Assembly (NCBI GenBank): GCA_009835325.1
Contig: VXWP01000087.1
Coordinates: 21,231-85,230 of the forward strand
Direction: 5' to 3'
Length of the DNA stretch: 64,000 bases
DNA from: Gemmatimonadota bacterium
Lineage (GTDB): Bacteria; JAAXHH01
Shown piece after piece: positions 1-64,000 of the stretch. The notes beneath the pieces were generated by a model. That model did no database searches. It was given only the letters and a program-made list of their open reading frames with translations, and was not told the DNA's origin. Both the position numbers and the translations under genes were made by a program. Numbering within the stretch: position 1 is the first letter of the stretch; each line of letters begins with the position of its first letter.

Positions 1-275
1 CTCTGGAAGACGAAGCCGATGTTGGCCTTGCGCAGGTTGGCCCGCTGCCGCTCGGAGTGGCCGGATACTTCCTGGTCCAGGAAATAGTACTCCCCGCCCG
101 AGGGGTTGTCGAGGAGTCCGAGGATGTTGAGCAGAGTGGACTTTCCGCAGCCCGACGGTCCCATGACCGCCACGAACTCGCCCTGGTCCACGGCCATGGT
201 CACGTCGTTCAGCGCCGTCGTCTCCACCTCTTCCGTCGTGTAGAGCTTATTGAGGTTGCTGGTCGTTATCATCAT
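1..275 (-). CDS. ABC transporter ATP-binding protein (LolD/MacB-type), C-terminus cut by window edge
   Basis: Own reverse translation from ATG at 275: MMITTSNLNKLYTTEEVETTALNDVTMAVDQGEFVAVMGPSGCGKSTLLNILGLLDNPSGGEYYF..., Walker A GPSGCGKST; 37 nt downstream of the FtsX-type permease. Confidence 0.85.
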   Translation of the reverse strand, partial: MMITTSNLNKLYTTEEVETTALNDVTMAVDQGEFVAVMGPSGCGKSTLLNILGLLDNPSGGEYYFLDQEVSGHSERQRANLRKANIGFVFQ

Positions 276-312
276 ATGCCCCTTTGCGATTCAGATCGGT
301 ACTCACCGCTTC

Positions 313-2658
313 TCAATCGTTCATCAACGACTCCACCAGCGGACTCGCGTTTTTCCTCCAAACCTGAAAGGCCACCGTGCCCAGCACGAGTACCAGGGCC
401 GCGGAACCAGCCAGTACGAACTCACCGACGCCCAATGCGGCATTGAACTGGTACATCCCTAGCCAGAAACTCAGCAGCAGATAGGCGGGCGGGCAAGCCA
501 GCAGGACCGCGATCGCCAGGGGCAGCACGAACTGCCTGCCGATCAGCGCCGTCGTGTTGGACGTAGATGCGCCCAGCACCCTTCGGATACCGATTTCCTT
601 CGTTCTCCTGTTGATGTTCAACAGGCTCAGGCTGTAAACGCCCAGCAGGGCGACTGACAGCGTGATAATGGAGATGTAAAACGCTATGTCTCCCAGCAAC
701 CGTTCTCTTTGATAGAACCGGCCGATATCGTCTTCCAGGTAGTAGTACTCAAAGGGCAATCCCCCGGAGTATTGCTCCCAGACCGATTTGACGGTCGACA
801 GGGTCTGCGGCAATCCCTCCGGCCGCGTTCTGATCAGGAGAAACCGGATCCTGTCGGGCGCAAGACGCAGAACCACCGGCTCCAGTTCGTATTGCAACGA
901 CCGGTAATGGTAATCCTCCATCACGCCGATCACGCGGGCATCGTCAACGGGAATAGCCTCTCCGATCGGATCTTCCCACCCCATTTCCCTTACCAGCGCT
1001 TCATTGACGATTACGCCTTCGGTCTCATCCATGGCGTGTGTTCTTGAAAAGTCGCGTCCTTCCGCCAACGCTATGCCCAAGGTGGACAGATAGTCATAAT
1101 CCACGAGGTACTCGTAGGCCGAAAACTGCTTGCCAGACCTGTCGGTATGACCTATCTGCCCCAACCCTCTCATCGGTCCGAATGAGCTCGACGCCGCCGA
1201 GATATGGGTGATCTGGGGGTAGTCGTCCAGCGCCTCTCTCATGGGCCCGAGCATCCCGGAATCGGGCATGCTTACGACAAGCACATTGGTCGCGTCGAAG
1301 CCGAGATCCTGGTCGGCGAAGTATTGAAGCTGACGAAGTATGGTAAGCAGGCAGATCATCAGGAAGATCGAAAGCGTGAACTGCATGGTGATAAGCACTC
1401 TGCTCAAGATCGTCAATGTTCCGGCCTTTACATGATGCGCCAGGATGGAGGTGGGATCGAGGCGGGACATGTAGAGCGCGGGATAGCTTCCGGATATGAG
1501 GACGACCAGACCCGTAAGGCCGATCAGCGCCAGGAGCGTCGAAGCATTGTCGAAGTAATCGATTTTGAGATCTTTGGCGAACAGGCCGTTGAATCCTGGA
1601 AGGAGCAGATGGGCTAACGACAAGCCCAGTAGCAGCGCGGCCACACCCACCAGCAACGCCTCCCCCCAGAACTGGCCGATAAGCTGAGCGCGGGTTCCGC
1701 CCAGCGTCTTGCGCACGCCGACTTCCTTTCCGCGAAGCGCCGACCTGCCCAGCGTCACGTTGATGAAGTTGATACACGCGATGAACAGAAGGAGGAAGCC
1801 GAGCGTTCCCAGCACATACGAAACCACAATATCGCTCTTTGGAAAGAGGTCGAACAGTATCGAAGAATCCAGATAGATGCCGGCCAACGGCTGAAGTCGC
1901 ATTACGCTGGCATCTATCCCACGAAACCTGGGGAGGTGCTTTTCAACGAAGTCCGGAAACTGGGTCTCCAGGGTCCCGGCGACTTCCGGGCTGGTCAATT
2001 CGACTAAGGTAGCAGCAATAGACTGACTCCAGTTCCGATTCCAGTTGCCGTCGGCCCCCGTCAGGATCTTCATTGAAATTAGAAAATCGAACTGAAAAAT
2101 GGTATTGGCAGGAACGCGAACCACGCCGGCCACCAGGTGTTTCCGGTCGTCCATGGTCAGCCATTTTCCTACGGGGTCAGCGTCTCCGAAGTACTTCTCT
2201 GCGGATTTCTCATTCAGTACCACCTGGGATCTGCTTTCGAGGGCGCCTTCGAGATAGCCGGCAACGGCCTGAAAGGTGAGTATTTCGAAAAACCCGGGGT
2301 CGGCATAAAAAACCGTTTCTTCGCGGATGGTCACGTTTTCGTAACTCACCAGAACCGGTCCGGTATTGGCATATCGGACGGATCGGACGATGCCCGCATA
2401 TGCGTCTTCCAACGCCGGCGCGAGGGGAACGGCCGTAATCCCGATCGTCCGATACTCCCCCATGAAGGCCGTTTGGGTGACACGAAAGACGTTGGCGCCA
2501 TTTTCATGGAAACCGTCATAACTCAGTTCCTGCCGGACGAGCAGGAAGATCAGGATGCACAAGGCCATGGCTACGGACAGTCCGAATATATTGATGATGC
2601 TGTGCCCTTTACTCCGCATGATGTTTCGTAGGGCTGTTTTCAAGTAGTTTCCGATCAT
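313..2658 (-). CDS. duplicated MacB/FtsX-type ABC transporter permease
   Basis: ORF 313..2694; MIGNYLKTALRNIMRSKGHSIINIFGLSVAMA is the typical N-terminus of about 790-aa two-module FtsX permeases, so start moved to Met13; two large extracytoplasmic regions each followed by FtsX-like TM bundles. Confidence 0.8.
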   Translation of the reverse strand: MIGNYLKTALRNIMRSKGHSIINIFGLSVAMALCILIFLLVRQELSYDGFHENGANVFRVTQTAFMGEYRTIGITAVPLAPALEDAYAGIVRSVRYANTGPVLVSYENVTIREETVFYADPGFFEILTFQAVAGYLEGALESRSQVVLNEKSAEKYFGDADPVGKWLTMDDRKHLVAGVVRVPANTIFQFDFLISMKILTGADGNWNRNWSQSIAATLVELTSPEVAGTLETQFPDFVEKHLPRFRGIDASVMRLQPLAGIYLDSSILFDLFPKSDIVVSYVLGTLGFLLLFIACINFINVTLGRSALRGKEVGVRKTLGGTRAQLIGQFWGEALLVGVAALLLGLSLAHLLLPGFNGLFAKDLKIDYFDNASTLLALIGLTGLVVLISGSYPALYMSRLDPTSILAHHVKAGTLTILSRVLITMQFTLSIFLMICLLTILRQLQYFADQDLGFDATNVLVVSMPDSGMLGPMREALDDYPQITHISAASSSFGPMRGLGQIGHTDRSGKQFSAYEYLVDYDYLSTLGIALAEGRDFSRTHAMDETEGVIVNEALVREMGWEDPIGEAIPVDDARVIGVMEDYHYRSLQYELEPVVLRLAPDRIRFLLIRTRPEGLPQTLSTVKSVWEQYSGGLPFEYYYLEDDIGRFYQRERLLGDIAFYISIITLSVALLGVYSLSLLNINRRTKEIGIRRVLGASTSNTTALIGRQFVLPLAIAVLLACPPAYLLLSFWLGMYQFNAALGVGEFVLAGSAALVLVLGTVAFQVWRKNASPLVESLMND

Positions 2659-2963
2659 CGTTCCGCTCCTTCGTTCCGCTCCTTCCAGTTCCATTCAGGT
2701 CGCTATCAAAAGGAAAGCCGGTGATCTGCGGTCATTCAGCCGCCCCCGAGCGTACCTGCGATCGTGTCTTCTACCTTCCAAACAATAGGAAGATCAGACC
2801 AAATGCCTATAGGGTGAACACCTGATTCGGCGTGGGATTTTCCCTTAAATCTCAAGAAAACCCGGATATGTCGGAAATAACGGGAGGTTAAGCGGGGTGC
2901 GGCAGTGCGAGGTGTCGGAACCTGCTCGTACTAAGGAAGATTGATGGTCAGGGAGACTCAGAT

Positions 2964-3617
2964 CTACTTGTCGAGGAAAGTCAGACGGTATTTAAGGGCA
3001 ATTCGGACGAGGTCCGGCAGATTTCGAGCTTCCAGCTTTTTCGTCAGATTCGTCCGATGTGTTTCGACTGTTTTGGCGCTGATGTTCAGGAGGTGAGCCG
3101 TGGCCTGATTTGTATGGCCTTCGGCGATCAATTGCAGAACCTCTCTTTCACGCGATGAAAGTCTATCAACGGGGCTAAGGGTCCGGTCGTCTGTTTCATT
3201 CTGCAGGTATCCTGTCAATACGGATCGAGCAACCGAGGGAGACAGATATACTTCGTCTTTGCTGGCAGACCGGATAGCGAGAAGAAGCTCTTCAACTAAA
3301 GATCGTTTAAGAAGATATCCTTTCGCACCATTCTTAAGTGCCTGGCGCACCATATCTTCATCGGAATACATGGACAGGATGACGACGCGTGTCCCCACAT
3401 CCAATGACTGTATTCGGTATGTGGTTTCTATGCCGTTCAATAAGGGCATGGCTATGTCCACCAAGGCTACGTCCGGCCTTTTCCGCTGAATCAATTTCAG
3501 TGTTTCCTGGCCATCCGACGCTTCGCCGACGACTTCGATATCATCCGTCGTTTCAAGTAATGATTTGATGCTTTCGCGGAACAGATGATGATCGTCGGCA
3601 ATGACGACTTTAATCAT
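2964..3617 (-). CDS. NarL/LuxR-family response regulator
   Basis: Receiver domain (VIADDHHLFRE...DVALVDIAMP) plus C-terminal HTH (LSSREREVLQLIAEGHTNQATAHLLNISAKTVETHRTNL). Confidence 0.9.
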   Translation of the reverse strand: MIKVVIADDHHLFRESIKSLLETTDDIEVVGEASDGQETLKLIQRKRPDVALVDIAMPLLNGIETTYRIQSLDVGTRVVILSMYSDEDMVRQALKNGAKGYLLKRSLVEELLLAIRSASKDEVYLSPSVARSVLTGYLQNETDDRTLSPVDRLSSREREVLQLIAEGHTNQATAHLLNISAKTVETHRTNLTKKLEARNLPDLVRIALKYRLTFLDK

Positions 3618-6277
3618 GTTTCCTCCAGGGGTATTGAAGCGATCAACCGTGTACCGGTACCTGTATCTGAATGGATATCCAGAACGCCCCCAAACGGTTC
3701 CAGGCGTTCCTTCATGTCGATTAAACCGATACCCGGGGCAACCTGGTCCTCGGGTGTCGAATCAGGATCGAATCCTCGGCCGTTATCGAGAATCGACAGT
3801 TGTATGTTCCGGTCTGTCTGTTTCAATCCCACTTCGACGTGGGTGGCGTGACCATGTTTAGCGCAATTCGCAAGCCCTTCCTGCAAAATACGATACAGGC
3901 AGATATCAATTGTGTTGGAGAACCTGGGACAATCCATGCCATTATACACAACCGTGATACGGGTCCGATGAGCGAAGCTCTTGCACAATCCGTCCAGCGC
4001 CGCGTTCAATCCGACCGTATCGAGAATCGGCGGGCGCAGATCGTGGGCGATTGTTCGCAGTTTTTCCAGGGTTTCGTCGGTCATCGTTACCACATCTCGA
4101 AGTCGTTCCCGCGTATCTTCGGAAACACCGGCCAGATCTCTCTGCGTAAGTTCCAGACTTGTCTTTAATGCCAAAAGATCCTGACCGGTATCGTCATGCA
4201 GGTCTCGTGCTATGCGACGGCGTTCGGATTCCTGTGCGTCGACGAGTCGACGTGAAAGCGCCCTCATTCTATCGGCCTGCACCTTCAGCGATGCGCCCAT
4301 TTCCAGGTTTTCCATTGCCAGTTCCAGCTCCCCAGCCAGGACAAGCAACTGTTCTTTCTCGTCGTTGCTAAACGGTTCTTCCGACCGCTTTGCTCCCAGT
4401 GCCAATGCCCCTTTGTAGCCGGACTCGCCACCCAGTAAGATGATCAGCTCGAAGGGCGGTTCGCCGGGTATCCCACTGGAAACGATATCTCCATATTCGA
4501 TTGGGGATCTATCGGCAGCCGTAGTCTTTAAGAGGTGCTCGACCGTACCGGTGGACTCGATGAAAAAGGATCTGTTGCGGGCTGTGTTTTGCTCGGAACC
4601 CTCCTCAACGCCGTACCACGAAAGCGACAGTGGTTTTTCCGAATTTGCTTTGAGATAAATTGCCATACAGGACAGGTCCAGCCCCTCCAGTAGTTCCCGT
4701 CCGGTTTTTTCAAGCAGGGAATCCGAATCCTGACACCTCGACAGGGCTCGTCCCAGTTCTAGCAGTCGCTGCCGATTCAGAAGTTCATTTCGTAGGAAGT
4801 ATCGGTCCATTGCCTGGATGACCGGCGTCTTCACCCAGTTCCACCCTCCCATGAGTATCAAAATGAGCCCTGCGACGGCACTCGCTACAACGAGGTCGGA
4901 GGCTCTGACAACGAACTCTTCTGATGAAATCATGTAATAGAGTATGACAAACATCGCAATGCTCAGTATGAGAAACACACCCTGATTGGTGATCAGGTAC
5001 CTGATGCTCTTTCCGAAGACGAATCTCAGGCCGAACACCCGATGTGCAAGAATCGCGTAGGCAAATGCGAGCGCCAACAGACACTGCATCCCCGCCGGGA
5101 TAATCCGGTCAATGAACCATACGATCAACGGCAGCATCTGACCGTGGTCGGGAATCAGCCCCCATGAAGCCAGCATTCTGCCGGGTTGTGCGATCAACCA
5201 GGACGGTGCGAGTATCAGGGCCAGGAAGAATCCGGCTTCAATAATGTGCAGCCGTGTTCGTTGTTGCCGGCGTGCGACGTAATGTTGTGCGATCAGAAGG
5301 CATCCAGCCATCGCCATTAAGACAATAGCCGGAACGGGTGCGGGTACCAGTTGCGCAATGCTGTCAACTACTCCAACCCAATCGTGAGCCCAGTCATAGA
5401 TCAAACCCAAAAAACTGATGAGCCCCATTACCCCAAAGACAAACATGGGAATGAGGATGAACCAGATCCTCCTTCGGATCCATGATCCGATCTTTGTGGT
5501 GGTGGGATAGACGGTTAAAATCAACAGGATCAGGATGGACTGCAGATAACCTGCCGCAAATACAACGCCCAGACTAAGTGGGATCGTCCAGGCCGGCCAT
5601 GCGGCAATCAGATAGAAGACAGCCGGCGATACCATAGCCATCGTGAGGACAAGCAACGCGCACTGGAATGCCACCGTATTCTTCATGCCGTGGTATCCCA
5701 ACCAGGTGCCAAAGCCCAGAAGGACAATCGAGAAGATCAGGAACGGGCCACGCTGAAGCCAACTCATTAGCTCGCTGCTGATCACTATATCTTGTTGATC
5801 ACTCCCGCGGGTGTCACGTGCGTAGTCATTCGGCTCGAGTGTGAGGAATGCCTCGTGTACCTGGTTATCGCGAACCCATGTGAGATTGAGGCGGTCTCCG
5901 GGTCTGTTCTCCGAGTGCGCCTGAAAGTAGGATGAAGGATTCGACTCCAGGTCCATGCTGTCGATGGACAAAAGTCTATCGCCTGCCCGCAGGCCCGCCT
6001 GGTCGGCCGGGCTGTCGGGCGTAACGCGTTCAACGATAAAACCTCCTGCCCACTTTATGAACATGAGTTGTAACCAGGTGCCTTCGTGAAGACGGCTGAC
6101 CGCACCTCTCGACGATCCTCCCGTAGGAATCGTCTCACTTCCCCAAAGCTGGATACCGGACGACCAGCGGTCGATCTTGGCCAGTCGAATCGTCGACCAG
6201 GTAACCATGCCGATGTGTAAACACAACAACATGATCAGCGTACTCAGTATCAGATAACGGTAGATAAGCGATTTCAA
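3614..6277 (-). CDS. PDZ-domain-containing polytopic sensor histidine kinase (HisKA_3/HATPase_c)
   Basis: 887 aa; N-terminal TM, PDZ-like VERVTPDSPADQAGLRAGDRLLSID, many hydrophobic helices, H-box RRRIARDLHDDTGQDL, ATPase region GRGFDP...GIGLIDMKERLE; 4-nt overlap with the regulator gene. Confidence 0.85.
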   Translation of the reverse strand: MKSLIYRYLILSTLIMLLCLHIGMVTWSTIRLAKIDRWSSGIQLWGSETIPTGGSSRGAVSRLHEGTWLQLMFIKWAGGFIVERVTPDSPADQAGLRAGDRLLSIDSMDLESNPSSYFQAHSENRPGDRLNLTWVRDNQVHEAFLTLEPNDYARDTRGSDQQDIVISSELMSWLQRGPFLIFSIVLLGFGTWLGYHGMKNTVAFQCALLVLTMAMVSPAVFYLIAAWPAWTIPLSLGVVFAAGYLQSILILLILTVYPTTTKIGSWIRRRIWFILIPMFVFGVMGLISFLGLIYDWAHDWVGVVDSIAQLVPAPVPAIVLMAMAGCLLIAQHYVARRQQRTRLHIIEAGFFLALILAPSWLIAQPGRMLASWGLIPDHGQMLPLIVWFIDRIIPAGMQCLLALAFAYAILAHRVFGLRFVFGKSIRYLITNQGVFLILSIAMFVILYYMISSEEFVVRASDLVVASAVAGLILILMGGWNWVKTPVIQAMDRYFLRNELLNRQRLLELGRALSRCQDSDSLLEKTGRELLEGLDLSCMAIYLKANSEKPLSLSWYGVEEGSEQNTARNRSFFIESTGTVEHLLKTTAADRSPIEYGDIVSSGIPGEPPFELIILLGGESGYKGALALGAKRSEEPFSNDEKEQLLVLAGELELAMENLEMGASLKVQADRMRALSRRLVDAQESERRRIARDLHDDTGQDLLALKTSLELTQRDLAGVSEDTRERLRDVVTMTDETLEKLRTIAHDLRPPILDTVGLNAALDGLCKSFAHRTRITVVYNGMDCPRFSNTIDICLYRILQEGLANCAKHGHATHVEVGLKQTDRNIQLSILDNGRGFDPDSTPEDQVAPGIGLIDMKERLEPFGGVLDIHSDTGTGTRLIASIPLEET

Positions 6278-6549
6278 ACAAAGCCATCCCGAGATATGAT
6301 CTCTGAATAAAACCGGTCAGGTGATCGTCAGTCGAAATAAAGGATATAAATGTATACCGGGCAGGGTGGGGTTTTACCAAAAAAGTGCCGCTGAATCGCA
6401 GGCGTCAAGGAGAGTTCCGTCCATGCGAGTTCAAGAAAACCGGTGGGTCTTGCAGACACAGTCACAGGCCGAACCGTCACAGTTCAGTCCTCACGCTGGT
6501 TCGGGATCCCTGTTCGGGCGAGTTGTCAATGGGGTGCCGACCCGGCCAA

Positions 6550-9210
6550 TCACGATTCGGTTCGCGTCCGCAGTGCCGCCAGCAGGCCCGGCACCCCGAA
6601 GAACAGCAGGCTGAGGGTCGAGGGGTTCATGTCGATGGATCCGCGCTTGCGGGGATCTTCGCTCCAGTCCTGCGCGTCGATGAGCTGTTCCAGGATCTTC
6701 AGGCCGGTCTCCAGGTAGCGGTGGTCGCCCGTCATGCGATGGGCATAGCCCAGGTGCCGGCAGAGGATGCCGCCGTAATGTTCCTTGAGCGGCCGGTCGG
6801 ACGCGAAAGTGTCCGGAAAGCCGCAGAACCAGTCCACAGCCCGGCGGTAAGTCTCGGCAACGTCCTCCCTGCCGGTCATCCGGTGCATCAACTCCAGGCC
6901 GATCATCAGGTAATGGGCCTGGTAACCCTTCTGTTCCTCGTAGGGCAGGTCGCGGATCATGCGGGAGAACGGGCCGCCGAGCCCCCTGAACTCGTCGTCG
7001 GTAAAGGGGTCGGCCGTCCCTGTTTCAACGGCCAGCGTCGTGCCTTCCGTGGCCATGCCGTAGGGTAGTTGTTTCGGCAGCCGGTCTGGTGTCGCGACCT
7101 GGAATCGCTTGTGCCAGCTCCCGTCCTCGTTCTGGCCCCGGGCGACGATGGCGTACACATCCTCGGCGCGACGCAGGAAGCGGTCCTCGCCGGTCGCTTC
7201 GTATACGTGAAGCAGTCCGCGCAACACATTGGCGATGGACCGCAGGCTGAAGCTGAAGGCCGGGTCTTCGGTCCACCGGTAACGCAGGAAGAACGCGCCG
7301 GCCTCGCGCAGGACTTCAAGGGTCCTGCCGTCTCCGGTCAGATAGTAGTGGTCGATCCAGTTGTCGACGAAGGTATGGGAAGCGCAAGGCTCATCACCGA
7401 AATGATCGACGCCGTGGCGGTAGCAGCCGCCGACCATGTACGGCCGGAAGGGATGCCAGTGGCACGTATCCACGTCCATCGAATGGCGGGTCATGGCTTC
7501 GGCCAGCGCGAAGTAACGCGGATCAGCCGTGCGCTGGTACTGGATCCAGACCGCATGACGGGGGTCCCACTCGCTGTTGCACCAGCCCCAGCGGCCCTGG
7601 TGCTTCCAGTCGTCCTCGGCCTCGTCCCACGTGGCCCGGACATCGCCGTAGTCCAGGTAACCGTACCAGCGTCCGAGTCGGACGTTGCGCGCCAGCCAGT
7701 CCGCGAAACCCGTCAGCATGCGATCCGCGGCACGGAACATCTCCGCCGGTATCCCCTGCCTGCCGGCGTCAACCAAAGTGGAAGCTGCGAAGCCTCCCGC
7801 GGCCCCGCATCGGTCCATCCACTCGGGCGAGACCGATACGTGGGGCTGCGACAGGGCGCATCGAAGCGTTACGACCGCCACCTCGCGGCGATCTTCCTCG
7901 AAGTACAGGACGTAGCTCTCGGTGGTTTTCGCGATACCGGTCCCGTCGGCGTACACCCCCTCTCCCTCGTGCCAGGCGACTTCTTCGGCGTACCGTGCCA
8001 GGGAAAGGCGGCCACCGTCCGGGTCGTGGCGCGCGTACACGGTCAACCGTCCGTCACCGGTCAATTCGATGGCGCGTGGGTATTCCTCGGCCAGGTGCAG
8101 GCATGCGACGCCGACGCCGGACTTCCCGTCACTGAGTGTCGCCCACCCTTCGCACGCTTCATCTTCGGCGATGATGCTTTCGATCCCCGGCCGTCCGTGC
8201 ATCACCTGCACCTGGCTGTCCTTCTTCTGCGCGACGCGCAGACGCTCACCCTGATCCAGCGTTCCCGTAACGATCCCGTTCAGTCCAAAGTCGTAGCCCG
8301 GGCTGTATCCCGTGAACGGGGTGGGGACGTCCAGGGCGAGGTCTTCGATTTCCACTTCACGCGGATTGCAGGTGATGACGTGGGTCTGGAGTATCCGCAG
8401 AAACGCCTGCCCGGCATAGGCGTGGATCCGGGTTATACACCGTACCGGCCGGTAGCCGCCGTAATGATGCATGGGGATGTCGGCTTCCAGCGCGCTCTCC
8501 AGCCGGATCACGGTGCGCAGCGGACCCCGTTCCTCGACGGCTACTGAATAGGAGTCACCGGCCAGCGATGCCCTGCACAGGCCGCCCGGACCGTACAGCC
8601 GGCGTTTCAGTTCCCCGTCGGAAGCGCCCTCACTGATCCGTGCCCAGGCATCGCCTGCCCGGTCCCGGCCGCATTCCGCATGGACCGGCTCGCTGTGCTG
8701 CGCATCGCCTAGTTGCGTATCGCCGCTCCGCGCATCGCCGCTCCGCGCATCGCCGCGCTGCGTATCGCCGAGCGCGACGGCATGGTAGAGGCCGTATCGA
8801 TGGCGGTCGACCCTGAATCGCAGGACGCCCGTGTCCACGTGGAGATCGTTTTCGGTTTCTTCGACGCGTACTGAAGGATATGTGTTGGGATTGCCAGTAG
8901 TGGTTTGCCTGGTTGCCGAAGCTTCATCGCCCGTATCATCCGTAAGTTGATAGGTCGCCCTCCCGGTTGAGCCGGCACTCGCCTGGAAATCAACGAGCAC
9001 CCACTTCACCGATCCGTCCGCCCAGCGACCGAGTACCCGGAACTGGACCGGGACGCGATCGCCATCGGGATTCACGACGGCCAGACCTTCCGTCCCGCGC
9101 AGCATGCCCTCGGGAATGGGCACACCTCGCGTAACCGGCCATTGCGCCGGGTGACGTTCCGGGTCATGGGAATACGTAAGGGGAATCGATATCATGCCGT
9201 TTGTGGGCAT
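6550..9210 (-). CDS. large PL26/YetA-like (exo-rhamnogalacturonan-lyase-family-like) protein, function uncertain
   Basis: 903-aa ORF 6550..9261. N-terminal PVTRGVPIPEG...GSVKWVLVDF region and C-terminal helical region resemble that family from memory only. Start uncertain (GTG 9261, ATG 9210, ATG 9195). Confidence 0.55.
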   Translation of the reverse strand: MPTNGMISIPLTYSHDPERHPAQWPVTRGVPIPEGMLRGTEGLAVVNPDGDRVPVQFRVLGRWADGSVKWVLVDFQASAGSTGRATYQLTDDTGDEASATRQTTTGNPNTYPSVRVEETENDLHVDTGVLRFRVDRHRYGLYHAVALGDTQRGDARSGDARSGDTQLGDAQHSEPVHAECGRDRAGDAWARISEGASDGELKRRLYGPGGLCRASLAGDSYSVAVEERGPLRTVIRLESALEADIPMHHYGGYRPVRCITRIHAYAGQAFLRILQTHVITCNPREVEIEDLALDVPTPFTGYSPGYDFGLNGIVTGTLDQGERLRVAQKKDSQVQVMHGRPGIESIIAEDEACEGWATLSDGKSGVGVACLHLAEEYPRAIELTGDGRLTVYARHDPDGGRLSLARYAEEVAWHEGEGVYADGTGIAKTTESYVLYFEEDRREVAVVTLRCALSQPHVSVSPEWMDRCGAAGGFAASTLVDAGRQGIPAEMFRAADRMLTGFADWLARNVRLGRWYGYLDYGDVRATWDEAEDDWKHQGRWGWCNSEWDPRHAVWIQYQRTADPRYFALAEAMTRHSMDVDTCHWHPFRPYMVGGCYRHGVDHFGDEPCASHTFVDNWIDHYYLTGDGRTLEVLREAGAFFLRYRWTEDPAFSFSLRSIANVLRGLLHVYEATGEDRFLRRAEDVYAIVARGQNEDGSWHKRFQVATPDRLPKQLPYGMATEGTTLAVETGTADPFTDDEFRGLGGPFSRMIRDLPYEEQKGYQAHYLMIGLELMHRMTGREDVAETYRRAVDWFCGFPDTFASDRPLKEHYGGILCRHLGYAHRMTGDHRYLETGLKILEQLIDAQDWSEDPRKRGSIDMNPSTLSLLFFGVPGLLAALRTRTES
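8700..8774. repeat. 15-bp x5 in-frame tandem repeat inside the 903-aa gene
   Basis: gcg(c/t)atcgccg(c)tcc units read directly; encodes GDTQRGDARSGDARSGDTQLGDAQ. Confidence 0.9.
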
Positions 9211-9247
9211 CGCTTGATCAAGACCTGCCTCATCCCTATATTCTGGC

Positions 9248-9281
9248 GCACCGAGACGCACCGAGACGCACCGAGACGCAC
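9248..9281. repeat. 10-bp x3.4 perfect tandem repeat (gcaccgagac) in divergent intergenic/5' region
   Basis: Read directly. Unit length is not a multiple of 3, which argues that the 903-aa gene starts downstream of it. Confidence 0.9.
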
Positions 9282-9347
9282 TGAATACGGGAAGCCGTCG
9301 CGGTCAGTAAACCGGGTTACACTCGAATATAATCCAAGGAGAACGCC

Positions 9348-10247
9348 ATGTCAGGCCCCGTCAAGTTGAAGTCCGTTGCCATATCCGGGAAGGCGCCCGG
9401 CCCGAAACTCCTCATACTCGGGGGCATACACGGCGACGAATTCGAATCCATGTGGGCCATACGGCGGCTGAGGGAGGCCCTGGATCCCGGTGAACTCCGC
9501 GGCACGGTCTCCCTGGTCCCCGTCGTCAACGAGGCGGCCTACTGGCGCGGCCAGCGTACCGCGGAGGACGGCCTGGACCTGGCCCGGACCTGCCCCGGCC
9601 GGGAAGACGGCACCATCACCGAACGGATCGCACACGCGGTCAGCGCGATGATCCGCGAGTCCGACTTCCTTATCGACCTGCACAGCGGCGGGCTGATCTC
9701 GAGGTTCTACCCGACGGTGGGTTACATGCTGCACGCGGACGCCGACGTCCTGGCGCGGCAGCGGGAGATGGCCCGGGCTTTCAACATGCCGGTCGTCTGG
9801 GGCACCTACGCGGGTCACGACGGCCGTACGCTCTCCATCGCCCGGGACGCCGGCATTCCCGCGATTTACTCGGAATGGATGGGTGCGGGCGACTGCGACC
9901 CCGAGGGCGTCGACGGTTATTACGAGGGTTGCCTGAACGTCATGGGTGTGCTGGGCATGATCGAACGCGACCAGCCGCCGTCGATCTTACAGCACACGGT
10001 AGAAGACGACCGGGAAGGCGCGGGACACATACAGCTGAACTACCCGGCGCCCTTTTCAGGCTTCTTCGAACCCTGGGTCGAACTGATGGACCGCATCGAA
10101 CCCGGTGATGGATTCGGGGTGGTAACCGACCTGCTCGGGGACCGGCGGGAAGAGATCGTATCCACGCAATCCGGCCACGTGCTGGTCCTGCGCACCTTCA
10201 ACCGCGTCCACGAGGGTGAGACGATCGCGGCGGTGCTGGAGGTCTGA
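9348..10247 (+). CDS. succinylglutamate desuccinylase/aspartoacylase (AstE/AspA) family amidohydrolase
   Basis: 299 aa; GGIHGDEFES and HSGG metal-site motifs; AAGGAG Shine-Dalgarno just upstream. Confidence 0.8.
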   Translation: MSGPVKLKSVAISGKAPGPKLLILGGIHGDEFESMWAIRRLREALDPGELRGTVSLVPVVNEAAYWRGQRTAEDGLDLARTCPGREDGTITERIAHAVSAMIRESDFLIDLHSGGLISRFYPTVGYMLHADADVLARQREMARAFNMPVVWGTYAGHDGRTLSIARDAGIPAIYSEWMGAGDCDPEGVDGYYEGCLNVMGVLGMIERDQPPSILQHTVEDDREGAGHIQLNYPAPFSGFFEPWVELMDRIEPGDGFGVVTDLLGDRREEIVSTQSGHVLVLRTFNRVHEGETIAAVLEV

Positions 10248-10300
10248 GCGATCAGATCGGGCGTTCTTTCCTTCCAACGGCGATTACGAGGAAGATTGAG

Positions 10301-10573
10301 TCAGACAGTCATCAATAACTCAGCAAGGTTGCCTCCTATGGTCGGGGGAGGCAATTCCTTGTTCTCTTGCTGTGCGATCTCAAGCCATTCGTCGACGATT
10401 TGGCAAAGTTGGCGGTAAACTTCGGTCTCTTCGTCGCCGTGACAACAGGGACCGATGATTCTCGGGCAATAGCCGATGAAACACTCATCCTCATTCGACC
10501 ACTCGACGATTTTGATGTAGCGTGCGCTCTTAGTTATTTGAGCGACTCCCGGGTTGTGCCAACTTCAAACCAT
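10301..10573 (-). pseudogene. HicB-like antitoxin remnant with in-frame TGA at codon 3
   Basis: Not in ORF track. Own translation: ATG GTT TGA then SWHNPGVAQITKSARYIKIVEWSNEDECFIGYCPRIIGPCCHGDEETEVYRQLCQIVDEWLEIAQQENKELPPPTIGGNLAELLMTV*. The EWSxEDxCF...HGDxExEVY...VDEW pattern matches the HicB-like fold from memory. No ATG/GTG/TTG start after the TGA. Confidence 0.5.
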
Positions 10574-10684
10574 CCCGGGCAATTGGAGGTCTTGTTTGAT
10601 CTGAAAAGCCAGAATGTCTCAGACTGCGACAAAGTGTTCGTCCACAAGAATCGGCCGTTTTTTACCAGGGATCTTGAGAAAATC

Positions 10685-10972
10685 CTACCGCGGCTTATAG
10701 CGTTCAACCCTGATCTGGTCTTCGTTCTTGCGGGCCTGTGCCAGATTGAAGTTGGCCTGTCGACGAAGCCAGAATTCGGCATTCGACCATCCTGCCTTTT
10801 CCAGGCGAATGGCCATCTCGGCTGTTACAGCTGAATGGCCATTCAACAGCCGTGAAAGCGTGTGACGTGAGACATCCAGAATTCGTGCCGCCTCGGTGAT
10901 GTTCAGGCCAAATGGGTCCAGGCAGTTCTGTCTGATGCTGTGACCAGGATGCGACGGATTATTCATGGCCAT
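10685..10972 (-). CDS. higA: HigA-family antitoxin (XRE HTH)
   Basis: MAMNNPSHPGHSIRQNCLDPFGLNITEAARILDVSRHTLSRLLNGHSAVTAEMAIRLEKAGWSNAEFWLRRQANFNL; start moved to Met35 of ORF 10685..11074; 16 nt after higB. Confidence 0.85.
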   Translation of the reverse strand: MAMNNPSHPGHSIRQNCLDPFGLNITEAARILDVSRHTLSRLLNGHSAVTAEMAIRLEKAGWSNAEFWLRRQANFNLAQARKNEDQIRVERYKPR

Positions 10973-10988
10973 ATGGCCTGCCCCCTTT

Positions 10989-11267
10989 CTAGTGGTAGTC
11001 GACCAGATCGACATCGTAGACGTTCTCCTTTTCAAATCGAAAAATGATCCTCCAGTTTGCAGAAACAGATACATTCCAGAAATCCTTCAAACTGCCCTTC
11101 AGTGGATGTAGTCGATAACCTGGTAGATCGAGATCGGATGGTTTGTTGGCAGCATCAAGGTCAGACAGAATGTGTGTAATCTTTCTCACAAGGTCGGTTC
11201 GGATTCCTCTTGCAGATCCGTAATCATATAACCGTTTGAGACCACGATTTCGAAACGATATAATCAC
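10989..11267 (-). CDS. higB: HigB-type (RelE-fold) toxin
   Basis: 92 aa; MIISFRNRGLKRLYDYGSARGI...LHPLKGSLKDFWNVSVSANWRIIFRFE, typical plasmid-maintenance killer protein; toxin-first order. Confidence 0.85.
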   Translation of the reverse strand: MIISFRNRGLKRLYDYGSARGIRTDLVRKITHILSDLDAANKPSDLDLPGYRLHPLKGSLKDFWNVSVSANWRIIFRFEKENVYDVDLVDYH

Positions 11268-11488
11268 TGGAAACGTAGTGGAGTTAGATGTACTGTGTCA
11301 ATGCCAAACCTAACAGAATGAACAGACCCGTCGATATCCGTGTTCCTTGACGCAGCAGTTATCTACGCCTTATCCTGTAACGGTCGAAGTTCGCTCCTGA
11401 AACCTCGTCTATTTTCCGGCGGAGTTTCCTTGCAGCTATCTTTAGTTATCTTTCCCTGAAGCGGTTGTCGTGACACAGAATCCTCCCC

Positions 11489-12841
11489 ATGATCCGTGAC
11501 TCCTACTGGCTGGACATGCCCTACACACCCTCCGATCCCCTGTCCGGAGACCTGGACGTGGACGTCGTCGTGATCGGCGGCGGCGTGACGGGGATAACCG
11601 GCGCCCTTTTCCTGGCGGAGGGCGGTGCGCGCGTGGCGGTACTGGAGCGGCGCGAGATCGCCTCGGGCGCGACGGGTCGCAACGGGGGGTTCATGCTGGC
11701 CGGTACCCACGAGTACTACGCCGAGGCCGTGGAGGAACTGACGGACCTGTACGGCCCGGACGGCAGGAGGCTGGCCCGGGAGTCGTGGACGATCGCCCTC
11801 GAGAACCACGATCTCATGGCCGGTCTCATGAAGAAGTACGCCATACATTGCGACTACTACCGGCACGGCAGCTACGTGATCGCGATGAAGCGGCCGGACC
11901 GCGGTTCTCACAAGAATCCGCTGGAACGCATCGTCCAGTCGTACAACCTTCTCCAGGAGGATGGGTTCGAGGTGGCCTACCTGGACGAGGAGGAACTCTA
12001 CGAGATCAAGCGTAGTCCGCTCCTGGCGGGCGCCTTGCGGAACAAGTTCGACGGCGAACTTCACCCGGTCAAATACGTGCGTGGTCTAGCGGCCGCCACG
12101 CGGGGGCTGGGTGTCCAGTTCTTCGAAAACACGGCGGTCACCGGGGTCGAGCGGAAAGACCGCGGGCTGCTCGTCCAGACGCCCGGTGGAAGGATCCGGA
12201 CACAGCAGGTGCTCCTCGGGATGAACGCGTATACGCCGCAACTCGATGCTCGGTACGAGCGGCGCATCATCCCTCACCGGGGGCAGGTCTTCACGACGGA
12301 ACCCGTTTCCGAGCGGCTGTTCAACGGCGTCTTCTACGCCAACGATGGCTGGGAATTCTGGCGGCAGCTGCACGACGGGCCCGGGGAGGGCGGCAGACTG
12401 CTGTTCGGCGGGGGCCGGAATCACCACATCCGCGCCGAGCGGGGATTCCACTTCCTGAGGCGCCGTAGCCGGCCGGGCCGCCCGGTCCGGACGTACCGGG
12501 GGTACAAGGAGCGTCCCACGCGGGCGGTGCAGCGGACGAACGACCGGGCGTTCAATGGTGCCTTCCCTTACCTGGCCACCCTCGGCCGCTCCCACCGCTG
12601 GGGCGGCGTCATGGGCTTCTCCTACGACAGCAGCCCCTTCGTCGGCGAGACGGAAACGCCGGGCGTCCACATCGTCGCCGGATTCACGGGCCGGGGCAAC
12701 GCCTATGCCACGGTGGCGGCGCGCATGCTCAGCGACCGGCTGCTGGGCAGGCCCCCCACCCTGGAACGCCAGTTCGAGACGGTGAAGCGGGTTTTCGATC
12801 CATTGCGGGGAGGGATCGACGCGGAAAACCGGCGCCGGTAA
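11489..12841 (+). CDS. FAD-dependent oxidoreductase (DAO family)
   Basis: 450 aa; dinucleotide fold DVDVVVIGGGVTGITGALFLAEGGARVAVLE...ASGATGRNGGF. Confidence 0.8.
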   Translation: MIRDSYWLDMPYTPSDPLSGDLDVDVVVIGGGVTGITGALFLAEGGARVAVLERREIASGATGRNGGFMLAGTHEYYAEAVEELTDLYGPDGRRLARESWTIALENHDLMAGLMKKYAIHCDYYRHGSYVIAMKRPDRGSHKNPLERIVQSYNLLQEDGFEVAYLDEEELYEIKRSPLLAGALRNKFDGELHPVKYVRGLAAATRGLGVQFFENTAVTGVERKDRGLLVQTPGGRIRTQQVLLGMNAYTPQLDARYERRIIPHRGQVFTTEPVSERLFNGVFYANDGWEFWRQLHDGPGEGGRLLFGGGRNHHIRAERGFHFLRRRSRPGRPVRTYRGYKERPTRAVQRTNDRAFNGAFPYLATLGRSHRWGGVMGFSYDSSPFVGETETPGVHIVAGFTGRGNAYATVAARMLSDRLLGRPPTLERQFETVKRVFDPLRGGIDAENRRR

Positions 12842-12883
12842 GCCCCGGCCGGGCACCAGCGTAAGCCCCGGCCGGGCACCAGC
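12838..12883. repeat. 23-bp x2 perfect tandem duplication starting at the stop codon of the oxidoreductase
   Basis: gtaagccccggccgggcaccagc twice (12838-12860, 12861-12883); TAA at 12839-12841 is the gene stop. Confidence 0.95.
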
Positions 12884-12893
12884 GTATGCCCGC

Positions 12894-13793
12894 CTACGCG
12901 AACTGGTGAAAATGCCGGGTCATGCGCCGTTCCACCTGTCTGAGCAGGATGGAGAGGGACAGGCAGAGCAGGAAGTACACGAAGGCCACCAGCAGCCATA
13001 CCTCAAAGAGCAGCCCGCTCGAATTGGCGATTTCCGAGCCGACGAAGGTCAGTTCCTGGACGGAGATGAGGGAGACGATGGACGAATCCTTCACCAGGGA
13101 GATGTACTGGCCCGTCAGCGGCGGCGCGATGCGGGCCAGTGCCTGGGGAAAGATGACGTACCGGTAGCGGTCCAGGACCGGAATGCCCAGGCTTTCCCCG
13201 GCCTCCCACTGGCCGCGGGGTATGGCGGCCAGGCCGGCGCGGACGACTTCGGCGATGTACGCGGCGCTGATGAAAGATATGCACAGCACGCCGGAGACCA
13301 GGTTCTCCCAGAGGGCCGGGGGGCCGAAGAGGAAGCGCTGCCATCCCGAAGCTTCCTCCGCGGGCCGGTTGAACAGGGCATCCAGGCCCAGGAGGGGCAT
13401 CAGCTGGCTGCTGATGAAGAAGTAGAAGATGAAGATGAACACCAGGGGCGGGATGTTGCGCAGGATCTGGATGTAGGTCCCGCAGAACATGCGCAGTGTG
13501 CGTCCCCCGGCGTACCTGCCCACACCGATCAGCACACCCAGCATGCTGGCCAGCACCGCCCCCCACAGGCTGAGCCGCAGGGTCGCGTAGATCCCCGTCA
13601 GGAAAAAGGGCGTTTCGCCGGCGTCGCCGGCGGCAAAGACGGTCGAAAGCGCCTGGGGCCAGTCCCAGCGGTACGCCACGCCGATGGCCGAACGGTACCA
13701 CATCCAGCCGGCCGCCGCGACCAATCCTACCAGCAGTATCCCGTCCAGCCGGGTGGGCCGGAACCGGCCCGTCCTTTGACGGATCGTCGACAT
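12894..13793 (-). CDS. amino-acid ABC transporter permease (AapQ/HisQ-like)
   Basis: MSTIRQRTGRF...IAEVVRAGLAAIPRGQWEAGESLGIPVLDRYRYVIFPQAL (EAA loop). It is the in-frame 3' part of track ORF 12894..14567, whose N-terminal part is out-of-frame noise. Start overlaps the upstream stop. Confidence 0.85.
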   Translation of the reverse strand: MSTIRQRTGRFRPTRLDGILLVGLVAAAGWMWYRSAIGVAYRWDWPQALSTVFAAGDAGETPFFLTGIYATLRLSLWGAVLASMLGVLIGVGRYAGGRTLRMFCGTYIQILRNIPPLVFIFIFYFFISSQLMPLLGLDALFNRPAEEASGWQRFLFGPPALWENLVSGVLCISFISAAYIAEVVRAGLAAIPRGQWEAGESLGIPVLDRYRYVIFPQALARIAPPLTGQYISLVKDSSIVSLISVQELTFVGSEIANSSGLLFEVWLLVAFVYFLLCLSLSILLRQVERRMTRHFHQFA

Positions 13794-14590
13794 CAGGCAC
13801 CCGCCCTTCGCCGTTCGGCCATGGCCGCCGCGGTGGAAAGGGCCAGGGTCACGGCCAGGTAGATCGCGGCCACGGTCAGCCAGATCTCGAAAGTCAGGAA
13901 GGTGTCCGCGATGAGGTTCCGGCCCTGCGTGGTGAGGTCGAAGATGGCGATGACGCTGACGATCGAGGAATTCTTCACGAGCGATACCGCCTCGTTGGTG
14001 AGCGGGGGCAGCATGTTCCGGAGCACCTGCGGCAGGATGACGTACCGGTAGTTGTCGAGGCGCTTCAGGCCCAGGCTCTCCCCCGCCTCGACCTGCCCCC
14101 GGGGGATGGCCCGCAGGCCGGCCCGGAAGATCTCCGACGTATAGGCGCCCTGAAACGCGGCGAGACACGCGATCGCCGTCGTGGTCTGTCCCCAGCCGAG
14201 GATCGGGCCGAGAACGAAGTACATCACGTAGAGCTGGATCAACAGGGGGGTGTTGCGGATCAGTTCCAGGTACCCGCGGGCGAGTCCGCGCCCGACCATG
14301 GAGGAAGACAGCCGCAGGAGCGCGGTCGCGAGCCCGATGACGAGGGTCAGGAATAGGCTGAGGACGGATATTTCGAGGGTGACGAAGAGGCCCTGGATCA
14401 GCGGGCCGGCGGCCCAGGCGCCGTTTTCGGACGTGAACAGGAAGTCGTCCACCCGGTACCACTGCCACCGGTAGTTGATGTTCTCGGCGCCGCGCATGAC
14501 CGCGAAGACGAGGATGCCGGCGATGGCCGCCGGCTGGATCCAGTTCGACAGCGCACGCCTGACCCAAGGCCTGCGGAAAAGCCCGATCAC
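13793..14590 (-). CDS. amino-acid ABC transporter permease (AapM/HisM-like)
   Basis: 265 aa; SEIFRAGLRAIPRGQVEAGESLGLKRLDNYRYVILPQVL EAA loop; ATGA overlap with the ATPase gene. Confidence 0.9.
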   Translation of the reverse strand: MIGLFRRPWVRRALSNWIQPAAIAGILVFAVMRGAENINYRWQWYRVDDFLFTSENGAWAAGPLIQGLFVTLEISVLSLFLTLVIGLATALLRLSSSMVGRGLARGYLELIRNTPLLIQLYVMYFVLGPILGWGQTTTAIACLAAFQGAYTSEIFRAGLRAIPRGQVEAGESLGLKRLDNYRYVILPQVLRNMLPPLTNEAVSLVKNSSIVSVIAIFDLTTQGRNLIADTFLTFEIWLTVAAIYLAVTLALSTAAAMAERRRAGA

Positions 14591-15348
14591 GCCGAAGCCT
14601 CGTAGTGGAGGATCTGGTTGAGGAAGGCCCGGGTCCGTTCTTCCCTGGGCGCGTCGAAGAAGGCGTCCGGCGCGGCGCTCTCGACGATCTCGCCGTGGTC
14701 CATGAAGACGACCCGGTCGGAAACCTTGCGGGCGAAACCCATTTCGTGGGTCACGCAGACCATGGTGATGCCGCTGTCCGTGAGTTCGAAGATCACGTCG
14801 AGGACCTCACGGATCATTTCCGGGTCGAGCGACGACGTGGGTTCGTCGAAGAGCAGGATATCGGGCCGCATGCACAGCGCCCGGGCGATCGCCACGCGTT
14901 GCTGCTGCCCGCCGGAGAGCTGGTCGGGGTACTTTTCGGCCTGGTCCCCGATGTGCACGCGCTCAAGATAGGACAGGGCGGTTTCTTCCGCCTTCTCCTT
15001 ATCCATCCCGAGATTGCGCATGGGGGCGAGGGCCAGGTTCCGCAGGACGGTCATGTGGGGGAACAGGTTGAAGCTCTGGAACACCATGCCGATCTTCCCG
15101 CGCAGTTCGCGGGGAAGCCGCTCGCCCGGTCCCAGCGGGACGCCGTGGACCCGGACCACGCCCCGGTCGTGGGTTTCCAGCCGGTTGATGCAGCGGATCA
15201 GCGTGGACTTGCCCGAACCGGACGGACCACAGACGACGACGCACTCGCCTTCGCCGATGCTCAGGTCCACGTCCCGGAGCACCTGGAACGTCCCGAACCA
15301 CTTGCTTACGTCTTCAAACGCGATAATGGATGGGGTATCGTCAGACAC
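14587..15348 (-). CDS. amino-acid ABC transporter ATP-binding protein (GlnQ/HisP-like)
   Basis: 253 aa; Walker A GPSGSGKST, signature LSGGQQQRVAIARAL, Walker B ILLFDEPTS. Confidence 0.95.
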   Translation of the reverse strand: MSDDTPSIIAFEDVSKWFGTFQVLRDVDLSIGEGECVVVCGPSGSGKSTLIRCINRLETHDRGVVRVHGVPLGPGERLPRELRGKIGMVFQSFNLFPHMTVLRNLALAPMRNLGMDKEKAEETALSYLERVHIGDQAEKYPDQLSGGQQQRVAIARALCMRPDILLFDEPTSSLDPEMIREVLDVIFELTDSGITMVCVTHEMGFARKVSDRVVFMDHGEIVESAAPDAFFDAPREERTRAFLNQILHYEASA

Positions 15349-15351
15349 GGA

Positions 15352-16101
15352 TCAGGTGCCCTCGATCATCGCCTTCATCCTGGCCGCGACCCAGTCGACC
15401 GCCACGTCGATCATACCCTGTCCCTTCACGGCGTCGGCGAGTTTGGCCTCGTGGTGGAATTCCCGGTCCTGGGCCGCCCGGTCGGCCTGGGAAATGGTCA
15501 GCCTGGCCGCGTCGTAGTCGACGCCTTCCCAGTGTACGTGCCGGGGGAAGGCCGCGTAGGCGAAGGAGGTCTCGAACTCGCTGGCGTGGCCGGGACAGTT
15601 GTTGGAGTCCATGTACTTTTGGACGATTTCCGGGGTATAGGCTTCCCAGTAGCTGCAGAAGGCGAAATCGACGCCCAGGCGGGAACGGATGTCCTCCAGC
15701 GCGGCGTTGACGGGACCGGCGTTCCCGGCGTGGCCGTTGACGGCCAGGATATGGTTGATCCCGCCCCTCTTCATGCTGTCGGCCACGTCGTAGAGGAGTT
15801 CCGTGAAGATCTCGGGCCGGGTCGTCAGCGTACCCTTGTGGTCCATCCAGTGCTCCGACACGCCGATGGCCAGCGGCGTAGTGACCACGACCTCGGGATA
15901 GAGTGACTGCGCGGCGCGTTCGGACACGTGGACGGCGCTGGCGGTGTCGTGGGACATCTCCAGGTGCTCGTTGTGCTGTTCCGTACTGCCCGTGGGAATG
16001 ATCGCTCCCTTGAGGTTGCCGTCGTAGATCCCCTCTCGGAACTGCCTGCGGGTCATTTTCCAGAGCTGTACGGGCCGGTCATGGGGTAGGGCGTCGGACA
16101 T
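15352..16101 (-). CDS. creatininase-family amidohydrolase
   Basis: 249 aa; IPTGSTEQHNEHL, AVNGHAGN, GHASEFETS motifs. Confidence 0.8.
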   Translation of the reverse strand: MSDALPHDRPVQLWKMTRRQFREGIYDGNLKGAIIPTGSTEQHNEHLEMSHDTASAVHVSERAAQSLYPEVVVTTPLAIGVSEHWMDHKGTLTTRPEIFTELLYDVADSMKRGGINHILAVNGHAGNAGPVNAALEDIRSRLGVDFAFCSYWEAYTPEIVQKYMDSNNCPGHASEFETSFAYAAFPRHVHWEGVDYDAARLTISQADRAAQDREFHHEAKLADAVKGQGMIDVAVDWVAARMKAMIEGT

Positions 16102-16177
16102 GGAAGACTCCTGACTGGTTAGATATTGGCCGCGGCGGGTCTCGCCGGTTGATCGGCGCGGACGCGGTCTTTCTCGT

Positions 16178-16501
16178 TTACGCGTAATCCTCCCGGGGCG
16201 GGCTGAATATATCCAGGGCGACGGATCGGGTCATGACCTCGGTCACGCCGTGCTGGACCCCGCCGGGAATCACGTACTTGTCGCCCGTCCGAATGGTCCG
16301 GCTTTCCCCGCCGATGACCATGACGAATTCACCTTCCAGCACCACGCCCAGCTGTTCGTGAGGATGGTCGTGCATGGGCACCTGCGATCCCGGCGTGAGC
16401 GTAACGAAGGACATCTGGGCCCGGTCGCCTCCGGCCACGGCGATGCTCACGCCCGGGGCGATGGACTTTTGGGACATGTTTTCTTCTTCGACGAAATACA
16501 T
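16178..16501 (-). CDS. cupin domain protein
   Basis: 107 aa; PMHDHPHEQLGVVLEGEF...IPGGVQH cupin motifs. Confidence 0.75.
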   Translation of the reverse strand: MYFVEEENMSQKSIAPGVSIAVAGGDRAQMSFVTLTPGSQVPMHDHPHEQLGVVLEGEFVMVIGGESRTIRTGDKYVIPGGVQHGVTEVMTRSVALDIFSPPREDYA

Positions 16502-16575
16502 ATGCTCCTCCGGCTATGGGCGGGATGCCCGGTGAAAACGGTCGTGCACGAACCGGTCGGATCGGGCCGTCCCGG

Positions 16576-17772
16576 CTAGGCTGTCCCGGCGTCGGCGTAT
16601 ACGGCACTCGCCGCCGCCACACCGCTCCCGGCGACTGCGTGGCCTTCCGCGCGCAGAGCCTGTTCGAGGGCGCCCAGGCACAGGATGACGTGATCGCGCT
16701 GGGAGGACTGGCCCATGAGCCCCACGCGCCAGGCCTTGCCCTTCAACGCGCCGAGGCCGCCGCCGAGTTCGAGACCGTAATCCTTCAGCAGCCGGCTCCG
16801 TACGGCGGCCTCGTCGATCCCGTCCGGGGCCAGGACGGGGTTGATGGTCGGGGCGCGGTGCGGCGGGTCGACGAAGAACGCGAGCCCCATGGCGTCGATC
16901 CCCGCCCTGAACGCTTCGTAGTTCGCGGCATGCCGCCGATGGCCGTTCGCCAGCCCTTCCTCGTGGATGATCACGAGGGCTTCCCGCAAGGCGTAGAACA
17001 GGTTCACCGGCGCGGTATGGTGATAGGTCCGGTCGCCGTCCCAGTACGCGTTGATCAGGGAGAGATCCATATACCAGTTGTCGACCGGTGTTTTGCGTGC
17101 GGCGATGGCCTCGACCGCGCGATCGTTGAGCGTAAGGGGCGCCAGGCCCGGCGGGGCGCTCAGGCATTTCTGGCTGCCGGTATAGCAGACGTCGATGCCC
17201 CAGGCGTCGACCTCGACCGGCGTCCCGCCCAGGGAGGCCACGGTGTCGACGAGGACGAGGGCGCCGTGCTCGTGGATGACGGGGATGATCTCCTCGAGGG
17301 GTTGCAGCACGCCCGTGGACGTCTCCGCGTGCACGAGGCCCACGACCCTGGGACGGCATCCATCCAGCGCCTGGCGGACCTGTTCCGGCGTGAACGGCCG
17401 CCCCGGTTCGCCTTCGAGACGTATCAACCTCCCGCCGTGGCGCTCGGCCATCTGGGCCATGCGGTCTCCGAAGACGCCGCCTACGCAGATGAGTACCTCG
17501 TCACCCGGCTCCACGAGATTGCATATGCAGGTCTCCATGCCGGCGGAACCCGTGGCGGAGATGGCCAGCGTCATGGCGTTTTCGGTCTGGAACACGTACC
17601 GCAGCAATGCCTTGGTGTCGTCCATGACTCCGATGAAATACGGGTCCAGGTGTCCGGTCAGCGGAGCCCCCATGGCCTGGTAGACCCTGGGATGCATGTC
17701 GCTCGGTCCGGGCCCCATGAGGACGCGCCGGCCGGGGTCCAGGGGGGCGAATGTATCATGCTGCGGGGGCAT
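16576..17772 (-). CDS. class V aminotransferase (serine-pyruvate/alanine-glyoxylate type)
   Basis: 398 aa; PGPSDMHPRVYQAMG N-terminus, GSQKCLSAPPGLAPL PLP-lysine motif. Confidence 0.85.
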   Translation of the reverse strand: MPPQHDTFAPLDPGRRVLMGPGPSDMHPRVYQAMGAPLTGHLDPYFIGVMDDTKALLRYVFQTENAMTLAISATGSAGMETCICNLVEPGDEVLICVGGVFGDRMAQMAERHGGRLIRLEGEPGRPFTPEQVRQALDGCRPRVVGLVHAETSTGVLQPLEEIIPVIHEHGALVLVDTVASLGGTPVEVDAWGIDVCYTGSQKCLSAPPGLAPLTLNDRAVEAIAARKTPVDNWYMDLSLINAYWDGDRTYHHTAPVNLFYALREALVIIHEEGLANGHRRHAANYEAFRAGIDAMGLAFFVDPPHRAPTINPVLAPDGIDEAAVRSRLLKDYGLELGGGLGALKGKAWRVGLMGQSSQRDHVILCLGALEQALRAEGHAVAGSGVAAASAVYADAGTA

Positions 17773-17791
17773 GCGGTGTTGTTCCCTTCGG

Positions 17792-18325
17792 TCAGCGTGT
17801 CTGAATCAAGGTCTCGGCCGTCCAGGCATCGACAAAACCCCTGGTTCTCAGCCAGTCGCGCAAGATGTCGGCATCGGCCTTTTCCTTGAAGTCGCCCACG
17901 CGCACCTTGAAGCTGTTGGATTCCTCTTCCACGTAGATTCGATACGACCATTCCGCCAGCGTTCGCTCCACCTGCTGCAACGCGGCTTCGGCCGCTTCTC
18001 GCCTCGTAAACGAATAAAGCTGGACTCTGTATCCCGGGGTGGGTTCTGCAACCGTGGCGGGGACGGGGGGTTCAGATGCCGGTTCGGCCGGATCACCGAT
18101 CAACGACTCATCGGACCGTGACGCGTCGTCAGCCGGCGCCGGAGCTTCGGGCGCCGGAGCTTCGGGTTGAGGCGCTTTCGGCGCCGCGGCGGGTGCCCGC
18201 TTCCCGAGCAGCCACGTGCAACCCGCCAGATTCATGGCGAACAGAAGACACAGCACCATCATCGCAACCCGGAACGGCGTTTTTAACGGATAACCATATC
18301 GCATGATCGGCACCCATATTGGCAA
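17792..18325 (-). CDS. SPOR-domain lipoprotein
   Basis: Lipobox LFAMNLAGC, Ala/Pro-rich linker, C-terminal YRVQLYSF...FKVRVGDFKEKADAD SPOR-like domain; start may be the internal Met at 18304. Confidence 0.7.
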   Translation of the reverse strand: MPIWVPIMRYGYPLKTPFRVAMMVLCLLFAMNLAGCTWLLGKRAPAAAPKAPQPEAPAPEAPAPADDASRSDESLIGDPAEPASEPPVPATVAEPTPGYRVQLYSFTRREAAEAALQQVERTLAEWSYRIYVEEESNSFKVRVGDFKEKADADILRDWLRTRGFVDAWTAETLIQTR

Positions 18326-18453
18326 CGGTGCCAGGCGGAAGACATGGGTCAGGACAGCGGTAACAAAAGAGGATTCCGAAAAATCCCGGAATCCTCTTCA
18401 TAACCACTTGCATTTCTCTTCGGCCGACCACCGTCAGGAACCATCCCCGGAAC

Positions 18454-19653
18454 CTACATGCCTGCTCCCGAGGTGATCAGTTCCATCTTCTTCTTCTGGA
18501 GTTCGTCTCCCTTGGTAAACAACTCCATCTTCCTGGCATCGTCCGTTTCGATACTGGCCAGTCCGACGTAGGTATCGCCGAGTATATCGTGGCCTTCGAT
18601 ACTGTTCGGCTCTAAAGCCAGCAGCTTGTTCATGCTCTCGACAGCGCCATTGAACGCCGCCGAGGCCGCTTCCACGTTTCCGGCATCCCTGTCGGACAGA
18701 CCCTTGTTGTAGTAGTAAGTTCCCAGGTATCGCAGCAGATCCTGGTCCTCCGGGAGGGCGGCGTGTCCCTTTTCCAACGCTTCGATCGCCATACCCAGGT
18801 TATCCCTGGAGGCCTGGATGGAACTGAGGTCGCGGTACAGCACCTTTTCAGCCGGAAACGCTTCGATCGCCCGCTCGTACGTGGTGATCACGCCGGCCGT
18901 GTCGGCGACTTCGGAGTACGCCTGGCGCATGATGAGGTAGGTGTTGAGATCGACCTCTTCCGACAGTTCGATGATCCTGTCGCAGGCCATGATCGCCTTG
19001 TCCCAGGCCTGGGTGTAGTAGTACACGTTGACCAGGCCGTCCCAGGCTTCGAATCTGTCCGGATCCGCTTCGATGAGCGTCTCGAGGGCCATCCTGGAAT
19101 TTTCATAATCTTCCGAGTTCAGGGCGGCGTAACCCCAGTACAGGTACCCCTGCTGCTTGGCGGCTTCCAATTCGTCCGCCTCCCTGGCCTCGTTCTTCTT
19201 GCCGATGGAGCGCAGTATGTCCTGGAGCAACGAGGTCGCGTTGACGGAGCGGTCGTAGAATTGGGCGGCGTCCGCGTACTTCTCTTGTTCATAGCTTTGC
19301 TGGCCCCTCTGGTAGTTCTGACGGATCATGGAGCCCAGGGTGTTCCTGAACTGTTCCTTGTCCTTCTTGTCCAGGTCATTGAAGGTAACCGCTTCCCAGT
19401 TCTGGAACATCAGGTCGAAGTTGCCCTTGCGGTAATGAATGAGCCCGAGGAGATAGTGGGCGTCGTTGTTGCCCGGGTCCTTCTCCAGGGCGGTCTCGAG
19501 CAGCGCCATGGCCTTGTCGGTCTGAGGCGGGATTTCGCGGATGTAGATCTTCGCGGAACGAAGCTCGATTTTCTGCGCGTCTGCGGCGACCGGTATCAAC
19601 AGGGCGAAGCCGAGGGCAAACAATACGCAGACGGCAACCTTTCTTAAAAACAT
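18454..19653 (-). CDS. secreted tetratricopeptide-repeat protein
   Basis: 399 aa; signal peptide MFLRKVAVCVLFALGFALLIPVAADA, repeated TPR-like A..Y..G/A...A patterns. Confidence 0.7.
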   Translation of the reverse strand: MFLRKVAVCVLFALGFALLIPVAADAQKIELRSAKIYIREIPPQTDKAMALLETALEKDPGNNDAHYLLGLIHYRKGNFDLMFQNWEAVTFNDLDKKDKEQFRNTLGSMIRQNYQRGQQSYEQEKYADAAQFYDRSVNATSLLQDILRSIGKKNEAREADELEAAKQQGYLYWGYAALNSEDYENSRMALETLIEADPDRFEAWDGLVNVYYYTQAWDKAIMACDRIIELSEEVDLNTYLIMRQAYSEVADTAGVITTYERAIEAFPAEKVLYRDLSSIQASRDNLGMAIEALEKGHAALPEDQDLLRYLGTYYYNKGLSDRDAGNVEAASAAFNGAVESMNKLLALEPNSIEGHDILGDTYVGLASIETDDARKMELFTKGDELQKKKMELITSGAGM

Positions 19654-19783
19654 TACGGACTCCTTTCGACAGGTACGCCGATGACACTTATTCGCGGCCT
19701 GCCATGGGTTTGCATCTTCATGATCGCGTCCGGTGAATCCGATGTTGACAGTCTTCTGAAACTAAGTGATACGCACCGGTCCG

Positions 19784-21130
19784 TCAAGGTGATTCGGGCG
19801 TGTCGCGCCGGTAACTGACCCGGCCGCCGGCGATGGTCATGGTAACGCACCCTTCCAGCGTGCGGCCGGTGAAAGGCGAGTTTACGGATCTTGACCTGAA
19901 GGACGCGGGATCCACGGTCCAGGTTCCGTCCGGATCGAAGAGCAGGAGGTCGGCAGGACCGCCGGCAGCCAGGCTGCCACCTTCTATCCCCAGAATGCCC
20001 GCAGGGGATGCGGACAGGACCTTTACGGCGTCGCCCAGGGATAGCAGGCCGGGCCTGACCAGCTCGGTATACACGACGGCCAGCATGGTTTCGAGACCCG
20101 TTGCGCCGGGCAGCGCTTCCTGGAACTCCGTGTTCTTCTCGTCCACGGACCGCGGCGTGTGATCCGAAGCGACGGCGTCGATCGTTCCGTCCGCCAGGCC
20201 CGCGCAAAGCGCCTCCACGTCGGCTTTGCTGCGCAGGGGCGGATTGGTCTTCAGGTGCGTATCGTAGGTTGAAAGGGATTCGTCGGTCAACACCAGGTGG
20301 TGGGGACTGGCATCGGCGGTTACCCGCACGCCCCGCTGCTTCGCCGACCGGATGAGATCCACCGTCACGGCCGTGCTGGCGTGGGTGACGTGGATCCGTC
20401 CGCCCGTCCACTCGGCCAGCATGAGGTCCCGGGCGGCGACGGTTTCTTCCGCGATGGAGGGTATGCCCTTCAGGCCCAACCGGGTGGCGTGGCTTCCTTC
20501 GTGCATGTGTCCGCCGGCAGAGAGCGACGGGTCTTCGCAGTGCACGAAAATGGGCAGGTCGAACATCCGGCTGTATTCGAGGGCCCGGCGCAGGATGGCC
20601 GGATTCCGGATGGACCGGCCGGCATCGGACAGCGCCACGGCACCGGCCTCGGCCAGTTCGCCGGCCTCGGTCAGACGTTCGCCCCGGCGTCCCGCGGTGA
20701 CTGCGGCGATGGGGTGGATCTTCGCCGCCGCGCCGGTCGCCCTTTCCCGTACAAATTCCACCGTGGGCGCGTCGTCGATGACCGGGTCGGTGTCCGGCAT
20801 GCACGCCACGGCGGTGACACCGCCCGCGGCGGCGGCGAGTGCGCCACTCTCCAGGGTCTCCCTGTACTCGAATCCGGGTTCGCAGAGATGGGCGTGCAGA
20901 TCGACCAGGCCCGGCAGGACGAACAGACCGGCCGCATCGATGACCGCGGCGCCTTTCGCCTCGTCGTCCGTCGGCCGGTCGACAATTCTGCCGTCGCGCA
21001 TCCAGAGATCTCCTTGCTCGTCGCGACCGGAAGCGGGGTCGACGATGTGTCCGTTGCGGACCACCGCAAGCCCGGCGACTCCAGTTGCGCCGCCGATAGT
21101 ATCCGGTCCGTCAGGCCGCATCGCGCTCAC
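19784..21130 (-). CDS. pyrC: dihydroorotase
   Basis: 448 aa; VDLHAHLCEPGFEYRETLESGALAAAAGGVTAV, amidohydrolase fold; follows pyrB with a 20-nt overlap. Confidence 0.9.
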   Translation of the reverse strand: MSAMRPDGPDTIGGATGVAGLAVVRNGHIVDPASGRDEQGDLWMRDGRIVDRPTDDEAKGAAVIDAAGLFVLPGLVDLHAHLCEPGFEYRETLESGALAAAAGGVTAVACMPDTDPVIDDAPTVEFVRERATGAAAKIHPIAAVTAGRRGERLTEAGELAEAGAVALSDAGRSIRNPAILRRALEYSRMFDLPIFVHCEDPSLSAGGHMHEGSHATRLGLKGIPSIAEETVAARDLMLAEWTGGRIHVTHASTAVTVDLIRSAKQRGVRVTADASPHHLVLTDESLSTYDTHLKTNPPLRSKADVEALCAGLADGTIDAVASDHTPRSVDEKNTEFQEALPGATGLETMLAVVYTELVRPGLLSLGDAVKVLSASPAGILGIEGGSLAAGGPADLLLFDPDGTWTVDPASFRSRSVNSPFTGRTLEGCVTMTIAGGRVSYRRDTPESP

Positions 21131-22067
21131 CTCCGCCGTTGAGGAGATAGAGGACCGCCATGCGCACCGCGACGCCGTTGGTCACCTGGTCCAGAATGAC
21201 CGATCTCCCGCTGTCCGCCACGCGGCTGTCGAGTTCCACGCCGCGGTTGATGGGGCCGGGGTGCATGACGATGGCTTCGGGTTTGGCGAGTTCCAGCCGT
21301 TCGGGGTCGATGCCGAACAGGCGCGTGTACTCGCGCTGGGACGGGAAGAAGGCTTCCTGTTGCCGTTCGAGCTGTATCCGCAGGGCGTAGATTACGTCGG
21401 CGTCGCGGAGGGCGTCGCCGATCCGGTAGCTGACCTCCACGCCCATCTCCTCGATGTCGACGGGAATCAGCGTGGGCGGCCCGCATACGACCACGTCGGC
21501 GCCCATTTTCCGGAGTCCCCAGATATTGGAGCGCGCCACCCGGCTGTGGGCGATATCGCCGATAAGCGCCACCTTCAGGCCCTCCAGCCGGCCCAGGGCG
21601 TCCCGCATGGTCAGGAGGTCCAGCAACCCCTGCGTGGGATGTTCGTGGGCGCCGTCGCCCGCGTTGATGACGACCGCGCTCGACAGGCACTGCGAGAGGA
21701 AGAGGGGCGCGCCGGCGGCGGCATGGCGCACCACCACGCAGTCCACCTGCATGGCTTCGATGTTCCGCGCCGTGTCGCTCAGGGATTCTCCCTTGGACAC
21801 GCTGCTGCCGGTGGACGCGAAGTTCAGGGTGTCTGCGGAGAGTTGCTTCTCGGCGAGTTCGAAGGAAAGCCGCGTGCGGGTGCTCGATTCGAAGAAGAGG
21901 TTTACGACGTTCTTCCCGCGGAGGGCGGGGACCTTGCGGATGGGCCGCCGGATCACTTCCTTGAAGGAGTCCGCCGTATCCAGGATCAGTCCGATCTCCT
22001 CGCGGGCGTAGTCCTCGAGGCCGATCAGGTGTCGGTGGCGCAGCGTTCGGAGCCGGTTCTTCGCCAT
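21111..22067 (-). CDS. pyrB: aspartate carbamoyltransferase catalytic subunit
   Basis: 318 aa; FFESSTRTRLSFELA and HPTQGLLD motifs. Confidence 0.95.
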   Translation of the reverse strand: MAKNRLRTLRHRHLIGLEDYAREEIGLILDTADSFKEVIRRPIRKVPALRGKNVVNLFFESSTRTRLSFELAEKQLSADTLNFASTGSSVSKGESLSDTARNIEAMQVDCVVVRHAAAGAPLFLSQCLSSAVVINAGDGAHEHPTQGLLDLLTMRDALGRLEGLKVALIGDIAHSRVARSNIWGLRKMGADVVVCGPPTLIPVDIEEMGVEVSYRIGDALRDADVIYALRIQLERQQEAFFPSQREYTRLFGIDPERLELAKPEAIVMHPGPINRGVELDSRVADSGRSVILDQVTNGVAVRMAVLYLLNGGGERDAA

Positions 22068-22600
22068 CAGGCCACCTCCTCCACCGCGACGTTGTCGTCC
22101 CGGTCCAGCTCATGGACGTGGACGACGACGGTCCGGCCGGGGCCCACTTCGATGGTCTCCCCGATGTAATCCGCCTGGATGGGCAGTTCCCTTCCCTCCC
22201 GGTCGATCAGGACGGCGAGTTCGATCCGCCTTGCCCGGCCGAAATCCTTAAGCTCGTCCAGCGCCGCGCGGATCGTACGGCCCGTGTACAGGACGTCGTC
22301 CACCAGGATGACGGTGCGCCCCTCGATGTCGAAGGGGATGTCGGTCGTGCGGACGACGGGGTAGTCCGCGCGGACCTGGAGGTCGTCGCGGTACAGATTG
22401 ATGTCCAGCACGCCCACGGGTACGGCCGTGTCTTCCGCCTCCCGTATGGCCTCGGCCAGCCGCCGCGCCAGCCAGTCGCCCCGCCGCTGGATACCCACGA
22501 TGGCGATGCCGGAAGCGCCCTGGTTGCGTTCCAGGATCTGGCGGGCGATACGGGACAGCGCCCGGGCGATGCCTTCCCTGTCGAGGACCTGCTCGCTCAT
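22067..22600 (-). CDS. pyrR: bifunctional pyr regulator/uracil phosphoribosyltransferase PyrR
   Basis: 177 aa from MSEQVLDREGIARALSRIARQILE...; PRPP loop VILVDDVLYTGRTIRAAL. Track ORF 22067..22978 has a spurious N-terminal extension. Confidence 0.9.
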   Translation of the reverse strand: MSEQVLDREGIARALSRIARQILERNQGASGIAIVGIQRRGDWLARRLAEAIREAEDTAVPVGVLDINLYRDDLQVRADYPVVRTTDIPFDIEGRTVILVDDVLYTGRTIRAALDELKDFGRARRIELAVLIDREGRELPIQADYIGETIEVGPGRTVVVHVHELDRDDNVAVEEVA

Positions 22601-23547
22601 CCGGCCGCCCTTCCCTCCGCCGAGTCCGGCGCTGTTTCGGCCGCCCCCTCGCGCGGAGCGTCCGCCGCGTCCTGTGCCGTTCCGGCCGCTCCCTCGCGCG
22701 CGGCACTCGGCGTCCCGTCGCCCGTCGCGCCCGCCGCCGACCAGGCCGCCTTCAGCGTCTCCAGGCTCTTCCGGGCGATGTGCTCCGCGCCGTATGAATA
22801 GTCGAACACCTCCACCGAACCGTATCCGTCGTAGCCGGTTTCCCGGAGCGCTCGCAGTATGGGGACGAAATCGGTATCTCCGAACCCAGGTCCGTTGCCG
22901 CTGGCGTCGTTGAAATGGATGTACGCAGTGATATCCCGGTGTTCGTGGATGGCCGCCGCGACGTCCAGCCCCTGGCACAGGGTCGCCCGGACGTCGATGA
23001 TCAGGCGGAAATTGGGATGGTCGATCTCACGGACCATCCGCGCGGCTTCGGCCGGAGTGTTGATGAAGTTGGTCTGGGCGGCGTCCAGGGGCTCGAGGCA
23101 GATAGTGACCCCGTATTCCTCCGCCGTGGGCAGGCACTCCAGGTACGCCTGGCGGGTCCGGTCCCAGGTCGCCTCGTAGGTCTGCTCCGGCAGCACGTTG
23201 CGTTGCTTCGGCGAACCGGCCACCATGACCCGTCCGCCGATGTCGCCGCAGAACCGGATCAGGTCGCAGAGGTACAAGCGGGTGCAGTACCGGATACCGT
23301 CGTCGGGGTGGTTGAGGTAGAGGCCTTCCGGGCTGAGGAGGAGCCAGTGCAGCCCGGTGATTTCGAGGCCGTATTCCGCCGCGTCGTCGCGTATCGCCTT
23401 CCGGGCGTCCTGACCGACCTCGTTCACCGACCGCGCCACCGTGAAGGGCGCGATCTCCACGCCGTCATATCCGATCTCAGCGGCGGTGCTGAAGATCCGC
23501 CGGAGGGGAACGTCCCGGAACATCTCGTTGCAGAAGGCGAACTTCAT
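22597..23547 (-). CDS. sugar phosphate isomerase/epimerase (xylose-isomerase-like TIM barrel) with repetitive Ala-rich tail
   Basis: MKFAFCNEMFRDVPLRRIFSTAAEIGYDGVEIAPF...; start overlaps the stop of the upstream 1542-aa gene (ATGA); tail overlaps the pyrR start. Confidence 0.75.
   Translation of the reverse strand: MKFAFCNEMFRDVPLRRIFSTAAEIGYDGVEIAPFTVARSVNEVGQDARKAIRDDAAEYGLEITGLHWLLLSPEGLYLNHPDDGIRYCTRLYLCDLIRFCGDIGGRVMVAGSPKQRNVLPEQTYEATWDRTRQAYLECLPTAEEYGVTICLEPLDAAQTNFINTPAEAARMVREIDHPNFRLIIDVRATLCQGLDVAAAIHEHRDITAYIHFNDASGNGPGFGDTDFVPILRALRETGYDGYGSVEVFDYSYGAEHIARKSLETLKAAWSAAGATGDGTPSAAREGAAGTAQDAADAPREGAAETAPDSAEGRAAG
22634..22703. repeat. about 45-bp-period in-frame duplication forming the TIM-barrel protein tail
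   Basis: gtttcggccgccccctcgcgcgg versus gttccggccgctccctcgcgcgcgg; protein REGAAGTAQDAADAP / REGAAETAPDSAEG. Confidence 0.7.
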
Positions 23548-26500
23548 ACGGGTTGTCCCGCCTCTTCCATCCTTTCCGTCATTTCCCGGCCGGTCGCGGC
23601 GTATTGGTTCTTGAGATCCTGCGGGAGGGTGCGCCAGACCAGGAAGCGCTTGCGCAGCACGCTCAGGAAGCGCCGGTTGATGCGCTGCCAGGACGCCACG
23701 TCGCCGCTCTCGCGGTGGATGTCCACCCATACGGCGTAGAGATCTCTTTCATTCTCCGCCGGCGCGGCGCTGAGCGAGACCTTCTGGCTGATGCCCAGGT
23801 CGTAGGGGGCGAGCCAGGTCATCATCGAGATATGGTACATGGGCTGGTCCGTCGCGCCTTCCACGGCCGTCAGCTGGACGTTCTCCGTGACGAAGGCGCC
23901 CAGGGAACCCTCCTCGTAGGATTCGAAGACCCGCGTGAGATAGGCGTACATGCCCAGCACCTCGACGCTGCCGATGGTGAAGGGGAAATCGAAGCTCCAG
24001 TCGTCCCCGTCGGGCTCGGGGAACTTCCACTCCCGGCCCACGTCGGGCACGGCCATGTCCGCCGCCTTCTTGGCCGGGTAGGCCGTCGACAGGAACACCG
24101 TGGCCATGACCACGACCACAGACCAGACAGCCGACAGGGAGGAATAGTTCAGCGACAGGCCGGCGAGGATGTCGTAATTCGACAGCACGAGGGTGATGGT
24201 CTGTCCCCCCAGGTAGCCCAGCACGGCGCCCACCGTGGCGAATACGGAGGACTCGGCCAGGAACAGCGCCGCGATGTGGCTCGGCGCCAGGCCGACCGAA
24301 CTGTAGACGCCGATTTCCCGGAAGCGCTCGTGGACCGCGCCCATCATCGTGTTCAGCACGATCATGGCGGCGACGAGGATGGGAATGAGGAAGTTGCCGA
24401 GACCCCCGATGGAGGTGGAACCGATGGAACTGTAGACGTTGACCGTGCCGTCCTTCCCCACGAACATGGTCATGGCGACCCTGGACAGGAAGTCCTCGAT
24501 ATCGCGGTCGAAGTCGGGGTTCGGCTGTCCGCTTTCGTCCACGAAGTCCGTGATGGCGACCGAATACATCTTCCCGTCGAGGTCCATGACCGTCTCGTAC
24601 GGCAGGATCATGACGTTGTTGGACTCGAGATGGATGAAGGCCTCCGGCGGCGACTCGGCCTGCAGCCGCGGGTCCTCGCCGATGCGCTGGGCGATCTTGC
24701 CCTTTTCCTGGACCAGGTCGACCGGCGTGAGCTTCTCGTCGTCCAGGTCCTTGAGCTGGTTGAACCTCCTGGAATCGATCACACCGACGACCTGCAGCTT
24801 CATGCCGAACATGTCGATGTAGGCGGAACCGGCGTCTTCGGGTCTGATGCCCACCACCGCGGCCACGTCGTCGGGAAGGATGGCCGCGTCCCGTTCACCG
24901 GGCTCGAACCACCTGCCGCCGAGGAGGTATTCGTCGAGGCGGGTCGCCCTGGGCTCGTCCGGCGTCAAGCCCAGAATACTGTTCACGTAGCTTTCGTGGG
25001 ACGACCGGGGCGAGGAGAAGGAGAAGAATCCCTTTTCGCCCTTGACCTGGGACATGTACCAGGCCCGCGGAATCAGCGTGGCCTTATCCTCGAAGGTGCT
25101 CTTGAGATAGTCGTAGACGGAGGGCTGCAGCCCTTTCCAGTTACGGTCCCGGACCAGCGTCCCCTCGTAGGCCGGTTCGTTGTACCGCTCCAGCTTGTAG
25201 TACCTTAAGGACGTGGTGATGGAAGTAAAGGACAGCACGGTGAAGGTCAGCAGCGTGATGGTCGCCGCCGTGAGGGCCGTGCGGATCTTCCGCTTGCGCA
25301 GGTTGGATACCCCCAGCGACAGGGCGACGGCCGTGGCGCTCAACCGGCCGATGTCGGCCTCGTGCATGCCGGTCTGCGCCCGCTTGATCTTCTGGACTTC
25401 CTGGTTGAACTTGGACAGGACGATGATGAGCACGGTCGTCCCCAGCGCGAAGATGACGAAGGCCAGGAAGATCACGTAGGGCGAGGTGCTGAGCTTGAAG
25501 GCGGGATGCACCTGCTGCAGCACGAGGAAGACCGCGATGAAGAAGGCGGCGAAACCGAAGATCCGCTTGTTGATCGTCGGAAACCCGAAGACCAGGCGCT
25601 CCATGAAGAAGGAAAAGGGGATGAGCAATATGAAATAGAAGATCACGCCCTTGACCGTGTCGTCCGCCGTGGACTTGACCTCCGGATAGCCTCGGGCTTC
25701 GAGCCCCCAGGCTTCCCGAGACTTGGAAATGAAAGCGTCGTATTCCCGGTTTGCCAGGTGCTCCTCCGCCTCGAGGAGCGTGACGCGCGCCTGTTCGTGC
25801 AGCTGCTCGATGCGCTGGTTCTCCACGCCGAAGCGCGCGAGTTGCTTGAGCCTCACGTCATCCACGACCCACATGTCCCGTGTGCCCTGGTAGGACGGAT
25901 TCACGATGAGGCCCATATCGACCGGGTAGCCCTGGCCCTGGGCCTCTTCCAGCAGTTCCAGGGTCACCTCGTTCGGCTCGACGGGGTCCTTCAGGAAGGT
26001 ATCCGGCGCATTGGTCAGCAGGTATTTGACGCCGAAGAGACTGGTGCTCATGAGCAGTTTGACGTGCTGGCCCGGCTTGGCGAAGACGACGGCCGCGGGC
26101 ACGGTTCGGCCCTCCGATCCGCTTTGCTTTTCTATGTAACTGTGGCCGTACCACTGGGGTTCGGCATCGTTCTGCGCCAGGACGGTCAGCTGGTCCAGCG
26201 CCGTGAGGTAACGGGAGTCGATGATCTCGTACACGTCGAGGGCCTGGGCCCGGAACACGATCTGCAGGGTGGTATTCTCATTCGCGCCGCTCGCGGCGTC
26301 CAGCGGGAAGGTCTTGTCGCCCTCCTGGCCCAGGTCGGGCGCGTAGATGATCTCGCCGTCCTCGTCCAGCGCGTACGTCCGCAACTTGATCGGCCCCTTC
26401 TGCTGTTTCAGCGGACGGAATTCGAAGCGTCCCAGGGAATCGGCCTTGGTGATGAGGATGCCGCGCACGCCTGTATTGGTCAGCCCCTTGTAATAGGTGA

Positions 26501-28172
26501 CCAGCGCGCCGGGGATGGGCTTCTTGGGCACGAAGAAATTGACGTCCCGGTCGAACTCGTAGACCGTGCCCGACAAGTCGTGTGCCGTGTCCTGGATCTT
26601 GAGCTTGGTCTCTTCGAAGAGCTCGCCGTCGGTGGTGGCCCGGGCGAGCATGACCGCGAGCGACCGCGCCTGCTCGGTGACATTGGCGATGTTGACCGAT
26701 TCGAAGCGGTCGTTGGGCGTGTCCACCAGGCCCCGCGTCCCGTTCGGCGTGACGAAGGACATGCCCTTCTTGCCCATGTAGGTGACGGCCTCGCTGTCCA
26801 GCCCGATCTTGACGGGCATGAAGTCCTTCCAGGTCCGCTGCGGCGGCACGATGGCGTTGACATACCGGGCCGAATCGGCGCCGGCGCCGAAGGCTTCCTG
26901 GATATAGCTTGCGAATTTCCGCGAATAGGGGGCGAAGATGTTTTTGATGTAGTGGTTGGTCGCCCAGGCGGCGTTGTCGAAGGTGCCGAAGGCGAAGCTG
27001 CCGACGCGGGACTCGTGGCTGGAGAGGTCGATGCCGAAGAACATGTCGAAATCGATCTTTTCCGCCTCGGGGATCCTCGACATGAAGTAACCACTCGCCC
27101 GGCCGTGCCGGTACAGCCAGTTGTGCGCGCCTTCCAGGCCGATGAAGTGGGCGGAAGTGGCCAGGATGACCACGGAGTACTTCGGGTTATAGCGCTTGAC
27201 CGCCTGGGCGACCTCGAGCAGCGCGGCGACGCCCGTGGCGCTTTCGGCACCGGGCGCGACGCCCGGGACTACCGACATGGCGTCGTAGAAGGACGAAATG
27301 ACGATCGTGTAGTCTTTCCACTTCGTGCGGGTCTCGTCCCTGGCGTTCGGCATTTCCTCGTCGAGGCCGGGTATCCACCCGAAGATGTTCTTCCCTTCCA
27401 CCACCTCCCAGTCCATGCGGGCCTGGACGTTCACCTGGTTCGTACCCGGTTCGGCCAGGGCCATCAGGCCGGGCGCGTGCGCCTTATCGACCCAGTAACG
27501 GGGCACATTGAGCGGAAGCCCCATGAATTTGAGTTCCGCCTCACTCCGGGTCACCCGCCCGTTGTCGAAGAAGATAACCGCGCTGGCGCCGAGCATCCGT
27601 GCATTGATGAAACGGTCCTGGGAGTCGAAGTCCATGAGCACGACACTGCCCTGCATCTCGTACCCGTTGAAGTCGGCGAATTCCCCCTTGCCGCCGTAGA
27701 CGATCGGACCGGAAATACCCTCGCCGGGCGTGGTGGGCGTGCGCACGTGGTTGGGCCAGAGGGCATGGAGGGGAATCTCCTCGCCCGTCTCCATCACCGT
27801 CAGTTTCGATCCCTTGTCGATGGGTACCGTGACCGGGAACGTCTCGGTCCGGATGTCCTGCAGGCCGATCTCTTCGAACTGATCCCGTACGTACGCGTAG
27901 GCCGAATCGGCGCCGGCGTAGCCCACCACCCGGGAAGGATGGGAGGACAGGGTACGCACCGTGTTTTCGATCGACTCCGCGCTGACCGACTCCAGGGCTT
28001 CCTCGAGGTCGCGGTCGTGGCCCAGGAAAGGCTGAACCTCCTGAGGTTCCGGCAGCGAGATCAGCTTCATCAGGATATTTTCGGTAATATCCTCGGGATG
28101 GAAGATGGTGACCGAGGACAGCATCAGCACCGCGATGGTGATGCCTATGCCCGTTTTTATCTTCGACCACAT
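23544..28172 (-). CDS. 1542-aa fusion: N-terminal anchor, M28/PA (GCPII/transferrin-receptor-like) ectodomain, MacB/FtsX-type permease module, unknown C-terminal domain
   Basis: PA-like insert GPIVYGGKGEFADFNGYEMQGSVVLMDF...GASAVIFFDNG. M28-like core ISSFYDAMSVVPGVAPGAESATGVAALLEVAQ...ILATSAHFIGLEGA. MacB-type TM1 LRKRKIRTALTAATITLLTFTVLSF. FtsX motif MGAVHERFREIGVYSSVGLAPSHIAALFLAES. Confidence 0.8.
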   Translation of the reverse strand: MWSKIKTGIGITIAVLMLSSVTIFHPEDITENILMKLISLPEPQEVQPFLGHDRDLEEALESVSAESIENTVRTLSSHPSRVVGYAGADSAYAYVRDQFEEIGLQDIRTETFPVTVPIDKGSKLTVMETGEEIPLHALWPNHVRTPTTPGEGISGPIVYGGKGEFADFNGYEMQGSVVLMDFDSQDRFINARMLGASAVIFFDNGRVTRSEAELKFMGLPLNVPRYWVDKAHAPGLMALAEPGTNQVNVQARMDWEVVEGKNIFGWIPGLDEEMPNARDETRTKWKDYTIVISSFYDAMSVVPGVAPGAESATGVAALLEVAQAVKRYNPKYSVVILATSAHFIGLEGAHNWLYRHGRASGYFMSRIPEAEKIDFDMFFGIDLSSHESRVGSFAFGTFDNAAWATNHYIKNIFAPYSRKFASYIQEAFGAGADSARYVNAIVPPQRTWKDFMPVKIGLDSEAVTYMGKKGMSFVTPNGTRGLVDTPNDRFESVNIANVTEQARSLAVMLARATTDGELFEETKLKIQDTAHDLSGTVYEFDRDVNFFVPKKPIPGALVTYYKGLTNTGVRGILITKADSLGRFEFRPLKQQKGPIKLRTYALDEDGEIIYAPDLGQEGDKTFPLDAASGANENTTLQIVFRAQALDVYEIIDSRYLTALDQLTVLAQNDAEPQWYGHSYIEKQSGSEGRTVPAAVVFAKPGQHVKLLMSTSLFGVKYLLTNAPDTFLKDPVEPNEVTLELLEEAQGQGYPVDMGLIVNPSYQGTRDMWVVDDVRLKQLARFGVENQRIEQLHEQARVTLLEAEEHLANREYDAFISKSREAWGLEARGYPEVKSTADDTVKGVIFYFILLIPFSFFMERLVFGFPTINKRIFGFAAFFIAVFLVLQQVHPAFKLSTSPYVIFLAFVIFALGTTVLIIVLSKFNQEVQKIKRAQTGMHEADIGRLSATAVALSLGVSNLRKRKIRTALTAATITLLTFTVLSFTSITTSLRYYKLERYNEPAYEGTLVRDRNWKGLQPSVYDYLKSTFEDKATLIPRAWYMSQVKGEKGFFSFSSPRSSHESYVNSILGLTPDEPRATRLDEYLLGGRWFEPGERDAAILPDDVAAVVGIRPEDAGSAYIDMFGMKLQVVGVIDSRRFNQLKDLDDEKLTPVDLVQEKGKIAQRIGEDPRLQAESPPEAFIHLESNNVMILPYETVMDLDGKMYSVAITDFVDESGQPNPDFDRDIEDFLSRVAMTMFVGKDGTVNVYSSIGSTSIGGLGNFLIPILVAAMIVLNTMMGAVHERFREIGVYSSVGLAPSHIAALFLAESSVFATVGAVLGYLGGQTITLVLSNYDILAGLSLNYSSLSAVWSVVVVMATVFLSTAYPAKKAADMAVPDVGREWKFPEPDGDDWSFDFPFTIGSVEVLGMYAYLTRVFESYEEGSLGAFVTENVQLTAVEGATDQPMYHISMMTWLAPYDLGISQKVSLSAAPAENERDLYAVWVDIHRESGDVASWQRINRRFLSVLRKRFLVWRTLPQDLKNQYAATGREMTERMEEAGQPV

Positions 28173-28588
28173 GTGCGTTTATCCCTGATTTGCGGCCGCG
28201 CAGTCCTGCCGCGCCGCAGTTCTTCCGCCCCTGCCGCAGTCCGAACGCGGAATGCGGTCCGAATGCGGAAGCGGTGGTTTCGTACGTGGAAGCCGCGCAG
28301 AACCGCGGCCTCCGCGTCAGTCATTGCCGGGGAACATGGGTATGCCCGGGACTGCCGAGAGGCCCTTCCAGTCGCATTCATCCCGAGCGTAGTGAGTTGT
28401 CGCATACTTGAACAAAGCAATATAAAAAAGATGATACGACGGTTCAAGCAAAAACCTGACGGCTCCCTGACGGCCCCAGGGTCGCGCGCTTGGGACGCAA
28501 TACGCGTGCACGAACCGGTCCGCGACCCTGCATGGTTACAGGATGGTAACACGACAGTTAAAACTAGGGTTGTGCCACCCGACGGAGA

Positions 28589-28627
28589 CCGGATATATTG
28601 ATTGGCGTACAGTATCCGGATCTTTTT
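28589..28627 (+). terminator. intrinsic-terminator-like hairpin in the leader of the 28669 membrane-protein gene
   Basis: CCGGATA (28589-95), 17-nt loop, TATCCGG (28613-19), then ATCTTTTT; no upstream plus-strand gene to terminate. Confidence 0.45.
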
Positions 28628-28668
28628 CCCCCTCTAAAACCTGTTTTCCTGTTTCGGCGCACCGAATC

Positions 28669-30657
28669 ATGACATCCCTTACGCGAATCGGTATACCGCG
28701 GCCCGGCATATTGCGATCGGCCGGCATATCCCGCCGCGCCGTCGTCCTGGGGCTGGCCCTCGCCGTCCTGATCAACATCTGGGTGCCCTTCGGCTCTTTC
28801 ATCCTGCAGTCCTCCCGCATGACGGTAGGGCACCTGCCGATCTCGGTCCTCATACCGTTCTTCTTCCTGCTCTTCATCGTCAACCCCGCCCTGCGCACGT
28901 GGCGGCCGACCTGGGTGCTGACCGGAAACGAACTGGCCCTGGTCTTCGTGATGATGTTCGTTTCCTCCCTCGTGCCGGGCAAGGTACTGGTCGCCTATCT
29001 CATGGGGGTCATCGCGACGCCGTACTATTTCGCGCGCCCCGAGAACCAGTGGGCGGTCACCTTTTTCCAGTACCTGCCCGACTGGCTGCTCGTAAGCGGC
29101 CAGGGCAATACGCTGGTGTGGTTCTACGAAGGGATCCCGGAGGGGGCCGGCGACGTCATCTGGGGACCCTGGCTGCCGCCCCTCTTCTGGTGGCTGACCT
29201 TCTTCGTTATGCTCTTCTTTATGGGCGCCTGCATGTCCACCATCATGCGGAGGACGTGGGTGGCCCACGAAAGACTGTCCTTTCCGCTCGTCCGGATGGC
29301 CGTCGACCTGATCCGCCACGACGACCGGACGGAACGGACGTTCCCCGGTTTCGTGTACGACCGCATGTTCCAGGTGGGCTTCGGCGTCACGCTGGCCCTC
29401 ATGATCTGGAACATCTCCGCGTTCTGGGGCGCTATTTCGCCCATACCCATCGGGGCGCTCTACCACACTAACCTTAACTTCCTGGAGGGCTTCACTGCCA
29501 TCCGGGTCAGCGTCAACATATATGCCCTGTGCTTCGCCTTCCTGGCACCGCTCGAGATTACCTTCAGCCTGTGGTTCTTCGCCCTGTGCGGCGTATTGGA
29601 AGGCGGCCTGCTCGACCGCGTCGGACTCCAGTATTCCGGCAGCCCGGTGGGCGTGAACGCCGTGGTGAAGGCCCAGTTCTTCGGCGGGTTCATCGTATTC
29701 GTCATCTGGCACCTGTGGACGGCCCGCGAGCAGATCGCCGACGTTTTCCGGCGAGCCATGCGCAGCGGTGAGCAAGCGCCCACGGAGCTAATGTCCTACC
29801 GCGTGGCCGTGCTCGGACTGGCGGGCAGCGTGGTGTACCTGGTGGCCTGGCTGGTGGGATCGGGCCTTTCGTGGCATGTGGTGCCCATATATCTGTTCTT
29901 CCTCTTCGTCCTGTACCTGGGCACGGCGCGGATCATCGCCCAGACGGGCCTGGCGTTTCTGGACCTGCCGGTCAATGCCCACCATTTCACCATCCTGACT
30001 ATGGGATCGGGGAACATCGACCCCCAGAGCCTGACCACCCTCGGCCTGGGATCCGCCTACGCCCGGAACTGGCGGGGCATGGGCATCGGCACCATCGCCC
30101 AGTCCGACAAGGTGATGTCCGATCTGCAGCAGGACAAGCGGGGGATCCTCGCCCTCATGATCGCCACCTTCGTCATCAGCCTGCTGACGTCCGTCCTGTA
30201 TACGGTCTACATCGGCAATACGACCGTCGGCGCGTACAACTTCGGCGAGCGTGACGCCTTCGGCGGCAAAATCAACGAGTCGTACTACGACGACATCGTA
30301 CGGTGGATACGGAATGCTGACCAGCTGCAGCCGCCCGAGTTCCTCTTTATGGCCCTCGGCGGCGTCGCCATGCTCGTCATGACGGCCCTGTCCTACCGGT
30401 TTCCCGGCTGGCCTCTCGCACCGGTGGGGTTCACCGTGGCCTTCGCCGACGTGACCCGGCTCCTCATGTTCTCGCTGTTCCTGGCCTGGCTGATCAAGAT
30501 GCTTCTACTGCGGATCGGCGGGGTGACGTTCTACCGCCGGGCCCAGCCCTTTGCCTGGGGCGTGCTCGTGGGGTACACTACGGGGGTTTTTCTCGGGTTC
30601 GTCGTGGACTGGATCTGGTTCCCGGGGCAGGGGCACTCTCTGCATGAATGGACATAG
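28669..30657 (+). CDS. polytopic membrane protein of unknown function (many TM helices)
   Basis: ORF 28543..30657; start moved to MTSLTRIGIPRPGILRSAGISRRAVVLGLALAVLINIW. Hydrophobic throughout. Reminiscent, from memory only, of the Pfam DUF6785/DUF6784 membrane proteins. Confidence 0.7.
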   Translation: MTSLTRIGIPRPGILRSAGISRRAVVLGLALAVLINIWVPFGSFILQSSRMTVGHLPISVLIPFFFLLFIVNPALRTWRPTWVLTGNELALVFVMMFVSSLVPGKVLVAYLMGVIATPYYFARPENQWAVTFFQYLPDWLLVSGQGNTLVWFYEGIPEGAGDVIWGPWLPPLFWWLTFFVMLFFMGACMSTIMRRTWVAHERLSFPLVRMAVDLIRHDDRTERTFPGFVYDRMFQVGFGVTLALMIWNISAFWGAISPIPIGALYHTNLNFLEGFTAIRVSVNIYALCFAFLAPLEITFSLWFFALCGVLEGGLLDRVGLQYSGSPVGVNAVVKAQFFGGFIVFVIWHLWTAREQIADVFRRAMRSGEQAPTELMSYRVAVLGLAGSVVYLVAWLVGSGLSWHVVPIYLFFLFVLYLGTARIIAQTGLAFLDLPVNAHHFTILTMGSGNIDPQSLTTLGLGSAYARNWRGMGIGTIAQSDKVMSDLQQDKRGILALMIATFVISLLTSVLYTVYIGNTTVGAYNFGERDAFGGKINESYYDDIVRWIRNADQLQPPEFLFMALGGVAMLVMTALSYRFPGWPLAPVGFTVAFADVTRLLMFSLFLAWLIKMLLLRIGGVTFYRRAQPFAWGVLVGYTTGVFLGFVVDWIWFPGQGHSLHEWT

Positions 30658-30706
30658 CCTTGCGCGGGCTCCCGGTCAGGGGCACGCCCTGCACGTATGG
30701 ACGTAG
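30622..30706. repeat. 36-bp stop-containing duplication (period 49, 29/36) of the membrane-protein 3' end
   Basis: Copy 1 (30622-30657) encodes PGQGHSLHEWT*; ghost copy (30671-30706) reads PGQGHALHVWT*. Confidence 0.9.
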
Positions 30707-30729
30707 CCGGGGCCGACTGCGGTCAGTGA

Positions 30730-31641
30730 TTACCGGTGTATATACAATGGCTCCACGTCCCGCAGGAGCCGGTCGATCTCGGCGAGGTCGTGCCGGTCCA
30801 GCCTCCCCGGCGCCCGCGTGTAGGTCGACGCGATCAGTCCCCGCCGTTTCAGGATCTCCTTGCAGAAGATCACGCCTTGCAGGCTTTCGATATTAATGAG
30901 CGGTAATAGCCGGGTGTGGATCTCCCGCGCACCTTCCACGTCGCCGGACCGGTAGAGCTCGTAGAGGCGGACCAGCACGTCGGTGAACTCGCAGGCCGGC
31001 ATGGTGCCGCTCGCGCCGCGGTTCAGCTCGTCGATGAACCAGCGTCCGCCGAACCCGGTGAAGACGCCGTGCAGCTCGTCCCCGCAGGTCTCCAGCAGCG
31101 CCGTTACCGAATGGCCCGGAGGCATCATCTCTTCCTTGATGTATTTCACGTGCGGAATGTCCAGCAGCAATTCACGGATGACGGCCGGTGGGAGGCTGGA
31201 ACCCAGCGGCGGATCGAAGTTCTGGATGAAGACGGGTTTCCCCATGGCTTCCGCGACCCGGCGGTAGTAGTCGACCAGGCCGTCGAGTCCGGGCTTGAGC
31301 ACGTAGGGCGGCAGGGCGATGGCGCCGTCGGCGCCGGCCTCCCGCGCATGGCGGCTGAACATCACGGCGACCTCGGTACTCACCCCGGCCACGCCCGCGA
31401 TCATGGGGATGCGCCCGTCCACCTGCTCCACGGCCACGTCCACGACCCGTTTCCGCTCGTCGTCCGAGAGCAGCCAGAACTCGCTCACCATGACGGGATA
31501 GACGATACCGTGGGTGCCGGTATCCACGCAGAAATCGATCTGCCTCCGCAGTCCCTCCTCGTCCAGCGCGCCGTCGTCGGTAAAGGGCGTTTGCGGTATG
31601 GTGAATATGCCGTGCCAGCCCTGCCTGCCGTCGCTTTTCAT
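30730..31641 (-). CDS. dihydrodipicolinate synthase/N-acetylneuraminate lyase family aldolase
   Basis: 303 aa; GIFTIPQTPFTDDGALDEEGLRRQIDFCVDTGTHGIVYPV...IPMIAGVAG. Confidence 0.8.
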   Translation of the reverse strand: MKSDGRQGWHGIFTIPQTPFTDDGALDEEGLRRQIDFCVDTGTHGIVYPVMVSEFWLLSDDERKRVVDVAVEQVDGRIPMIAGVAGVSTEVAVMFSRHAREAGADGAIALPPYVLKPGLDGLVDYYRRVAEAMGKPVFIQNFDPPLGSSLPPAVIRELLLDIPHVKYIKEEMMPPGHSVTALLETCGDELHGVFTGFGGRWFIDELNRGASGTMPACEFTDVLVRLYELYRSGDVEGAREIHTRLLPLINIESLQGVIFCKEILKRRGLIASTYTRAPGRLDRHDLAEIDRLLRDVEPLYIHR

Positions 31642-31921
31642 GCCAACCTCCCTTGATCGGAACTAAGGTTTAATCCGTGATTGTGCGGCGCTTCCGGGGG
31701 CAGCCCAGGCACCACTCCGGCGGTATCCCGGGCACCGCTCCAGGGGCAGCCCGGACGCGCTTCCCGAAGGAGTCCGGACGCCTTTGCGGAAGGGGTCCGG
31801 GACGCGCCCGTAAACCAATATAATGATTGACAGAAGGGGTGCCACGCCCCTATTTTGTGTCGTTGTTTTTGAATGGATAAAAGGCGTGCAGCCGACGTGC
31901 AGAATACCCCGGGGAAGCTTG

Positions 31922-34594
31922 ATGACAACGGACGTGGAACCCGATGTAGCATCGCTGGAACTTCACGAATGGCTCGAATCGATTGAGTACGTCATATCGC
32001 AGGGCGACCCGGAGCGGACCCGCCGCATCCTCGCGGCGCTGGAGTCCCGGGCCGCCGAGTCCGGTGTACGCCTGCCCTTCTCCGCCAACACGCCCTACGT
32101 CAACACCTTTCCCGTCGAACTGCAGGAACCCTATCCCGGCGACCGCGACCTGGAACGGCGCATCAAGAACATCGTGCGCTGGAACGCGCTCGCCATGGTG
32201 GTCCGGGCCAACCGGGCCGACGCCTCCATAGGCGGGCACATCTCCACCTACGCGTCGTCCGCGACGCTCTACGAGGTGGGGTTCAACCACTTCTTCCGCA
32301 ACCGGAACGGAAGCCACGAGGGCGACCTCCTCTTCGTCCAGGGCCACGCCGCGCCCGGCATCTACGCGCGGGCCTATCTCGAAGGCCGTATCTCCGAAGA
32401 GCAGCTCAAACACTTCCGCCACGAGGTGAATTCGCCCGGGCTGTCGTCCTACCCCCATCCCTGGCTGATGCCGGATTTCTGGGAATTCCCCACGGTGTCC
32501 ATGGGCCTCGGCGCCATCACCGGTATCTACCAGGCCCGTTTCATGAAATACCTGGAGAACCGGGGGATCAAGAAGCCGAGCGATTCCAAGGTGTGGGTCA
32601 TGATGGGCGACGGGGAGATGGACGAGCCCGAGTCCCTCGGCGCTATCACCGTGCCGGTCGTCGAAAACCTCGACAACCTCATCTTCGTAATCAACTGCAA
32701 CCTGCAGCGGCTCGACGGCCCCGTCCGGGGCAATCACAAGATCATCCAGGAACTCGAGGCCATCTTCCGAGGCGCGGGATGGAACGTCATCAAGTGCATC
32801 TGGGGCAGCGACTGGGACCCCCTCCTGGAAAAGGACGGCGACGGACTCCTCGTGAACCGCATGCACGAGACGGTGGACGGCCAGTACCAGAAGTACAGCA
32901 TGGCGTCCGGCGAATACATCCGGAACAAGTTCTTCGGCGTCCATCCGGATTTGAAGAAGATGGTGGAACACCTGTCCGATTCACAGCTGCAGCACCTGCG
33001 GCGGGGCGGCCACGATCCGCTCAAGGTCTACCACGCCTACAAGGCCGCCGTGGAGAACGAGGGTTCGCCGACGGTCATCCTGATGAAGACGATCAAGGGA
33101 TACGGACTGGGCGACAGCGGGCAGGGCGCCAACAGCACCCACCAGATCAAGAAGATGGAGGACAGCGACCTGCTGGCCTTCCGGGACCGGTTCCGGATAC
33201 CGATTTCCGACGAGGACGTAGCCGAAGTGCCTTTCTACAAGCCGCCCGAGGACAGCGAGGAGATCCAGTATCTGCACGAGCGGCGCAGGGCCCTCGGCGG
33301 CTACGTGCCCTCCCGGCGGACGACCTTCACGCCGCTGCACGCGCCGAAGCAGGACAAGTACCGCAAGTACTACGAGGGGACGGACCGTCAGGTGTCGACG
33401 ACCATGGCCTTCGTCAATATCCTGTCGGACCTGATGCGCGACAAGGAAATCGGCAACCTGATCGTGCCCATCGTACCCGACGAGGCCCGGACCTTCGGCA
33501 TGGAGGCCCTGTTCCGGCAGTCCGGCATCTACTCCCCGGTGGGGCAGCTCTACGACCCGGTGGACAGCGAAACGCTCCTCTATTACCGCGAATCGAAAGA
33601 CGGCCAGCTGCTGGAAGAGGGCATTTCGGAAGCGGGCGCCATGTCGTCCTTCATCGCCGCCGGTACGGCCTACGCCACCTACGACATCAATACCATCCCT
33701 TTCTTCATCTACTATTCCATGTTCGGCCTGCAGCGCGTCGGCGACCTGGTCTGGTCCGCGGGCGACATGAAATGCAAGGGCTTCCTGGTGGGCGCCACGT
33801 CGGGGCGGACCACGCTGGCGGGCGAAGGACTCCAGCACCAGGACGGTAACAGCCACCTGCTGGCTTACCCCGTGCCGAACCTGCTGGCCTACGACCCGGC
33901 CTACGGCTACGAACTGGCGGTGATCATCGAAGAAGGCATCCGGCGCATGTACGAGGAGCAGGAGGACGTGTTCTACTACCTGACCGTGCACAACGAGAAC
34001 TACGCCATGCCGCCCATGCCCGGCGACCCCGAGGCGACCCGGGAGGGCATCCTCAAGGGGATGTACCTGTTCCGCAAGTCGGAGAAAAAAGACGGCGACC
34101 TGCGCGTCCAGCTCTTCGGAAGCGGCGCCATCCTGAACGAGGTGCTCAAGGCGGGACGGATCCTGGAGGAACAGTACGGCGTGGCCGCGGACGTCTGGAG
34201 CATCACCAGCTACAAGGCGCTGCACAACGAAGCGGTGGACGTGGAGCGGTGGAACATCATGCATCCCGAGGAAACGCCGCGCGTACCCTACGTGACTTCC
34301 TGTGTGGCCGACGTCCCGGGGCCCTACGTGGCGGCCTGCGACTACGTGAAAGCGCTGCCGGACACGGTATCCGCCTGGTTCCCGGGCCACCTGATCACGC
34401 TCGGGGCCGATGGATTCGGACGCAGCGACAGCCGCGCCGCCCTGCGGGATTTTTTCGAAGTGGACGCCCGCTATATCGCGCTGTCCGCGCTCTACGGCCT
34501 GATGCGCGACGGCAAACTGCCGGCTTCCACGCTGAAGCAGGCGATGGCCGACCTGGAGATCGACGCCGACAAGCCGAATCCGCTCATGCTGTGA
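31922..34594 (+). CDS. aceE: pyruvate dehydrogenase E1 component (homodimeric type)
   Basis: Start at MTTDVEPDVASLELHEWLESIEYV; RWNALAMVVRAN...GGHISTYASSATLYEVGFNHFF and GDGEMDEPESLGA ThDP motif. Confidence 0.95.
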   Translation: MTTDVEPDVASLELHEWLESIEYVISQGDPERTRRILAALESRAAESGVRLPFSANTPYVNTFPVELQEPYPGDRDLERRIKNIVRWNALAMVVRANRADASIGGHISTYASSATLYEVGFNHFFRNRNGSHEGDLLFVQGHAAPGIYARAYLEGRISEEQLKHFRHEVNSPGLSSYPHPWLMPDFWEFPTVSMGLGAITGIYQARFMKYLENRGIKKPSDSKVWVMMGDGEMDEPESLGAITVPVVENLDNLIFVINCNLQRLDGPVRGNHKIIQELEAIFRGAGWNVIKCIWGSDWDPLLEKDGDGLLVNRMHETVDGQYQKYSMASGEYIRNKFFGVHPDLKKMVEHLSDSQLQHLRRGGHDPLKVYHAYKAAVENEGSPTVILMKTIKGYGLGDSGQGANSTHQIKKMEDSDLLAFRDRFRIPISDEDVAEVPFYKPPEDSEEIQYLHERRRALGGYVPSRRTTFTPLHAPKQDKYRKYYEGTDRQVSTTMAFVNILSDLMRDKEIGNLIVPIVPDEARTFGMEALFRQSGIYSPVGQLYDPVDSETLLYYRESKDGQLLEEGISEAGAMSSFIAAGTAYATYDINTIPFFIYYSMFGLQRVGDLVWSAGDMKCKGFLVGATSGRTTLAGEGLQHQDGNSHLLAYPVPNLLAYDPAYGYELAVIIEEGIRRMYEEQEDVFYYLTVHNENYAMPPMPGDPEATREGILKGMYLFRKSEKKDGDLRVQLFGSGAILNEVLKAGRILEEQYGVAADVWSITSYKALHNEAVDVERWNIMHPEETPRVPYVTSCVADVPGPYVAACDYVKALPDTVSAWFPGHLITLGADGFGRSDSRAALRDFFEVDARYIALSALYGLMRDGKLPASTLKQAMADLEIDADKPNPLML

Positions 34595-34648
34595 CGGGCC
34601 GAAGCAGGCGATGGCCGTTCCGGAGATCGACGCCGACAAGCCGACTCC
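34534..34648. repeat. 48-bp duplication (period 67, 44/48) of the aceE 3' end into the aceE-aceF spacer
   Basis: gaagcaggcgatggccgacctggagatcgacgccgacaagccgaatcc (34534-34581) versus gaagcaggcgatggccgttccggagatcgacgccgacaagccgactcc (34601-34648). Confidence 0.95.
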
Positions 34649-34680
34649 ACACAAACTAATGGCAGAGGGACGCAAGACCT

Positions 34681-36093
34681 ATGGCAACGCCATTCAATCT
34701 TCCGGCGCTGGGTGAGAACGTCGACGCGGGCACCGTGGTAGGTATCCTGGTGGCCGTCGGGGATCAAGTCGAAGAAAACCAGCCCGTCCTGGAGATCGAG
34801 ACCGACAAGGCCAACCTCGAGGTGCCGTCGGGATTCAGCGGAGTGGTGACTGAAATCCTCGTGGAGAACGGCGCGACGGCCGAGGTAGGCGCGCCCGTGC
34901 TCATGTATGAAGAAGGGGCGGGAGAGGGTGCGACTGGCGGCGAGGCCGCCAGCGAGGCCCCCGCAGCGGAAGCGGACGGAAAGGCGGAGGCTGAAGCGCC
35001 TGGTGCCGACGGGCCTGCCGATGATGGTTCGGCGTCCACTATCGAAGTGCCTGCCGAGGAAACCACGGTTGCCGATGCTCCGGAGTCCGGTGTCAGCGAG
35101 CCACCCGCCGTGGAAACTGGGTCCTCAGAGAATACCACACCGCCTACACCACCGGCCCCGGTCGTTCCTGCAGCCGCTTCCACTTCAGGCGCGCCGGTAC
35201 CGGCGGCACCTTCCGTACGACGCTTCGCCCGGGAGATCGGGCTCGACATCGGCCAGGTACCGGGAACCGGTCCCGACGGCCGCATATCCGTCGAGGACGT
35301 CAAGTCTCATTCCAGGCAGTTGAGCGCCGGCCAAGGGGCTGCCGGTCCCTGGCCATCCGCTCCGGCTTCGCTGCCGGACTTCGCGAAATGGGGTCCGGTG
35401 GAGACCGAGCCCATGAGCAACCTGCGCCGCGCCGCCGCGGAACACCTGTCCGCAGCGTGGTCGAACATCCCCCACGTCACCTATGCCGACAAGGCCGACG
35501 TCACCGACATGGAAGCCCTGCGCAAGCAGTTCGGCCCCGCGGCCGAAGCCGCCGGCGGCAAGCTGACCATGACGGCCATCGCACTGAAGATCGTGGCCGC
35601 GGCGCTCAAGCGATTTCCTCTCTTCAACGCCAGCGTCGACATGGCCGGGCAGGAGATCATCCACAAGAAGTACTACCACGTGGGCGTGGCGGTCGACACG
35701 GACCGGGGCCTGGTCGTGCCGGTCATCCGGGACGTGGACCGGAAGAACATGGTCGAGTTGTCTGTCGAACTATCCGAGGTCGCCGCCCGGGCGCGGGACA
35801 GGAAGCTCTCGCCGGACGATATGCAGGGGAACACCTTCACGATCTCAAATCTGGGCGGGTTCGGCGGGACCTTCTTCGCGCCGATCATCAATGCGCCCGA
35901 CGTGGCCATCCTGGGGCTGGCGCGAAGCCGCATGGAACAGATATACGTGGATGGCGCGTTCCAGCCGCGTCTCATGCTGCCGCTGATGATCTCCTACGAC
36001 CACCGGCTCATCGACGGCGCGGACGGCGCCCGCTTCATGCAGTGGCTGGTCCAGGCCTTCGAGGAACCCTTCCTGCTCAGCCTGGAGGGTTGA
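34681..36093 (+). CDS. aceF: dihydrolipoamide acetyltransferase E2 component
   Basis: 470 aa; lipoyl domain LEIETDKANLEVPS, Ala/Pro linker, E3-binding PSVRRFAREIGLDIGQV, catalytic DHRLIDGA. Confidence 0.95.
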   Translation: MATPFNLPALGENVDAGTVVGILVAVGDQVEENQPVLEIETDKANLEVPSGFSGVVTEILVENGATAEVGAPVLMYEEGAGEGATGGEAASEAPAAEADGKAEAEAPGADGPADDGSASTIEVPAEETTVADAPESGVSEPPAVETGSSENTTPPTPPAPVVPAAASTSGAPVPAAPSVRRFAREIGLDIGQVPGTGPDGRISVEDVKSHSRQLSAGQGAAGPWPSAPASLPDFAKWGPVETEPMSNLRRAAAEHLSAAWSNIPHVTYADKADVTDMEALRKQFGPAAEAAGGKLTMTAIALKIVAAALKRFPLFNASVDMAGQEIIHKKYYHVGVAVDTDRGLVVPVIRDVDRKNMVELSVELSEVAARARDRKLSPDDMQGNTFTISNLGGFGGTFFAPIINAPDVAILGLARSRMEQIYVDGAFQPRLMLPLMISYDHRLIDGADGARFMQWLVQAFEEPFLLSLEG

Positions 36094-36180
36094 CGTACCG
36101 GACCAGACTTGCCGGATCGTACCTGCCGAATCCCCCAGTCCGGACTGAAGCCTGACGTGCCAGCCAGACCACATCCCAAT

Positions 36181-36214
36181 AAAAAAACGAGGCGGTCCTT
36201 GTCGAACCGCCCCG
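36181..36214 (-). terminator. rho-independent terminator of the 36279-36860 gene
   Basis: Minus strand CGGGGCGGT-tcgacaagg-ACCGCCTCG followed by TTTTTTT. Confidence 0.7.
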
Positions 36215-36278
36215 TCCAATTGATCTTCGTCGTACTGTAGTTGAACCCTGAATTCCAGGGTGCTCCGCTACCGGGAGA

Positions 36279-36860
36279 TCAGTCCACGGTCTCCATCGTC
36301 GTTGCCACCGATTTCAAGAGCCTGTCTTTCATATTCCACACCGTGTAACCGGTGTCGATCAGCCCGGTAGGCGCGTCCTTCCACTCGGCATCCTTGCCGT
36401 AGAGGAAATAGGCGTCCCAGACCATGGGGTCCTTGTGTTCCAGTTCCCCCGACTTCTTGTACCAGAATCCCAGTGCGTTCGCGGGGTCCCACATCTGGCT
36501 GACCCGTTTGTCGCTGAACACCTGCTCCGCCGCGATCTTGGCCGTATTGACCGCGTCGTTTCGGAGTATACGCTGCCAGACCACGTAGACCCGGAGGTCA
36601 TCGGAGGGAAACTTATTCAATATCTCTTGCTGCACCGCCCCGGCGCCGCTTATGCAGTGGCCTCAGGTAGGCGAGAACATCACGACGAGGCGGACTTTTC
36701 CGGTATCGCCGTTGAACGCCTTCTTGAAATCCACGAGGCTGAGCGGTTCCGGGTTGAAGCTAGTGTTGGTGTTGAGTTGAGCGCCGGCCTGCGAAGCCCA
36801 CGACAGGGCTCCGGCCAGGATCAGCGCGGTGACCAAGCGAATTCGGTTTGTCATTTGCAT
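36279..36860 (-). CDS. secreted thioredoxin-fold protein with in-frame TGA at the CxxC position (candidate selenocysteine, U-G-H-C)
   Basis: Track ORFs 36663..36860 and 36279..36635 share a frame and are separated by one TGA (36663-36665). Read-through gives signal peptide plus VRLVVMFSPT-[TGA]-GHCISGAGAVQQEIL... Confidence 0.55.
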
Positions 36861-36975
36861 CGATCCATTTTCAGGTGGTGGACTAAAACCCCGGTCGTCC
36901 CGGGCCGGTCGGGTTAACTATGATATCGACTATGCGTATAGATTGACAAGTGAAATCTTAAGCCTTTTGGACGGC

Positions 36976-37013
36976 GCAACTAGACCGGGACGATGCGACT
37001 AGACCGGGACGGC
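36976..37013. repeat. 19-bp x2 tandem repeat downstream of ychF
   Basis: gcaactagaccgggacgat / gcgactagaccgggacggc. Confidence 0.85.
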
Positions 37014-37017
37014 GTGG

Positions 37018-37076
37018 TCAGATCAGGTCCGCGCAGTCAGACGTTGAAGCGTGCTTTCAGACGCTGAACCGCACGT
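37018..37076. repeat. three about 20-bp TCAGA-initiated units; the last is the ychF stop plus final codons
   Basis: tcagacgttgaagcgtgctt (37037) versus tcagacgctgaaccgcacgt (37057), 15/20; weaker unit at 37018. Confidence 0.6.
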
Positions 37077-38130
37077 TGATCACGTCCCCGTCCGCGACGA
37101 CGTACTGCTTGCCTTCCACGCGAAGCGTGCCTTTCTCCTTCGCGGCCTGCCATCCACCGAGTTCGAGCATCGCCTGCCAGTCCAGCGTTTCCGCCCGGAT
37201 GAATCCCCGTTCCATGTCCGAGTGCACCGTCCCGGCCGCTTCGGGCGCCGTAACGCCCCTTGTGACGGTCCAGGCCCTGACTTCGTTTTCGCCCACGGTA
37301 AAGAACGAGATCAGGTTAAGGAGCCGGTACGATGCGGTGATCATGCGGTTCAGGGCCGATTCCTCGATGCCCAGATCGTCCAAGAAAGCGCCGGCGTCGT
37401 CCTCGTCGAGCTGGGCGATCTCCATTTCGACCTTCGCACAGAACGCCAGCGAATCCAGCCCTTCGGTAATTTCATCCAACTCATCCAGTCTGCTCGCTTC
37501 CTTGCCCAGATCTTCTTCGGGGATATTCAGCGCAAGTAGCACCGGCTTCTGCGAGAGGAACCGGTAGCCTCGAAGTCTCTTCTCGTCCTCCGGCGAAAAC
37601 TGGAGATTCCGGATCAACCCACCGCCCTCGATCTCCTGCTTGCACTGTTCGAGCAACTCCCATTCCCGCACCAGGTCGGGCTGTTTCGTGGACCGGGCCT
37701 CCTTGGATAGTCGGGTCAGCCGGCGCTCGATGATCTCGAGGTCGGCGATGGCGAGTTCCAACTCAACCGTCTCGAAATCCGCGCCCGGTGTAACGGACGT
37801 ACCGGCCAGATCCGGGAAGCCACGGAGGACGTGCACGAGTACGTCCATAGTGCGCAGGTCGGCGAGTCCACCGGCACCCTGCTGCTCCTCCTGCCTTCCC
37901 GACCCGGACGTGATGCCGCCTATATCGAGGTATTCAACGGTGGCGAAAGTGGTCTTGCGTGGATTGAACAGACTGGAAAGGCGTTCCAGTCGCGGGTCCG
38001 GGACCCGGATCGTCCCCCGGTTGGCCGTGTTCTGCCCTCCGTAACCGCCGGTATCCGCGTTGGCCCTGACCAGCGCGTTGAACAACGTGGTCTTCCCGGA
38101 ACCGGGCAGCCCGACTAGGCCGATCTGCAA
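37057..38130 (-). CDS. ychF: redox-regulated ribosome-binding ATPase YchF
   Basis: 357 aa; MQIGLVGLPGSGKTTLFNAL, C-terminal TGS-like ...VRAWTV..G..AP.AAG..HSD..RGFI. Confidence 0.95.
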   Translation of the reverse strand: MQIGLVGLPGSGKTTLFNALVRANADTGGYGGQNTANRGTIRVPDPRLERLSSLFNPRKTTFATVEYLDIGGITSGSGRQEEQQGAGGLADLRTMDVLVHVLRGFPDLAGTSVTPGADFETVELELAIADLEIIERRLTRLSKEARSTKQPDLVREWELLEQCKQEIEGGGLIRNLQFSPEDEKRLRGYRFLSQKPVLLALNIPEEDLGKEASRLDELDEITEGLDSLAFCAKVEMEIAQLDEDDAGAFLDDLGIEESALNRMITASYRLLNLISFFTVGENEVRAWTVTRGVTAPEAAGTVHSDMERGFIRAETLDWQAMLELGGWQAAKEKGTLRVEGKQYVVADGDVINVRFSV

Positions 38131-38145
38131 TTCGGTGTCCTCCCC

Positions 38146-39261
38146 TCAAACACAAAACGCGCGGATCATCGACTTGTACGCGTCGATCGCAAGGTCGAAC
38201 TGGTCCAGGGCCATCCATTCGTCCACCGTGTGGGCCTGGCGGATGTCCCCGGGACCGAGCAGGATCAGCTCCATTGTCCTGCCAAAGACCAGTCCGTCGG
38301 TGCCGTAGGGAACCGTGTGGGCCTTCTCCGTTCCGGTGATCCCCAGGGCCGTCCGGACAAGCTCCGAGTCCGCGGGCGTACTGAAGGGGTCCCCGATCTT
38401 CTGGATCGTCAGTTCAACGCCGTTCCGTTCTGCCGCTTTTCGGGTGCGGTCCAGGAGGGCTTCCTGATCCTGCCCGGGCATCGGCCGGTAGTAGACCGTG
38501 CATGTGCTTTTGGGCGCCGTCATGTTCAGGGCGATGCCGCCGTCGTTGACCCCGATGTTCCAGTCGGAAAAGGGCGGATCGAACTCGTCATTCAGATGCC
38601 TGGAGTCCGACCTGAGCTCGTCGTGGATGGCCTTCATCTCCACGAGAAAGGGGATCATGGCGTGATGGGCGTTGACGCCTCTGCCGGTGCTACTGTGGGC
38701 TGCCCGCCCCTCCGTCTCGCCCCGCATGAAAACCGCGCCCTTGTGCGCTCGTACGACCTCCATGCGCGTCGGCTCGCAGATGATCCCGTAGCGCAGCCCG
38801 CTGCCGTTCAGGAGTTCGGACCGCTCGCTGACTTCGGCCGCGCCCCAGCACCCGACTTCCTCGTCGGCGGTGAACACGAGATAGATCGGCGCGGAGAGTT
38901 CCGACGCCTCGAAGGCCGCCCCCGCCGCGAGCATGGTGGACAGGGCGCCCTTCATGTCGCAGCTTCCGCGGCCGTATATCCGGTTGTCCCGGATCTCCGC
39001 CGTAAAAGGGTCCGTTTCCCAACCGTCTACCGGGACGGTGTCCGAATGGCCCAGCAGCGCGAGGCCGCCCTTCCCCTCGCCCTTGCGGCCGACGAGGTTG
39101 ACCTTCTCCACGCCGTTGTCGTCATGGTACGTAATGCGTTCGACCTGAAAACCCACGCGGTCGACCTGGTCCTGGAGGTAATCGGATACGGCGGCGTTGC
39201 TGTTGGCGCTGATCGAATTGAACGCGATCAACTCCCTGGTGACCTGGAGGGGATCGAACAT
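38146..39261 (-). CDS. M20-family deacylase (acetylornithine deacetylase/succinyl-DAP desuccinylase-like)
   Basis: 371 aa; LLGHSDTVP, GRGSCDMKG, FTADEEVG motifs. Confidence 0.8.
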   Translation of the reverse strand: MFDPLQVTRELIAFNSISANSNAAVSDYLQDQVDRVGFQVERITYHDDNGVEKVNLVGRKGEGKGGLALLGHSDTVPVDGWETDPFTAEIRDNRIYGRGSCDMKGALSTMLAAGAAFEASELSAPIYLVFTADEEVGCWGAAEVSERSELLNGSGLRYGIICEPTRMEVVRAHKGAVFMRGETEGRAAHSSTGRGVNAHHAMIPFLVEMKAIHDELRSDSRHLNDEFDPPFSDWNIGVNDGGIALNMTAPKSTCTVYYRPMPGQDQEALLDRTRKAAERNGVELTIQKIGDPFSTPADSELVRTALGITGTEKAHTVPYGTDGLVFGRTMELILLGPGDIRQAHTVDEWMALDQFDLAIDAYKSMIRAFCV

Positions 39262-39306
39262 CGCTTAAAGCCTGCTTTCTTTGGTTGGAGGATGCCAATG
39301 GGAGGA

Positions 39307-39390
39307 TGCCGGAGGTCGGACTCGAACCGACACGACCTTGCGGTCAAGGGATTTTGAGTCCCTCGCGTCTACCAATTCCACCACTCCGGC
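39307..39390 (-). tRNA. tRNA-Leu (anticodon CAA)
   Basis: GCCGGAGTGGTGGAATTGGTAGACGCGAGGGACTCAAAATCCC...long variable arm...GGTTCGAGTCCGACCTCCGGCA; cloverleaf folded by eye. Confidence 0.9.
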
Positions 39391-39398
39391 ACAATCAA

Positions 39399-39436
39399 GA
39401 TAGCCCGCCGGAGACATGCGCGTCAGGCGGGCTATC
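39399..39436 (-). other. 11-bp-stem hairpin between tRNA-Asp and tRNA-Leu (terminator or processing signal)
   Basis: GATAGCCCGCC ... GGCGGGCTATC followed on the minus strand by TTGATTGT. Confidence 0.4.
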
Positions 39437-39449
39437 GGTCAATATAAAA

Positions 39450-39524
39450 CGGGGACGACGGGACTCGAACCCGCAACTTCTGCCGTGACAGGGCAGTGCT
39501 CTAACCAGATTGAACTACGCCCCC
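39450..39524 (-). tRNA. tRNA-Asp (anticodon GTC)
   Basis: GGGGGCGTAGTTCAATCTGGTTAGAGCACTGCCCTGTCACGGCAGAAGTTGCGGGTTCGAGTCCCGTCGTCCCCG. Confidence 0.9.
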
Positions 39525-39535
39525 GATTTGATGCA

Positions 39536-39610
39536 TGGGCGATACTGGATTCGAACCAGTGACCTCATGCTTGTAAGGCATGCGCTCTGAACCAACTGAG
39601 CTAATCGCCC
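39536..39610 (-). tRNA. tRNA-Val (anticodon TAC)
   Basis: GGGCGATTAGCTCAGTTGGTTCAGAGCGCATGCCTTACAAGCATGAGGTCACTGGTTCGAATCCAGTATCGCCCA. Confidence 0.9.
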
Positions 39611-39625
39611 GCAGGTGTATCCACG

Positions 39626-39916
39626 CTACGGTCGACGCGATTCCCGGTCGCTGGCCGAACCGGTCCGCGGGAACTTCCCTCTCCAGATCAGGATCACGGG
39701 AATGCCCACGCAGTAACCGGATACCATCAACAGCGGCGCCAGGGTAATCGATTCGTAAGCCAGCGCGATGAAACCCGCCAGTATGACGCCGAGTACGATG
39801 GCGAGGAGACGAAGGTGACTTCCACGGAACGGCAGGCCATAGGCCTGGGCCGTCGTGGCGCGCCGCCGTCCGGAAGACCGGTTTGAACCGGACGCTGACT
39901 GCGATCTTCTCGCCAT
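39626..39916 (-). CDS. small hypothetical membrane protein (two TM helices)
   Basis: 96 aa; Arg/Ser-rich N-terminus then LLAIVLGVILAGFIALAY and LLMVSGYCVGIPVILIW; GGAGGTGG Shine-Dalgarno 8 nt upstream of ATG. Confidence 0.5.
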   Translation of the reverse strand: MARRSQSASGSNRSSGRRRATTAQAYGLPFRGSHLRLLAIVLGVILAGFIALAYESITLAPLLMVSGYCVGIPVILIWRGKFPRTGSASDRESRRP

Positions 39917-39994
39917 TTCTCATCCACCTCCACGACCGGCCAATATAGGTAAAATGGCGCTTCGCGTCAAGTCCAAATCAAGGCGGGAAGGCCG

Positions 39995-40438
39995 TTATTC
40001 CTTGACCACCCAGAGCTTCACGCCGGCCTCTACCTGGGCGTGCAGCGCGATGGGAATCGTGTATATGCCCAGCGCCTTGATGGGCTCGTCGAGATGGATC
40101 TTGCGCCGGTCGATATCGTAGCCCTTCTCCTTCAGCAGATCGGCGACGTGCTGATGGGTGACGGAACCGAACATGCGGTCTTCTTCGCCGACCTGGACGA
40201 CGGCGGTGAGGGAGACCTCTTCCAGGACGCCTGCGAGTTCTTCGGCCTGTTCCCGCGTCCTGGCTTCCAGGGCCAGTTGCCGTTTCAATTTGCCCTGGAG
40301 CATCTTCAGGTTTCCGGGCGTTGCCGGAATGGCCTTCTTCGTCAGCATCAGGTAGTTCCTGCCGAACCCGTTGGAAACGTCCACGATTTCACCGACGCTT
40401 CCCACGTTCCGCACCGACTCGGTCAAAATGAGCTTCAC
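39995..40438 (-). CDS. rplI: 50S ribosomal protein L9
   Basis: GTG start (codon 39 of track ORF) preceded by GAGGAG; (M)KLILTESVRNVGSVGEIVDVSNGFGRNYL. Confidence 0.9.
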   Translation of the reverse strand: MKLILTESVRNVGSVGEIVDVSNGFGRNYLMLTKKAIPATPGNLKMLQGKLKRQLALEARTREQAEELAGVLEEVSLTAVVQVGEEDRMFGSVTHQHVADLLKEKGYDIDRRKIHLDEPIKALGIYTIPIALHAQVEAGVKLWVVKE

Positions 40439-40450
40439 GTCCGACTCCTC

Positions 40451-40486
40451 GGCTACTTGTAGGTTTCTGGCTACTTGTAGGTTTCT
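40451..40486. repeat. 18-bp x2 perfect tandem duplication containing the rpsR stop codon
   Basis: ggctacttgtaggtttct twice; the second copy carries the real stop (40471-73) and last codons ETYK*. Confidence 0.95.
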
Positions 40487-40704
40487 TCGATAAAGGGGAG
40501 CAGGCCGATGGCCCGGGCCCGCTTGATGGCCTTTGCCAGCCGTCGCTGGCAAAGCGCGCTCGCGCCGGAAATCCGGCTCGGCACGATCTTGCCCCGTTCG
40601 GTGACGAAGCGCCGGAGCGCCTTCGGGTCCTTGTAATCGATGTTCTTGATGCGGCCCGGTATGCGCTTCTGCTTTCTCCCCCTGGTCATCCTGGATTGGT
40701 TCAT
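40471..40704 (-). CDS. rpsR: 30S ribosomal protein S18
   Basis: 77 aa; [49 protein letters not shown]. Confidence 0.95.
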
Positions 40705-41090
40705 GCTTCCGCTCCCGTTTTCTTATCGGCCTGTTCCGCCTTCTCGGCCTGCTCGTTTTTTTCGGCCTGTTCCGCCTTCTCGTACACGTGGGCCGGATGC
40801 TTCCTGACCCGCTTCGTCATGTGCCTGAGCACGCGATCATTCAACTTGAACGACCGGTCCAGCACGTCCACCAGGGCCGGCTCACCGTCAAAACGGATCA
40901 ACGTGAAATTGCCCTGGTGGGCGTCGTTGATCTCGTAGCTGAGCTTCCGGCTTCCCCAGCGTTCCGTGTCGACGACTTCCCCCTGGTTCGACGCGATAAG
41001 CCCCTCGATGGCGGAGATTTCTTCCTCGAGCGGCTCTTCTTCGAGCTTGGAATCGATAATCACTACAGTTTCATATGACCGCACGTGCAT
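40701..41090 (-). CDS. rpsF: 30S ribosomal protein S6 with Glu/Lys/Ala-rich tail
   Basis: 129 aa; [25 protein letters not shown]...[10 protein letters not shown]; 4-nt overlap with rpsR. Confidence 0.9.
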
Positions 41091-41120
41091 GCTCCTTAGT
41101 TGTTTGCGGATTCGTTCGGG

Positions 41121-41196
41121 CCGGACGGCCTTCGCTCGGGGCCCGGTCGGCCTTCAGTCCGGTCGGCCTTCAGTCCGGTCGGCCTTCAGTCCGGTC
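41121..41196. repeat. 16-bp tandem array (3 perfect copies, 1 degenerate, 1 partial) abutting the pth stop, in the rpsF leader
   Basis: ccggtcggccttcagt at 41143, 41159, 41175; degenerate copy at 41121; partial ccggtc runs into the pth stop (41195-97). Confidence 0.95.
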
Positions 41197-41761
41197 ACGA
41201 CGGGCCGTTATACCTGTTCGCCGCCTCGCCGCAACCTTCGCTTACGAACACCTCCAACTGGTCACAGGCCCGGTCGAGGACGATGGGCAGATCCGTTGCT
41301 TCCTCTTTGGTAAACACCTCCAGCACATAATCGACCAGCGTATCGGCGTCCCTGGGGACATCGATGCCAATGCGCTGGCGGGCGAATGCTTCCGTGCCTA
41401 GCGCATCGATAATGGATTCCAGGCCCCGGTGGCCGCCATGACTGCCCTTCGACCTGAGACGCAACGTACCGAAGGGCAGGTTGACGTCGTCGCAAACGAC
41501 CACGATACGATCGACGTCGAGTTCGTAATGTCCCACCGCCTCCCGGACCGCGTAACCGCTGCGGTTCATGAAGGTCACCGGCTTGACCAGCGCCACGGGC
41601 AGTCCGCCGATCTCCGCGATGGTACCGTGAAACCGCTCGCTGACCGGGGCGAGCGCAAGGTCGAGGCGCCGAAGCCAGGTGTCAATCACGTCGAAACCGG
41701 CGTTGTGGCGCGTGTCCGCGTACCGGACACCGGGATTGCCAAGGCCGATGAAGGCATGCAT
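41195..41761 (-). CDS. pth: peptidyl-tRNA hydrolase
   Basis: Start at MHAFIGLGNPGVRYADTRHNAGF (Met21 of track ORF). Confidence 0.9.
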   Translation of the reverse strand: MHAFIGLGNPGVRYADTRHNAGFDVIDTWLRRLDLALAPVSERFHGTIAEIGGLPVALVKPVTFMNRSGYAVREAVGHYELDVDRIVVVCDDVNLPFGTLRLRSKGSHGGHRGLESIIDALGTEAFARQRIGIDVPRDADTLVDYVLEVFTKEEATDLPIVLDRACDQLEVFVSEGCGEAANRYNGPS

Positions 41762-41833
41762 GGACGGATCGTCAGGCCGCTCTGCGGGCCACAAGGAACC
41801 GGAATCGGCATGCTGACACATATCCGGGCTGCC

Positions 41834-42505
41834 TTAGTCTTCTTGCTCGTCCTCGGTCCCGTCTTCTTCCTCGCCGTCTTCCCGGGCCTGGCCGATGATC
41901 TCCGGCTCTTCCTGCTCCAGGTCGACTTCCTCTTCCTCCGGCTCCTCCGCCATCGGCGTGAGTACCGATACCACGGCGACCTCTCCGTCGGTTACGATTT
42001 CGACGTTCTCGAAGGTAAGATCGCTGATGTGGATCGTATCGCCCATGCTCAATTCGCTGATATCCACTTCCAGATGCTCCGGAATCTCGGAAGCGACGCA
42101 GCTGATTTCGACCACCCGCAGGGACTGGTCGAGCACGCCGCCGTCTCTCGTCACGCCGATGGGCTCACCGATCATCACCAGCGAAACCTCCGTGGTGATC
42201 CGGTCGCTCATCCTGATCTGCTGGAAATCGGCGTGGAGCAACTGGTTTCTCAGGTAGTCCCGCTGGATATCCCGCAACAGGGCTTTCTTGTCCTCCATGC
42301 CTTCGATTTCCAGGTTGATGACGACGCTTTCGCCCCGGGTCTTTCTGAGGAAGCCCTCGAACTCGCGATAGTCGAGGGTCAGCGGCGTGGAGGATTCCCC
42401 GCTGCCGTAGACCACGGCGGGCAGCGCGCCGTCCCGCCGAAGCGCCTTGGCGACCTGCTTTCCGGTGTCCGTCCGCTGACGGGCCTTTAACGATACCTGG
42501 TTCAT
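41834..42505 (-). CDS. rplY: 50S ribosomal protein L25/general stress protein Ctc
   Basis: 223 aa; LKARQRTDTGKQVAKALRRDGALPAVVYG, acidic C-terminal tail. Confidence 0.9.
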   Translation of the reverse strand: MNQVSLKARQRTDTGKQVAKALRRDGALPAVVYGSGESSTPLTLDYREFEGFLRKTRGESVVINLEIEGMEDKKALLRDIQRDYLRNQLLHADFQQIRMSDRITTEVSLVMIGEPIGVTRDGGVLDQSLRVVEISCVASEIPEHLEVDISELSMGDTIHISDLTFENVEIVTDGEVAVVSVLTPMAEEPEEEEVDLEQEEPEIIGQAREDGEEEDGTEDEQED

Positions 42506-42519
42506 CTACTTCTCCTGTT

Positions 42520-43512
42520 TCAAGTCTGATCCGACGATTCGAAGAGCGAGCTGACGGATTTTTCTTCGTGTATGCGCTTGATCGCCTCGCCGAACAGGGA
42601 CGCCACGGACAACTGCTCCAGCTTGCCCCGACACATGTCCTCGTTCAGGCGTATCGAGTCCGAGACGATCAGGCAGTCCAGTACGGAATCCTCCACCTTC
42701 TGCATGGCGTTTCCGGAGAGCAGGGCGTGGGTACACGCCGCGTAGATCGTCTCCGCGCCGTTCTTCTTCAGGGCCTCGGCCGCGCCGGTCAGGCTCCCTC
42801 CGGTGTCGATCATGTCGTCGCGGATGATCACGTTCTTTCCTTCCACTTCGCCGATCACGTTGACGACCTCGGACACGTTGGGTCTCGGCCGACGCTTGTC
42901 CACCAGGGCCAGCGGGCAGTTCAGCCGCCTGCCATAGGACCGGGCCATGGCCATGCCCCCGGCGTCCGGGGACGCGATCACCAGGTCATCCGAAGTCCCC
43001 AGTTCCCTGAGCCGGCGGGTAAATACCGGCGCCGAATACAGGTGGTCCAGGGGGATGTCGAAGAACCCCTGGATCTGGGGCGCGTGCAGGTCCATGGTGA
43101 GCACGCGGTCCGCTCCAGCCGCGGCGATCAGGTTCGCCATGACCTTGGCCGAAATGGGTACCCGGGGCCCCGCCTTGCGGTCCTGGCGGGCGTAGCCGTA
43201 GTAGGGGATCACCGCGGTGGCCCTTCGCGCCGATGCCCGTTTGGCCGCGTCCAGCAAAAGCAGCAGTTCGACGAGGTTCTCCGCCGGCGAGTTGGTCGAC
43301 TGGACCACGAACACGTCGGTGCCGCGGATGTCCTCGTTGATGTGAATCCGGATCTCGTCGTCGCTGAAACGGGAAACGGCGGCGTTGCCCAGGGGTACGC
43401 CGAGATATTCGCAGATGTCTTGTGCAAGCGGTGCGTTTGAATTCCCACTCAGAATCTTCAAACCGACCGCCACGAGCAGCCCTCCTCTGGTACCTCGATT
43501 AAACCGCGGCAT
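42520..43512 (-). CDS. prs: ribose-phosphate pyrophosphokinase
   Basis: LKILSGNSNAPLAQDICEYLG...; DLHAPQIQGFF; PRPP loop; true start may be downstream of the ATG at 43512. Confidence 0.9.
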   Translation of the reverse strand: MPRFNRGTRGGLLVAVGLKILSGNSNAPLAQDICEYLGVPLGNAAVSRFSDDEIRIHINEDIRGTDVFVVQSTNSPAENLVELLLLLDAAKRASARRATAVIPYYGYARQDRKAGPRVPISAKVMANLIAAAGADRVLTMDLHAPQIQGFFDIPLDHLYSAPVFTRRLRELGTSDDLVIASPDAGGMAMARSYGRRLNCPLALVDKRRPRPNVSEVVNVIGEVEGKNVIIRDDMIDTGGSLTGAAEALKKNGAETIYAACTHALLSGNAMQKVEDSVLDCLIVSDSIRLNEDMCRGKLEQLSVASLFGEAIKRIHEEKSVSSLFESSDQT

Positions 43513-44374
43513 CCCGCCGGGATGACGAGGAGACCGCGAAGACCCGCCAGGACGGTTCGACCCGTCCCCGCAAGTCCTGTGCTATCCGTTCCGCCTCCGC
43601 CCTGCCGGGCGCCAGTCCGAAGACCGATGGGCCGCTGCCAGACATCAGCATACCCTTCAGTCCGGCATCCGCAAGCAGGTCCCTCGCCCTGTCGATTTCG
43701 GGGTGGGCCGCCCGGACCGCCGGTTCCAGGTCGTTATGCAGACAGGAGGCCAGTCTATCGGCATCCCCGGCCTGCATGACAGAAGAGATTAAGTTAATGC
43801 AGGACGCGTCTTTTGTCAATTCCATTTTCCATTGGCTGTAGGCCCATCCGCTCGCGACTTCGAGGGGCGGGCTGACCAGGACGTAGTGGCGCGGTCCGGG
43901 CGCATCCAGCCAGGCGACCTTTTCCCCCCGTCCGGAAGCTACGGCCACGCCGCCATGGAGACAGAAGGGCACGTCGGATCCGAGCTCCGCGGCGAGGTCC
44001 GCCAGGTCTTCTTCTCCCAACCCCAGCGACCAGAGCGCGTTGAGCCCGTGCAGTGTCATGGCCGCGTTGCCGCTCCCGCCGGCGAGTCCCGCGGCCACGG
44101 GGATGCGCTTATCGATGTGGATCCGCGCGCCCCGATCGCCGAGTCCGCAACGCTCACGCACGAGTCCGGCCGCCCTGTGGACCAGGTTGCGCCCGTCCGT
44201 CGGCACGGCCGGATCGGAGCAGGTGACGGTCGTTCCCTGCTCCTGTGCGGACACTTTCAGTTCATCGGCCAGGTCCACGGTCTCCATCAGCGTGACGATC
44301 TCGTGGTAACCGTCGGTCCGCTTGCCGAGCAGATGAATGGCGAGATTGATCTTGGCAAAGGAACGAAGGGTCAT
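43499..44374 (-). CDS. ispE: 4-diphosphocytidyl-2-C-methyl-D-erythritol kinase
   Basis: MTLRSFAKINLAIHLLGKRTDGYHEIVTLM...IPVAAGLAGGSGNAA; in-frame 3' part of track ORF 43499..44917; ATGA overlap with the upstream gene. Confidence 0.9.
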   Translation of the reverse strand: MTLRSFAKINLAIHLLGKRTDGYHEIVTLMETVDLADELKVSAQEQGTTVTCSDPAVPTDGRNLVHRAAGLVRERCGLGDRGARIHIDKRIPVAAGLAGGSGNAAMTLHGLNALWSLGLGEEDLADLAAELGSDVPFCLHGGVAVASGRGEKVAWLDAPGPRHYVLVSPPLEVASGWAYSQWKMELTKDASCINLISSVMQAGDADRLASCLHNDLEPAVRAAHPEIDRARDLLADAGLKGMLMSGSGPSVFGLAPGRAEAERIAQDLRGRVEPSWRVFAVSSSSRRDAAV

Positions 44375-44937
44375 TCGCCATCCGCAACGCGGGAGGTGGT
44401 CTGCGTGATGATGATGTGGACGATGATCATGTGCATGTTTTCCGCCATGCCGTAGTCGTCCACGGGGACGTGGACCGAATGCTCCGCCGATGCCTTCATC
44501 GCGCCGCCGGAGAACCCCGTCACCGCGACCGTTATCATCCCGGCGGAACGGGCGAACTCCATGGCGCGGATCACGTTGGGGCTGTTCCCCGACGCGCTGA
44601 TGCCGATGACCACGTCGCCGGGCGCGCCGAGATTGCGCAGCTGCTGCTCGTAGACCAGGTCGTAGTCGAAGTCGTTGGCCCAGGCCGTCACGTAGGGCAG
44701 GTTGTCTGTGAGGCTGTTGACCCGGAAGCGGGGCGCGTCCTCCGTGCCTCGGAGCGTGCCCTTGCCCAGGTCCACGGCGAAGTGGGAAGCCGTGGCCGCG
44801 CTGCCGCCGTTGCCGATGACGAAGATCCCCCGCCCGTTCTTCCGCGCGTCCATCAGGAGGTCGATGAGCGCCTGCACTTCGCCGGGTTCGATCCGGCCGA
44901 GGACCTCCTTCGTCCATTCGAGGTATTCGCGGATCAT
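44371..44937 (-). CDS. gmhA: SIS-domain sedoheptulose-7-phosphate isomerase
   Basis: MIREYLEWTKEVL...IFVIGNGGSAATASHFAVDL...VIGISASGNSPNV. Confidence 0.8.
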   Translation of the reverse strand: MIREYLEWTKEVLGRIEPGEVQALIDLLMDARKNGRGIFVIGNGGSAATASHFAVDLGKGTLRGTEDAPRFRVNSLTDNLPYVTAWANDFDYDLVYEQQLRNLGAPGDVVIGISASGNSPNVIRAMEFARSAGMITVAVTGFSGGAMKASAEHSVHVPVDDYGMAENMHMIIVHIIITQTTSRVADGE

Positions 44938-45920
44938 TTCGATACCTGCCTTCGCATGTTGAAGATCACCTTGGTGCCGTCGCGTTCCAGGTTGAAAGGC
45001 AGTTCCCGGTAGTCGGACAGCGCGTCGCGCACCCGGGACCGGGAAGACTCCGGGCAGCACAGGAGCAGGAAGCCGCCGCCGCCCGCGCCGCAGACTTTGC
45101 CGCCCGTGGCGCCGGCGTCCCTGGCTTTCCGGTACATGGTGTCGATCTCGTCGTTGCTCACGAGTCCGGACATCTTGTACTTCCAGGTCCAGCCCCGGTC
45201 AAGTAGTTCGCCCATGCGGTCGATCTCCCCGGCCGCGAGGGCTGACCGCGCGCTTTGCGCCACGGACTTGATCTCTTTCACCAGGGCGAACTTGCCGGTC
45301 ATGTTCGCTTTCTGCTCGCGCAGGATGGTCTCCGCCTTGCGGGTCTTGTTGGTGTAGAACAGCATCAGGCTTTCGCTCAACCGTTCCGCGTGGCCGTCGG
45401 CGAGGCCGAGGCGTTCCACCTCCACGCCGCCGGGTCGGAACGTAAACCCGCACAGTCCGCCGTAGGCCGCGATGTACTGGTCCTGCTTCCCGATGGGCTG
45501 GCCGCACCGTTCGATCTCGATTTCGCAGGCGTCCTGTGCCAGTTTCTCGGTAGGCTGCGGGTTGCCGCAATAGGTATACAGGGCATTCAGCAGGCCGACC
45601 GTGATGCTGCTCGAGGACCCCAGGCCCGATCCCTCGGAAGGGATGTCCGTCAGCGTCGTGATTTCCACGCCCCGGGTCACGCCGGTGAGCCGCAGTGCCT
45701 CCCGGATCAGGTCGTGCTCGATCTCATCGGGATGATCGACGGCCTCCCGCTTCGAGTAGTTGATGTAGATGCGGTCGTCGAACCGTTCGTTGATGATGAC
45801 GAAGATGTACTTGTCGATGGCCGCGCTGACGACCAGGCCGTCCTCCCGTTCGTAGAAATCGGTGAAATCCGTGAGGCCGCCGGCGAAGCTGATGCGCAGG
45901 GGCGTCTGGGTGATGATCAT
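44934..45920 (-). CDS. GHMP kinase, D-glycero-D-manno-heptose-7-phosphate kinase-like
   Basis: 328 aa; MIITQTPLRISFAGGLTDFTDFYEREDGLVVSAAIDKYIF, PSEGSGLGSSSS motif. Confidence 0.75.
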   Translation of the reverse strand: MIITQTPLRISFAGGLTDFTDFYEREDGLVVSAAIDKYIFVIINERFDDRIYINYSKREAVDHPDEIEHDLIREALRLTGVTRGVEITTLTDIPSEGSGLGSSSSITVGLLNALYTYCGNPQPTEKLAQDACEIEIERCGQPIGKQDQYIAAYGGLCGFTFRPGGVEVERLGLADGHAERLSESLMLFYTNKTRKAETILREQKANMTGKFALVKEIKSVAQSARSALAAGEIDRMGELLDRGWTWKYKMSGLVSNDEIDTMYRKARDAGATGGKVCGAGGGGFLLLCCPESSRSRVRDALSDYRELPFNLERDGTKVIFNMRRQVSK

Positions 45921-46945
45921 GGATTCCCGCCGGTGGTTTCGTCGGTGGGGCCTGCCCGCCCTTTGTCGCTGGGGTTCGCCGACCGCGCGTCGGTGGGACC
46001 AGCCTTCGGTGCGTCGCCGCGGCCTGCCTGCCCTTTGTCGCTGGGGTGCGCCGCCCGCACGCCGGTGGGGCCTGCCTTTGGTGCGTCGCCGCGGCCGGCC
46101 CGCCGCGCCAGGTAGTCGTCCAGGGCGTCCTCCCAGGAAGGCATTTCCGCGATGCCCAGGGACCGGATCCGGTCGTTGTCCAGCACCGTGTACAGGGGCC
46201 GGGCGGCGGGTGCGCCGTATGCTTCGGTGGTCGTGGGTTTCACGGCCGCTTCGATGCCTGTCTTACTAAATATGGTCCGTGCAAAGTCATAGTAGGAACA
46301 CGCGCCGCCGTTGGTCACATGGTACGTCCCGAAGGCATCGGTGGCCACCAGTTCCGCAAGCGCGCTTGCCAAATCGGCCGTCCCCGTGGGCGACATCACC
46401 TGGTCGCTCACCACGACCACTTCCCGTCTTTCCGTGCCGGCCCGGATCATGGCCTCGACGAAATTGTATCCTTTCCCGCCCCCGCCGGAGTGGCCGAACA
46501 GGCCGGTGGTGCGGATGATGAAATGGCGGTCCCAGGTCGAACGCACCAGGTGTTCGCCGGATAGCTTGGCTGTGCCGTAGACGTTCAGGGGCAAGGGCAG
46601 GTCATCCTCCCGGTAAGGCCGGTCCGCCGTGCCGTCGAAGACGAAATTCGTACTGACGTGCACCAGTTTCGCCCCGTACATGCGGCAGGCCATGGCCAGG
46701 TGCCAAGGACCGAAGGCATTGACGGCGAAAGTCTGGTCGGGATGGGACTCGCACTCGTCGACCCGGTGGTACGCCGCGGTATTGATCACCGCATCCGGCC
46801 GGTGGTCCTTCAGCAGGCCGTAAACGCGGTGTTTCTCGGTGACGTCGAGTTCGCCGTGGGTACACGGAATCAGTTCGTGCTCCGCCAGCGATCGCTGCAG
46901 GTCCGTACCCAGTTGGCCCCGGGCCCCGGTTATGAGGATGCGCAT
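45917..46945 (-). CDS. rfbD: dTDP-4-dehydrorhamnose reductase-like NAD(P) reductase with repetitive C-terminal extension
   Basis: MRILITGARGQLGTDL...; about 60-aa tail AGRGDAPKAGPTGVRAAHPSDKGQAGRGDAPKAGPTDARSANPSDKGR. Confidence 0.8.
   Translation of the reverse strand: MRILITGARGQLGTDLQRSLAEHELIPCTHGELDVTEKHRVYGLLKDHRPDAVINTAAYHRVDECESHPDQTFAVNAFGPWHLAMACRMYGAKLVHVSTNFVFDGTADRPYREDDLPLPLNVYGTAKLSGEHLVRSTWDRHFIIRTTGLFGHSGGGGKGYNFVEAMIRAGTERREVVVVSDQVMSPTGTADLASALAELVATDAFGTYHVTNGGACSYYDFARTIFSKTGIEAAVKPTTTEAYGAPAARPLYTVLDNDRIRSLGIAEMPSWEDALDDYLARRAGRGDAPKAGPTGVRAAHPSDKGQAGRGDAPKAGPTDARSANPSDKGRAGPTDETTGGNP
45941..46102. repeat. 72-bp in-frame tandem duplication (about 2.3 copies) forming the rfbD-like tail
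   Basis: ccctttgtcgctgggg... units starting at 45959 and 46031. Confidence 0.9.
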
Positions 46946-46989
46946 CTGATCCTGTTGTTCATCTGGTCCGGGTCGTCGTCGACGGTAAC

Positions 46990-47033
46990 GGCCGGGCTAC
47001 GCGGAACCCTTGCGGCCGGGCTACGCGGAACCC
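46990..47033. repeat. 20-bp motif x2 (period 24) between alaS stop and the rfbD-like start
   Basis: ggccgggctacgcggaaccc at 46990 and 47014. Confidence 0.9.
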
Positions 47034-47078
47034 GGGCGGCCTGAGCGCCCGCAGGCGCCCTCGTCGTCGCCCCCGAGG

Positions 47079-49700
47079 TTACGCGTTCCGCAGATGTTGC
47101 TCGACGACACCCGGTGCCTGGCCCACGGCTTCGTCGATCCGGGACGCGTCCTTCCCACCTGCCTGTGCCATATGGGCCTTCCCACCTCCGCCGCCGCCGA
47201 TGAAGGCGGCCACATCCCGCGCCAACTTGCCCGCGTGGAGGCCGCGCCCGGAAATTGCGCCGTCGGTCACCACGACGATGCAGACGGGGCGTTCCTCGAA
47301 GCTGGCGAACAGCACGCCGACCGCTGCGCCGGAAAGGCGCTCGCGCAGCGTGTCTCCCATGGCGCGGAGGGTGTCCATGTCCGGGCAATCCACCCGGCCC
47401 GCGGCGACGGCGACGCCGTCCGCGTCCACGGCGCCGTCTATGAGTTCATCGGCCCAGTTCTGCGACGAGGACCGGCCCATTTCCCGGATGTGCCGTTCCA
47501 GCTCGCGGACCCGCGCAGTCAGGTCCCCGGCCCTTTTCGCCAGGTCATCCGGCTCGCTCTTGAGGGCCTCCGCGGCCCCCGCGACGAGTCCTTCGTCCCG
47601 CTTGACGGCTTCGTACGCGCCGGCGCCGGTCAGGGCCTCCACCCGCCGCACGCCGGCGGCGATGCCCGATTCACGGACTAGCCGGAACAACCCGATCTCG
47701 CCCGTGGCGCCGAGGTGGGTGCCGCCGCACAGCTCCAGGCTCACCTCGCCGATGCGCACCACGCGCACCCGGTCCTCGTACTTTTCGGTGAAAAGCGCCA
47801 TGGCGCCCTGATGCTTCGCGTCTTCCAGGTCGGTTTCGAACGGCTCGACGCGGATGTTCTCCCATACGAGCTCGTTGACCCGGCGTTCGATCGCGTTCTG
47901 TTCTTCGGGCGTGACGGCGCTGAAATGCGAGAAATCGAAACGCAACCGGTCGGGCGCGACCACGGAGCCTCGCTGTTCCACGTGGGCGCCCAGGGTCTCC
48001 CGAAGCACGGCGTGCAGGAGGTGGGTCGCCGTATGGTTCCGCATGATGGACTGCCTGCGGTCCGCGTCGACCCGCGCGGTGACGGTCATGCCGGGCTTGA
48101 GATCGGCGGCGCTGTCCGGGTCGCAGTGGTGGATGATGGTGTCGCCGTCTCGCGTGGTGTCCAGCACGGCGATCCGCCCGCCCGATTCCGTCTCAAGCCA
48201 GCCGGCGTCGCCCACCTGTCCGCCCGATTCGGCGTAGAAGGGGGTTTGGGTGAGGACGACGGCACCGCCCTCGGCCGTTACCACCTCGGCATCTTCGACG
48301 GCGAGCGTATCGTATCCGAGGAATACAGTAGGGTTTTCAACCTGAACATCAGTGGTGACTGATGGCGTGCCAGCCGTAACCCTCGCTTTGGTGGATCTTT
48401 CCCGCTGCTGCCCCATCTCCACCTCGAAGCCGGCCATATCCACTTTCATGTCCTTCTCACCGGCCATCAACTGCGTCAGATCCACGGGGAAACCGTAGGT
48501 ATCGTACAGTTTGAAGGCCTCTTCGCCCCGGATTTCATTTCGTCCTTCGGCGCCTGCCCGTTCGACGATATTCTCGAAGAGTTCGATGCCGTGATCGAGC
48601 GTGCGCCCGAAGCTCTCCTCTTCGGACCGGATCACCTTCTCCACCTTTTCCTGCGCGGCGGAGAGTTCCGGGTAGGCCGCGCCCATCTCTTCGGTGAGCG
48701 TCGGCACGAGCCGGTAGAGGAAGGGATCGGCCAGGCCGAGATTGCGGCCATACCGCGCCGCGCGGCGGAGGATGCGCCTGAGGACGTAGCCCCGTCCTTC
48801 GTTGGAAGGCTGGGCGCCGTCGGCTATGGCGAAGGCCAGGGCCCGGACGTGGTCGGCGAGCACGCGGTAGGCCACGGCCGTATCCCCTTCCGCGTAGGGA
48901 TGTTGCGACAGTTCTCCGATGTGGTCCATCAGCGGGCGAAACACGTCGGTTTCGTAGTTCGAATCCACGCCCTGGAGGATGCTGAGCATCCGTTCGAAGC
49001 CCATGCCCGTGTCGACGTGTCGGGAGGGCAGGGGCGTCAACGCGCCGTCGGCGCTCCGGTCGTACTGGATGAAGACCAGGTTCCAGATTTCCACGTATCG
49101 TGTGCAGTCTCCGTTGACCCCGCAGACGTGGCCGGGATCATCCTTCCGGCCGCACCGCTCCGGACCCAGGTCGTAGTGGATTTCCGAGTTGGGACCGCAG
49201 GGTCCGGTCTCGCCCATTTCCCAGAAGTTGTCCTTCTCGTCGAATCTCAGGACCCGGTCGCCTGCGATGCCGGTATGTTGTTTCCAGATGGACTCGGCCT
49301 CGTCATCCTCACGGAACACGGTCGCCCACAGCCGTTCGGCGGGGAGTTCCCACCGTTCCGTGAGCAGCTCCCAGGCCCATCCGATGGCTTCTTCCTTGTA
49401 GTAGTCGCCGAAGGACCAGTTCCCGAGCATTTCGAAGAAGGTCTGGTGGACGGGCGATCGGCCCACGTCCTCCAGGTCGTTGTGCTTGCCGCCGGCGCGA
49501 ATGCACTTCTGGAAATCCGTCGCGCGCACGTATTCGCGGGTGCTTTTCCCCAGGAAAACGTCCTTGAACTGGTTCATCCCCGCGTTGGTGAAGAGCAACG
49601 TGGGATCGTCCCAGGGCACGACGCTGGCGCTCGGCACGATCGAGTGATCGCGGTCGGCGAAAAAGCCGGTAAAGGACTTTCGCAGTTCGGCTCCGGTCAA
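47079..49700 (-). CDS. alaS: alanine--tRNA ligase
   Basis: 873 aa; FTNAGMNQFKDVFLG, editing-domain HTATHLL, C-terminal DHHA1-like region. Confidence 0.97.
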   Translation of the reverse strand: MTGAELRKSFTGFFADRDHSIVPSASVVPWDDPTLLFTNAGMNQFKDVFLGKSTREYVRATDFQKCIRAGGKHNDLEDVGRSPVHQTFFEMLGNWSFGDYYKEEAIGWAWELLTERWELPAERLWATVFREDDEAESIWKQHTGIAGDRVLRFDEKDNFWEMGETGPCGPNSEIHYDLGPERCGRKDDPGHVCGVNGDCTRYVEIWNLVFIQYDRSADGALTPLPSRHVDTGMGFERMLSILQGVDSNYETDVFRPLMDHIGELSQHPYAEGDTAVAYRVLADHVRALAFAIADGAQPSNEGRGYVLRRILRRAARYGRNLGLADPFLYRLVPTLTEEMGAAYPELSAAQEKVEKVIRSEEESFGRTLDHGIELFENIVERAGAEGRNEIRGEEAFKLYDTYGFPVDLTQLMAGEKDMKVDMAGFEVEMGQQRERSTKARVTAGTPSVTTDVQVENPTVFLGYDTLAVEDAEVVTAEGGAVVLTQTPFYAESGGQVGDAGWLETESGGRIAVLDTTRDGDTIIHHCDPDSAADLKPGMTVTARVDADRRQSIMRNHTATHLLHAVLRETLGAHVEQRGSVVAPDRLRFDFSHFSAVTPEEQNAIERRVNELVWENIRVEPFETDLEDAKHQGAMALFTEKYEDRVRVVRIGEVSLELCGGTHLGATGEIGLFRLVRESGIAAGVRRVEALTGAGAYEAVKRDEGLVAGAAEALKSEPDDLAKRAGDLTARVRELERHIREMGRSSSQNWADELIDGAVDADGVAVAAGRVDCPDMDTLRAMGDTLRERLSGAAVGVLFASFEERPVCIVVVTDGAISGRGLHAGKLARDVAAFIGGGGGGKAHMAQAGGKDASRIDEAVGQAPGVVEQHLRNA

Positions 49701-50353
49701 TTTCGGAACTCCTCTATCTCGTCCAGTACGCGATGGACGACCTGGTAAATGACGGCCTGCCCGAACCCCCGTCTGCCCAGGAAGGCGACCATGCGGCGGT
49801 GCGCCGCGTCGCGGTCGAGCCGGGCATATCGATGGGACTGGCGGCGCAGCACCTCGTAGGCCCGTTCGGTCTCCCCCTCGCCGGATGCACTTTCCTCGAG
49901 GGCGGTTTCGACGACTTCGGCGTCAATCCCCTTCTGACGCAACTCGCGGCGCAGCAGGGACAGGCCGGCCGGTCTTCTCCGAAGCCGTTCGTCGATCCAC
50001 AGCTGGGCGAAACGCCCGTCGTCGATCAGTCCCGCATGCTCCAGCCGGTCCAGCACCTGGTCGATCACCTCGTCCGGCCGGCCCCTGGACTTGAGCTTCA
50101 CCGCCAGCTCGCGTCGCGTACGCATGCGGTGGTCGATGAGCCGGTGGGCTTCCGTCATGGCCCGGGAGACGCCGTCGGCCAGTTCCACTTCCTGCAGCCG
50201 CTCCGGGTCCATCGCCTGTCCGTCGAAGAGTCCGAACCGGAGGAAGGTCTCTTCGGTGATCGTCAGAATGCGCTCGCCGTCGATCGTGACCTTGCGTTCC
50301 CGTCGCCCTCCGCTCCCCCGCGGCGTGATATCCGTTATGGTCGGCATGATCAT
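49697..50353 (-). CDS. recX: recombination regulator RecX
   Basis: 218 aa; helical-repeat pattern, position immediately upstream of and overlapping alaS. Confidence 0.7.
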   Translation of the reverse strand: MIMPTITDITPRGSGGRRERKVTIDGERILTITEETFLRFGLFDGQAMDPERLQEVELADGVSRAMTEAHRLIDHRMRTRRELAVKLKSRGRPDEVIDQVLDRLEHAGLIDDGRFAQLWIDERLRRRPAGLSLLRRELRQKGIDAEVVETALEESASGEGETERAYEVLRRQSHRYARLDRDAAHRRMVAFLGRRGFGQAVIYQVVHRVLDEIEEFRN

Positions 50354-50362
50354 TCCAGTTGG

Positions 50363-50917
50363 TCAATCCAGTTCGACATGATCGATGACCGTGTACAACG
50401 GCCCGTCGGGTTTCAGGTCGCTCTTCACCACGGCCGCGCGTTTCACCGTAAACGGTTCCGTCTCGAAGGCCATGTCCCCGATCAGATCCGTCAGCTTGGC
50501 CAGGCCCCGCGGCGATCGTACCCGGCCGATGGTCAGGTGCGGCGAAAAGGGCCTTTCCTCCCGAACGAAGCCGCGGGCGTGCAGTTCGTTCTCGATGCGC
50601 TGCTGCATGGCGACCAGTTCGCTCCGTCCTTCTTCGATCGAAATCCAGAAGACGCGCGGGCGGTTCATATCCGGGAACGCGCCGATGCGTCCCAGCTTCA
50701 GGTCGAAGGCGCCCGCCGAATCGAGCGCCGCGCCCAGCCCATCGCGAATGACCGCCGGCTGGTCCGTCTCGATGTTGCCGAGGAACTTCAGCGTGACGTG
50801 GATGTTGTCCGGTTCGACCCACTTGATGTCGGTGCCCGTCGACTTAAGGTGATTGATCAGTTGTGCGATCCGGTCCCTGGCGGAATCCGGGACTTCCACG
50901 GCGATGAACGTACGCAT
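50363..50917 (-). CDS. thpR: RNA 2',3'-cyclic phosphodiesterase (2H family, ThpR/LigT)
   Basis: 184 aa; MRTFIAVEVP, two HxT motifs HVTLKFLG and HLTIGR. Confidence 0.85.
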   Translation of the reverse strand: MRTFIAVEVPDSARDRIAQLINHLKSTGTDIKWVEPDNIHVTLKFLGNIETDQPAVIRDGLGAALDSAGAFDLKLGRIGAFPDMNRPRVFWISIEEGRSELVAMQQRIENELHARGFVREERPFSPHLTIGRVRSPRGLAKLTDLIGDMAFETEPFTVKRAAVVKSDLKPDGPLYTVIDHVELD

Positions 50918-50928
50918 CGAATACCTTT

Positions 50929-50968
50929 CTACGTGGCCTGTGGGTTGTCTACGTGACCTGTGGGTTGA
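50929..50968. repeat. 20-bp x2 tandem duplication (18/20) containing the cinA stop codon
   Basis: ctacgtggcctgtgggttgt (50929-48) and ctacgtgacctgtgggttga (50949-68, real stop). Confidence 0.95.
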
Positions 50969-52235
50969 GGATCCCGGGGACCCGGTTCGTGCCGGACGCG
51001 TGGGTGAGTGCCTGCCGCAGCAGGTTCAGGGCGGCCAGCGCGGCCCGGGTCTTGTTGACCTGCCGGTCCGGCCCCAGCATGAGTTTTCGCGTCTCGACAC
51101 CGTCCGCCGAGGCGAGACCCAGGTAGACCAGTCCCACCGGCTTCTCGGGCGTCCCGCCTCCGGGCCCGGCGACGCCGGTAGTGGACAGTCCGTAGGTGGC
51201 GCCGCTGGTATGCCGGATGCCCTGGGCCATGGCTGCCGCGGTTTCCTCGCTCACCGCGCCGTGGCGATCGATCGTGCTCACCGGTACTTCCAGGCGCGCC
51301 ATTTTCGCGGCGTTGCTGTAGGACACGACCCCTTCCAGCAGGTAGTCGGAACTGCCCGGCACGTCGGTCATGCGGGAGGACACGAGGCCGCCGGTGCAGG
51401 ATTCGGCGATCGCCACGGTCGCGTCCGCCTCCCGGAGCAGGCGTCCCACCACCTCTTCGAGGGTATCGTCGTCCACGCCGTAGATATGCTCGCCGGCCCG
51501 GTCGATCATCCTTGTTTCGACGGCTTCGATGCGCCGCCGGGCTTCCTCCCCGGTGCGGCCCTCGGCCGTAAGCCGCAGGTTTACCCCGGACTCCTGGGGC
51601 AGGGAGGCGATCTTGACGTCCTCGGCCGCTTCGATGACATCGCCGATGATCTGGGAGAGATTCGATTCGCCGATGCCCGTGGTGCGGATCCACCGGTGCA
51701 GGATGACCCTCCCCGCGCCCTGGTCCTTCAGCCGCGGCAGCACCTGTTCGTTCAGCATCTTCTTCATCTCGCGAGGCACGCCCGGCATGACGAACACGGC
51801 GGCGTCGTGGTGGCGTACCAGGAAGCCGGGCGCCGTCCCCACGGGATTGTCGAGCACCTCGGCGTGCCGGGGCATATAGGCCTGGATGCGGTTCGATTCC
51901 GGCATGACCATGCCCCGCTGGGTGAACATCCGCTCCACGGTCTCCATGATTTCGGGATGAAAGACCAGGTCCTGTCCAATCGCCTCGGCGATGACGGTCT
52001 TGGTCACGTCGTCGTGCGTCGGTCCGAGCCCGCCCGTGACGAGCACCACGTCTGCCTGCCGGCACACGGTTTCCAGGGCCCGGCCGATGCCTGGTCCCTC
52101 GTCGCCCACGGTCATGGAACAGACCGGCTCGATACCCGTTTCCGTCAAGCGCCGGCCGATATAGGCGGCGTTGGTATCGACCACGGAACCGTAGAGCAGT
52201 TCGTCGCCGATCGTGATGATCGCGGCGGACTTCAT
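50949..52235 (-). CDS. cinA: competence/damage-inducible protein CinA (MoCF-binding plus nicotinamide-nucleotide amidase domains)
   Basis: 428 aa; MKSAAIITIGDELLYGSVVDTNAAYIGRRL; C-terminal ESCTGGL. Confidence 0.9.
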   Translation of the reverse strand: MKSAAIITIGDELLYGSVVDTNAAYIGRRLTETGIEPVCSMTVGDEGPGIGRALETVCRQADVVLVTGGLGPTHDDVTKTVIAEAIGQDLVFHPEIMETVERMFTQRGMVMPESNRIQAYMPRHAEVLDNPVGTAPGFLVRHHDAAVFVMPGVPREMKKMLNEQVLPRLKDQGAGRVILHRWIRTTGIGESNLSQIIGDVIEAAEDVKIASLPQESGVNLRLTAEGRTGEEARRRIEAVETRMIDRAGEHIYGVDDDTLEEVVGRLLREADATVAIAESCTGGLVSSRMTDVPGSSDYLLEGVVSYSNAAKMARLEVPVSTIDRHGAVSEETAAAMAQGIRHTSGATYGLSTTGVAGPGGGTPEKPVGLVYLGLASADGVETRKLMLGPDRQVNKTRAALAALNLLRQALTHASGTNRVPGILNPQVT

Positions 52236-52687
52236 GACAAGAACCCCGTTATGATCCGCAGGAGGAGATGGGCGTAGACCGCGGCCACGACATCGTCCAT
52301 CATGACCCCCAGCCCACCGGGTAGGCGCTGCACCCGGTCGCAGGGAAAGGGTTTCCAGATATCCAGGACGCGAAACAGGACGAACCCCGCGATCACGGTC
52401 AACAGGTCGAAGGGCATGCCGGCGAAGACGATCAGGACGCCGGCGATTTCATCGATGACGATCCTGGGCCCGTCGTGGCCGAAGAGGGGTTCCGCCCGGC
52501 TTGATACCCAGACGCCGAGGACGAAAAAGAGCACGGTGACCAGCAGGTAATAGGGCAAGCTCAGCCCGAGCGGACCGGTCAGCGCCCAGACCAGCCCCAG
52601 CCCCAGAACGCTGCCCGCCGTGCCGGGCGCGTGGGGCGTGTAGCCGACATAACATCCGGTCGACAGCAAGGTGATCAAAGCGCGCAT
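52232..52687 (-). CDS. pgpA: phosphatidylglycerophosphatase A
   Basis: Start at MRALITLLSTGCYVGYTPHAPGTAGS (Met37 of track ORF); FRVLDIWKPFP, MMDDVVAAVYA. Confidence 0.8.
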   Translation of the reverse strand: MRALITLLSTGCYVGYTPHAPGTAGSVLGLGLVWALTGPLGLSLPYYLLVTVLFFVLGVWVSSRAEPLFGHDGPRIVIDEIAGVLIVFAGMPFDLLTVIAGFVLFRVLDIWKPFPCDRVQRLPGGLGVMMDDVVAAVYAHLLLRIITGFLS

Positions 52688-52689
52688 GC

Positions 52690-53274
52690 CTACCTCAGCA
52701 GACTGGTGAATATGGACCGGTTCTTGACCACGTAATCCAGGCCGGAACTGACCGTGAGCACCATGGAGACGAAGACCATGCCGTTGAGGACCCACCAGGC
52801 GATATCATCGAATTCCCCGTTCCACTGGCCGAAGGCGATCATGGTCGTCTGGACGTTGATATAGAGCAGGATGATCACGATGACCACCATCTGCGAGGCG
52901 GTCTTCCACTTGGCCACCTGGGTCGGCAGGATGAGCAGGCCACGGTACGCCGCGATACACCGCAGGCCGGTCACGATGAAGTCCCTTCCGATGATGACCA
53001 GGACCATCCACGTATAGATGTAACCGAGGGACGCGAAGCAGATCAGCGCGGTGGACGTGAGGATCTTGTCCGCGAGAGGGTCCATGAACTTGCCGAAACT
53101 GGTGATCACCCCGGTCTTGCGCGCCAGGTAGCCGTCGTAGAGGTCCGTCAGCGCCGCGATCATGAAGATGACCAGCGCGATATATCGTGTATACAATGTA
53201 TCTACCAAGAAGAAGACCATGAAGATGGGACTCAGGATGATGCGGAATATGGTCAGCTTGTTGGGCAGGTTCAT
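52690..53274 (-). CDS. pgsA: CDP-diacylglycerol--glycerol-3-phosphate 3-phosphatidyltransferase
   Basis: 194 aa; MNLPNKLTIFRI, DGYLARK...GKFMDPLADK CDP-alcohol motif. Confidence 0.9.
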   Translation of the reverse strand: MNLPNKLTIFRIILSPIFMVFFLVDTLYTRYIALVIFMIAALTDLYDGYLARKTGVITSFGKFMDPLADKILTSTALICFASLGYIYTWMVLVIIGRDFIVTGLRCIAAYRGLLILPTQVAKWKTASQMVVIVIILLYINVQTTMIAFGQWNGEFDDIAWWVLNGMVFVSMVLTVSSGLDYVVKNRSIFTSLLR

Positions 53275-53325
53275 GGCGGCAAGGGGATCGACGGTTCGGT
53301 CCGGCGGACTCGATTCGGTTCCGGG

Positions 53326-53928
53326 TTACAACTCCGTGCGGCCTTCCAGGGCGCGGGCGAGGGTCACTTCGTCGGCGTACTCCAGGTCGCCGCCCATGGG
53401 AAGACCCCTGGCGAGACGGGTAACCCGCACGCCCAGGGGCTTAATCAGGCGGCTGAGGTAGAGCGCGGTGGCTTCTCCCTCGATATTGGGATTGGTCGCG
53501 ATGATGACCTCTTCCACCGAATCGCCCATCCTGTCCACGAGCTCCCGGGCGCGTATGTCGTCCGGAGTGATGTTGTCGAGGGGCGAAAGCGCGCCGTGGA
53601 GCACGTGGTACAGGCCGCGGTATTCTCCCGTGCTTTCGAGCGTGATCACATCGCGGGGCTCTTCCACCACGCAGATGGTCTCCGGTTTACGCCGGGCGTC
53701 GTGACAGATCTCACACGTTGCGGACTCGGTGATGTTCCAGCACACGCTGCAGTACCGGACCTTCTCCTTCACCGCGCGGATGGCGTCGGACAACGAAAAG
53801 GCGCGTTCGGCGGGCCCCTTCAGTATATGGAAGGCCAGCCGCTGGGCCGTCACCCTGCCGATGTTGGGCAGGCGGCTCAACTCGTCCACCAGGATTGCCA
53901 GGGCCTCGGAACTGTATTTGCGCACCAT
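53326..53928 (-). CDS. recR: recombination protein RecR
   Basis: Start at MVRKYSSEALAILVDELSRLPNIGRVTAQRLAFHIL; C4 zinc finger CSVCWNITESATCEIC; Toprim. Confidence 0.9.
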   Translation of the reverse strand: MVRKYSSEALAILVDELSRLPNIGRVTAQRLAFHILKGPAERAFSLSDAIRAVKEKVRYCSVCWNITESATCEICHDARRKPETICVVEEPRDVITLESTGEYRGLYHVLHGALSPLDNITPDDIRARELVDRMGDSVEEVIIATNPNIEGEATALYLSRLIKPLGVRVTRLARGLPMGGDLEYADEVTLARALEGRTEL

Positions 53929-54010
53929 GGGTTTACATCCAGTACGACCGGGCAGCAAGACCGGACGGTAAGACCGGACCGGGACCGGCGAAACGTCTCG
54001 CGACGGAGTG

Positions 54011-54328
54011 TTACGGACCCAGGCCGGGGATGTTCAGTCCGCCGGTGATCTGGCCCATTTCCTGGTTCACCAGTTCCTGCGCCTTCTGCTGGCCCTGGTT
54101 GACGGCGGCCAGTATGAGATCTTCGAGCATTTCCACGTCATCGGCGTCCACCACGGCCGGATCGATCCTGATCTCCACGACGCTCAGCCTGCCGTCGACC
54201 ACCGCGGTAACCATCCCGCCGCCCGCAGTGCCTTCGACCCGCTTCCCGGCCATTTCTTCCTGTATCTGCATCATCTTCTTCTGCATCCGCTGGACGCGCT
54301 TCATCATGCCCGACATGCCCTTGGCCAT
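54011..54328 (-). CDS. ybaB: YbaB/EbfC nucleoid-associated protein
   Basis: 105 aa; [19 protein letters not shown]...[11 protein letters not shown]. Confidence 0.9.
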
Positions 54329-54372
54329 GTTATTTTCCTTTCCTGCCCGCCTTCGCTGGCCGCGACCCGGAC

Positions 54373-56463
54373 TCAGTCCGTCACGATCTGGCCGTCGAAG
54401 GCCTCCACAATTTTCCGGACGGCCGGATCCTTCGCGGCGCCCGCGCGGGTGTTTGCCGCCTGGCCGCCTGTTTTGCCGGCCGTAGTGGTGTCCGGTGTTT
54501 CGCTGACGATTTCTTCGGCCGAACCGGGATATTCGTCCAGACCGGCCCCGGCGTCATCGGCCCCGGCGTCATCGGCCGGGTCGTCGTCACCGGACATACT
54601 CGCTGCTGCGTCATCGGTTTTCTGTGTGGTGATTTCCGCCGCCGTGCTTCCGCCTCCACCTGTCATTTCCGCACCGGCGTCATCGGTTTTCGGTTTGGTG
54701 ACATACGCCGCGGCGCTTTCGTCGATCTCGCATTCGATCCGGACCGGTATGCCCAGTACCCTGGTGCTTTCCGATTGTATCAGCGATTTGTTTTCACGTT
54801 TTTCCATCTGCTGCATATGAAACACATGGCCGGATTCGAACCTCAGGGTAAGCCTGAAGGGAGCTTCCGGACCGGCGTCATCGGGAAGCGAGCAGTCCGA
54901 AAGCACGGCTTCTGCCAACAGGATGCCCAGGCCGTTTCTTTGCCGGGTGATCTCATCCACGATGGCGGGCCATCGGTTGCGGGCTTCGCGGAGATCCAGT
55001 TTCGGGGAAGTCGGTGTGGCCGCCGATGATTCGGTGGATGCCGCCGCCGACTCGGTGGACTCCGGCGATGACTCGGAGGATGCCGCGGGTAACTCGGTGA
55101 CCGTCGATGGCTCAGTGGATGTCGCGGAGCTTTGGTCCGCATTAGCGTCTGGTGCGGGTGATGGCGCAGGTGCGGTGCCTGCCGTTGAATCGACAGTCTG
55201 AGAGGACGGGGTTTCGGGAGCCTCAGTGCCGGAAACCTCTGTCCCGGAAGCCTCTCCACCGTCTCCCGCTCCTCCCTCTTCCGCTCCTCCCTCTTCCGTT
55301 TCCACGCGCCGGGCCATTTCGGACAGGCGGGCCATGACGTCGGTCAACTGCACCGATCGGGCTATGCGTATCATGCGCACGACACCGGTCTCGAGCTGCA
55401 CCCGGGGAAGCGCACTGGTCTTTACCGACTGTTCCATCTGCGTGGCCAGCTGCGAGAGTCTGAGCAGGTCTTCCGTCTCGAATCGTCCGGCCTGTTCCCG
55501 GAAGCGGTCCAACGCGAGGGCGGCGTCTCCGATCAGCACTTCCGCTTCGGGCGCCGCCTTGACGACGAGCAGGTTGCGCAGGTGTTCCAGGATGCCCAGG
55601 ACGATCTCCTCGAGATCGTGTCCCTGGCCGAAGATCCGGTCGACCAGTTCCAGCCCTTTGGGCACGTCCTGTTCCGCCACGATGTCCAGCAACTCGAAGT
55701 AGACGTCCTGGTCCACGATGCCCAGGACCTCCGCCGCCTCGCCGGCGGTCAGCGCCTCGCCGCCGAAGGCGACGACCTGGTCCAGCAGGCTTTCGGCGTC
55801 CCGCATGCTGCCGTCCACCCGGCGCGCGATGAGGGCGAGGGCCTCGCGCTGGACGTCGTACCCGCTCTTCTCGCTGATCATGGCCAGGTGATCCACGATG
55901 GTGGGCCCCGATATGCGCCTGAAGTCGAAGCGCTGGCACCGGGAGAGCACGGTGGGGATTACCTTCCGGGGGTCCGTCGTCGCGAAGATGAAGTACACGT
56001 GGGCAGGGGGCTCTTCAAGCGTCTTCAACAGGGCGTTGAAGGCCTCCTTGGTCAGCATGTGCACTTCATCGATGATGTAGATCTTGTGCTTGCCCTGGCT
56101 GGGCGTGTACTTGACGCTCTCGAGCAGATGCGTCCGGACCTGTTCGACCCGGTTGTTGGACGCGCCGTCGATTTCCAGCACGTCGACGCTGCGTCCTTCC
56201 GAGATTTCCCGGCAGAACGTGCAGACGTTGCAGGGCGTCACCGTGGGACCGTCGACGCAGTTCAGGGCCTTGGCCAGGATGCGGGCCGTGGTCGTCTTGC
56301 CCACGCCGCGGGGTCCGGCGAAGAGGTAGGCATGGGCGATCTGGCCCGCCTGAATGGCGTTTTTCAGCGTGGTGGTTACGTGTTCCTGCCCGATCACGCC
56401 GTCGAATTCCTGGGGGCGCCATTTTCGGGCGGTGACTTCGTAGGCCAATGCCCAACCCTCCAT
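54373..56463 (-). CDS. dnaX: DNA polymerase III subunit gamma/tau with long low-complexity C-terminal region
   Basis: [38 protein letters not shown], zinc module CNVCTFC. Start set to Met22 (56463) because the upstream part of track ORF overlaps the SRP RNA. Confidence 0.9.
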
Positions 56464-56516
56464 GCCTGGGTTACTCGGGACAAGAGGCAGGCGGAACGAA
56501 GGGGAAAAGATAAAGC

Positions 56517-56788
56517 GGTCGTGCACCCACCCTCGAATCTACTCGTATCGAGGCATCCGTGCCGCCGGCTCCGGCCAGGCGCTCCCGCGGCACACGCTTC
56601 ATGCGCTTACCGCTGCTACCTTCCGGTCCTGACGGGGTTGGGCGTTGTCACGTTGCGCGGGACCTGACTTTCAATACCGGATGCAGCGCATACCGGCGAC
56701 GCAAGTGCGATCCTCGGGATGGGAATTCGATCCCGCTGTAGCGGGTTGCGGGTTACAGGGCACCGCTAACTCCCCATCTAGCACGACC
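56517..56788 (-). ncRNA. ffs: signal recognition particle RNA, long (Alu-domain-containing, Bacillus-type)
   Basis: Domain IV GUCAGGACCGGAAGGUAGCAGC ... GCGUGUGCCGCGGGA; closing helix GGUCGUGC (56788-81) with GCACGACC (56524-17); 5' segment GGGGAGUUAGCGGUGCCCUGUAACCCGC...GCGGGAUCGAAUUCCC resembles the B. subtilis scRNA 5' domain from memory. Confidence 0.8.
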
Positions 56789-56870
56789 GTAATCGATCCA
56801 AGCCTGTAATACGGATGGCGGGGACACCGGCTGCCTTGAACACCGACTGCCTGGCGCCCGGCCTTCCGAG

Positions 56871-56943
56871 TGGAGCAGAGCGGAATCGAACCGCCGACCT
56901 CCAGATTGCGATTCTGGCGCTCTCCCAACTGAGCTACTGCCCC
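56871..56943 (-). tRNA. tRNA-Ala (anticodon CGC)
   Basis: GGGGCAGTAGCTCAGTTGGGAGAGCGCCAGAATCGCAATCTGGAGGTCGGCGGTTCGATTCCGCTCTGCTCCA; G3-U70 pair present. Confidence 0.9.
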
Positions 56944-56953
56944 AAAACAATTA

Positions 56954-57039
56954 CGGAGAGGGTGGGATTCGAACCCACGGTCCACATGGTGAACACACGC
57001 TCTCCAGGCGTGCCGATTCAACCGCTCTCGCACCTCTCC
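56954..57039 (-). tRNA. tRNA-Ser (anticodon GGA)
   Basis: GGAGAGGTGCGAGAGCGGTTGAATCGGCACGCCTGGAGAGCGTG...long variable arm...GGGTTCGAATCCCACCCTCTCCG. Confidence 0.9.
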
Positions 57040-57110
57040 CAGGTCAATGTCTGAAGCCATTGCCGTGGCCGGTAGCCATCCTCCGGGATTCCGTTCAGCA
57101 GGCTGTAGAA

Positions 57111-57195
57111 CGGAGAGGGTGGGATTCGAACCCACGGTGCCCGAAGGCACAACGGTTTTCGAGACCGTCCGATTCAACCACTCTCGCACCTCTCC
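57111..57195 (-). tRNA. tRNA-Ser (anticodon CGA)
   Basis: GGAGAGGTGCGAGAGTGGTTGAATCGGACGGTCTCGAAAACCGT...long variable arm...GGGTTCGAATCCCACCCTCTCCG. Confidence 0.9.
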
Positions 57196-57689
57196 GGCAA
57201 CCTCGGTTCGTCAACTGTATCGCCCGCTCCCCTTTTCGCCCTGAAGAATTCTTTCAACAGCCCTGAACAGGTTTCCGCCAGCACCCCTCGCGTTACAGCC
57301 ACCTGGTGATTCAACCGGGTGTCCCGCACGATATCGCGCAGGGACCCACAGGCCCCGGTCTTGGGATCGTCTGCCCCGTACACGATTTCGTCCAGTCGAG
57401 CCAGTACGATCGCGCCCGCGCACATGGCGCAGGGTTCCAGCGTAACGTAGAGCGTGGCACCGGCCAGCCGTTCATAGCCCTGCGTTGAACTGGCTTCCCG
57501 GATCGCGAGCATCTCGGCATGAGCCGTGGGATCGCGCAACCGTTCCACGCGATTCTGGCCCCGGCCGATGATCACGCCATCGTGAACGATCACGGCTCCG
57601 ACGGGCACATCACCGGCGGCTCCCGCCGACCGGGCTTCTTCCAGCGCCAGCCTGAGCCATTCTTCGTGTTCGCCCTCGTTCGTTCTCAT
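57174..57689 (-). CDS. tadA: tRNA-specific adenosine deaminase TadA
   Basis: Start at MRTNEGEHEEWLRLALEEA (Met17); HAEMLAIREA and PCAMCAGA zinc motifs; last 22 nt including the stop lie inside tRNA-Ser(CGA). Confidence 0.9.
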   Translation of the reverse strand: MRTNEGEHEEWLRLALEEARSAGAAGDVPVGAVIVHDGVIIGRGQNRVERLRDPTAHAEMLAIREASSTQGYERLAGATLYVTLEPCAMCAGAIVLARLDEIVYGADDPKTGACGSLRDIVRDTRLNHQVAVTRGVLAETCSGLLKEFFRAKRGAGDTVDEPRLPERCESG

Positions 57690-57710
57690 GCTCCCGCGTC
57701 CCACGGAAAA

Positions 57711-57784
57711 TACGCCCGGAGGGAGTCGAACCCCCAACCTCCTGATCCGTAGTCAGGTGCTCTATCCAATTGAGCTACAGGCGC
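57711..57784 (-). tRNA. tRNA-Arg (anticodon ACG)
   Basis: GCGCCTGTAGCTCAATTGGATAGAGCACCTGACTACGGATCAGGAGGTTGGGGGTTCGACTCCCTCCGGGCGTA; by eye the acceptor stem has G1-U72 and U6-G67 wobbles, ends +/-1. Confidence 0.85.
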
Positions 57785-57852
57785 TCAGGACCAGCATAAC
57801 AGAGCACCGCAAACTACAGAACAGACCCGTCAAAGTCAAGTGGATTCTGACG

Positions 57853-57869
57853 CCTGATCCGTAGTCCGG
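57853..57869. repeat. 16/17 copy of the tRNA-Arg(ACG) anticodon arm, 112 nt upstream of the original
   Basis: cctgatccgtagtccgg versus cctgatccgtagtcagg (57741-57757), same orientation. Confidence 0.9.
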
Positions 57870-57888
57870 AGCGCCACGAATCAGGCTG

Positions 57889-58416
57889 TCAGAAAGCGTC
57901 GTGAACCCGCCGTTCCAGATAGATTCTTCCCCGTTCGACGTATCCTTCCGCGGTCCGGTGTATGCGTTCGATCTGCTCGTCCGTGACGGAACGTATCACA
58001 CGTCCGGGAACGCCTACGACCAGGGAGCCCGGAGGTACTTCCGTGTTTTCGAGCACCAGTGCGCCGGCGCCGATGATGCTGTGCCTGCCGATCCGCGCGC
58101 CGCTGAGGATCACGGCGCCCATGGAAATCAGCACGTGGTCCTCCACCACCGCGCCGTGGACGATGGCGCGGTGCCCCACGGTTACGCCCTTGCCCAGTTC
58201 GGTGGGCATGCCGGCGTCGATGTGGAGGACGCTGCCGTCCTGCACGTTAGTTCCCTCGCCGATGGTTACGGGCTCGTCGTCCGCCCGGATCACCACCTGG
58301 AACCAGACGCTCGCGTCCTTGCCGATGTCGACGGCGCCGATCAGGTCGGCGCTTTCTGCCACGAAGACGGACGGATGGATGCGGGGAGCGTGGTGGACGT
58401 ACTGGTTGGAAGTCAT
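57889..58416 (-). CDS. gamma-carbonic-anhydrase-family left-handed beta-helix protein
   Basis: 175 aa; hexapeptide repeats, IGEGTNVQDGSVLH...VTVGHRAIVHG. Confidence 0.85.
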   Translation of the reverse strand: MTSNQYVHHAPRIHPSVFVAESADLIGAVDIGKDASVWFQVVIRADDEPVTIGEGTNVQDGSVLHIDAGMPTELGKGVTVGHRAIVHGAVVEDHVLISMGAVILSGARIGRHSIIGAGALVLENTEVPPGSLVVGVPGRVIRSVTDEQIERIHRTAEGYVERGRIYLERRVHDAF

Positions 58417-58456
58417 GTGAGGCTCGAAATCTGTCGGCGGCGTGGCCGGCCGTGCG

Positions 58457-59749
58457 CTAACCGGCTGCGTCCTGTCCGGGCACTACCCTGGGGATCACAT
58501 AAGGCCCTCTTGGAACGACCGCTATGGTGGCGCCGGCGCCGTGACGCTTCAGTGCCCGTGTAATGCCGGCCTCGACGGACGGTACCGGCTCGACCAGGCA
58601 GTCCCGGACGTCGTCGTCACTCAGCCCGTCCGTGTAAAGATACACCCGGCCCTTCTTAAGCGCCTTGACCAGTTCCTCGATCTCCCACTGGTCGATGGTG
58701 AACACGCCCGGTTGCTGAATCCAGTGGATGAAGGCGTCGATGTCCGTCGTCTTCCGAAGCAGTTCTTCGAACTCCGCGCTTCCGATCCCGTCGGCGCATC
58801 CCGCGGCGATGACGATGGAACCGTCTTCTTTCAGGATGTCGAGCACGCCGACCATGCCCTTCACCGCCTGGTAGAAGGTGGTGTCCAGGGGATAGCCGGC
58901 CGACGAGGTCACGACGATGTCCACCGGTTCTTCGACGGAGGCCACGACCATGCCGTCCACGTGGCGGACGCCTTGCCGGTGCGCCCGGTCGAGCTCGCCG
59001 GCAAACACCCCGGTGATCTGGCGGTCTTCGTCCATGGCCACGTTGAGGATGAAATCCACCCCGGCCCGCCGGGCGATTTCCAGCGCGGCCTCGTGGAGCG
59101 GGTTGCCGTCGAGCACGCCCGTCGTGGCGTTGGGATGCTCCAGGATACCGGGTCCGTGAAGATGCTCGATCGTCTCCACGCCCACGAGTCCGGGCGCGAC
59201 CAGCTTGCGTCCGCCCGAGTACCCGGCCATGAAGTGCGCCTCGATCAGCCCGGTCAGCACCTTGAGGTCGCTTTCCACGTATCTGCGGTCCACGCGGATA
59301 GGGATCCCTGTGCTGGTGGCGCCCAGGTCGGCCTGTTCGTTCCCGTTGCGGGAGACGTGGTTGACGACGGGATACCGGTCCACCACGTCGCCGGTCAGGG
59401 TCTCGCGAAGCTGTTCCTCGTCCATGGGGGCGTGCAGTCCCGTGGCGACCAGCAGGGTGACATCCGCCGGTCTGATCCCGCTTTGCTCCAGGCATTCAAG
59501 GAGCGGCGGCAGGATAATGTCGTGGGGGACGGGACGCGTTATGTCGGAGACGACCACGCACGCGTCGCGGCGGCCCCGGGCGATTTCCGCAAGGGGCGGA
59601 CCGGCCACGGGCCGCTGCAGGGCCTCCCGGGTCGAGGTCACCGGATCATCCAGCGGGGGCGTCTCCCGCATATTGAGGACAGCGGCCAGGTTCTCGTCCG
59701 GGACGCTTACCTCGAGGCCGGATTTATGGTAGTCGAGGGTGATGTTCAC
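58457..59749 (-). CDS. LarA-like (nickel-pincer-dependent lactate racemase family, DUF2088) protein
   Basis: 430 aa; MNITLDYHKSGLEVSVPDENL...DACVVVSDITRPVP...LLVATGLHAPM...AHFMAGYSGG. Confidence 0.7.
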   Translation of the reverse strand: MNITLDYHKSGLEVSVPDENLAAVLNMRETPPLDDPVTSTREALQRPVAGPPLAEIARGRRDACVVVSDITRPVPHDIILPPLLECLEQSGIRPADVTLLVATGLHAPMDEEQLRETLTGDVVDRYPVVNHVSRNGNEQADLGATSTGIPIRVDRRYVESDLKVLTGLIEAHFMAGYSGGRKLVAPGLVGVETIEHLHGPGILEHPNATTGVLDGNPLHEAALEIARRAGVDFILNVAMDEDRQITGVFAGELDRAHRQGVRHVDGMVVASVEEPVDIVVTSSAGYPLDTTFYQAVKGMVGVLDILKEDGSIVIAAGCADGIGSAEFEELLRKTTDIDAFIHWIQQPGVFTIDQWEIEELVKALKKGRVYLYTDGLSDDDVRDCLVEPVPSVEAGITRALKRHGAGATIAVVPRGPYVIPRVVPGQDAAG

Positions 59750-59758
59750 GGGGGCTCC

Positions 59759-60742
59759 CTACGGATCATCTAGCTCGATTTCGAGTCCGGGTCCCGGCGA
59801 AGGTTCGAGTATGCCCGCAGCGCCGGCATCCATCATGACCGGCGCCAGTTCATCGGGGTTGTCGTGGAGCGCCACGATGGCTCCGCTGCTGCCCGCCAGC
59901 TTGGCGCCGGACGCGCCTGCACGCCGGGCGAGTTCGATGAACCGGTCGTCCTCGGGATTGGATCCGCCGAGTGACTGCGTCAGCGCCTGGTTCTCGTTCA
60001 TCAATTCTCCCAGCGCGTCGATCCGGTTATCGAGGATCGCTTTCTTGCCTTCCCGGGCCAGGGCCGCGATGGCGCTATATGCTTCGACCACTTCGGTTTC
60101 CCCGGCAAGCCAGCGTTCCCGCAAGGGGGTGTGCACGCCTCCGGAGACGCGCTGGCCTCCCGTGATGACTACGACAAGCGGCAGGGCCGGGTCGGGAGCC
60201 ATCTGTTCCATGGTGGCGAAAGGATCGGTCCCGTATTCCAGGTGGAATTCCTTTCCCCTGAAATCCATGTAATGAAGCCCGCCGAAGGTGCACATGTAGG
60301 CGTCCTGGTACCCGCAGAAAGTCAGGTTCTGGTACTCGATCCCGCGAACGAGCTCCGCCTGGTGGTACGGATTGTGGCGGATACCGCGGTAGGCGAGCAG
60401 CCCGGCGACCATCGATACGAGTAGCGCGGTCGATCCCGACAGGCCGGCGCGGAAGGGGATGCCGGTCGACCACGAGATCCTGGCGAGCAGATCCGTAGAT
60501 TCGGTTCCGGTCAACGCGACCCGGGCGATATCGAAAATGTCCTCACGTAGGGCCAGGTCGTCGGACGACGCAATGACGCGCTGCTCGGTGCCGGCGTCCA
60601 GGACCAGGCGGTCCGCCGGCTGGATCCTGACCCGCGCCCGCTCCTTGGTCGAGCACGAAATCACGCTGCCGCCGTACATGTCCGTAGGATTTCCCACTAT
60701 GCCGACACGGCCGGGTGCGGATGCGGTTAGGGTCCCGTTCAT
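59759..60742 (-). CDS. GHMP-family sugar kinase (glucuronokinase-like)
   Basis: Start at MNGTLTASAPGRVGIVGNPTDMYGGSV (Met40 of track ORF); IPFRAGLSGSTALLVS motif. Confidence 0.7.
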   Translation of the reverse strand: MNGTLTASAPGRVGIVGNPTDMYGGSVISCSTKERARVRIQPADRLVLDAGTEQRVIASSDDLALREDIFDIARVALTGTESTDLLARISWSTGIPFRAGLSGSTALLVSMVAGLLAYRGIRHNPYHQAELVRGIEYQNLTFCGYQDAYMCTFGGLHYMDFRGKEFHLEYGTDPFATMEQMAPDPALPLVVVITGGQRVSGGVHTPLRERWLAGETEVVEAYSAIAALAREGKKAILDNRIDALGELMNENQALTQSLGGSNPEDDRFIELARRAGASGAKLAGSSGAIVALHDNPDELAPVMMDAGAAGILEPSPGPGLEIELDDP

Positions 60743-60770
60743 TTGGACTCCACCCGGCGCGTATCTAGCA

Positions 60771-60820
60771 GACCATGCAGCCCGTGCGGACCATGCAGCC
60801 CGTGCGGACCATGCGGACCA
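60771..60820. repeat. 18-bp x2.8 tandem repeat between the nucleotidyltransferase stop and the GHMP kinase start
   Basis: gaccatgcagcccgtgcg at 60771 and 60789, then gaccatgcggacca. Confidence 0.9.
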
Positions 60821-60866
60821 CCTGATCGACAATCGCGCCGAAACGCACGCAGTATGCACTCGGTAA

Positions 60867-61841
60867 TCATGATTCGTTCAACCGCCCTCGGAGAAGATCG
60901 CGGAAAGCCGGTCCGTCGGTCTCGTCCTCCACGGCGTAATCGGCAAAGGCTTCCCAGTAGGTCAAAGGCGTACCGATGTCGTAGCGCCGGTCGGCGGACC
61001 CCAGGGGTACGCACCAGACATTTCCACCGGGGCCGGCCGGTCCGCGCGCGCCGACGTCGCCCCCCGGACCGCCCAAGCCACCTGGGTTGCCCGCCCTTAG
61101 CAGGCCGCGGATGGCGTCGGCGAGCCAGAGTTCGCCGTTTGTTCCACGCGGCGTCGCCTCGAGCGCGGGGAAGATGCCGGGACCACAGATGTATCGGGCC
61201 GATACGGCGTAACGGCTGGGTGCGCTATCCGCAGGCGGTTTCTCCACGATATCGTCGATGGAGAAGGCCGCGTCCGATACGTACCTGGGCTTTACGATAC
61301 CGTACCGCGACACCTTGTCTTCGGGCACGTGCTCCACCGCGATGGTGCACGCGGCGTCTTCCTTCCCGTGGGTCGCCATCATGCGACGCAGGACGCTGTC
61401 TTTCCCCGTCGACCGGATGACAGCGTCGCCCCAGGCCACGACGAAGGCGTCCGATCCCGCAAAGGCCTCACCCAGGCGCACGGCGTCGCCGTTTCCGGCC
61501 GGAACCTCCTGGCGCACGAATGAATAGTTCAGTGCGGGCAGCCCGTTCTCATCTACGTTACCCGGCTCCCGCCGTGCATCGGGCGGCCCATCGGAAGGTC
61601 CGCCGGGCGATTTTGCCGCCCCGTCCGAAGGTCCACCATGCACGAAGTATTCCTCGATCGCCTTTTTGCGGCTGGAGGTCACGAAGAGGATGCGCTCGAT
61701 CCCCGCGGCCGCCAGTTCATCCACAACGTGGTGAATGGCCGGTTTGCGCCCGAGGGGCAACATTTCCTTGGGGACAGATCGCGTAAGCGGCAGCATCCGC
61801 GTGCCCAGGCCCGCGACGGGCACGACGGCCTTGCGGATCAT
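60867..61841 (-). CDS. UTP--glucose-1-phosphate uridylyltransferase-like sugar nucleotidyltransferase with Gly/Pro-rich inserts
   Basis: MIRKAVVPVAGLGTRMLPLTRSVPKEMLPL; inserts GGPSDGAAKSPGGPSDGPPD and GNPGGLGGPGGDVGARGPAGPGGN; ATGA overlap with eda. Confidence 0.8.
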   Translation of the reverse strand: MIRKAVVPVAGLGTRMLPLTRSVPKEMLPLGRKPAIHHVVDELAAAGIERILFVTSSRKKAIEEYFVHGGPSDGAAKSPGGPSDGPPDARREPGNVDENGLPALNYSFVRQEVPAGNGDAVRLGEAFAGSDAFVVAWGDAVIRSTGKDSVLRRMMATHGKEDAACTIAVEHVPEDKVSRYGIVKPRYVSDAAFSIDDIVEKPPADSAPSRYAVSARYICGPGIFPALEATPRGTNGELWLADAIRGLLRAGNPGGLGGPGGDVGARGPAGPGGNVWCVPLGSADRRYDIGTPLTYWEAFADYAVEDETDGPAFRDLLRGRLNES

Positions 61842-62497
61842 CCCCCACCTTCCTGTCGCGCGTTCCGAACCGCCTCGACGTATTTCCGGGCCGTATCGGT
61901 GAGCACATGCCATTCGCCCGCGGCCACGGCGGCCTTGTCGACCAGGTTTCCGCCCACGGCCACGGCGCAGGCGCCTGCCCGGATGAAGTCGCCCGTGTTG
62001 TCCAGGTCCACTCCGCCCGTGGGCATGAGATCGATCTGGGGGAGCGGCGCCTTGACGTCCTTGAAATAGCGGGGTCCCACCGCCGTTGCGGGAAACACCT
62101 TCACGATGTCTGCGCCACATTCCCAGGCCGTCAGGATCTCGGTCGGGGTCAATGCACCGGGAATGATGACCTTGTCGTACCGTCGGCAGAGGGTGATGAC
62201 GTCCGGGTTCAGCGTAGGCGTCACGATGTATTCGGCGCCGGCCAGGATCGCCGCACGGGCCGTTTCGGGGTCCAGCACGGTGCCCGCGCCGAGGAGGATC
62301 TCGTCCCCCAGCCGGTTCGCGCATTCGCCGATGGCGTCCAGGGCCCCGGGCGTCGTCATGGTGATCTCGACGGCTCCGATGCCGCCCCTGCCGATGGCCT
62401 GGGCGACCTGGACCAGCGCGTCGGGCCGGTCCGCCCTCAGTACCGCGACCACGCCACAGGCCTTGATGGAAGCGAGGTTTTCAGATCTCGAAGACAT
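61838..62497 (-). CDS. eda: KDPG/KHG aldolase
   Basis: 219 aa; GIGAVEITMTTPGALDAI, KVFPA, PTGGV motifs. Confidence 0.85.
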   Translation of the reverse strand: MSSRSENLASIKACGVVAVLRADRPDALVQVAQAIGRGGIGAVEITMTTPGALDAIGECANRLGDEILLGAGTVLDPETARAAILAGAEYIVTPTLNPDVITLCRRYDKVIIPGALTPTEILTAWECGADIVKVFPATAVGPRYFKDVKAPLPQIDLMPTGGVDLDNTGDFIRAGACAVAVGGNLVDKAAVAAGEWHVLTDTARKYVEAVRNARQEGGG

Positions 62498-62516
62498 GGA
62501 TATTCTCCAACGGATG

Positions 62517-62918
62517 TTACTCCAGGGTGACCTTCACCTTGCGCTCCGGCCGCTCGTGCAGGTGCCCGTGTCCCGTCAGCGCCACGCCGAGACGGATGGA
62601 CGGCTTGCCGCCCACTGGGAAAATGTGATGGAACGTCAGGGCCGGTACGAAGATGAAATCTCCCGCCTTCGCGTGGACGGTCTCGTCACGGCCCTCGATC
62701 ACCCAGTCGATCTCGCCCTCCAGCACCAGCCACCACTCGTCGTAATCGTGGCAGTGATTGTCGTTGATCGTGCCCGATTCCTGCCAGATGAACGCCGCGG
62801 TCACGTGGTCCGCGGCAACGACGGCGCAGGAGGCGGGCGGTGGGCCGATCCGTTCCTTGATCTCCTCGATATTGATACGGTTGAGCGTAGCGTGCATGAT
62901 CGGATTCGGCGGGGCCAT
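62517..62918 (-). CDS. cupin domain protein
   Basis: 133 aa; NDNHCHDYDEWWLVLEGEI...FIFVPALTFHH. Confidence 0.7.
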   Translation of the reverse strand: MAPPNPIMHATLNRINIEEIKERIGPPPASCAVVAADHVTAAFIWQESGTINDNHCHDYDEWWLVLEGEIDWVIEGRDETVHAKAGDFIFVPALTFHHIFPVGGKPSIRLGVALTGHGHLHERPERKVKVTLE

Positions 62919-62944
62919 CGGGGTGCTCCTTTGGTGAACCGGGC

Positions 62945-64000
62945 CTACGCGACCCGGTACTTCGATACGGTTTCCTCGTCTACCGTGACGCCCAGCCCGG
63001 GTCCGTCGGGCACCGCCACGAATCCTTCGTCATCGATGGCAAAGCGTTCATGGGTCAGTTCGTGTCGCAGCGGCGAATCGGACATGCAGAACTCGAAGAC
63101 GGACGCGTTGGGCAGGGCAGCCAGGGCGTGCAGCGACGCCGCCATGGTAATGCCGCTCTTGTAACTGTGGTTGACGACCTTGCGGCCGTGCCGGTGGGCG
63201 GTCCGGCCGGCTTCGGCCATGGTCGTAATTCCGCAGCGCCCCGGGTCGGGCTGGATCCAGTCGAGCCCGCCCTCGGTGACCAGACGTTCGAAGTCTTCGA
63301 GCCGGGACTCCGCTTCCCCGGTGGCGATGGGCACCGGACTCTCCGCGGTCAGCGCGGCATATCCTTCGATGTCGTCCGGATGCAGCGGCTCTTCGATCCA
63401 GAAGGGCCGGTACTCGGCGAACTGCCGGGACCGGGTGAGCGCGGTCTTCCAGTCCCATACCTGGCCGGCGTCGATGAGCACGTCCACCTCGTCGCCCGTG
63501 CCTCGCCGGGCCTCCCGAACCAGGGCGACGTCCTGCCTTTCGTCCTTCCCCATAGGGCCCCAGCCGAACTTCACAGCCGTGAATCCCTGGTCGGCGAATT
63601 TCCGGCCGATCGCCCGGGTCTGCTTCGGCGTGTCTCCGAACAGTACGGAGGCATAGGCCCGGAACCTGAGCCGGTGCGCGCCGCCCAGGAGTTCGTAGAC
63701 GGGCTGTCCGCTCGCTTTCCCCGCGATGTCCCAGAGCGCCAGGTTGATCCCAGCCATGGCGTGTCGCCCCACGCCGACCCGGCCATAATAGTTTGCCGAC
63801 GCCATCATCCGATCCGTGCAGGCGTCGATGTCCAGGGGATCGGCGCCGGCCAGCGCGTTGGCCAGGCCGTTGCAGATCTGGTGCGACAGCGGCGCGTCGA
63901 TGACGGCCTTGACCACGGTGGGACACGAGTCGACTTCGCCCCAGCCCTTGATGCCTTCGTCGGTTTCGATGCTGATCAGGCAGGTATCCTGCGTCCCGTC
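62945..64000 (-). CDS. enolase-superfamily (mandelate racemase/muconate lactonizing family) sugar-acid dehydratase-like protein, N-terminus beyond window
   Basis: Frame stays open to the window edge (DGTQDTCLISIETDEGIKGWGEVDSCPTVVKAVID...); GINLALWDIAGK, AVKFGWGP, WIEEP motifs. Confidence 0.8.
   Translation of the reverse strand, partial: DGTQDTCLISIETDEGIKGWGEVDSCPTVVKAVIDAPLSHQICNGLANALAGADPLDIDACTDRMMASANYYGRVGVGRHAMAGINLALWDIAGKASGQPVYELLGGAHRLRFRAYASVLFGDTPKQTRAIGRKFADQGFTAVKFGWGPMGKDERQDVALVREARRGTGDEVDVLIDAGQVWDWKTALTRSRQFAEYRPFWIEEPLHPDDIEGYAALTAESPVPIATGEAESRLEDFERLVTEGGLDWIQPDPGRCGITTMAEAGRTAHRHGRKVVNHSYKSGITMAASLHALAALPNASVFEFCMSDSPLRHELTHERFAIDDEGFVAVPDGPGLGVTVDEETVSKYRVA

Follow-up and report, generated by a model that had tools for sequence, protein, structure and literature searches.

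Type VII (mechanotransmission) ABC permeases such as MacB, LolCE, FtsX and YtrF share a module of four helices in which TM1 and TM2 are separated by a large periplasmic domain, and in MacB-type systems the TM2-TM3 loop is the major coupling helix docking the ATPase. Orphan FtsX permeases are known as an annotation class, and the “Acidobacterial duplicated orphan permease” (ADOP; NCBIfam TIGR03434) is one such FtsX-type permease annotated without an adjacent ATPase. The PA-domain M28 aminopeptidases (Aneurinibacillus 2ek8, B. subtilis YwaD and, more distantly, GCPII) carry a PA domain inserted in the M28 fold, and in Nicalin of the ER BOS complex and the transferrin receptor (TfR) a membrane-anchored ectodomain of M28 type lacks the canonical active site. 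The OPT/YSL transporters (TC 2.A.67; 7wsr) are polytopic proteins of ~650 aa, and metal chelates, glutathione and folate are among the compounds they carry. The prokaryotic OPT genes often adjoin peptidase genes and were predicted to function in peptide uptake (PMC3061005).

The window analysed here, which is the whole 64-kb stretch of DNA, contains a gene, named FUS, whose product resembles several of these systems at once. Its features are as follows.

23544..28172, (-) strand: whole FUS gene, 1542 aa (ORF list and translation)
28104..28160, (-) strand: hydrophobic anchor at the N-terminus, residues 5-23 (a 19-residue stretch scoring 1.78 in the hydropathy scan)
26673..27995, (-) strand: M28-like ectodomain, probably PA-interrupted, residues ~60-500 (Pfam, PDB phmmer/profile matches and column composition)
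27552-27713, (-) strand: Pfam PA, residues 154-207 (23.7 bits, just below the 23.9 cut-off)
26853-27314, (-) strand: Pfam Peptidase_M28 (PF04389), residues 287-440 (E 3e-10, 40.6 bits against a cut-off of 21.3)
25647..26660, (-) strand: extracytoplasmic region, residues 505-842 (columns conserved across the family)
25413..25646, (-) strand: three extra TM helices, residues ~843-920 (hydropathy and invariant columns)
24060..25412, (-) strand: MacB/FtsX-type module, residues 921-1371 (Pfam, NCBIfam and PDB matches)
23547..24059, (-) strand: cytoplasmic C-terminal domain, residues 1372-1542 (family-specific)

The N-terminal anchor is followed by the PA-interrupted M28-like ectodomain, a ~340-aa region, the three extra TM helices, the MacB/FtsX-type module and a cytoplasmic domain of ~170 aa. 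A first-pass annotation made by reading the sequence had described this ORF and this order of domains, and both were found to be right, with M28 and FtsX homology detected by Pfam and the helices by hydropathy; the two strings it had quoted, LRKRKIRTALTAATITLLTFTVL and HERFREIGVYSSVGLAPSHIAALFLAES, are present in the translation at residues 958-980 and 1281-1308, respectively. The hydropathy profile showed the anchor at 5-23, three helices at ~843-920, TM1 at 964-985, a loop of ~270 aa, TM2-4 at 1257-1365 and a tail of ~175 aa. Judged by this profile, FUS is an inner-membrane protein with eight predicted TM helices, and the loop of residues 921-962, which contains nine K/R, is consistent with an N-in/C-in topology. 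Two large parts would be periplasmic, the M28/PA-like domain together with the region after it and the putative MacB-type periplasmic domain. No description of this architecture was found in the literature searched, and the earlier remark that it was not recognised as a described one stands to that extent.

The gene had also been called an orphan, which was not the case. The protein search returned 387 matches, nearly all of the 120 listed being full-length homologues with 45-95% identity, and at least 594 loci were found in GTDB species representatives, most of them in Latescibacterota and Gemmatimonadota and some on complete chromosomes. The M28-like N-terminus is also present in all 93 long proteins among the listed matches to the C-terminal domain, and genomes contain 2-3 paralogous FUS/OPT sets. 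On these sequence comparisons FUS is a large and old family. The possibility that two genes had been fused by an assembly error, raised along with the original description, or by the gene caller, found no supporting point. A chimera is excluded because the same architecture occurs in dozens of independent assemblies: it runs unbroken through the 120 homologues listed and through 80 loci, conservation spans all the domain junctions, and complete chromosomes carry the continuous gene, so that the probability left to an artefact is negligible.

When the ectodomain was searched against the PDB by phmmer and with the family profile, it matched 2ek8 (6e-13), YwaD (6e-8), AAP (6e-6), Nicalin (5e-6) and TfR (1e-4). 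The closest solved relatives by sequence are therefore the bacterial PA-containing M28 aminopeptidases (2ek8 and YwaD) and then Nicalin, whose match spans the YDA..V.P....GA...G...LLE.AR block, with TfR matching over the PA region only. The profile aligns through the PA domain of 2ek8, and PA scored above the cut-off in many FUS homologues though just below it in the window protein. The Pfam and profile matches to M28 assign the ectodomain to this family. The metal site was compared by formally aligning FUS with two M28 enzymes of solved structure, 2ek8 and AAP (2anp/1amp). In AAP numbering, His97 corresponds to F295, the bridging Asp117 to S311 (with E310 adjacent), Glu151 to H342, Glu152 to F343 and His256 to D484; D382 is equated with Asp179 by motif position only, and no printed alignment spans it. 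In these alignments, four of the five M28 metal ligands (His97, Asp117, Glu152, Asp179 and His256) are replaced in FUS, and the general-base glutamate (Glu151) is gone, with H342 instead. The degraded metal and catalytic positions noticed by eye in the first-pass annotation were thus confirmed, the zinc ligands not being intact.

The full canonical ligand set was found in no family member, either in the columns of 121 or in those of 90 divergent representatives. In the former, H342, D297, D382, D484 and S300 are each present in 121/121 and E310 in 118/121, and the first ligand position (295) is F, Y or H, with His in ~27% of the members. The same residue pattern was seen in the 90 divergent representatives, with H342 in all 88 that cover the site (2/90 rows being gapped). 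The invariance or near invariance of the replacement residues Y296-D297, E310, H342, D382 and D484 in sequences down to ~40% identity indicates a conserved, repurposed pocket and not mere loss, that is, a site remodelled rather than decayed. The proposed likeness to the inactivated TfR held for the loss of canonical ligands and general base, but was too simple, as the replacements are conserved and the TfR match is confined to the PA region. In contrast to the PA-domain M28 aminopeptidases, FUS has its zinc ligands and general base replaced (F/Y/H295, E310/S311, H342, F343 and D484), appears by motif position to retain D382, and has this domain tethered to the membrane and fused to a permease. 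It differs from Nicalin and TfR in that its substitutes are invariant or nearly so, suggesting a specific site, and in its bacterial context and different partner.

The region 505-842 looks beta-rich and then helical when read by eye, and had no Pfam or PDB sequence match, profile search included. In the three-helix segment that follows, E858-R859 and H889-P890-A891-F892 are invariant. The MacB/FtsX-type module contains a basic amphipathic pre-TM1 segment, TM1, the predicted periplasmic domain of ~270 aa and TM2-4. Pfam FtsX was detected at 1263-1372 (E 1.7e-14), NCBIfam gave partial MacB, ADOP and LolC matches, and the PDB matches were YtrF (1e-6), MacB (5e-6), LolF, LolC and FtsX, of which YtrF, MacB, LolF and LolC aligned over 341-452 of the module, ER..EIG included. 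These matches bear out the module as it had been annotated. The TM2-TM3 loop motif E1282-R1283-x-x-E1286-I1287-G is invariant, and another motif of FtsX permeases, the C-terminal PAKKAA, is conserved as well. Pfam MacB_PCD did not match the window protein, and was recorded in 17/120 listed homologues and in P0257. By homology, FUS is assigned the FtsX three-helix domain of type VII permeases with the conserved TM2-TM3 loop. Unlike MacB, LolCE, FtsX and YtrF, it has no fused or adjacent ATPase; it has four extra TM helices, a ~800-aa N-terminal ectodomain and a 170-aa domain after TM4, and its partner is a secondary-transporter-fold protein and not an ATPase, MFP or OMF. The match to ADOP was partial (E 2e-4, 19.5 bits, far under the 622-bit cut-off); ADOP is a duplicated MacB_PCD+FtsX protein, without the M28 ectodomain, C-terminal domain and OPT partner of FUS.

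The C-terminal domain, described earlier as unrecognised, indeed matched nothing in Pfam or the PDB by sequence. At 50% identity its occurrences fall into 1394 clusters. It forms the C-terminus in all of the 150 matches listed but three: P0388 and P0353, in which DUF6785 comes after it, and P0308, with a further ~205 aa as a tail. The AF2 model (pLDDT 88.8) has the secondary structure beta-alpha-beta4-alpha-alpha. The Foldseek search of the last 170 aa did give matches, which were weak but consistent: nearly all of the top 50 were START/Bet v 1/SRPBCC proteins (E ~1e-3, TM 0.25-0.42, rmsd 6-17 Å). The model weakly resembles the START/Bet v 1 fold, having 5 strands against the 7 of the canonical helix-grip fold. 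An ATPase/NBD identity for this domain was ruled out by the sequence searches, the AF2 model and Foldseek.

No ABC ATPase is fused to FUS, nor, as had been noted, is one adjacent to it in the window. The only ABC ATPases in the window serve other systems, an importer (14587-15348) and a canonical MacB-type pair (3-2694), whose permease keeps its ATPase adjacent. A MacB-type ATPase within 10 kb is absent at most FUS loci. A MacB/LolD-type ATPase in the FUS operon was found in 5 distinct loci of 87 (6 with the duplicate L002), the gene order being FUS-C2-(x)-(PqqD)-small FtsX-LolD-like ATPase. The neighbour clusters contained no conserved MFP or outer-membrane-factor genes near FUS, and no conserved amidase, divisome or peptidoglycan genes. 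The immediate neighbours of FUS in the window are as follows.

28173..28668, strand not assigned: divergent intergenic region between FUS and the OPT-like gene, ~500 bp (sequence read)
28669..30657, (+) strand: gene of a DUF6785+DUF6784 polytopic membrane protein, 662 aa (Pfam DUF6785 2e-103, DUF6784 6e-17)
22597..23547, (-) strand: xylose-isomerase-like TIM-barrel gene, downstream of FUS (Pfam AP_endonuc_2 3.6e-41)

The longest ORF of the DUF6785 gene begins at 28543, and the start at 28669 is backed by homologues. The AF2 model of this protein (pLDDT 91.8, pTM 0.92) matched barley Yellow Stripe 1 (HvYS1; 7wsr/7wst) over the whole chain in Foldseek with E 1e-8, probability 1.0 and TM 0.65-0.71; these were the sole significant matches, the next having E 0.07 and TM 0.13. 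The modelled structure thus assigns to the protein an OPT/YSL transporter fold. It differs from OPT/YSL proteins in its Pfam name and in its sequence, which had no match to Pfam OPT (PF03169) at E up to 10 or to the PDB, profile included, and also in its pairing or fusion with a giant protein of FtsX type. C2, another family of neighbours, is distantly paralogous to it (hhalign 94%, E 1e-7), and one C2 member alone matched Pfam OPT, at 2.7e-5.

Of the 74 loci whose flank is 2.5 kb or longer, 72 have an OPT-like gene within 10 kb of FUS, usually adjacent, and 39 have two such genes. The median gap between FUS and its nearest partner is ~180 nt, and 70/82 nearest partners share the strand of FUS. 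In the window the two genes are divergent, as annotated, and 28173..28668 is presumed to be their shared regulatory region; setting this neighbour aside, as the first-pass annotation had done, was not warranted. Furthermore, FUS is fused to an OPT-like permease in one chain in P0388, P0394 and P0404, in at least two lineages. The FUS+DUF6785 fusions are of 2083-2120 aa and come from several assemblies and NCBI MAGs, P0404 (1680 aa) forming a second fusion cluster, and in the fusions the C-terminal domain of FUS joins the permease N-terminus directly. In other phyla the permease stands alone: DUF6785 without FUS was found in Fimbriimonadales and Poribacteria. No report of pairing or fusion of OPT proteins with an FtsX-type giant protein was found.

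FUS being almost always beside an OPT-like permease, and sometimes fused to it, suggests a new kind of uptake machine. With a probability of roughly one half, FUS is an accessory receptor and coupling subunit of an OPT-type importer formed by the adjacent DUF6785/DUF6784 protein. The importer would presumably be proton-driven, and its substrate, guessed from family resemblance, is probably peptides; the prokaryotic OPT genes found beside peptidase genes and predicted to take part in peptide uptake (PMC3061005) are a precedent. The M28/PA-like domain, without the canonical di-zinc site but with the conserved pocket (D297, E310, H342, D382 and D484), would be the periplasmic receptor that captures a peptide-like substrate. 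As a conformational coupler (mechanotransmission), the four FtsX/MacB helices with their periplasmic domain may link this receptor to the permease and the cytoplasmic domain; by this coupling, substrate would be gated or delivered to the permease without pumping by ATP hydrolysis, with the C-terminal domain occupying the place where an ATPase would dock. Because the divergent upstream gene is a conserved OPT/YSL-fold partner, fused in some lineages, the functional picture shifts from a MacB permease missing its ATPase to an accessory subunit of a secondary transporter. Against this, the ER..EIG loop is invariant, which could mean that an ATPase still binds FUS in trans, and in one clade the FUS operon also encodes a small FtsX protein and a LolD-like ATPase.

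The conserved pocket could also be catalytic. The M28-like domain may still be a hydrolase that trims periplasmic peptides, the products of which the OPT-like permease imports. Its non-canonical site might then be a single metal bound by E310, H342, D382 and D484, or else a Ser300/His342/Asp arrangement. The substitutes (H342, D297, D382, D484, S300 and E310) are as invariant or nearly so as expected of a catalytic or metal site, ~27% of the members keep His at the first ligand position, and the peptidase genes that often adjoin prokaryotic OPT genes (PMC3061005) fit this reading. It is considered less probable, however, as residues of another kind stand in place of four of the five canonical ligands and of the general-base Glu, and no family member keeps the canonical set. 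Moreover, we know of no M28 enzyme that works with the FUS residue set.

Two further readings start from the FtsX module. In a classical type VII ABC system, FUS would dimerise or join a small FtsX protein and, powered by a LolD/MacB-type ATPase encoded elsewhere, would process, extract or expel some periplasmic substrate, and the OPT-like gene would be no more than a metabolic neighbour. Conservation of the ER..EIG loop and PAKKAA motif, the five operons with small FtsX and LolD-like ATPase genes, and the ADOP class of orphan permeases agree with it. This is nevertheless unlikely, since most loci have no nearby MacB-type ATPase, MFP or outer-membrane-factor genes are not conserved around FUS, the site after TM4 at which the ATPase docks is taken by a conserved 170-aa domain, and the canonical MacB-type permease of this very window has its ATPase adjacent; the FUS/OPT-like fusions are also hard to square with mere metabolic neighbourhood. 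Alternatively, FUS might be an FtsEX-like envelope regulator, its degenerate peptidase domain taking the part of EnvC (the LytM partner, itself inactive, of FtsEX) in the control of a cell-wall hydrolase while the OPT-like permease recycles muropeptides. An FtsX module with a degenerate metallopeptidase domain is analogous to FtsEX-EnvC, FtsX is among the PDB matches of the module and one long family member, P0257, has a LysM domain; but the 2-3 paralogous FUS/OPT sets per genome are unlike a division function, an FtsE-like ATPase is absent, and the neighbourhoods lack conserved amidase, divisome or peptidoglycan genes, which makes this role quite improbable.

The TIM-barrel gene downstream of FUS is conserved in close relatives only, is missing from the conserved neighbour clusters and is probably not part of the FUS system. 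Its start overlaps the FUS stop through ATGA, as had been read earlier, and the same arrangement was found in L004.

The ORF at 23544-28172 on the minus strand of the window has 1542 codons, as read from the ORF list and its translation, and its product (FUS) carries an M28/PA-like ectodomain, a MacB/FtsX-type module and a cytoplasmic C-terminal domain. Pfam placed Peptidase_M28 on residues 287-440 (E 3e-10) and FtsX on residues 1263-1372 (E 1.7e-14); PA on residues 154-207 scored 23.7 bits against a cut-off of 23.9, and MacB_PCD gave no match in the scan of FUS itself. The NCBIfam models of MacB, ADOP, FtsX and LolC/E matched partially, far below threshold, over the FtsX helices. The middle region (505-842) had no match in Pfam (E up to 10) or in PDB by profile search.

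Layout of FUS by hydropathy scan
Residues 5-23: N-terminal anchor
About 815 aa after the anchor: extracytoplasmic stretch
Residues about 843-920: three extra helices
Residues 921-962: basic loop with nine K/R
Residues 964-985: TM1, followed by a loop of ~270 aa
Residues 1257-1365: TM2-4, followed by a tail of ~175 aa

As predicted from hydropathy, this layout would fit an 8-TM protein with N-in/C-in topology. The stop codon of FUS shares bases with the start of a xylose-isomerase-like TIM-barrel gene (GTATGAAG). The anatomy proposed in the first-pass annotation was thus found to be real, and the sequence strings quoted there were present in the FUS translation.

The same annotation had called FUS an orphan, which did not hold. 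A word-indexed search returned 387 matches. Of the 120 listed, almost every one was a full-length homologue (about 1480-1740 aa) with 45-95% identity, and they came from MAGs of Latescibacterota, Gemmatimonadota, Zixibacteria and Planctomycetota; the nearest relatives among the matches listed (98%) were sequences labelled Gemmatimonadetes MAGs. A pattern scan using one genome per species confirmed at least 594 FUS loci, many on complete chromosomes, with 2-3 paralogues in several genomes; OY843748.1, OZ241838.1 and OX638377.1 are among the complete genomes with FUS. Because the homologues are full-length, complete chromosomes carry the gene and conservation in the family alignments crosses every domain junction, an assembly join or chimera of two genes was ruled out. 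Longer members (P0242, 2930 aa; P0244, 3053 aa; P0257, 2451 aa) have added N-terminal modules (Big_5 Ig-like, LysM, NMB0315-like domain I) before the M28-like/FtsX/C-terminal-domain core. In the databases these proteins are named "FtsX-like permease family protein", "M28 family peptidase" or "DUF6785 family protein".

The gene at 28669-30657 (plus strand), divergent from and upstream of FUS at a distance of about 500 bp, was assigned by Pfam to DUF6785+DUF6784. Its product, modelled from 69 homologues with AF2 (pLDDT 91.8, pTM 0.92), matched the OPT/YSL-family transporter Yellow Stripe 1 of barley (7wsr/7wst) in Foldseek with E 1e-8, probability 1.0 and TM 0.65-0.71, and the second-best fold had E 0.07 and TM 0.13. 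Since this match is strong and the next one stands at E 0.07, the model identifies DUF6785/DUF6784 as a predicted OPT-fold permease, which belongs to the OPT family by fold and not by sequence-family membership. A second neighbour family of FUS, C2 (~665 aa), is distantly paralogous to DUF6785 (hhalign 94%, E 1e-7) and had no significant Pfam match save for one member of 20 (OPT, 2.7e-5). Neither DUF6785 nor C2 matched PDB by sequence or profile, and fold comparison alone succeeded for DUF6785. C2 members are polytopic membrane proteins, found at L001:14686-16701 and 52 other loci and absent from the window, and the family looks like an unannotated OPT-like one. DUF6785/DUF6784 and the related unannotated family thereby receive a first fold-based assignment, to the OPT/Yellow-Stripe fold.

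The linkage of FUS with these permeases was monitored across genomes. A DUF6785 gene lay beside or near FUS in all five distant-homologue loci looked up, and when the ORFs of 87 FUS loci were clustered, DUF6785 and C2 were the only two widely conserved neighbour families. In a six-frame HMM scan of loci flanked by 2.5 kb or more, an OPT-like gene (DUF6785 or C2) was found within 10 kb of FUS in 72 of 74 loci (97%), a count that includes related, phylogenetically non-independent genomes, and 39 had two such genes. The nearest partner, at a median gap of about 180 nt, shared the strand of FUS in 70 of 82 cases. Furthermore, four proteins of 2120 aa (P0388, P0398, P0400 and P0401, from ENA, JGI and Logan contigs of up to 123 kb) contain FUS and DUF6785 in one chain, in the order M28-like, middle region, FtsX, C-terminal domain and DUF6785, and so does NCBI MEE2729158.1 (2083 aa). 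A second fusion cluster shares this C-terminal junction and comprises P0353 and the 1680-aa protein P0404, whose contig is 259 kb long. At the junction, the cytoplasmic tail of FUS runs into the permease N-terminus. Such a fusion is a classic signature of proteins acting as a complex, here read from sequence. As DUF6785 genes of Fimbriimonadales and Poribacteria have no FUS nearby, FUS looks accessory to the permease, and not the reverse.

The other neighbours were considered as parts of the system and rejected: the PPIase, T9SS-tagged, metallophosphoesterase, DUF255 thioredoxin, amidohydrolase and TPR genes are lineage-specific with no shared theme, and the ATGA-coupled TIM-barrel gene is kept in close relatives only. 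In a 92% relative (L004:5208-9353), two transposase genes (Transposase_mut, DDE_Tnp_1), DUF488 and DuOB lie between FUS and DUF6785. Rfam gave no match in the intergenic region between FUS and its partner in the window. A 131-aa GTG ORF at 28157-28552 (minus strand) overlaps the FUS start within this region; it is probably not a gene, and like ORFs were seen in two close relatives only.

The FUS module at residues 921-1371 aligned to the solved structures of YtrF (1e-6) and MacB (5e-6, 7e-5) and also to LolF, LolC, Spr0695 and FtsX. Of the 120 listed homologues, 17 carry a recognised MacB_PCD, as does P0257. The alignments to solved structures include an ER..EIG loop, invariant in FUS, which we take to be the major coupling helix and ATPase docking site of MacB-type systems. 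FUS shares the fold of MacB/FtsX permeases but lacks their defining feature, a cognate ATPase fused to it or next to it. The two ABC ATPases of the window belong to other systems: that at 14587-15348 (minus strand) stands beside importer permeases of the BPD_transp_1 type in L004, a relative with 92% identity (tblastn match), and a truncated one at 3-272 (minus strand), cut by the window edge, lies directly downstream of the permease at 313-2694 (minus strand; 793 aa). The latter, 21 kb from FUS, is a canonical type VII ABC permease with duplicated MacB_PCD+FtsX and an adjacent ATPase, whereas FUS in the same window has none. This permease is preceded, in the same orientation, by genes for a LuxR-type response regulator (2964-3617) and for a histidine kinase with a PDZ domain (3614-6277).

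A LolD-like ATPase was found in the FUS operon at five distinct loci among the 87 (L001/L002, L017, L073, L078, L081). The order there is FUS, C2, an optional ~300-aa unknown, an optional PqqD-like gene, a small FtsX protein (214-228 aa) whose periplasmic loop is only short, and a LolD/MacB-type ATPase with a DEPTGNLD motif; the genes that follow C2 lie at L078:16384-17795, L017:7999-11110 and L001:16752-19583. In L078 a GAF-GGDEF gene follows this operon. A dedicated ATPase is no conserved part of the FUS system.

The C-terminal 171 aa of FUS have no Pfam or PDB relative by sequence, and an exhaustive phmmer search detected this domain in 1394 of the 50%-identity clusters. All but three of the 150 matches listed had it at or close to the C-terminus; the exceptions are P0388 and P0353, where DUF6785 comes after it, and P0308, with a tail of about 205 aa. 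FtsX immediately preceded it in all six hosts scanned with Pfam (605-2930 aa), some of which also bear Big_5 or LysM, and all 93 listed hosts of at least 1300 aa have an M28-like N-terminus. Its AF2 model (pLDDT 88.8; beta-alpha-beta4-alpha-alpha) gave weak Foldseek matches (E about 1e-3, TM 0.25-0.42), nearly all START/Bet v 1/SRPBCC, so that a helix-grip resemblance is tentatively suggested. A degenerate ATPase was ruled out by the missing sequence relatives, the small alpha+beta model and the START-like matches only; going by the model, this is not a nucleotide-binding domain.

The ectodomain was compared with PDB by phmmer and a family profile. It aligned to two aminopeptidases that contain a PA domain, 2ek8 (6e-13) and YwaD (6e-8), as well as to Nicalin (5e-6) and Aeromonas aminopeptidase (AAP, 6e-6); the transferrin receptor matched at 1e-4 over the PA region.

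AAP metal-site positions and their FUS counterparts
His97, ligand: F295
Asp99, second shell: D297
Asp117, bridging ligand: S311, preceded by E310
Glu151, general base: H342
Glu152, ligand: F343
Asp179, ligand: D382, by motif position only, outside the printed alignments
His256, ligand: D484 (RVDTPxD vs WYHTPND)

FUS is homologous to the M28 family, yet four of the five ligands and the general base are replaced; the degraded site that the first-pass annotation had read by eye was borne out by formal alignments to solved enzymes, in which the canonical co-catalytic site is gone. Among the 121 aligned homologues, D297, S300, H342, D382 and D484 were each found in 121, Y296 in 120, F343 in 119 and E310 in 118, position 295 being the sole variable one (F 43, Y 43, H 33). 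The pattern [Y/F/H]-Y-D ... E/D ... H ... D ... D was maintained in 90 divergent cluster representatives, none of which had the canonical ligand set. Since the substituted positions are near-invariant, the site appears to be a remodelled pocket under selection and not a drifting one. By its residues the domain appears inactive in the classical sense, which is not to say functionless, and FUS offers a bacterial M28 domain with a conserved non-canonical site, comparable to Nicalin and the transferrin receptor.

We propose that FUS would serve an OPT-type importer as its receptor in the periplasm and as its coupling subunit. Peptide-like cargo may be picked by the repurposed M28/PA pocket, and the FtsX/MacB module may relay conformational change among the permease, the domains in the periplasm and the START-like domain in the cytoplasm, in which case it would gate or deliver substrate rather than pump. 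Prokaryotic OPT genes commonly adjoin peptidases, and peptide uptake has been predicted for them (PMC3061005); metal chelates, glutathione and folate are further cargo of OPT/YSL proteins. The full reading, to which we give a probability of roughly 0.3, is that of an unrecognised two-component, sometimes single-chain, class of secondary uptake, in which an ATP-free MacB/FtsX fold couples a proton-driven OPT-type transporter, a giant M28-pocket receptor chooses the cargo and a START-like domain replaces the ATPase, maybe sensing a cytoplasmic ligand to gate uptake.

The likeliest of three rivals keeps the same FUS/OPT complex and takes the ectodomain for a non-canonical active hydrolase, with which the invariant H342, D382 and D484 would be consistent and the replaced general base would not. 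Next comes a classical ABC machine whose ATPase would lie at a distant site in the genome: the invariant ER..EIG loop and the five-locus operon keep a trans-acting ATPase for FUS an option, set against the lack of a nearby MacB-type ATPase at most loci. An FtsEX/EnvC-like envelope regulator with muropeptide recycling ranks third; the alignment to FtsX and the LysM domain of P0257 could suit it, and the 2-3 paralogues in some genomes and the missing FtsE-like ATPase weigh against it.

The importer reading bears on type VII ABC permeases, which are understood as machines relaying ATPase movements to the periplasm. FUS forms a large conserved family that lacks a dedicated ATPase and is linked, through gene order and natural fusions, to a secondary-transporter fold. 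The chance is substantial that the mechanotransmission fold is put here to a new, second use. The literature searched held no mention of DUF6785 or DUF6784 and no description of an M28-FtsX or OPT-FtsX pairing. Latescibacterota, Gemmatimonadota and their relatives are abundant, mostly uncultured bacteria of soil, sediment and sponges, and the findings point to a major uptake system in them, possibly for peptides. At about 2100 aa, the natural single-chain fusion lends itself to cryo-EM.

Downstream of the TIM-barrel gene lies a pyrimidine cluster at 19784-22978 (minus strand), which includes a PyrR/UPRTase-like phosphoribosyltransferase. The Rfam scan of the window gave SRP RNA and tRNAs only.

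Other features of the window
6550-9261, minus: PcRGLX-like/GH127-like protein, 903 aa
18454-19653: TPR protein, after the pyrimidine cluster
19784-21130, minus: dihydroorotase-like amidohydrolase, pyrimidine cluster
21111-22067, minus: aspartate carbamoyltransferase, pyrimidine cluster
30730-31641, minus: DHDPS-family lyase
31823-34594, plus: pyruvate dehydrogenase E1 component
39307-39610 and 56871-57784, minus: two tRNA clusters of three and four genes (Rfam)
56519-56786, minus: bacterial large SRP RNA (Rfam, 161.7 bits)

The flanking PcRGLX-like, DHDPS-family and pyruvate dehydrogenase E1 genes showed synteny in close relatives only.

Follow-up and report, generated by a model that had tools for sequence, protein, structure and literature searches.

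The window analysed here, a stretch of 64,000 nucleotides, carries on its minus strand two open reading frames (36663..36860 and 36279..36635) that share one frame and are separated by a single TGA and nine sense codons, which raises the question of whether this TGA ends a gene or is read as an amino acid. The initial annotation had proposed that the two halves form one secreted thioredoxin-fold selenoprotein. Recomputation of the reading frames reproduced the arrangement, and translation through the TGA yielded the 193-residue product that had been described, with ...VRLVVMFSPT-[TGA]-GHCISGAGAVQQ... around the in-frame codon; the 3' open reading frame starts, as had been noted, at GTG 36635. 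We consider it highly probable, from comparison of this sequence with its homologues, that 36860..36279 (minus) is a single gene encoding a 193-residue selenoprotein with SECIS-directed insertion of selenocysteine (Sec) at residue 66 (U66). At U66 the TGA very probably encodes selenocysteine, which would form part of the active site in an exported redox protein of the thioredoxin-like type. The features of the locus are collected in Table 1.

Table 1 Predicted features at and around the selenoprotein gene
Feature	Position	Strand	Description	Basis
Selenoprotein CDS (predicted)	36279..36860	minus	193 codons including the Sec codon; start ATG 36860-36858, true stop TGA 36281-36279	Translation, homologue conservation
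In-frame TGA (U66)	36663..36665	minus	Very probably read as selenocysteine	Column conservation, Cys alignment
Redox motif U-G-H-C (UxxC)	36654..36665	minus	Predicted N-terminus of helix alpha-1	
GTG (Val76)	36633..36635	minus	Inside the SECIS 3' arm; start used by gene callers, giving a truncated 118-aa ORF	
SECIS core (predicted)	36632..36646	minus	6-bp stem and triloop: 5' arm 36646-36641 GCGCCG, loop 36640-36638 GGG, 3' arm 36637-36632 CGGUGC	Covariation, synonymous constraint
Extended hairpin	36629..36649	minus	Extra pairs 36649-36629 and 36648-36630 around a 1x1 internal loop	
Predicted Sec-type signal peptide	36780..36860	minus	MQMTNRIRLVTALILAGALSWASQAGA; A-G-A before the predicted cleavage site	Inspection by eye
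Intrinsic terminator	36175..36217	minus	14-bp stem 36217-36185 and T-run	
Sigma-70-like promoter candidate	36920..36949	minus	TTGTCA-18 nt-TATCAT	Consensus match only

Comparison of related loci revealed that the TGA occupies the same column in all 13 of the first loci, in 41 of 42 GTDB species-representative loci and in 77 of 80 soil-metagenome contigs, with both halves of the gene conserved in frame in each of these sets. TGA was conserved across 118 loci beyond the first ones, and neither TAA nor TAG was ever found at this column. A TGC codon was present in L054, the sole sense replacement (Cys) among the species genomes, and also in L060 and L098. The orthologues, 59–99% identical and derived from 23 species, retain both halves in frame under protein-level conservation, and the second Cys of the UxxC motif is conserved in all TGA forms. 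Species genomes with the TGA form are labelled Gemmatimonadota/'Latescibacterota', Acidobacteriota, Dormiibacterota and Chloroflexota, and the carriers of the gene include the complete chromosomes OZ220749.1, OY843748.1, OZ241920.1 and OX638340.1 as well as a 3.84-Mb contig (CBDETH010000008.1) with about 95% identity to the window.

Homologues with a sense codon at this column revealed which residue the TGA replaces. The initial annotation had placed Sec first in a CxxC-type motif. This placement is supported by the retention of TGA in the 118 loci and by 87 clusters of full-length homologues in which a Cys stands opposite the TGA, namely those with SPT-C-x-x-C at this column among the best ~150 of the 860 clusters retrieved in a profile search. 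The alignment with the full-length Cys form P0025, which spans the TGA (37% identity, 181 residues, E 2e-40), was likewise positive, with U66 opposite Cys65. The two residues in the middle of UxxC vary within the family (GH, GQ, GV, SQ, PA, PE, PT, PV, AA and AV).

A SECIS element had been anticipated immediately downstream of the TGA. The 61 nt that follow this codon folded no better than shuffled sequences (z = 0.11), and the evidence for structure therefore had to be comparative. All six pairs of the core stem were present in 41 of 42 TGA sequences of the species set and in 67 of 77 of the soil set, the remainder having five pairs. Pairing was kept in 99.4% of cells versus 90.6% in shuffles, none of 500 of which reached the observed value, and sliding the register of the hairpin lowered it to 28–58%. 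Two stem pairs exhibited compensatory changes (G-C to C-G and C-G to U-A, in either direction), and the stem variants of soil contigs (GUGCCC/GGGUAC, GGGCCC/GGGUCC and GCACCC/GGGUGC) were still paired. The triloop was always G[G/U]N, at a distance of 22 nt from the UGA, in the TGA forms compared, and synonymous divergence fell from 0.3–0.55 to 0.07 in codons +3..+10.

The peptide encoded by the stem, G-A-x-x-V, favours a partial hairpin by itself, and the coding of this conserved peptide accounts in part for the near identity of the 15-nt core among MAGs with different phylum labels. Resampling of synonymous codons gave an expectation of 11.5 full hairpins among the 84 distinct TGA sequences, whereas 75 were observed. 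Among the Cys-codon homologues, a small control (n = 7), a full hairpin was found in one, L060 (Fisher p = 5e-5), where the p-values for the hairpin overstate independence because the sequences are phylogenetically related.

[quoted passage not shown] The conserved, covarying hairpin fits this description, with a 3-nt GGG loop, a 6-bp stem, a spacing of 22 nt between UGA and loop, and an MFE in the single-sequence fold of -7.6 kcal/mol for the core and -12.0 kcal/mol with the outer pairs; it begins 16 nt downstream of the UGA. These outer pairs of the extended hairpin were supported by RNAalifold in the window's clade and are not conserved in distant clades. The structure drawn in the initial annotation was correct in part: its G-rich apex at about +14..+26 coincides with the conserved hairpin, but the stem assigned to it, CUGCAU (+6..+11) paired with GUGCAG (+28..+33), overlaps the conserved 3' arm. 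That stem, which cannot form together with the conserved hairpin and does not exist in distant clades, was rejected.

Scans with Rfam, both at gathering thresholds and with permissive settings over 36500-36800, returned no SECIS match, chance matches only. A loosely defined motif of TGA plus hairpin occurred six times in the window, the other five in frames without coding signal, and the other split-ORF selenoprotein candidates in the window turned out to be adjacent genes or non-coding frames. Judged from the window sequence alone, the combination of TGA and hairpin does not exceed chance, but it is far beyond chance once the homologues are compared.

Sequence searches returned no Pfam family for the window protein at E <= 1 and, from NCBIfam, only TIGR01126 (E = 0.14); for the other members of the family, Pfam and NCBIfam matches were sub-threshold only. 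The weak PDB, Pfam and NCBIfam sequence matches all place their CxxC on the UxxC motif. The AlphaFold model of P0025, the Cys homologue 37% identical to the window protein, had a domain pLDDT of 97–98 and a pTM of 0.79, with a strand at residues 56–61, the CxxC at 65–68 and a helix at 66–80. Foldseek searches with this model gave ResA, TlpA-like proteins, CcmG/DsbE, Etrx1, Sco1 and GPx as top matches (probability 1.0, E about 1e-5); there were 72 PDB matches at E <= 0.001, and the 50 of them that were listed are thioredoxin-fold proteins or designs derived from them. The thioredoxin fold that had been read from the sequence agrees with this model; the family belongs to the thioredoxin fold class, but to no curated sequence family. 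Alignments revealed a signature of the family's own, consisting of SPT-U-x-x-C, (Y/A)VW, D-x-R-V-x-[HQ]-x-WD, WD-x-Y-x-L-Y and a W farther on. Many homologues, like the window protein (K-D-P-M-V-W-D), have a Pro ahead of the WD-x-Y strand, and several lack it.

The window protein is predicted to be exported by the Sec pathway. Inspected by eye, its N-terminus consists of a basic n-region, a hydrophobic core of 13 residues and an A-x-A motif, the same layout as in the homologues; in P0025, AlphaFold places a helix at the N-terminus (residues 5–27), outside the domain. The terminator noted at first proved to be real (-24.6 kcal/mol, z = -4.23, with none of 200 shuffles folding as well), and the promoter-like sequence is present, with 10 of 12 positions matching and one site found versus 0.3 expected in shuffles. 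In the window's clade, the neighbouring genes are ychF and those for pyruvate dehydrogenase E2/E1, and in Acidobacteriota they are dnaB, alr and a gene for an alpha/beta hydrolase; neighbourhoods in distant clades consist of housekeeping genes and gave no functional clue.

We propose that translation of the mRNA would start at ATG 36860 and would not terminate at UGA 36665-36663, with the hairpin at 36646-36632 working as a bacterial SECIS. The hairpin would recruit SelB with Sec-tRNA(Sec), leading to insertion of selenocysteine, and translation would run on to the true stop TGA 36281-36279, which lacks such a hairpin, while transcription would stop at the terminator. The product would consist of a signal peptide and a ResA/TlpA/CcmG-type thioredoxin-fold domain, in which Sec would be the exposed N-terminal nucleophile of U-x-x-C at the start of helix alpha-1. 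The most likely role of the protein is that of a periplasmic thiol:disulfide (selenylsulfide) oxidoreductase, for which both the export and the activity are predicted, as are the dependence on SelB and the incorporation of selenium at U66.

The UGA might instead be recoded, but not, or not only, to Sec, either because a suppressor or near-cognate tRNA delivers Trp, Gly or Cys or because a SelB-dependent tRNA charged with Cys acts at the SECIS-marked UGA; some bacteria have been described as having tRNA-Sec-like tRNAs that carry Cys. In that case, CxxC or a different residue would stand at this site in the mature protein. This reading gains some weight from the searches for Sec machinery and from the databases. 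As the initial annotation had stated, the window contains no selA, selB or selD detectable by tblastn with E. coli probes and no tRNA-Sec. Neither did tblastn detect selA, selB or selD in the ~1.1 Mb of DNA that flanks related loci, nor was a tRNA-Sec found in 44 related loci; a protein-database search with E. coli SelA gave at least 120 matches, and those listed were all enterobacterial. In some database translations, W or G stands at the TGA column (P0018, P0037, P0041, P0110 and P0035). The W of P0018, however, is a gene-caller artefact: the codon in the DNA is TGA, and the entry fails to translate under table 11. Against the searches for Sec machinery stand one SelA and one SelB reported for each of the two bins of sponge Gemmatimonadetes, which have no established link to the window's exact clade (Slaby et al. 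2017, PMC5649159, Table S4).

Further observations argue against such recoding. TGA is the commonest ordinary stop in the window, ending 18 of 34 long ORFs, and it also terminates the U66 gene itself; general reassignment of UGA, genome-wide, is thereby ruled out, and the adjacent genes are intact under table 11 at all loci. The hairpin is conserved, dedicated and of the kind expected in the SelB-type bSECIS model. Moreover, a costly combination of UGA and hairpin has been kept across MAGs of several labelled phyla where TGC or TGT would yield Cys, which argues that the residue is not Cys. Recoding to something other than Sec is accordingly regarded as improbable.

Still less probable is a genuine stop, with the locus comprising either two small genes (one for a 65-residue exported peptide, the other for a 118-residue protein from GTG 36635) or a pseudogene of a CxxC protein. 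All gene callers and the NCBI annotation treat the TGA in this way, and a GTG is available 27 nt after it; in the annotation seen (NCBI, ENA, JGI and Logan), the locus appears as a discarded ORF of 63–65 aa and a "hypothetical protein" of 113–119 aa. Truncated database entries from distant clades begin with 'MQxxIL', at the position of the same Val codon. A pseudogene, however, would not keep its halves in frame and conserved over 23 species and several labelled phyla, and a genuine stop does not account for a codon that is always TGA and lies exactly at the column of the homologues' catalytic Cys. As for two genes, the GTG is a Val codon in the arm of the conserved hairpin, and, in agreement with the initial annotation, inspection of the nine preceding codons by eye revealed no Shine-Dalgarno-like purine run. 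The 3' piece alone, compared with the P0025 model, would have neither strand beta-1 of the thioredoxin fold, whose absence had been described at first, nor the nucleophile. A sequencing or assembly error that hides a TGC or TGT codon is effectively refuted by the occurrence of the same TGA in well over 100 independent assemblies, which come from various studies, technologies and labelled phyla and include complete long-read chromosomes.

The selenoprotein reading bears on what is catalogued. No prior description of the family was found in the literature searched, the BSepDB supplements lying outside that search, and the family is not recognizable among the 119 families of a 2026 review; it is a genuine member of a well-known kind that has apparently been uncatalogued so far. 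The main subfamily is overwhelmingly of the Sec form, not the Cys form, and its habitats comprise soil (Acidobacteriota, Chloroflexota and Dormiibacterota) and sponge- or coral-associated Gemmatimonadota-like bacteria. That the family is at once absent from every catalogue, dominated by Sec and widespread, and equipped with an unusually small SECIS core is a joint claim to which we give about even chances. If it is true, the family could rank among the commoner selenoproteins of terrestrial bacteria.

Recognition of the two halves as one selenoprotein would correct the annotation of a gene carried by many soil contigs and by no fewer than 41 genomes at species level, and the bacterial selenoproteome would gain a family-level entry with Sec and Cys forms, for which a profile can be built directly. 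The gene would also serve as a marker of selenium use in little-discussed lineages, namely soil Acidobacteriota/Pyrinomonadaceae, Dormiibacterota, Chloroflexota and sponge-associated Gemmatimonadota. The hairpin of 6 bp and a triloop, together with its natural compensatory variants, may offer a compact and tractable SECIS for defining the minimal RNA requirement of SelB. Since no kind of bacterial selenoprotein is more typical than a thioredoxin-fold protein with UxxC, understanding of the system as such would remain unchanged.

Predicted bacterial thioredoxin-fold selenoproteins with UxxC that are already catalogued include Sec-thioredoxin, a thiol:disulfide interchange protein (PF13098), a Prx-like thiol:disulfide oxidoreductase (PF00578), a redoxin family protein (PF08534), a thiol-disulfide isomerase-like/TlpA-like protein (cd02966), SaoT and a Trx-like selenoprotein with an HUIPC motif (PMC13188914). 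The window family resembles them in its predicted thioredoxin-like fold, in having Sec first in UxxC at the start of helix alpha-1, in the existence of Cys homologues, in a putative bSECIS directly after the UGA within the coding region, and in truncation by gene callers. Unlike them, it has its own conserved signature and no match to their Pfam or NCBIfam models, a separation that rests on these models, with the CDD-defined cd02966 families and the representative accessions outside the comparison.

ResA, TlpA and CcmG (DsbE) are the best structural matches, with a target-normalized TM of ~0.6 at the Foldseek probability given above. They also begin with a segment for export or anchoring, as predicted for the window family, and carry their active-site dithiol motif where helix alpha-1 starts, but sequence identity is only 12–20%, and in the window family Sec would replace the first Cys. 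The window family also differs in being outside any cytochrome-c-maturation or other redox gene context and in having some members without an evident conserved cis-Pro.

The initial annotation had likened U-G-H-C to the CGHC of protein disulfide isomerase (PDI). The window's clade does read U-G-H-C, and the weak match to the PDI-domain model TIGR01126 is local, covering strand beta-1 and the motif; however, it reaches 12.5 bits against a cut-off of 107.2, and G-H is not conserved in the window family. The resemblance is therefore incidental, and identity as a protein disulfide isomerase was rejected.

The SECIS of E. coli fdhF contains a bulged U, and the hairpin of the window family has none. 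The conserved core of the latter is also minimal, at 15 nt, and no lower stem is conserved across clades. In its general design, the hairpin nevertheless corresponds to both the bSECIS consensus and the fdhF element, as a stem-loop 3' of the UGA within the coding sequence whose small loop opens with G followed by G or U.

Translation of the window revealed the two same-frame ORFs exactly as the initial annotation had described them: between them lie a single TGA and nine sense codons, and read-through gives 193 residues (...GKVRLVVMFSPT-[TGA]-GHCISGAGAVQQEIL...). In our assessment this is very probably a genuine selenocysteine (Sec)-encoding gene, with Sec at residue 66 (U66) in the motif U-G-H-C. 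The terminator and the promoter-like site that had been claimed for this unit were also present. A second terminator-like hairpin sits in the presumed 5' UTR, with the start codon on one side and the promoter-like site on the other; it could be an attenuator, a remnant of the ychF terminator region, or a chance structure. The window sequence by itself was statistically unremarkable, since single-sequence folding of the 61 nt past the TGA was no better than shuffles (z = 0.11) and a loose motif (TGA, GC hairpin and G-start triloop) occurred six times in the window.

Features of the split gene and its flanks
Feature	Position	Strand	Description
5' ORF	36860..36663	minus	65 codons + TGA
3' ORF	36635..36279	minus	118 codons, GTG start
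SECIS 5' arm	36646-36641	minus	GCGCCG
SECIS loop	36640-36638	minus	GGG
SECIS 3' arm	36637-36632	minus	CGGUGC
Terminator		minus	14-bp stem + T-run; z = -4.2 on folding
Second terminator-like hairpin	36890-36904	minus	CCCGG-GACGA-CCGGG, then GUUUUAG

With the read-through protein as query and U changed to C, 22 clusters were retrieved, 21 of which had been called as 113–119 aa proteins matching the 3' half only. The remaining cluster, P0018, shows SPT-W-SQC, but the DNA of its contig carries TGA at this codon and, translated with table 11, does not reproduce the entry; the W therefore stems from the gene caller's genetic code. Database translations also carried Trp at the Sec column in clusters P0037, P0041 and P0110, and Gly in P0035; gene callers probably gave these short contigs genetic code 4 or 25, as confirmed for P0018. 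All loci fetched contained a 61–65 aa ORF in the same frame, 27 nt ahead of the 3' ORF, and the interruption was TGA every time. A GTDB scan with one genome per species identified 44 loci, and the column was readable in 42, with TGA in 41 and TGC in one. The close clade comprised 23 species (59–99% identity; many complete chromosomes of 3.5–3.9 Mb), its MAGs being labelled Gemmatimonadota/-etes or "Candidatus Latescibacterota"; isolate names, among them APA_bin, IRC1_bin and Plut_, suggest an origin in sponges or corals. Distant relatives (31–43% identity) were found in MAGs labelled Pyrinomonadaceae, other Acidobacteriota, Dormiibacterota, Chloroflexi and Anaerolineales. Even when a metagenome scan was seeded with Cys-form sequences, TGA forms still made up 77 of 80 loci, which contig names suggest are mostly from soil samples. 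Contig CBDETH010000008.1 shared about 95% DNA identity with the window.

General reassignment of TGA was rejected, as TGA ends 18 of the 34 long ORFs in the window as well as the gene itself, and at all loci table 11 gives intact neighbouring genes; no other credible TGA-interrupted gene was found in the window. Conservation of both halves across species groups ruled out a pseudogene, and more than a hundred independent assemblies ruled out a sequencing error at the TGA.

A profile built from exact sequence pieces and searched against 1.84 billion representatives gave 860 homologue clusters. Among the best ~150 of these, 87 were full-length with SPT-C-x-x-C at the TGA column; others were again truncated 3' halves or began right past U, and a few had W or G at the column. 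Alignment of the window protein to P0025, a Cys form of full length, covered 181 residues from both halves (37% identity, E 2e-40) and placed U66 opposite Cys65. Cys was thus found where the initial annotation had proposed to look for it in homologues, opposite the TGA at the first position of the CxxC redox motif, and by alignment the predicted Sec protein and its homologue form a classic Cys/Sec pair.

Past the TGA, the conserved structure consists of a stem of 6 bp closed by a 3-nt loop, and it lay within every published bSECIS limit as quoted in PMC13188914: apical loop of 3 nt (allowed 3–9 nt), loop start G[G/U] (G required within the first two positions), upper stem of 6 bp (4–16 bp), UGA-to-loop spacing of 22 nt (16–37 nt), and MFE of -7.6 kcal/mol for the core and -12.0 with two outer pairs (<= -7.5 kcal/mol). 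The initial annotation had located its G-rich apex in the right place, but its stem, CUGCAU/GUGCAG, takes part of the 3' arm, was not chosen by folding, and is nonexistent in distant clades. Gene callers began the 3' ORF at a GTG that is a Val codon within the 3' arm.

Synonymous divergence, compared pairwise among seven distinct sequences of the close clade, fell from 0.3–0.55 to 0.07 at codons +3 to +10 past the TGA, and GGC, only 18% of Gly codons in this clade, is yet fixed in the stem. Distant clades have GCGCCC-GG[CU]/GUU-GGGUGC, in which the loop-closing pair is flipped from G-C to C-G. Further pairing variants (5' arm/3' arm) were GUGCCC/GGGUAC (C-G to U-A), GGGCCC/GGGUCC (C-G to G-C), GCACCC/GGGUGC (G-U to A-U), and GCGCCG/UGGCGC (G-U to G-C, and G-C to G-U). 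Across 29 distinct sequences, 99.4% of cells were paired versus 90.6% when columns were shuffled (none of 500 shuffles reached the observed value), sliding the register lowered pairing to 28–58%, and two of the six stem pairs showed compensatory double changes. The full hairpin was present in 75 of 84 distinct TGA sequences, versus 11.5 expected from resampling synonymous codons by the genes' own codon usage, a statistic that ignores kinship among sequences. Only one of the seven Cys-codon homologues with obtainable DNA had it and four lacked the G[G/U] loop start (Fisher p = 5e-5, likewise ignoring relatedness and with a small control). Soil metagenome locus L060, a Cys form with TGC at the U column, still keeps in the following 34 nt a full SECIS-type hairpin whose loop is GGU, and looks like a recent Sec-to-Cys conversion. 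In three loci (L050, L058 and L059) C faces C at a pair that is G-C in L112; they may be intermediates of a compensatory flip.

The seven tRNAs in the window are all ordinary, and tRNA-Sec, selA, selB and selD were not found within its 64 kb, in agreement with the initial annotation, nor was Sec machinery found within ±10 kb of the gene in related genomes. The matches listed in a SelA protein-database search, at least 120, were all enterobacterial. Published data offer indirect support for Sec machinery in the lineage: Slaby et al. 2017 (PMC5649159) report that most bins of sponge symbionts contain SelA together with SelB, and Table S4 of that study gives one of each in the acidobacterium Ca. 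Solibacter usitatus and in both Gemmatimonadetes bins, bin43 and bin94, which may not belong to the window's clade. Elsewhere in the window (56519-57784, minus strand), a tRNA-Ala, Ser, Ser, Arg cluster adjoins a bacterial large SRP RNA (56519-56786, 161.7 bits); both are ordinary and unrelated to the split gene.

No Pfam-A or NCBIfam cut-off was reached by the window protein, the soil-clade read-through proteins or the Cys forms; sub-threshold matches (pdi_dom, E = 0.14; Thioredoxin_4, Redoxin, StoA, MJ0307 thioredoxin) covered the strand-CxxC segment. Comparison of the family profile with PDB sequences gave four weak matches (E 0.025–0.34), all thioredoxin-fold with CxxC aligned to the motif. 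The thioredoxin fold initially proposed gained support from a very confident AlphaFold model of P0025 built on a 42-sequence family alignment (pLDDT 97–98 through the domain; beta1-[CxxC]alpha1-beta2-alpha2-beta3-alpha3-beta4-beta5-alpha4). Foldseek matched this model to ResA, TlpA-like, CcmG/DsbE, Etrx1, Sco1 and glutathione peroxidase structures in the PDB (probability 1.0, E about 1e-5) at just 12–20% identity; the proposed fold is thus supported, for a distinct sequence family inside the thioredoxin-like superfamily. The likeness to the CGHC motif of protein disulfide isomerase, noted initially, is incidental: in the family's UxxC the middle two residues vary freely. The N-terminus reads as a textbook signal peptide, with n, h and c regions and A-G-A at its end, as in close homologues, and suggests that the protein would be exported.

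Gene context held no functional clue in the window's clade (neighbours ychF and pyruvate dehydrogenase E2/E1) or in Acidobacteriota (pth-rpsF-rplI-dnaB-alr, alpha/beta hydrolase). In both groups (window 36279-39610; loci L014-L055) one and the same housekeeping cluster is found upstream of the gene, with differing immediate neighbours; the cluster is pth, rpsF, rpsR, rplI by Pfam labels in the former, and pth, rpsF, rplI by reading sequences in the latter. A tRNA-Val/Asp/Leu trio (39304-39610) is kept in the close clade. Large relatives of 571–708 aa (P0023, P0024 and P0028) carry two copies of the thioredoxin-like domain, fused in P0023 and P0024 to an HMA heavy-metal-associated domain, a weak hint that some family members may be linked to metal or thiol handling. 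The C-terminal region of P0023 is weakly similar to 'DF family (seleno)protein' NF049942 (40 bits, cut-off 70). Two neighbours are single cases: a Cys-rich protein (CCCVPE..., CPCCGERGKP...) encoded by an upstream ORF ending about 250 nt away in an Anaerolineales MAG (L053), and a downstream ORF beginning about 480 nt away in a Pyrinomonadaceae MAG (L045), which by eye looks like a cation-diffusion-facilitator metal exporter with a His-rich N-terminus.

All public entries found are annotated as truncated "hypothetical protein", and a literature search found no paper describing the family, which may nevertheless have been described under another name among families defined only by CDD models or by single accessions. 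No above-cut-off match was obtained to the Pfam/NCBIfam models defining catalogued selenoprotein families, including the UxxC families. The result is a solid and useful addition to annotation and catalogue, with a neat minimal SECIS, and is unsurprising in kind: thioredoxin-fold UxxC proteins are the commonest kind of bacterial selenoprotein, a 2026 review lists 119 families or subfamilies, and the window gene would work as the catalogued ones do.
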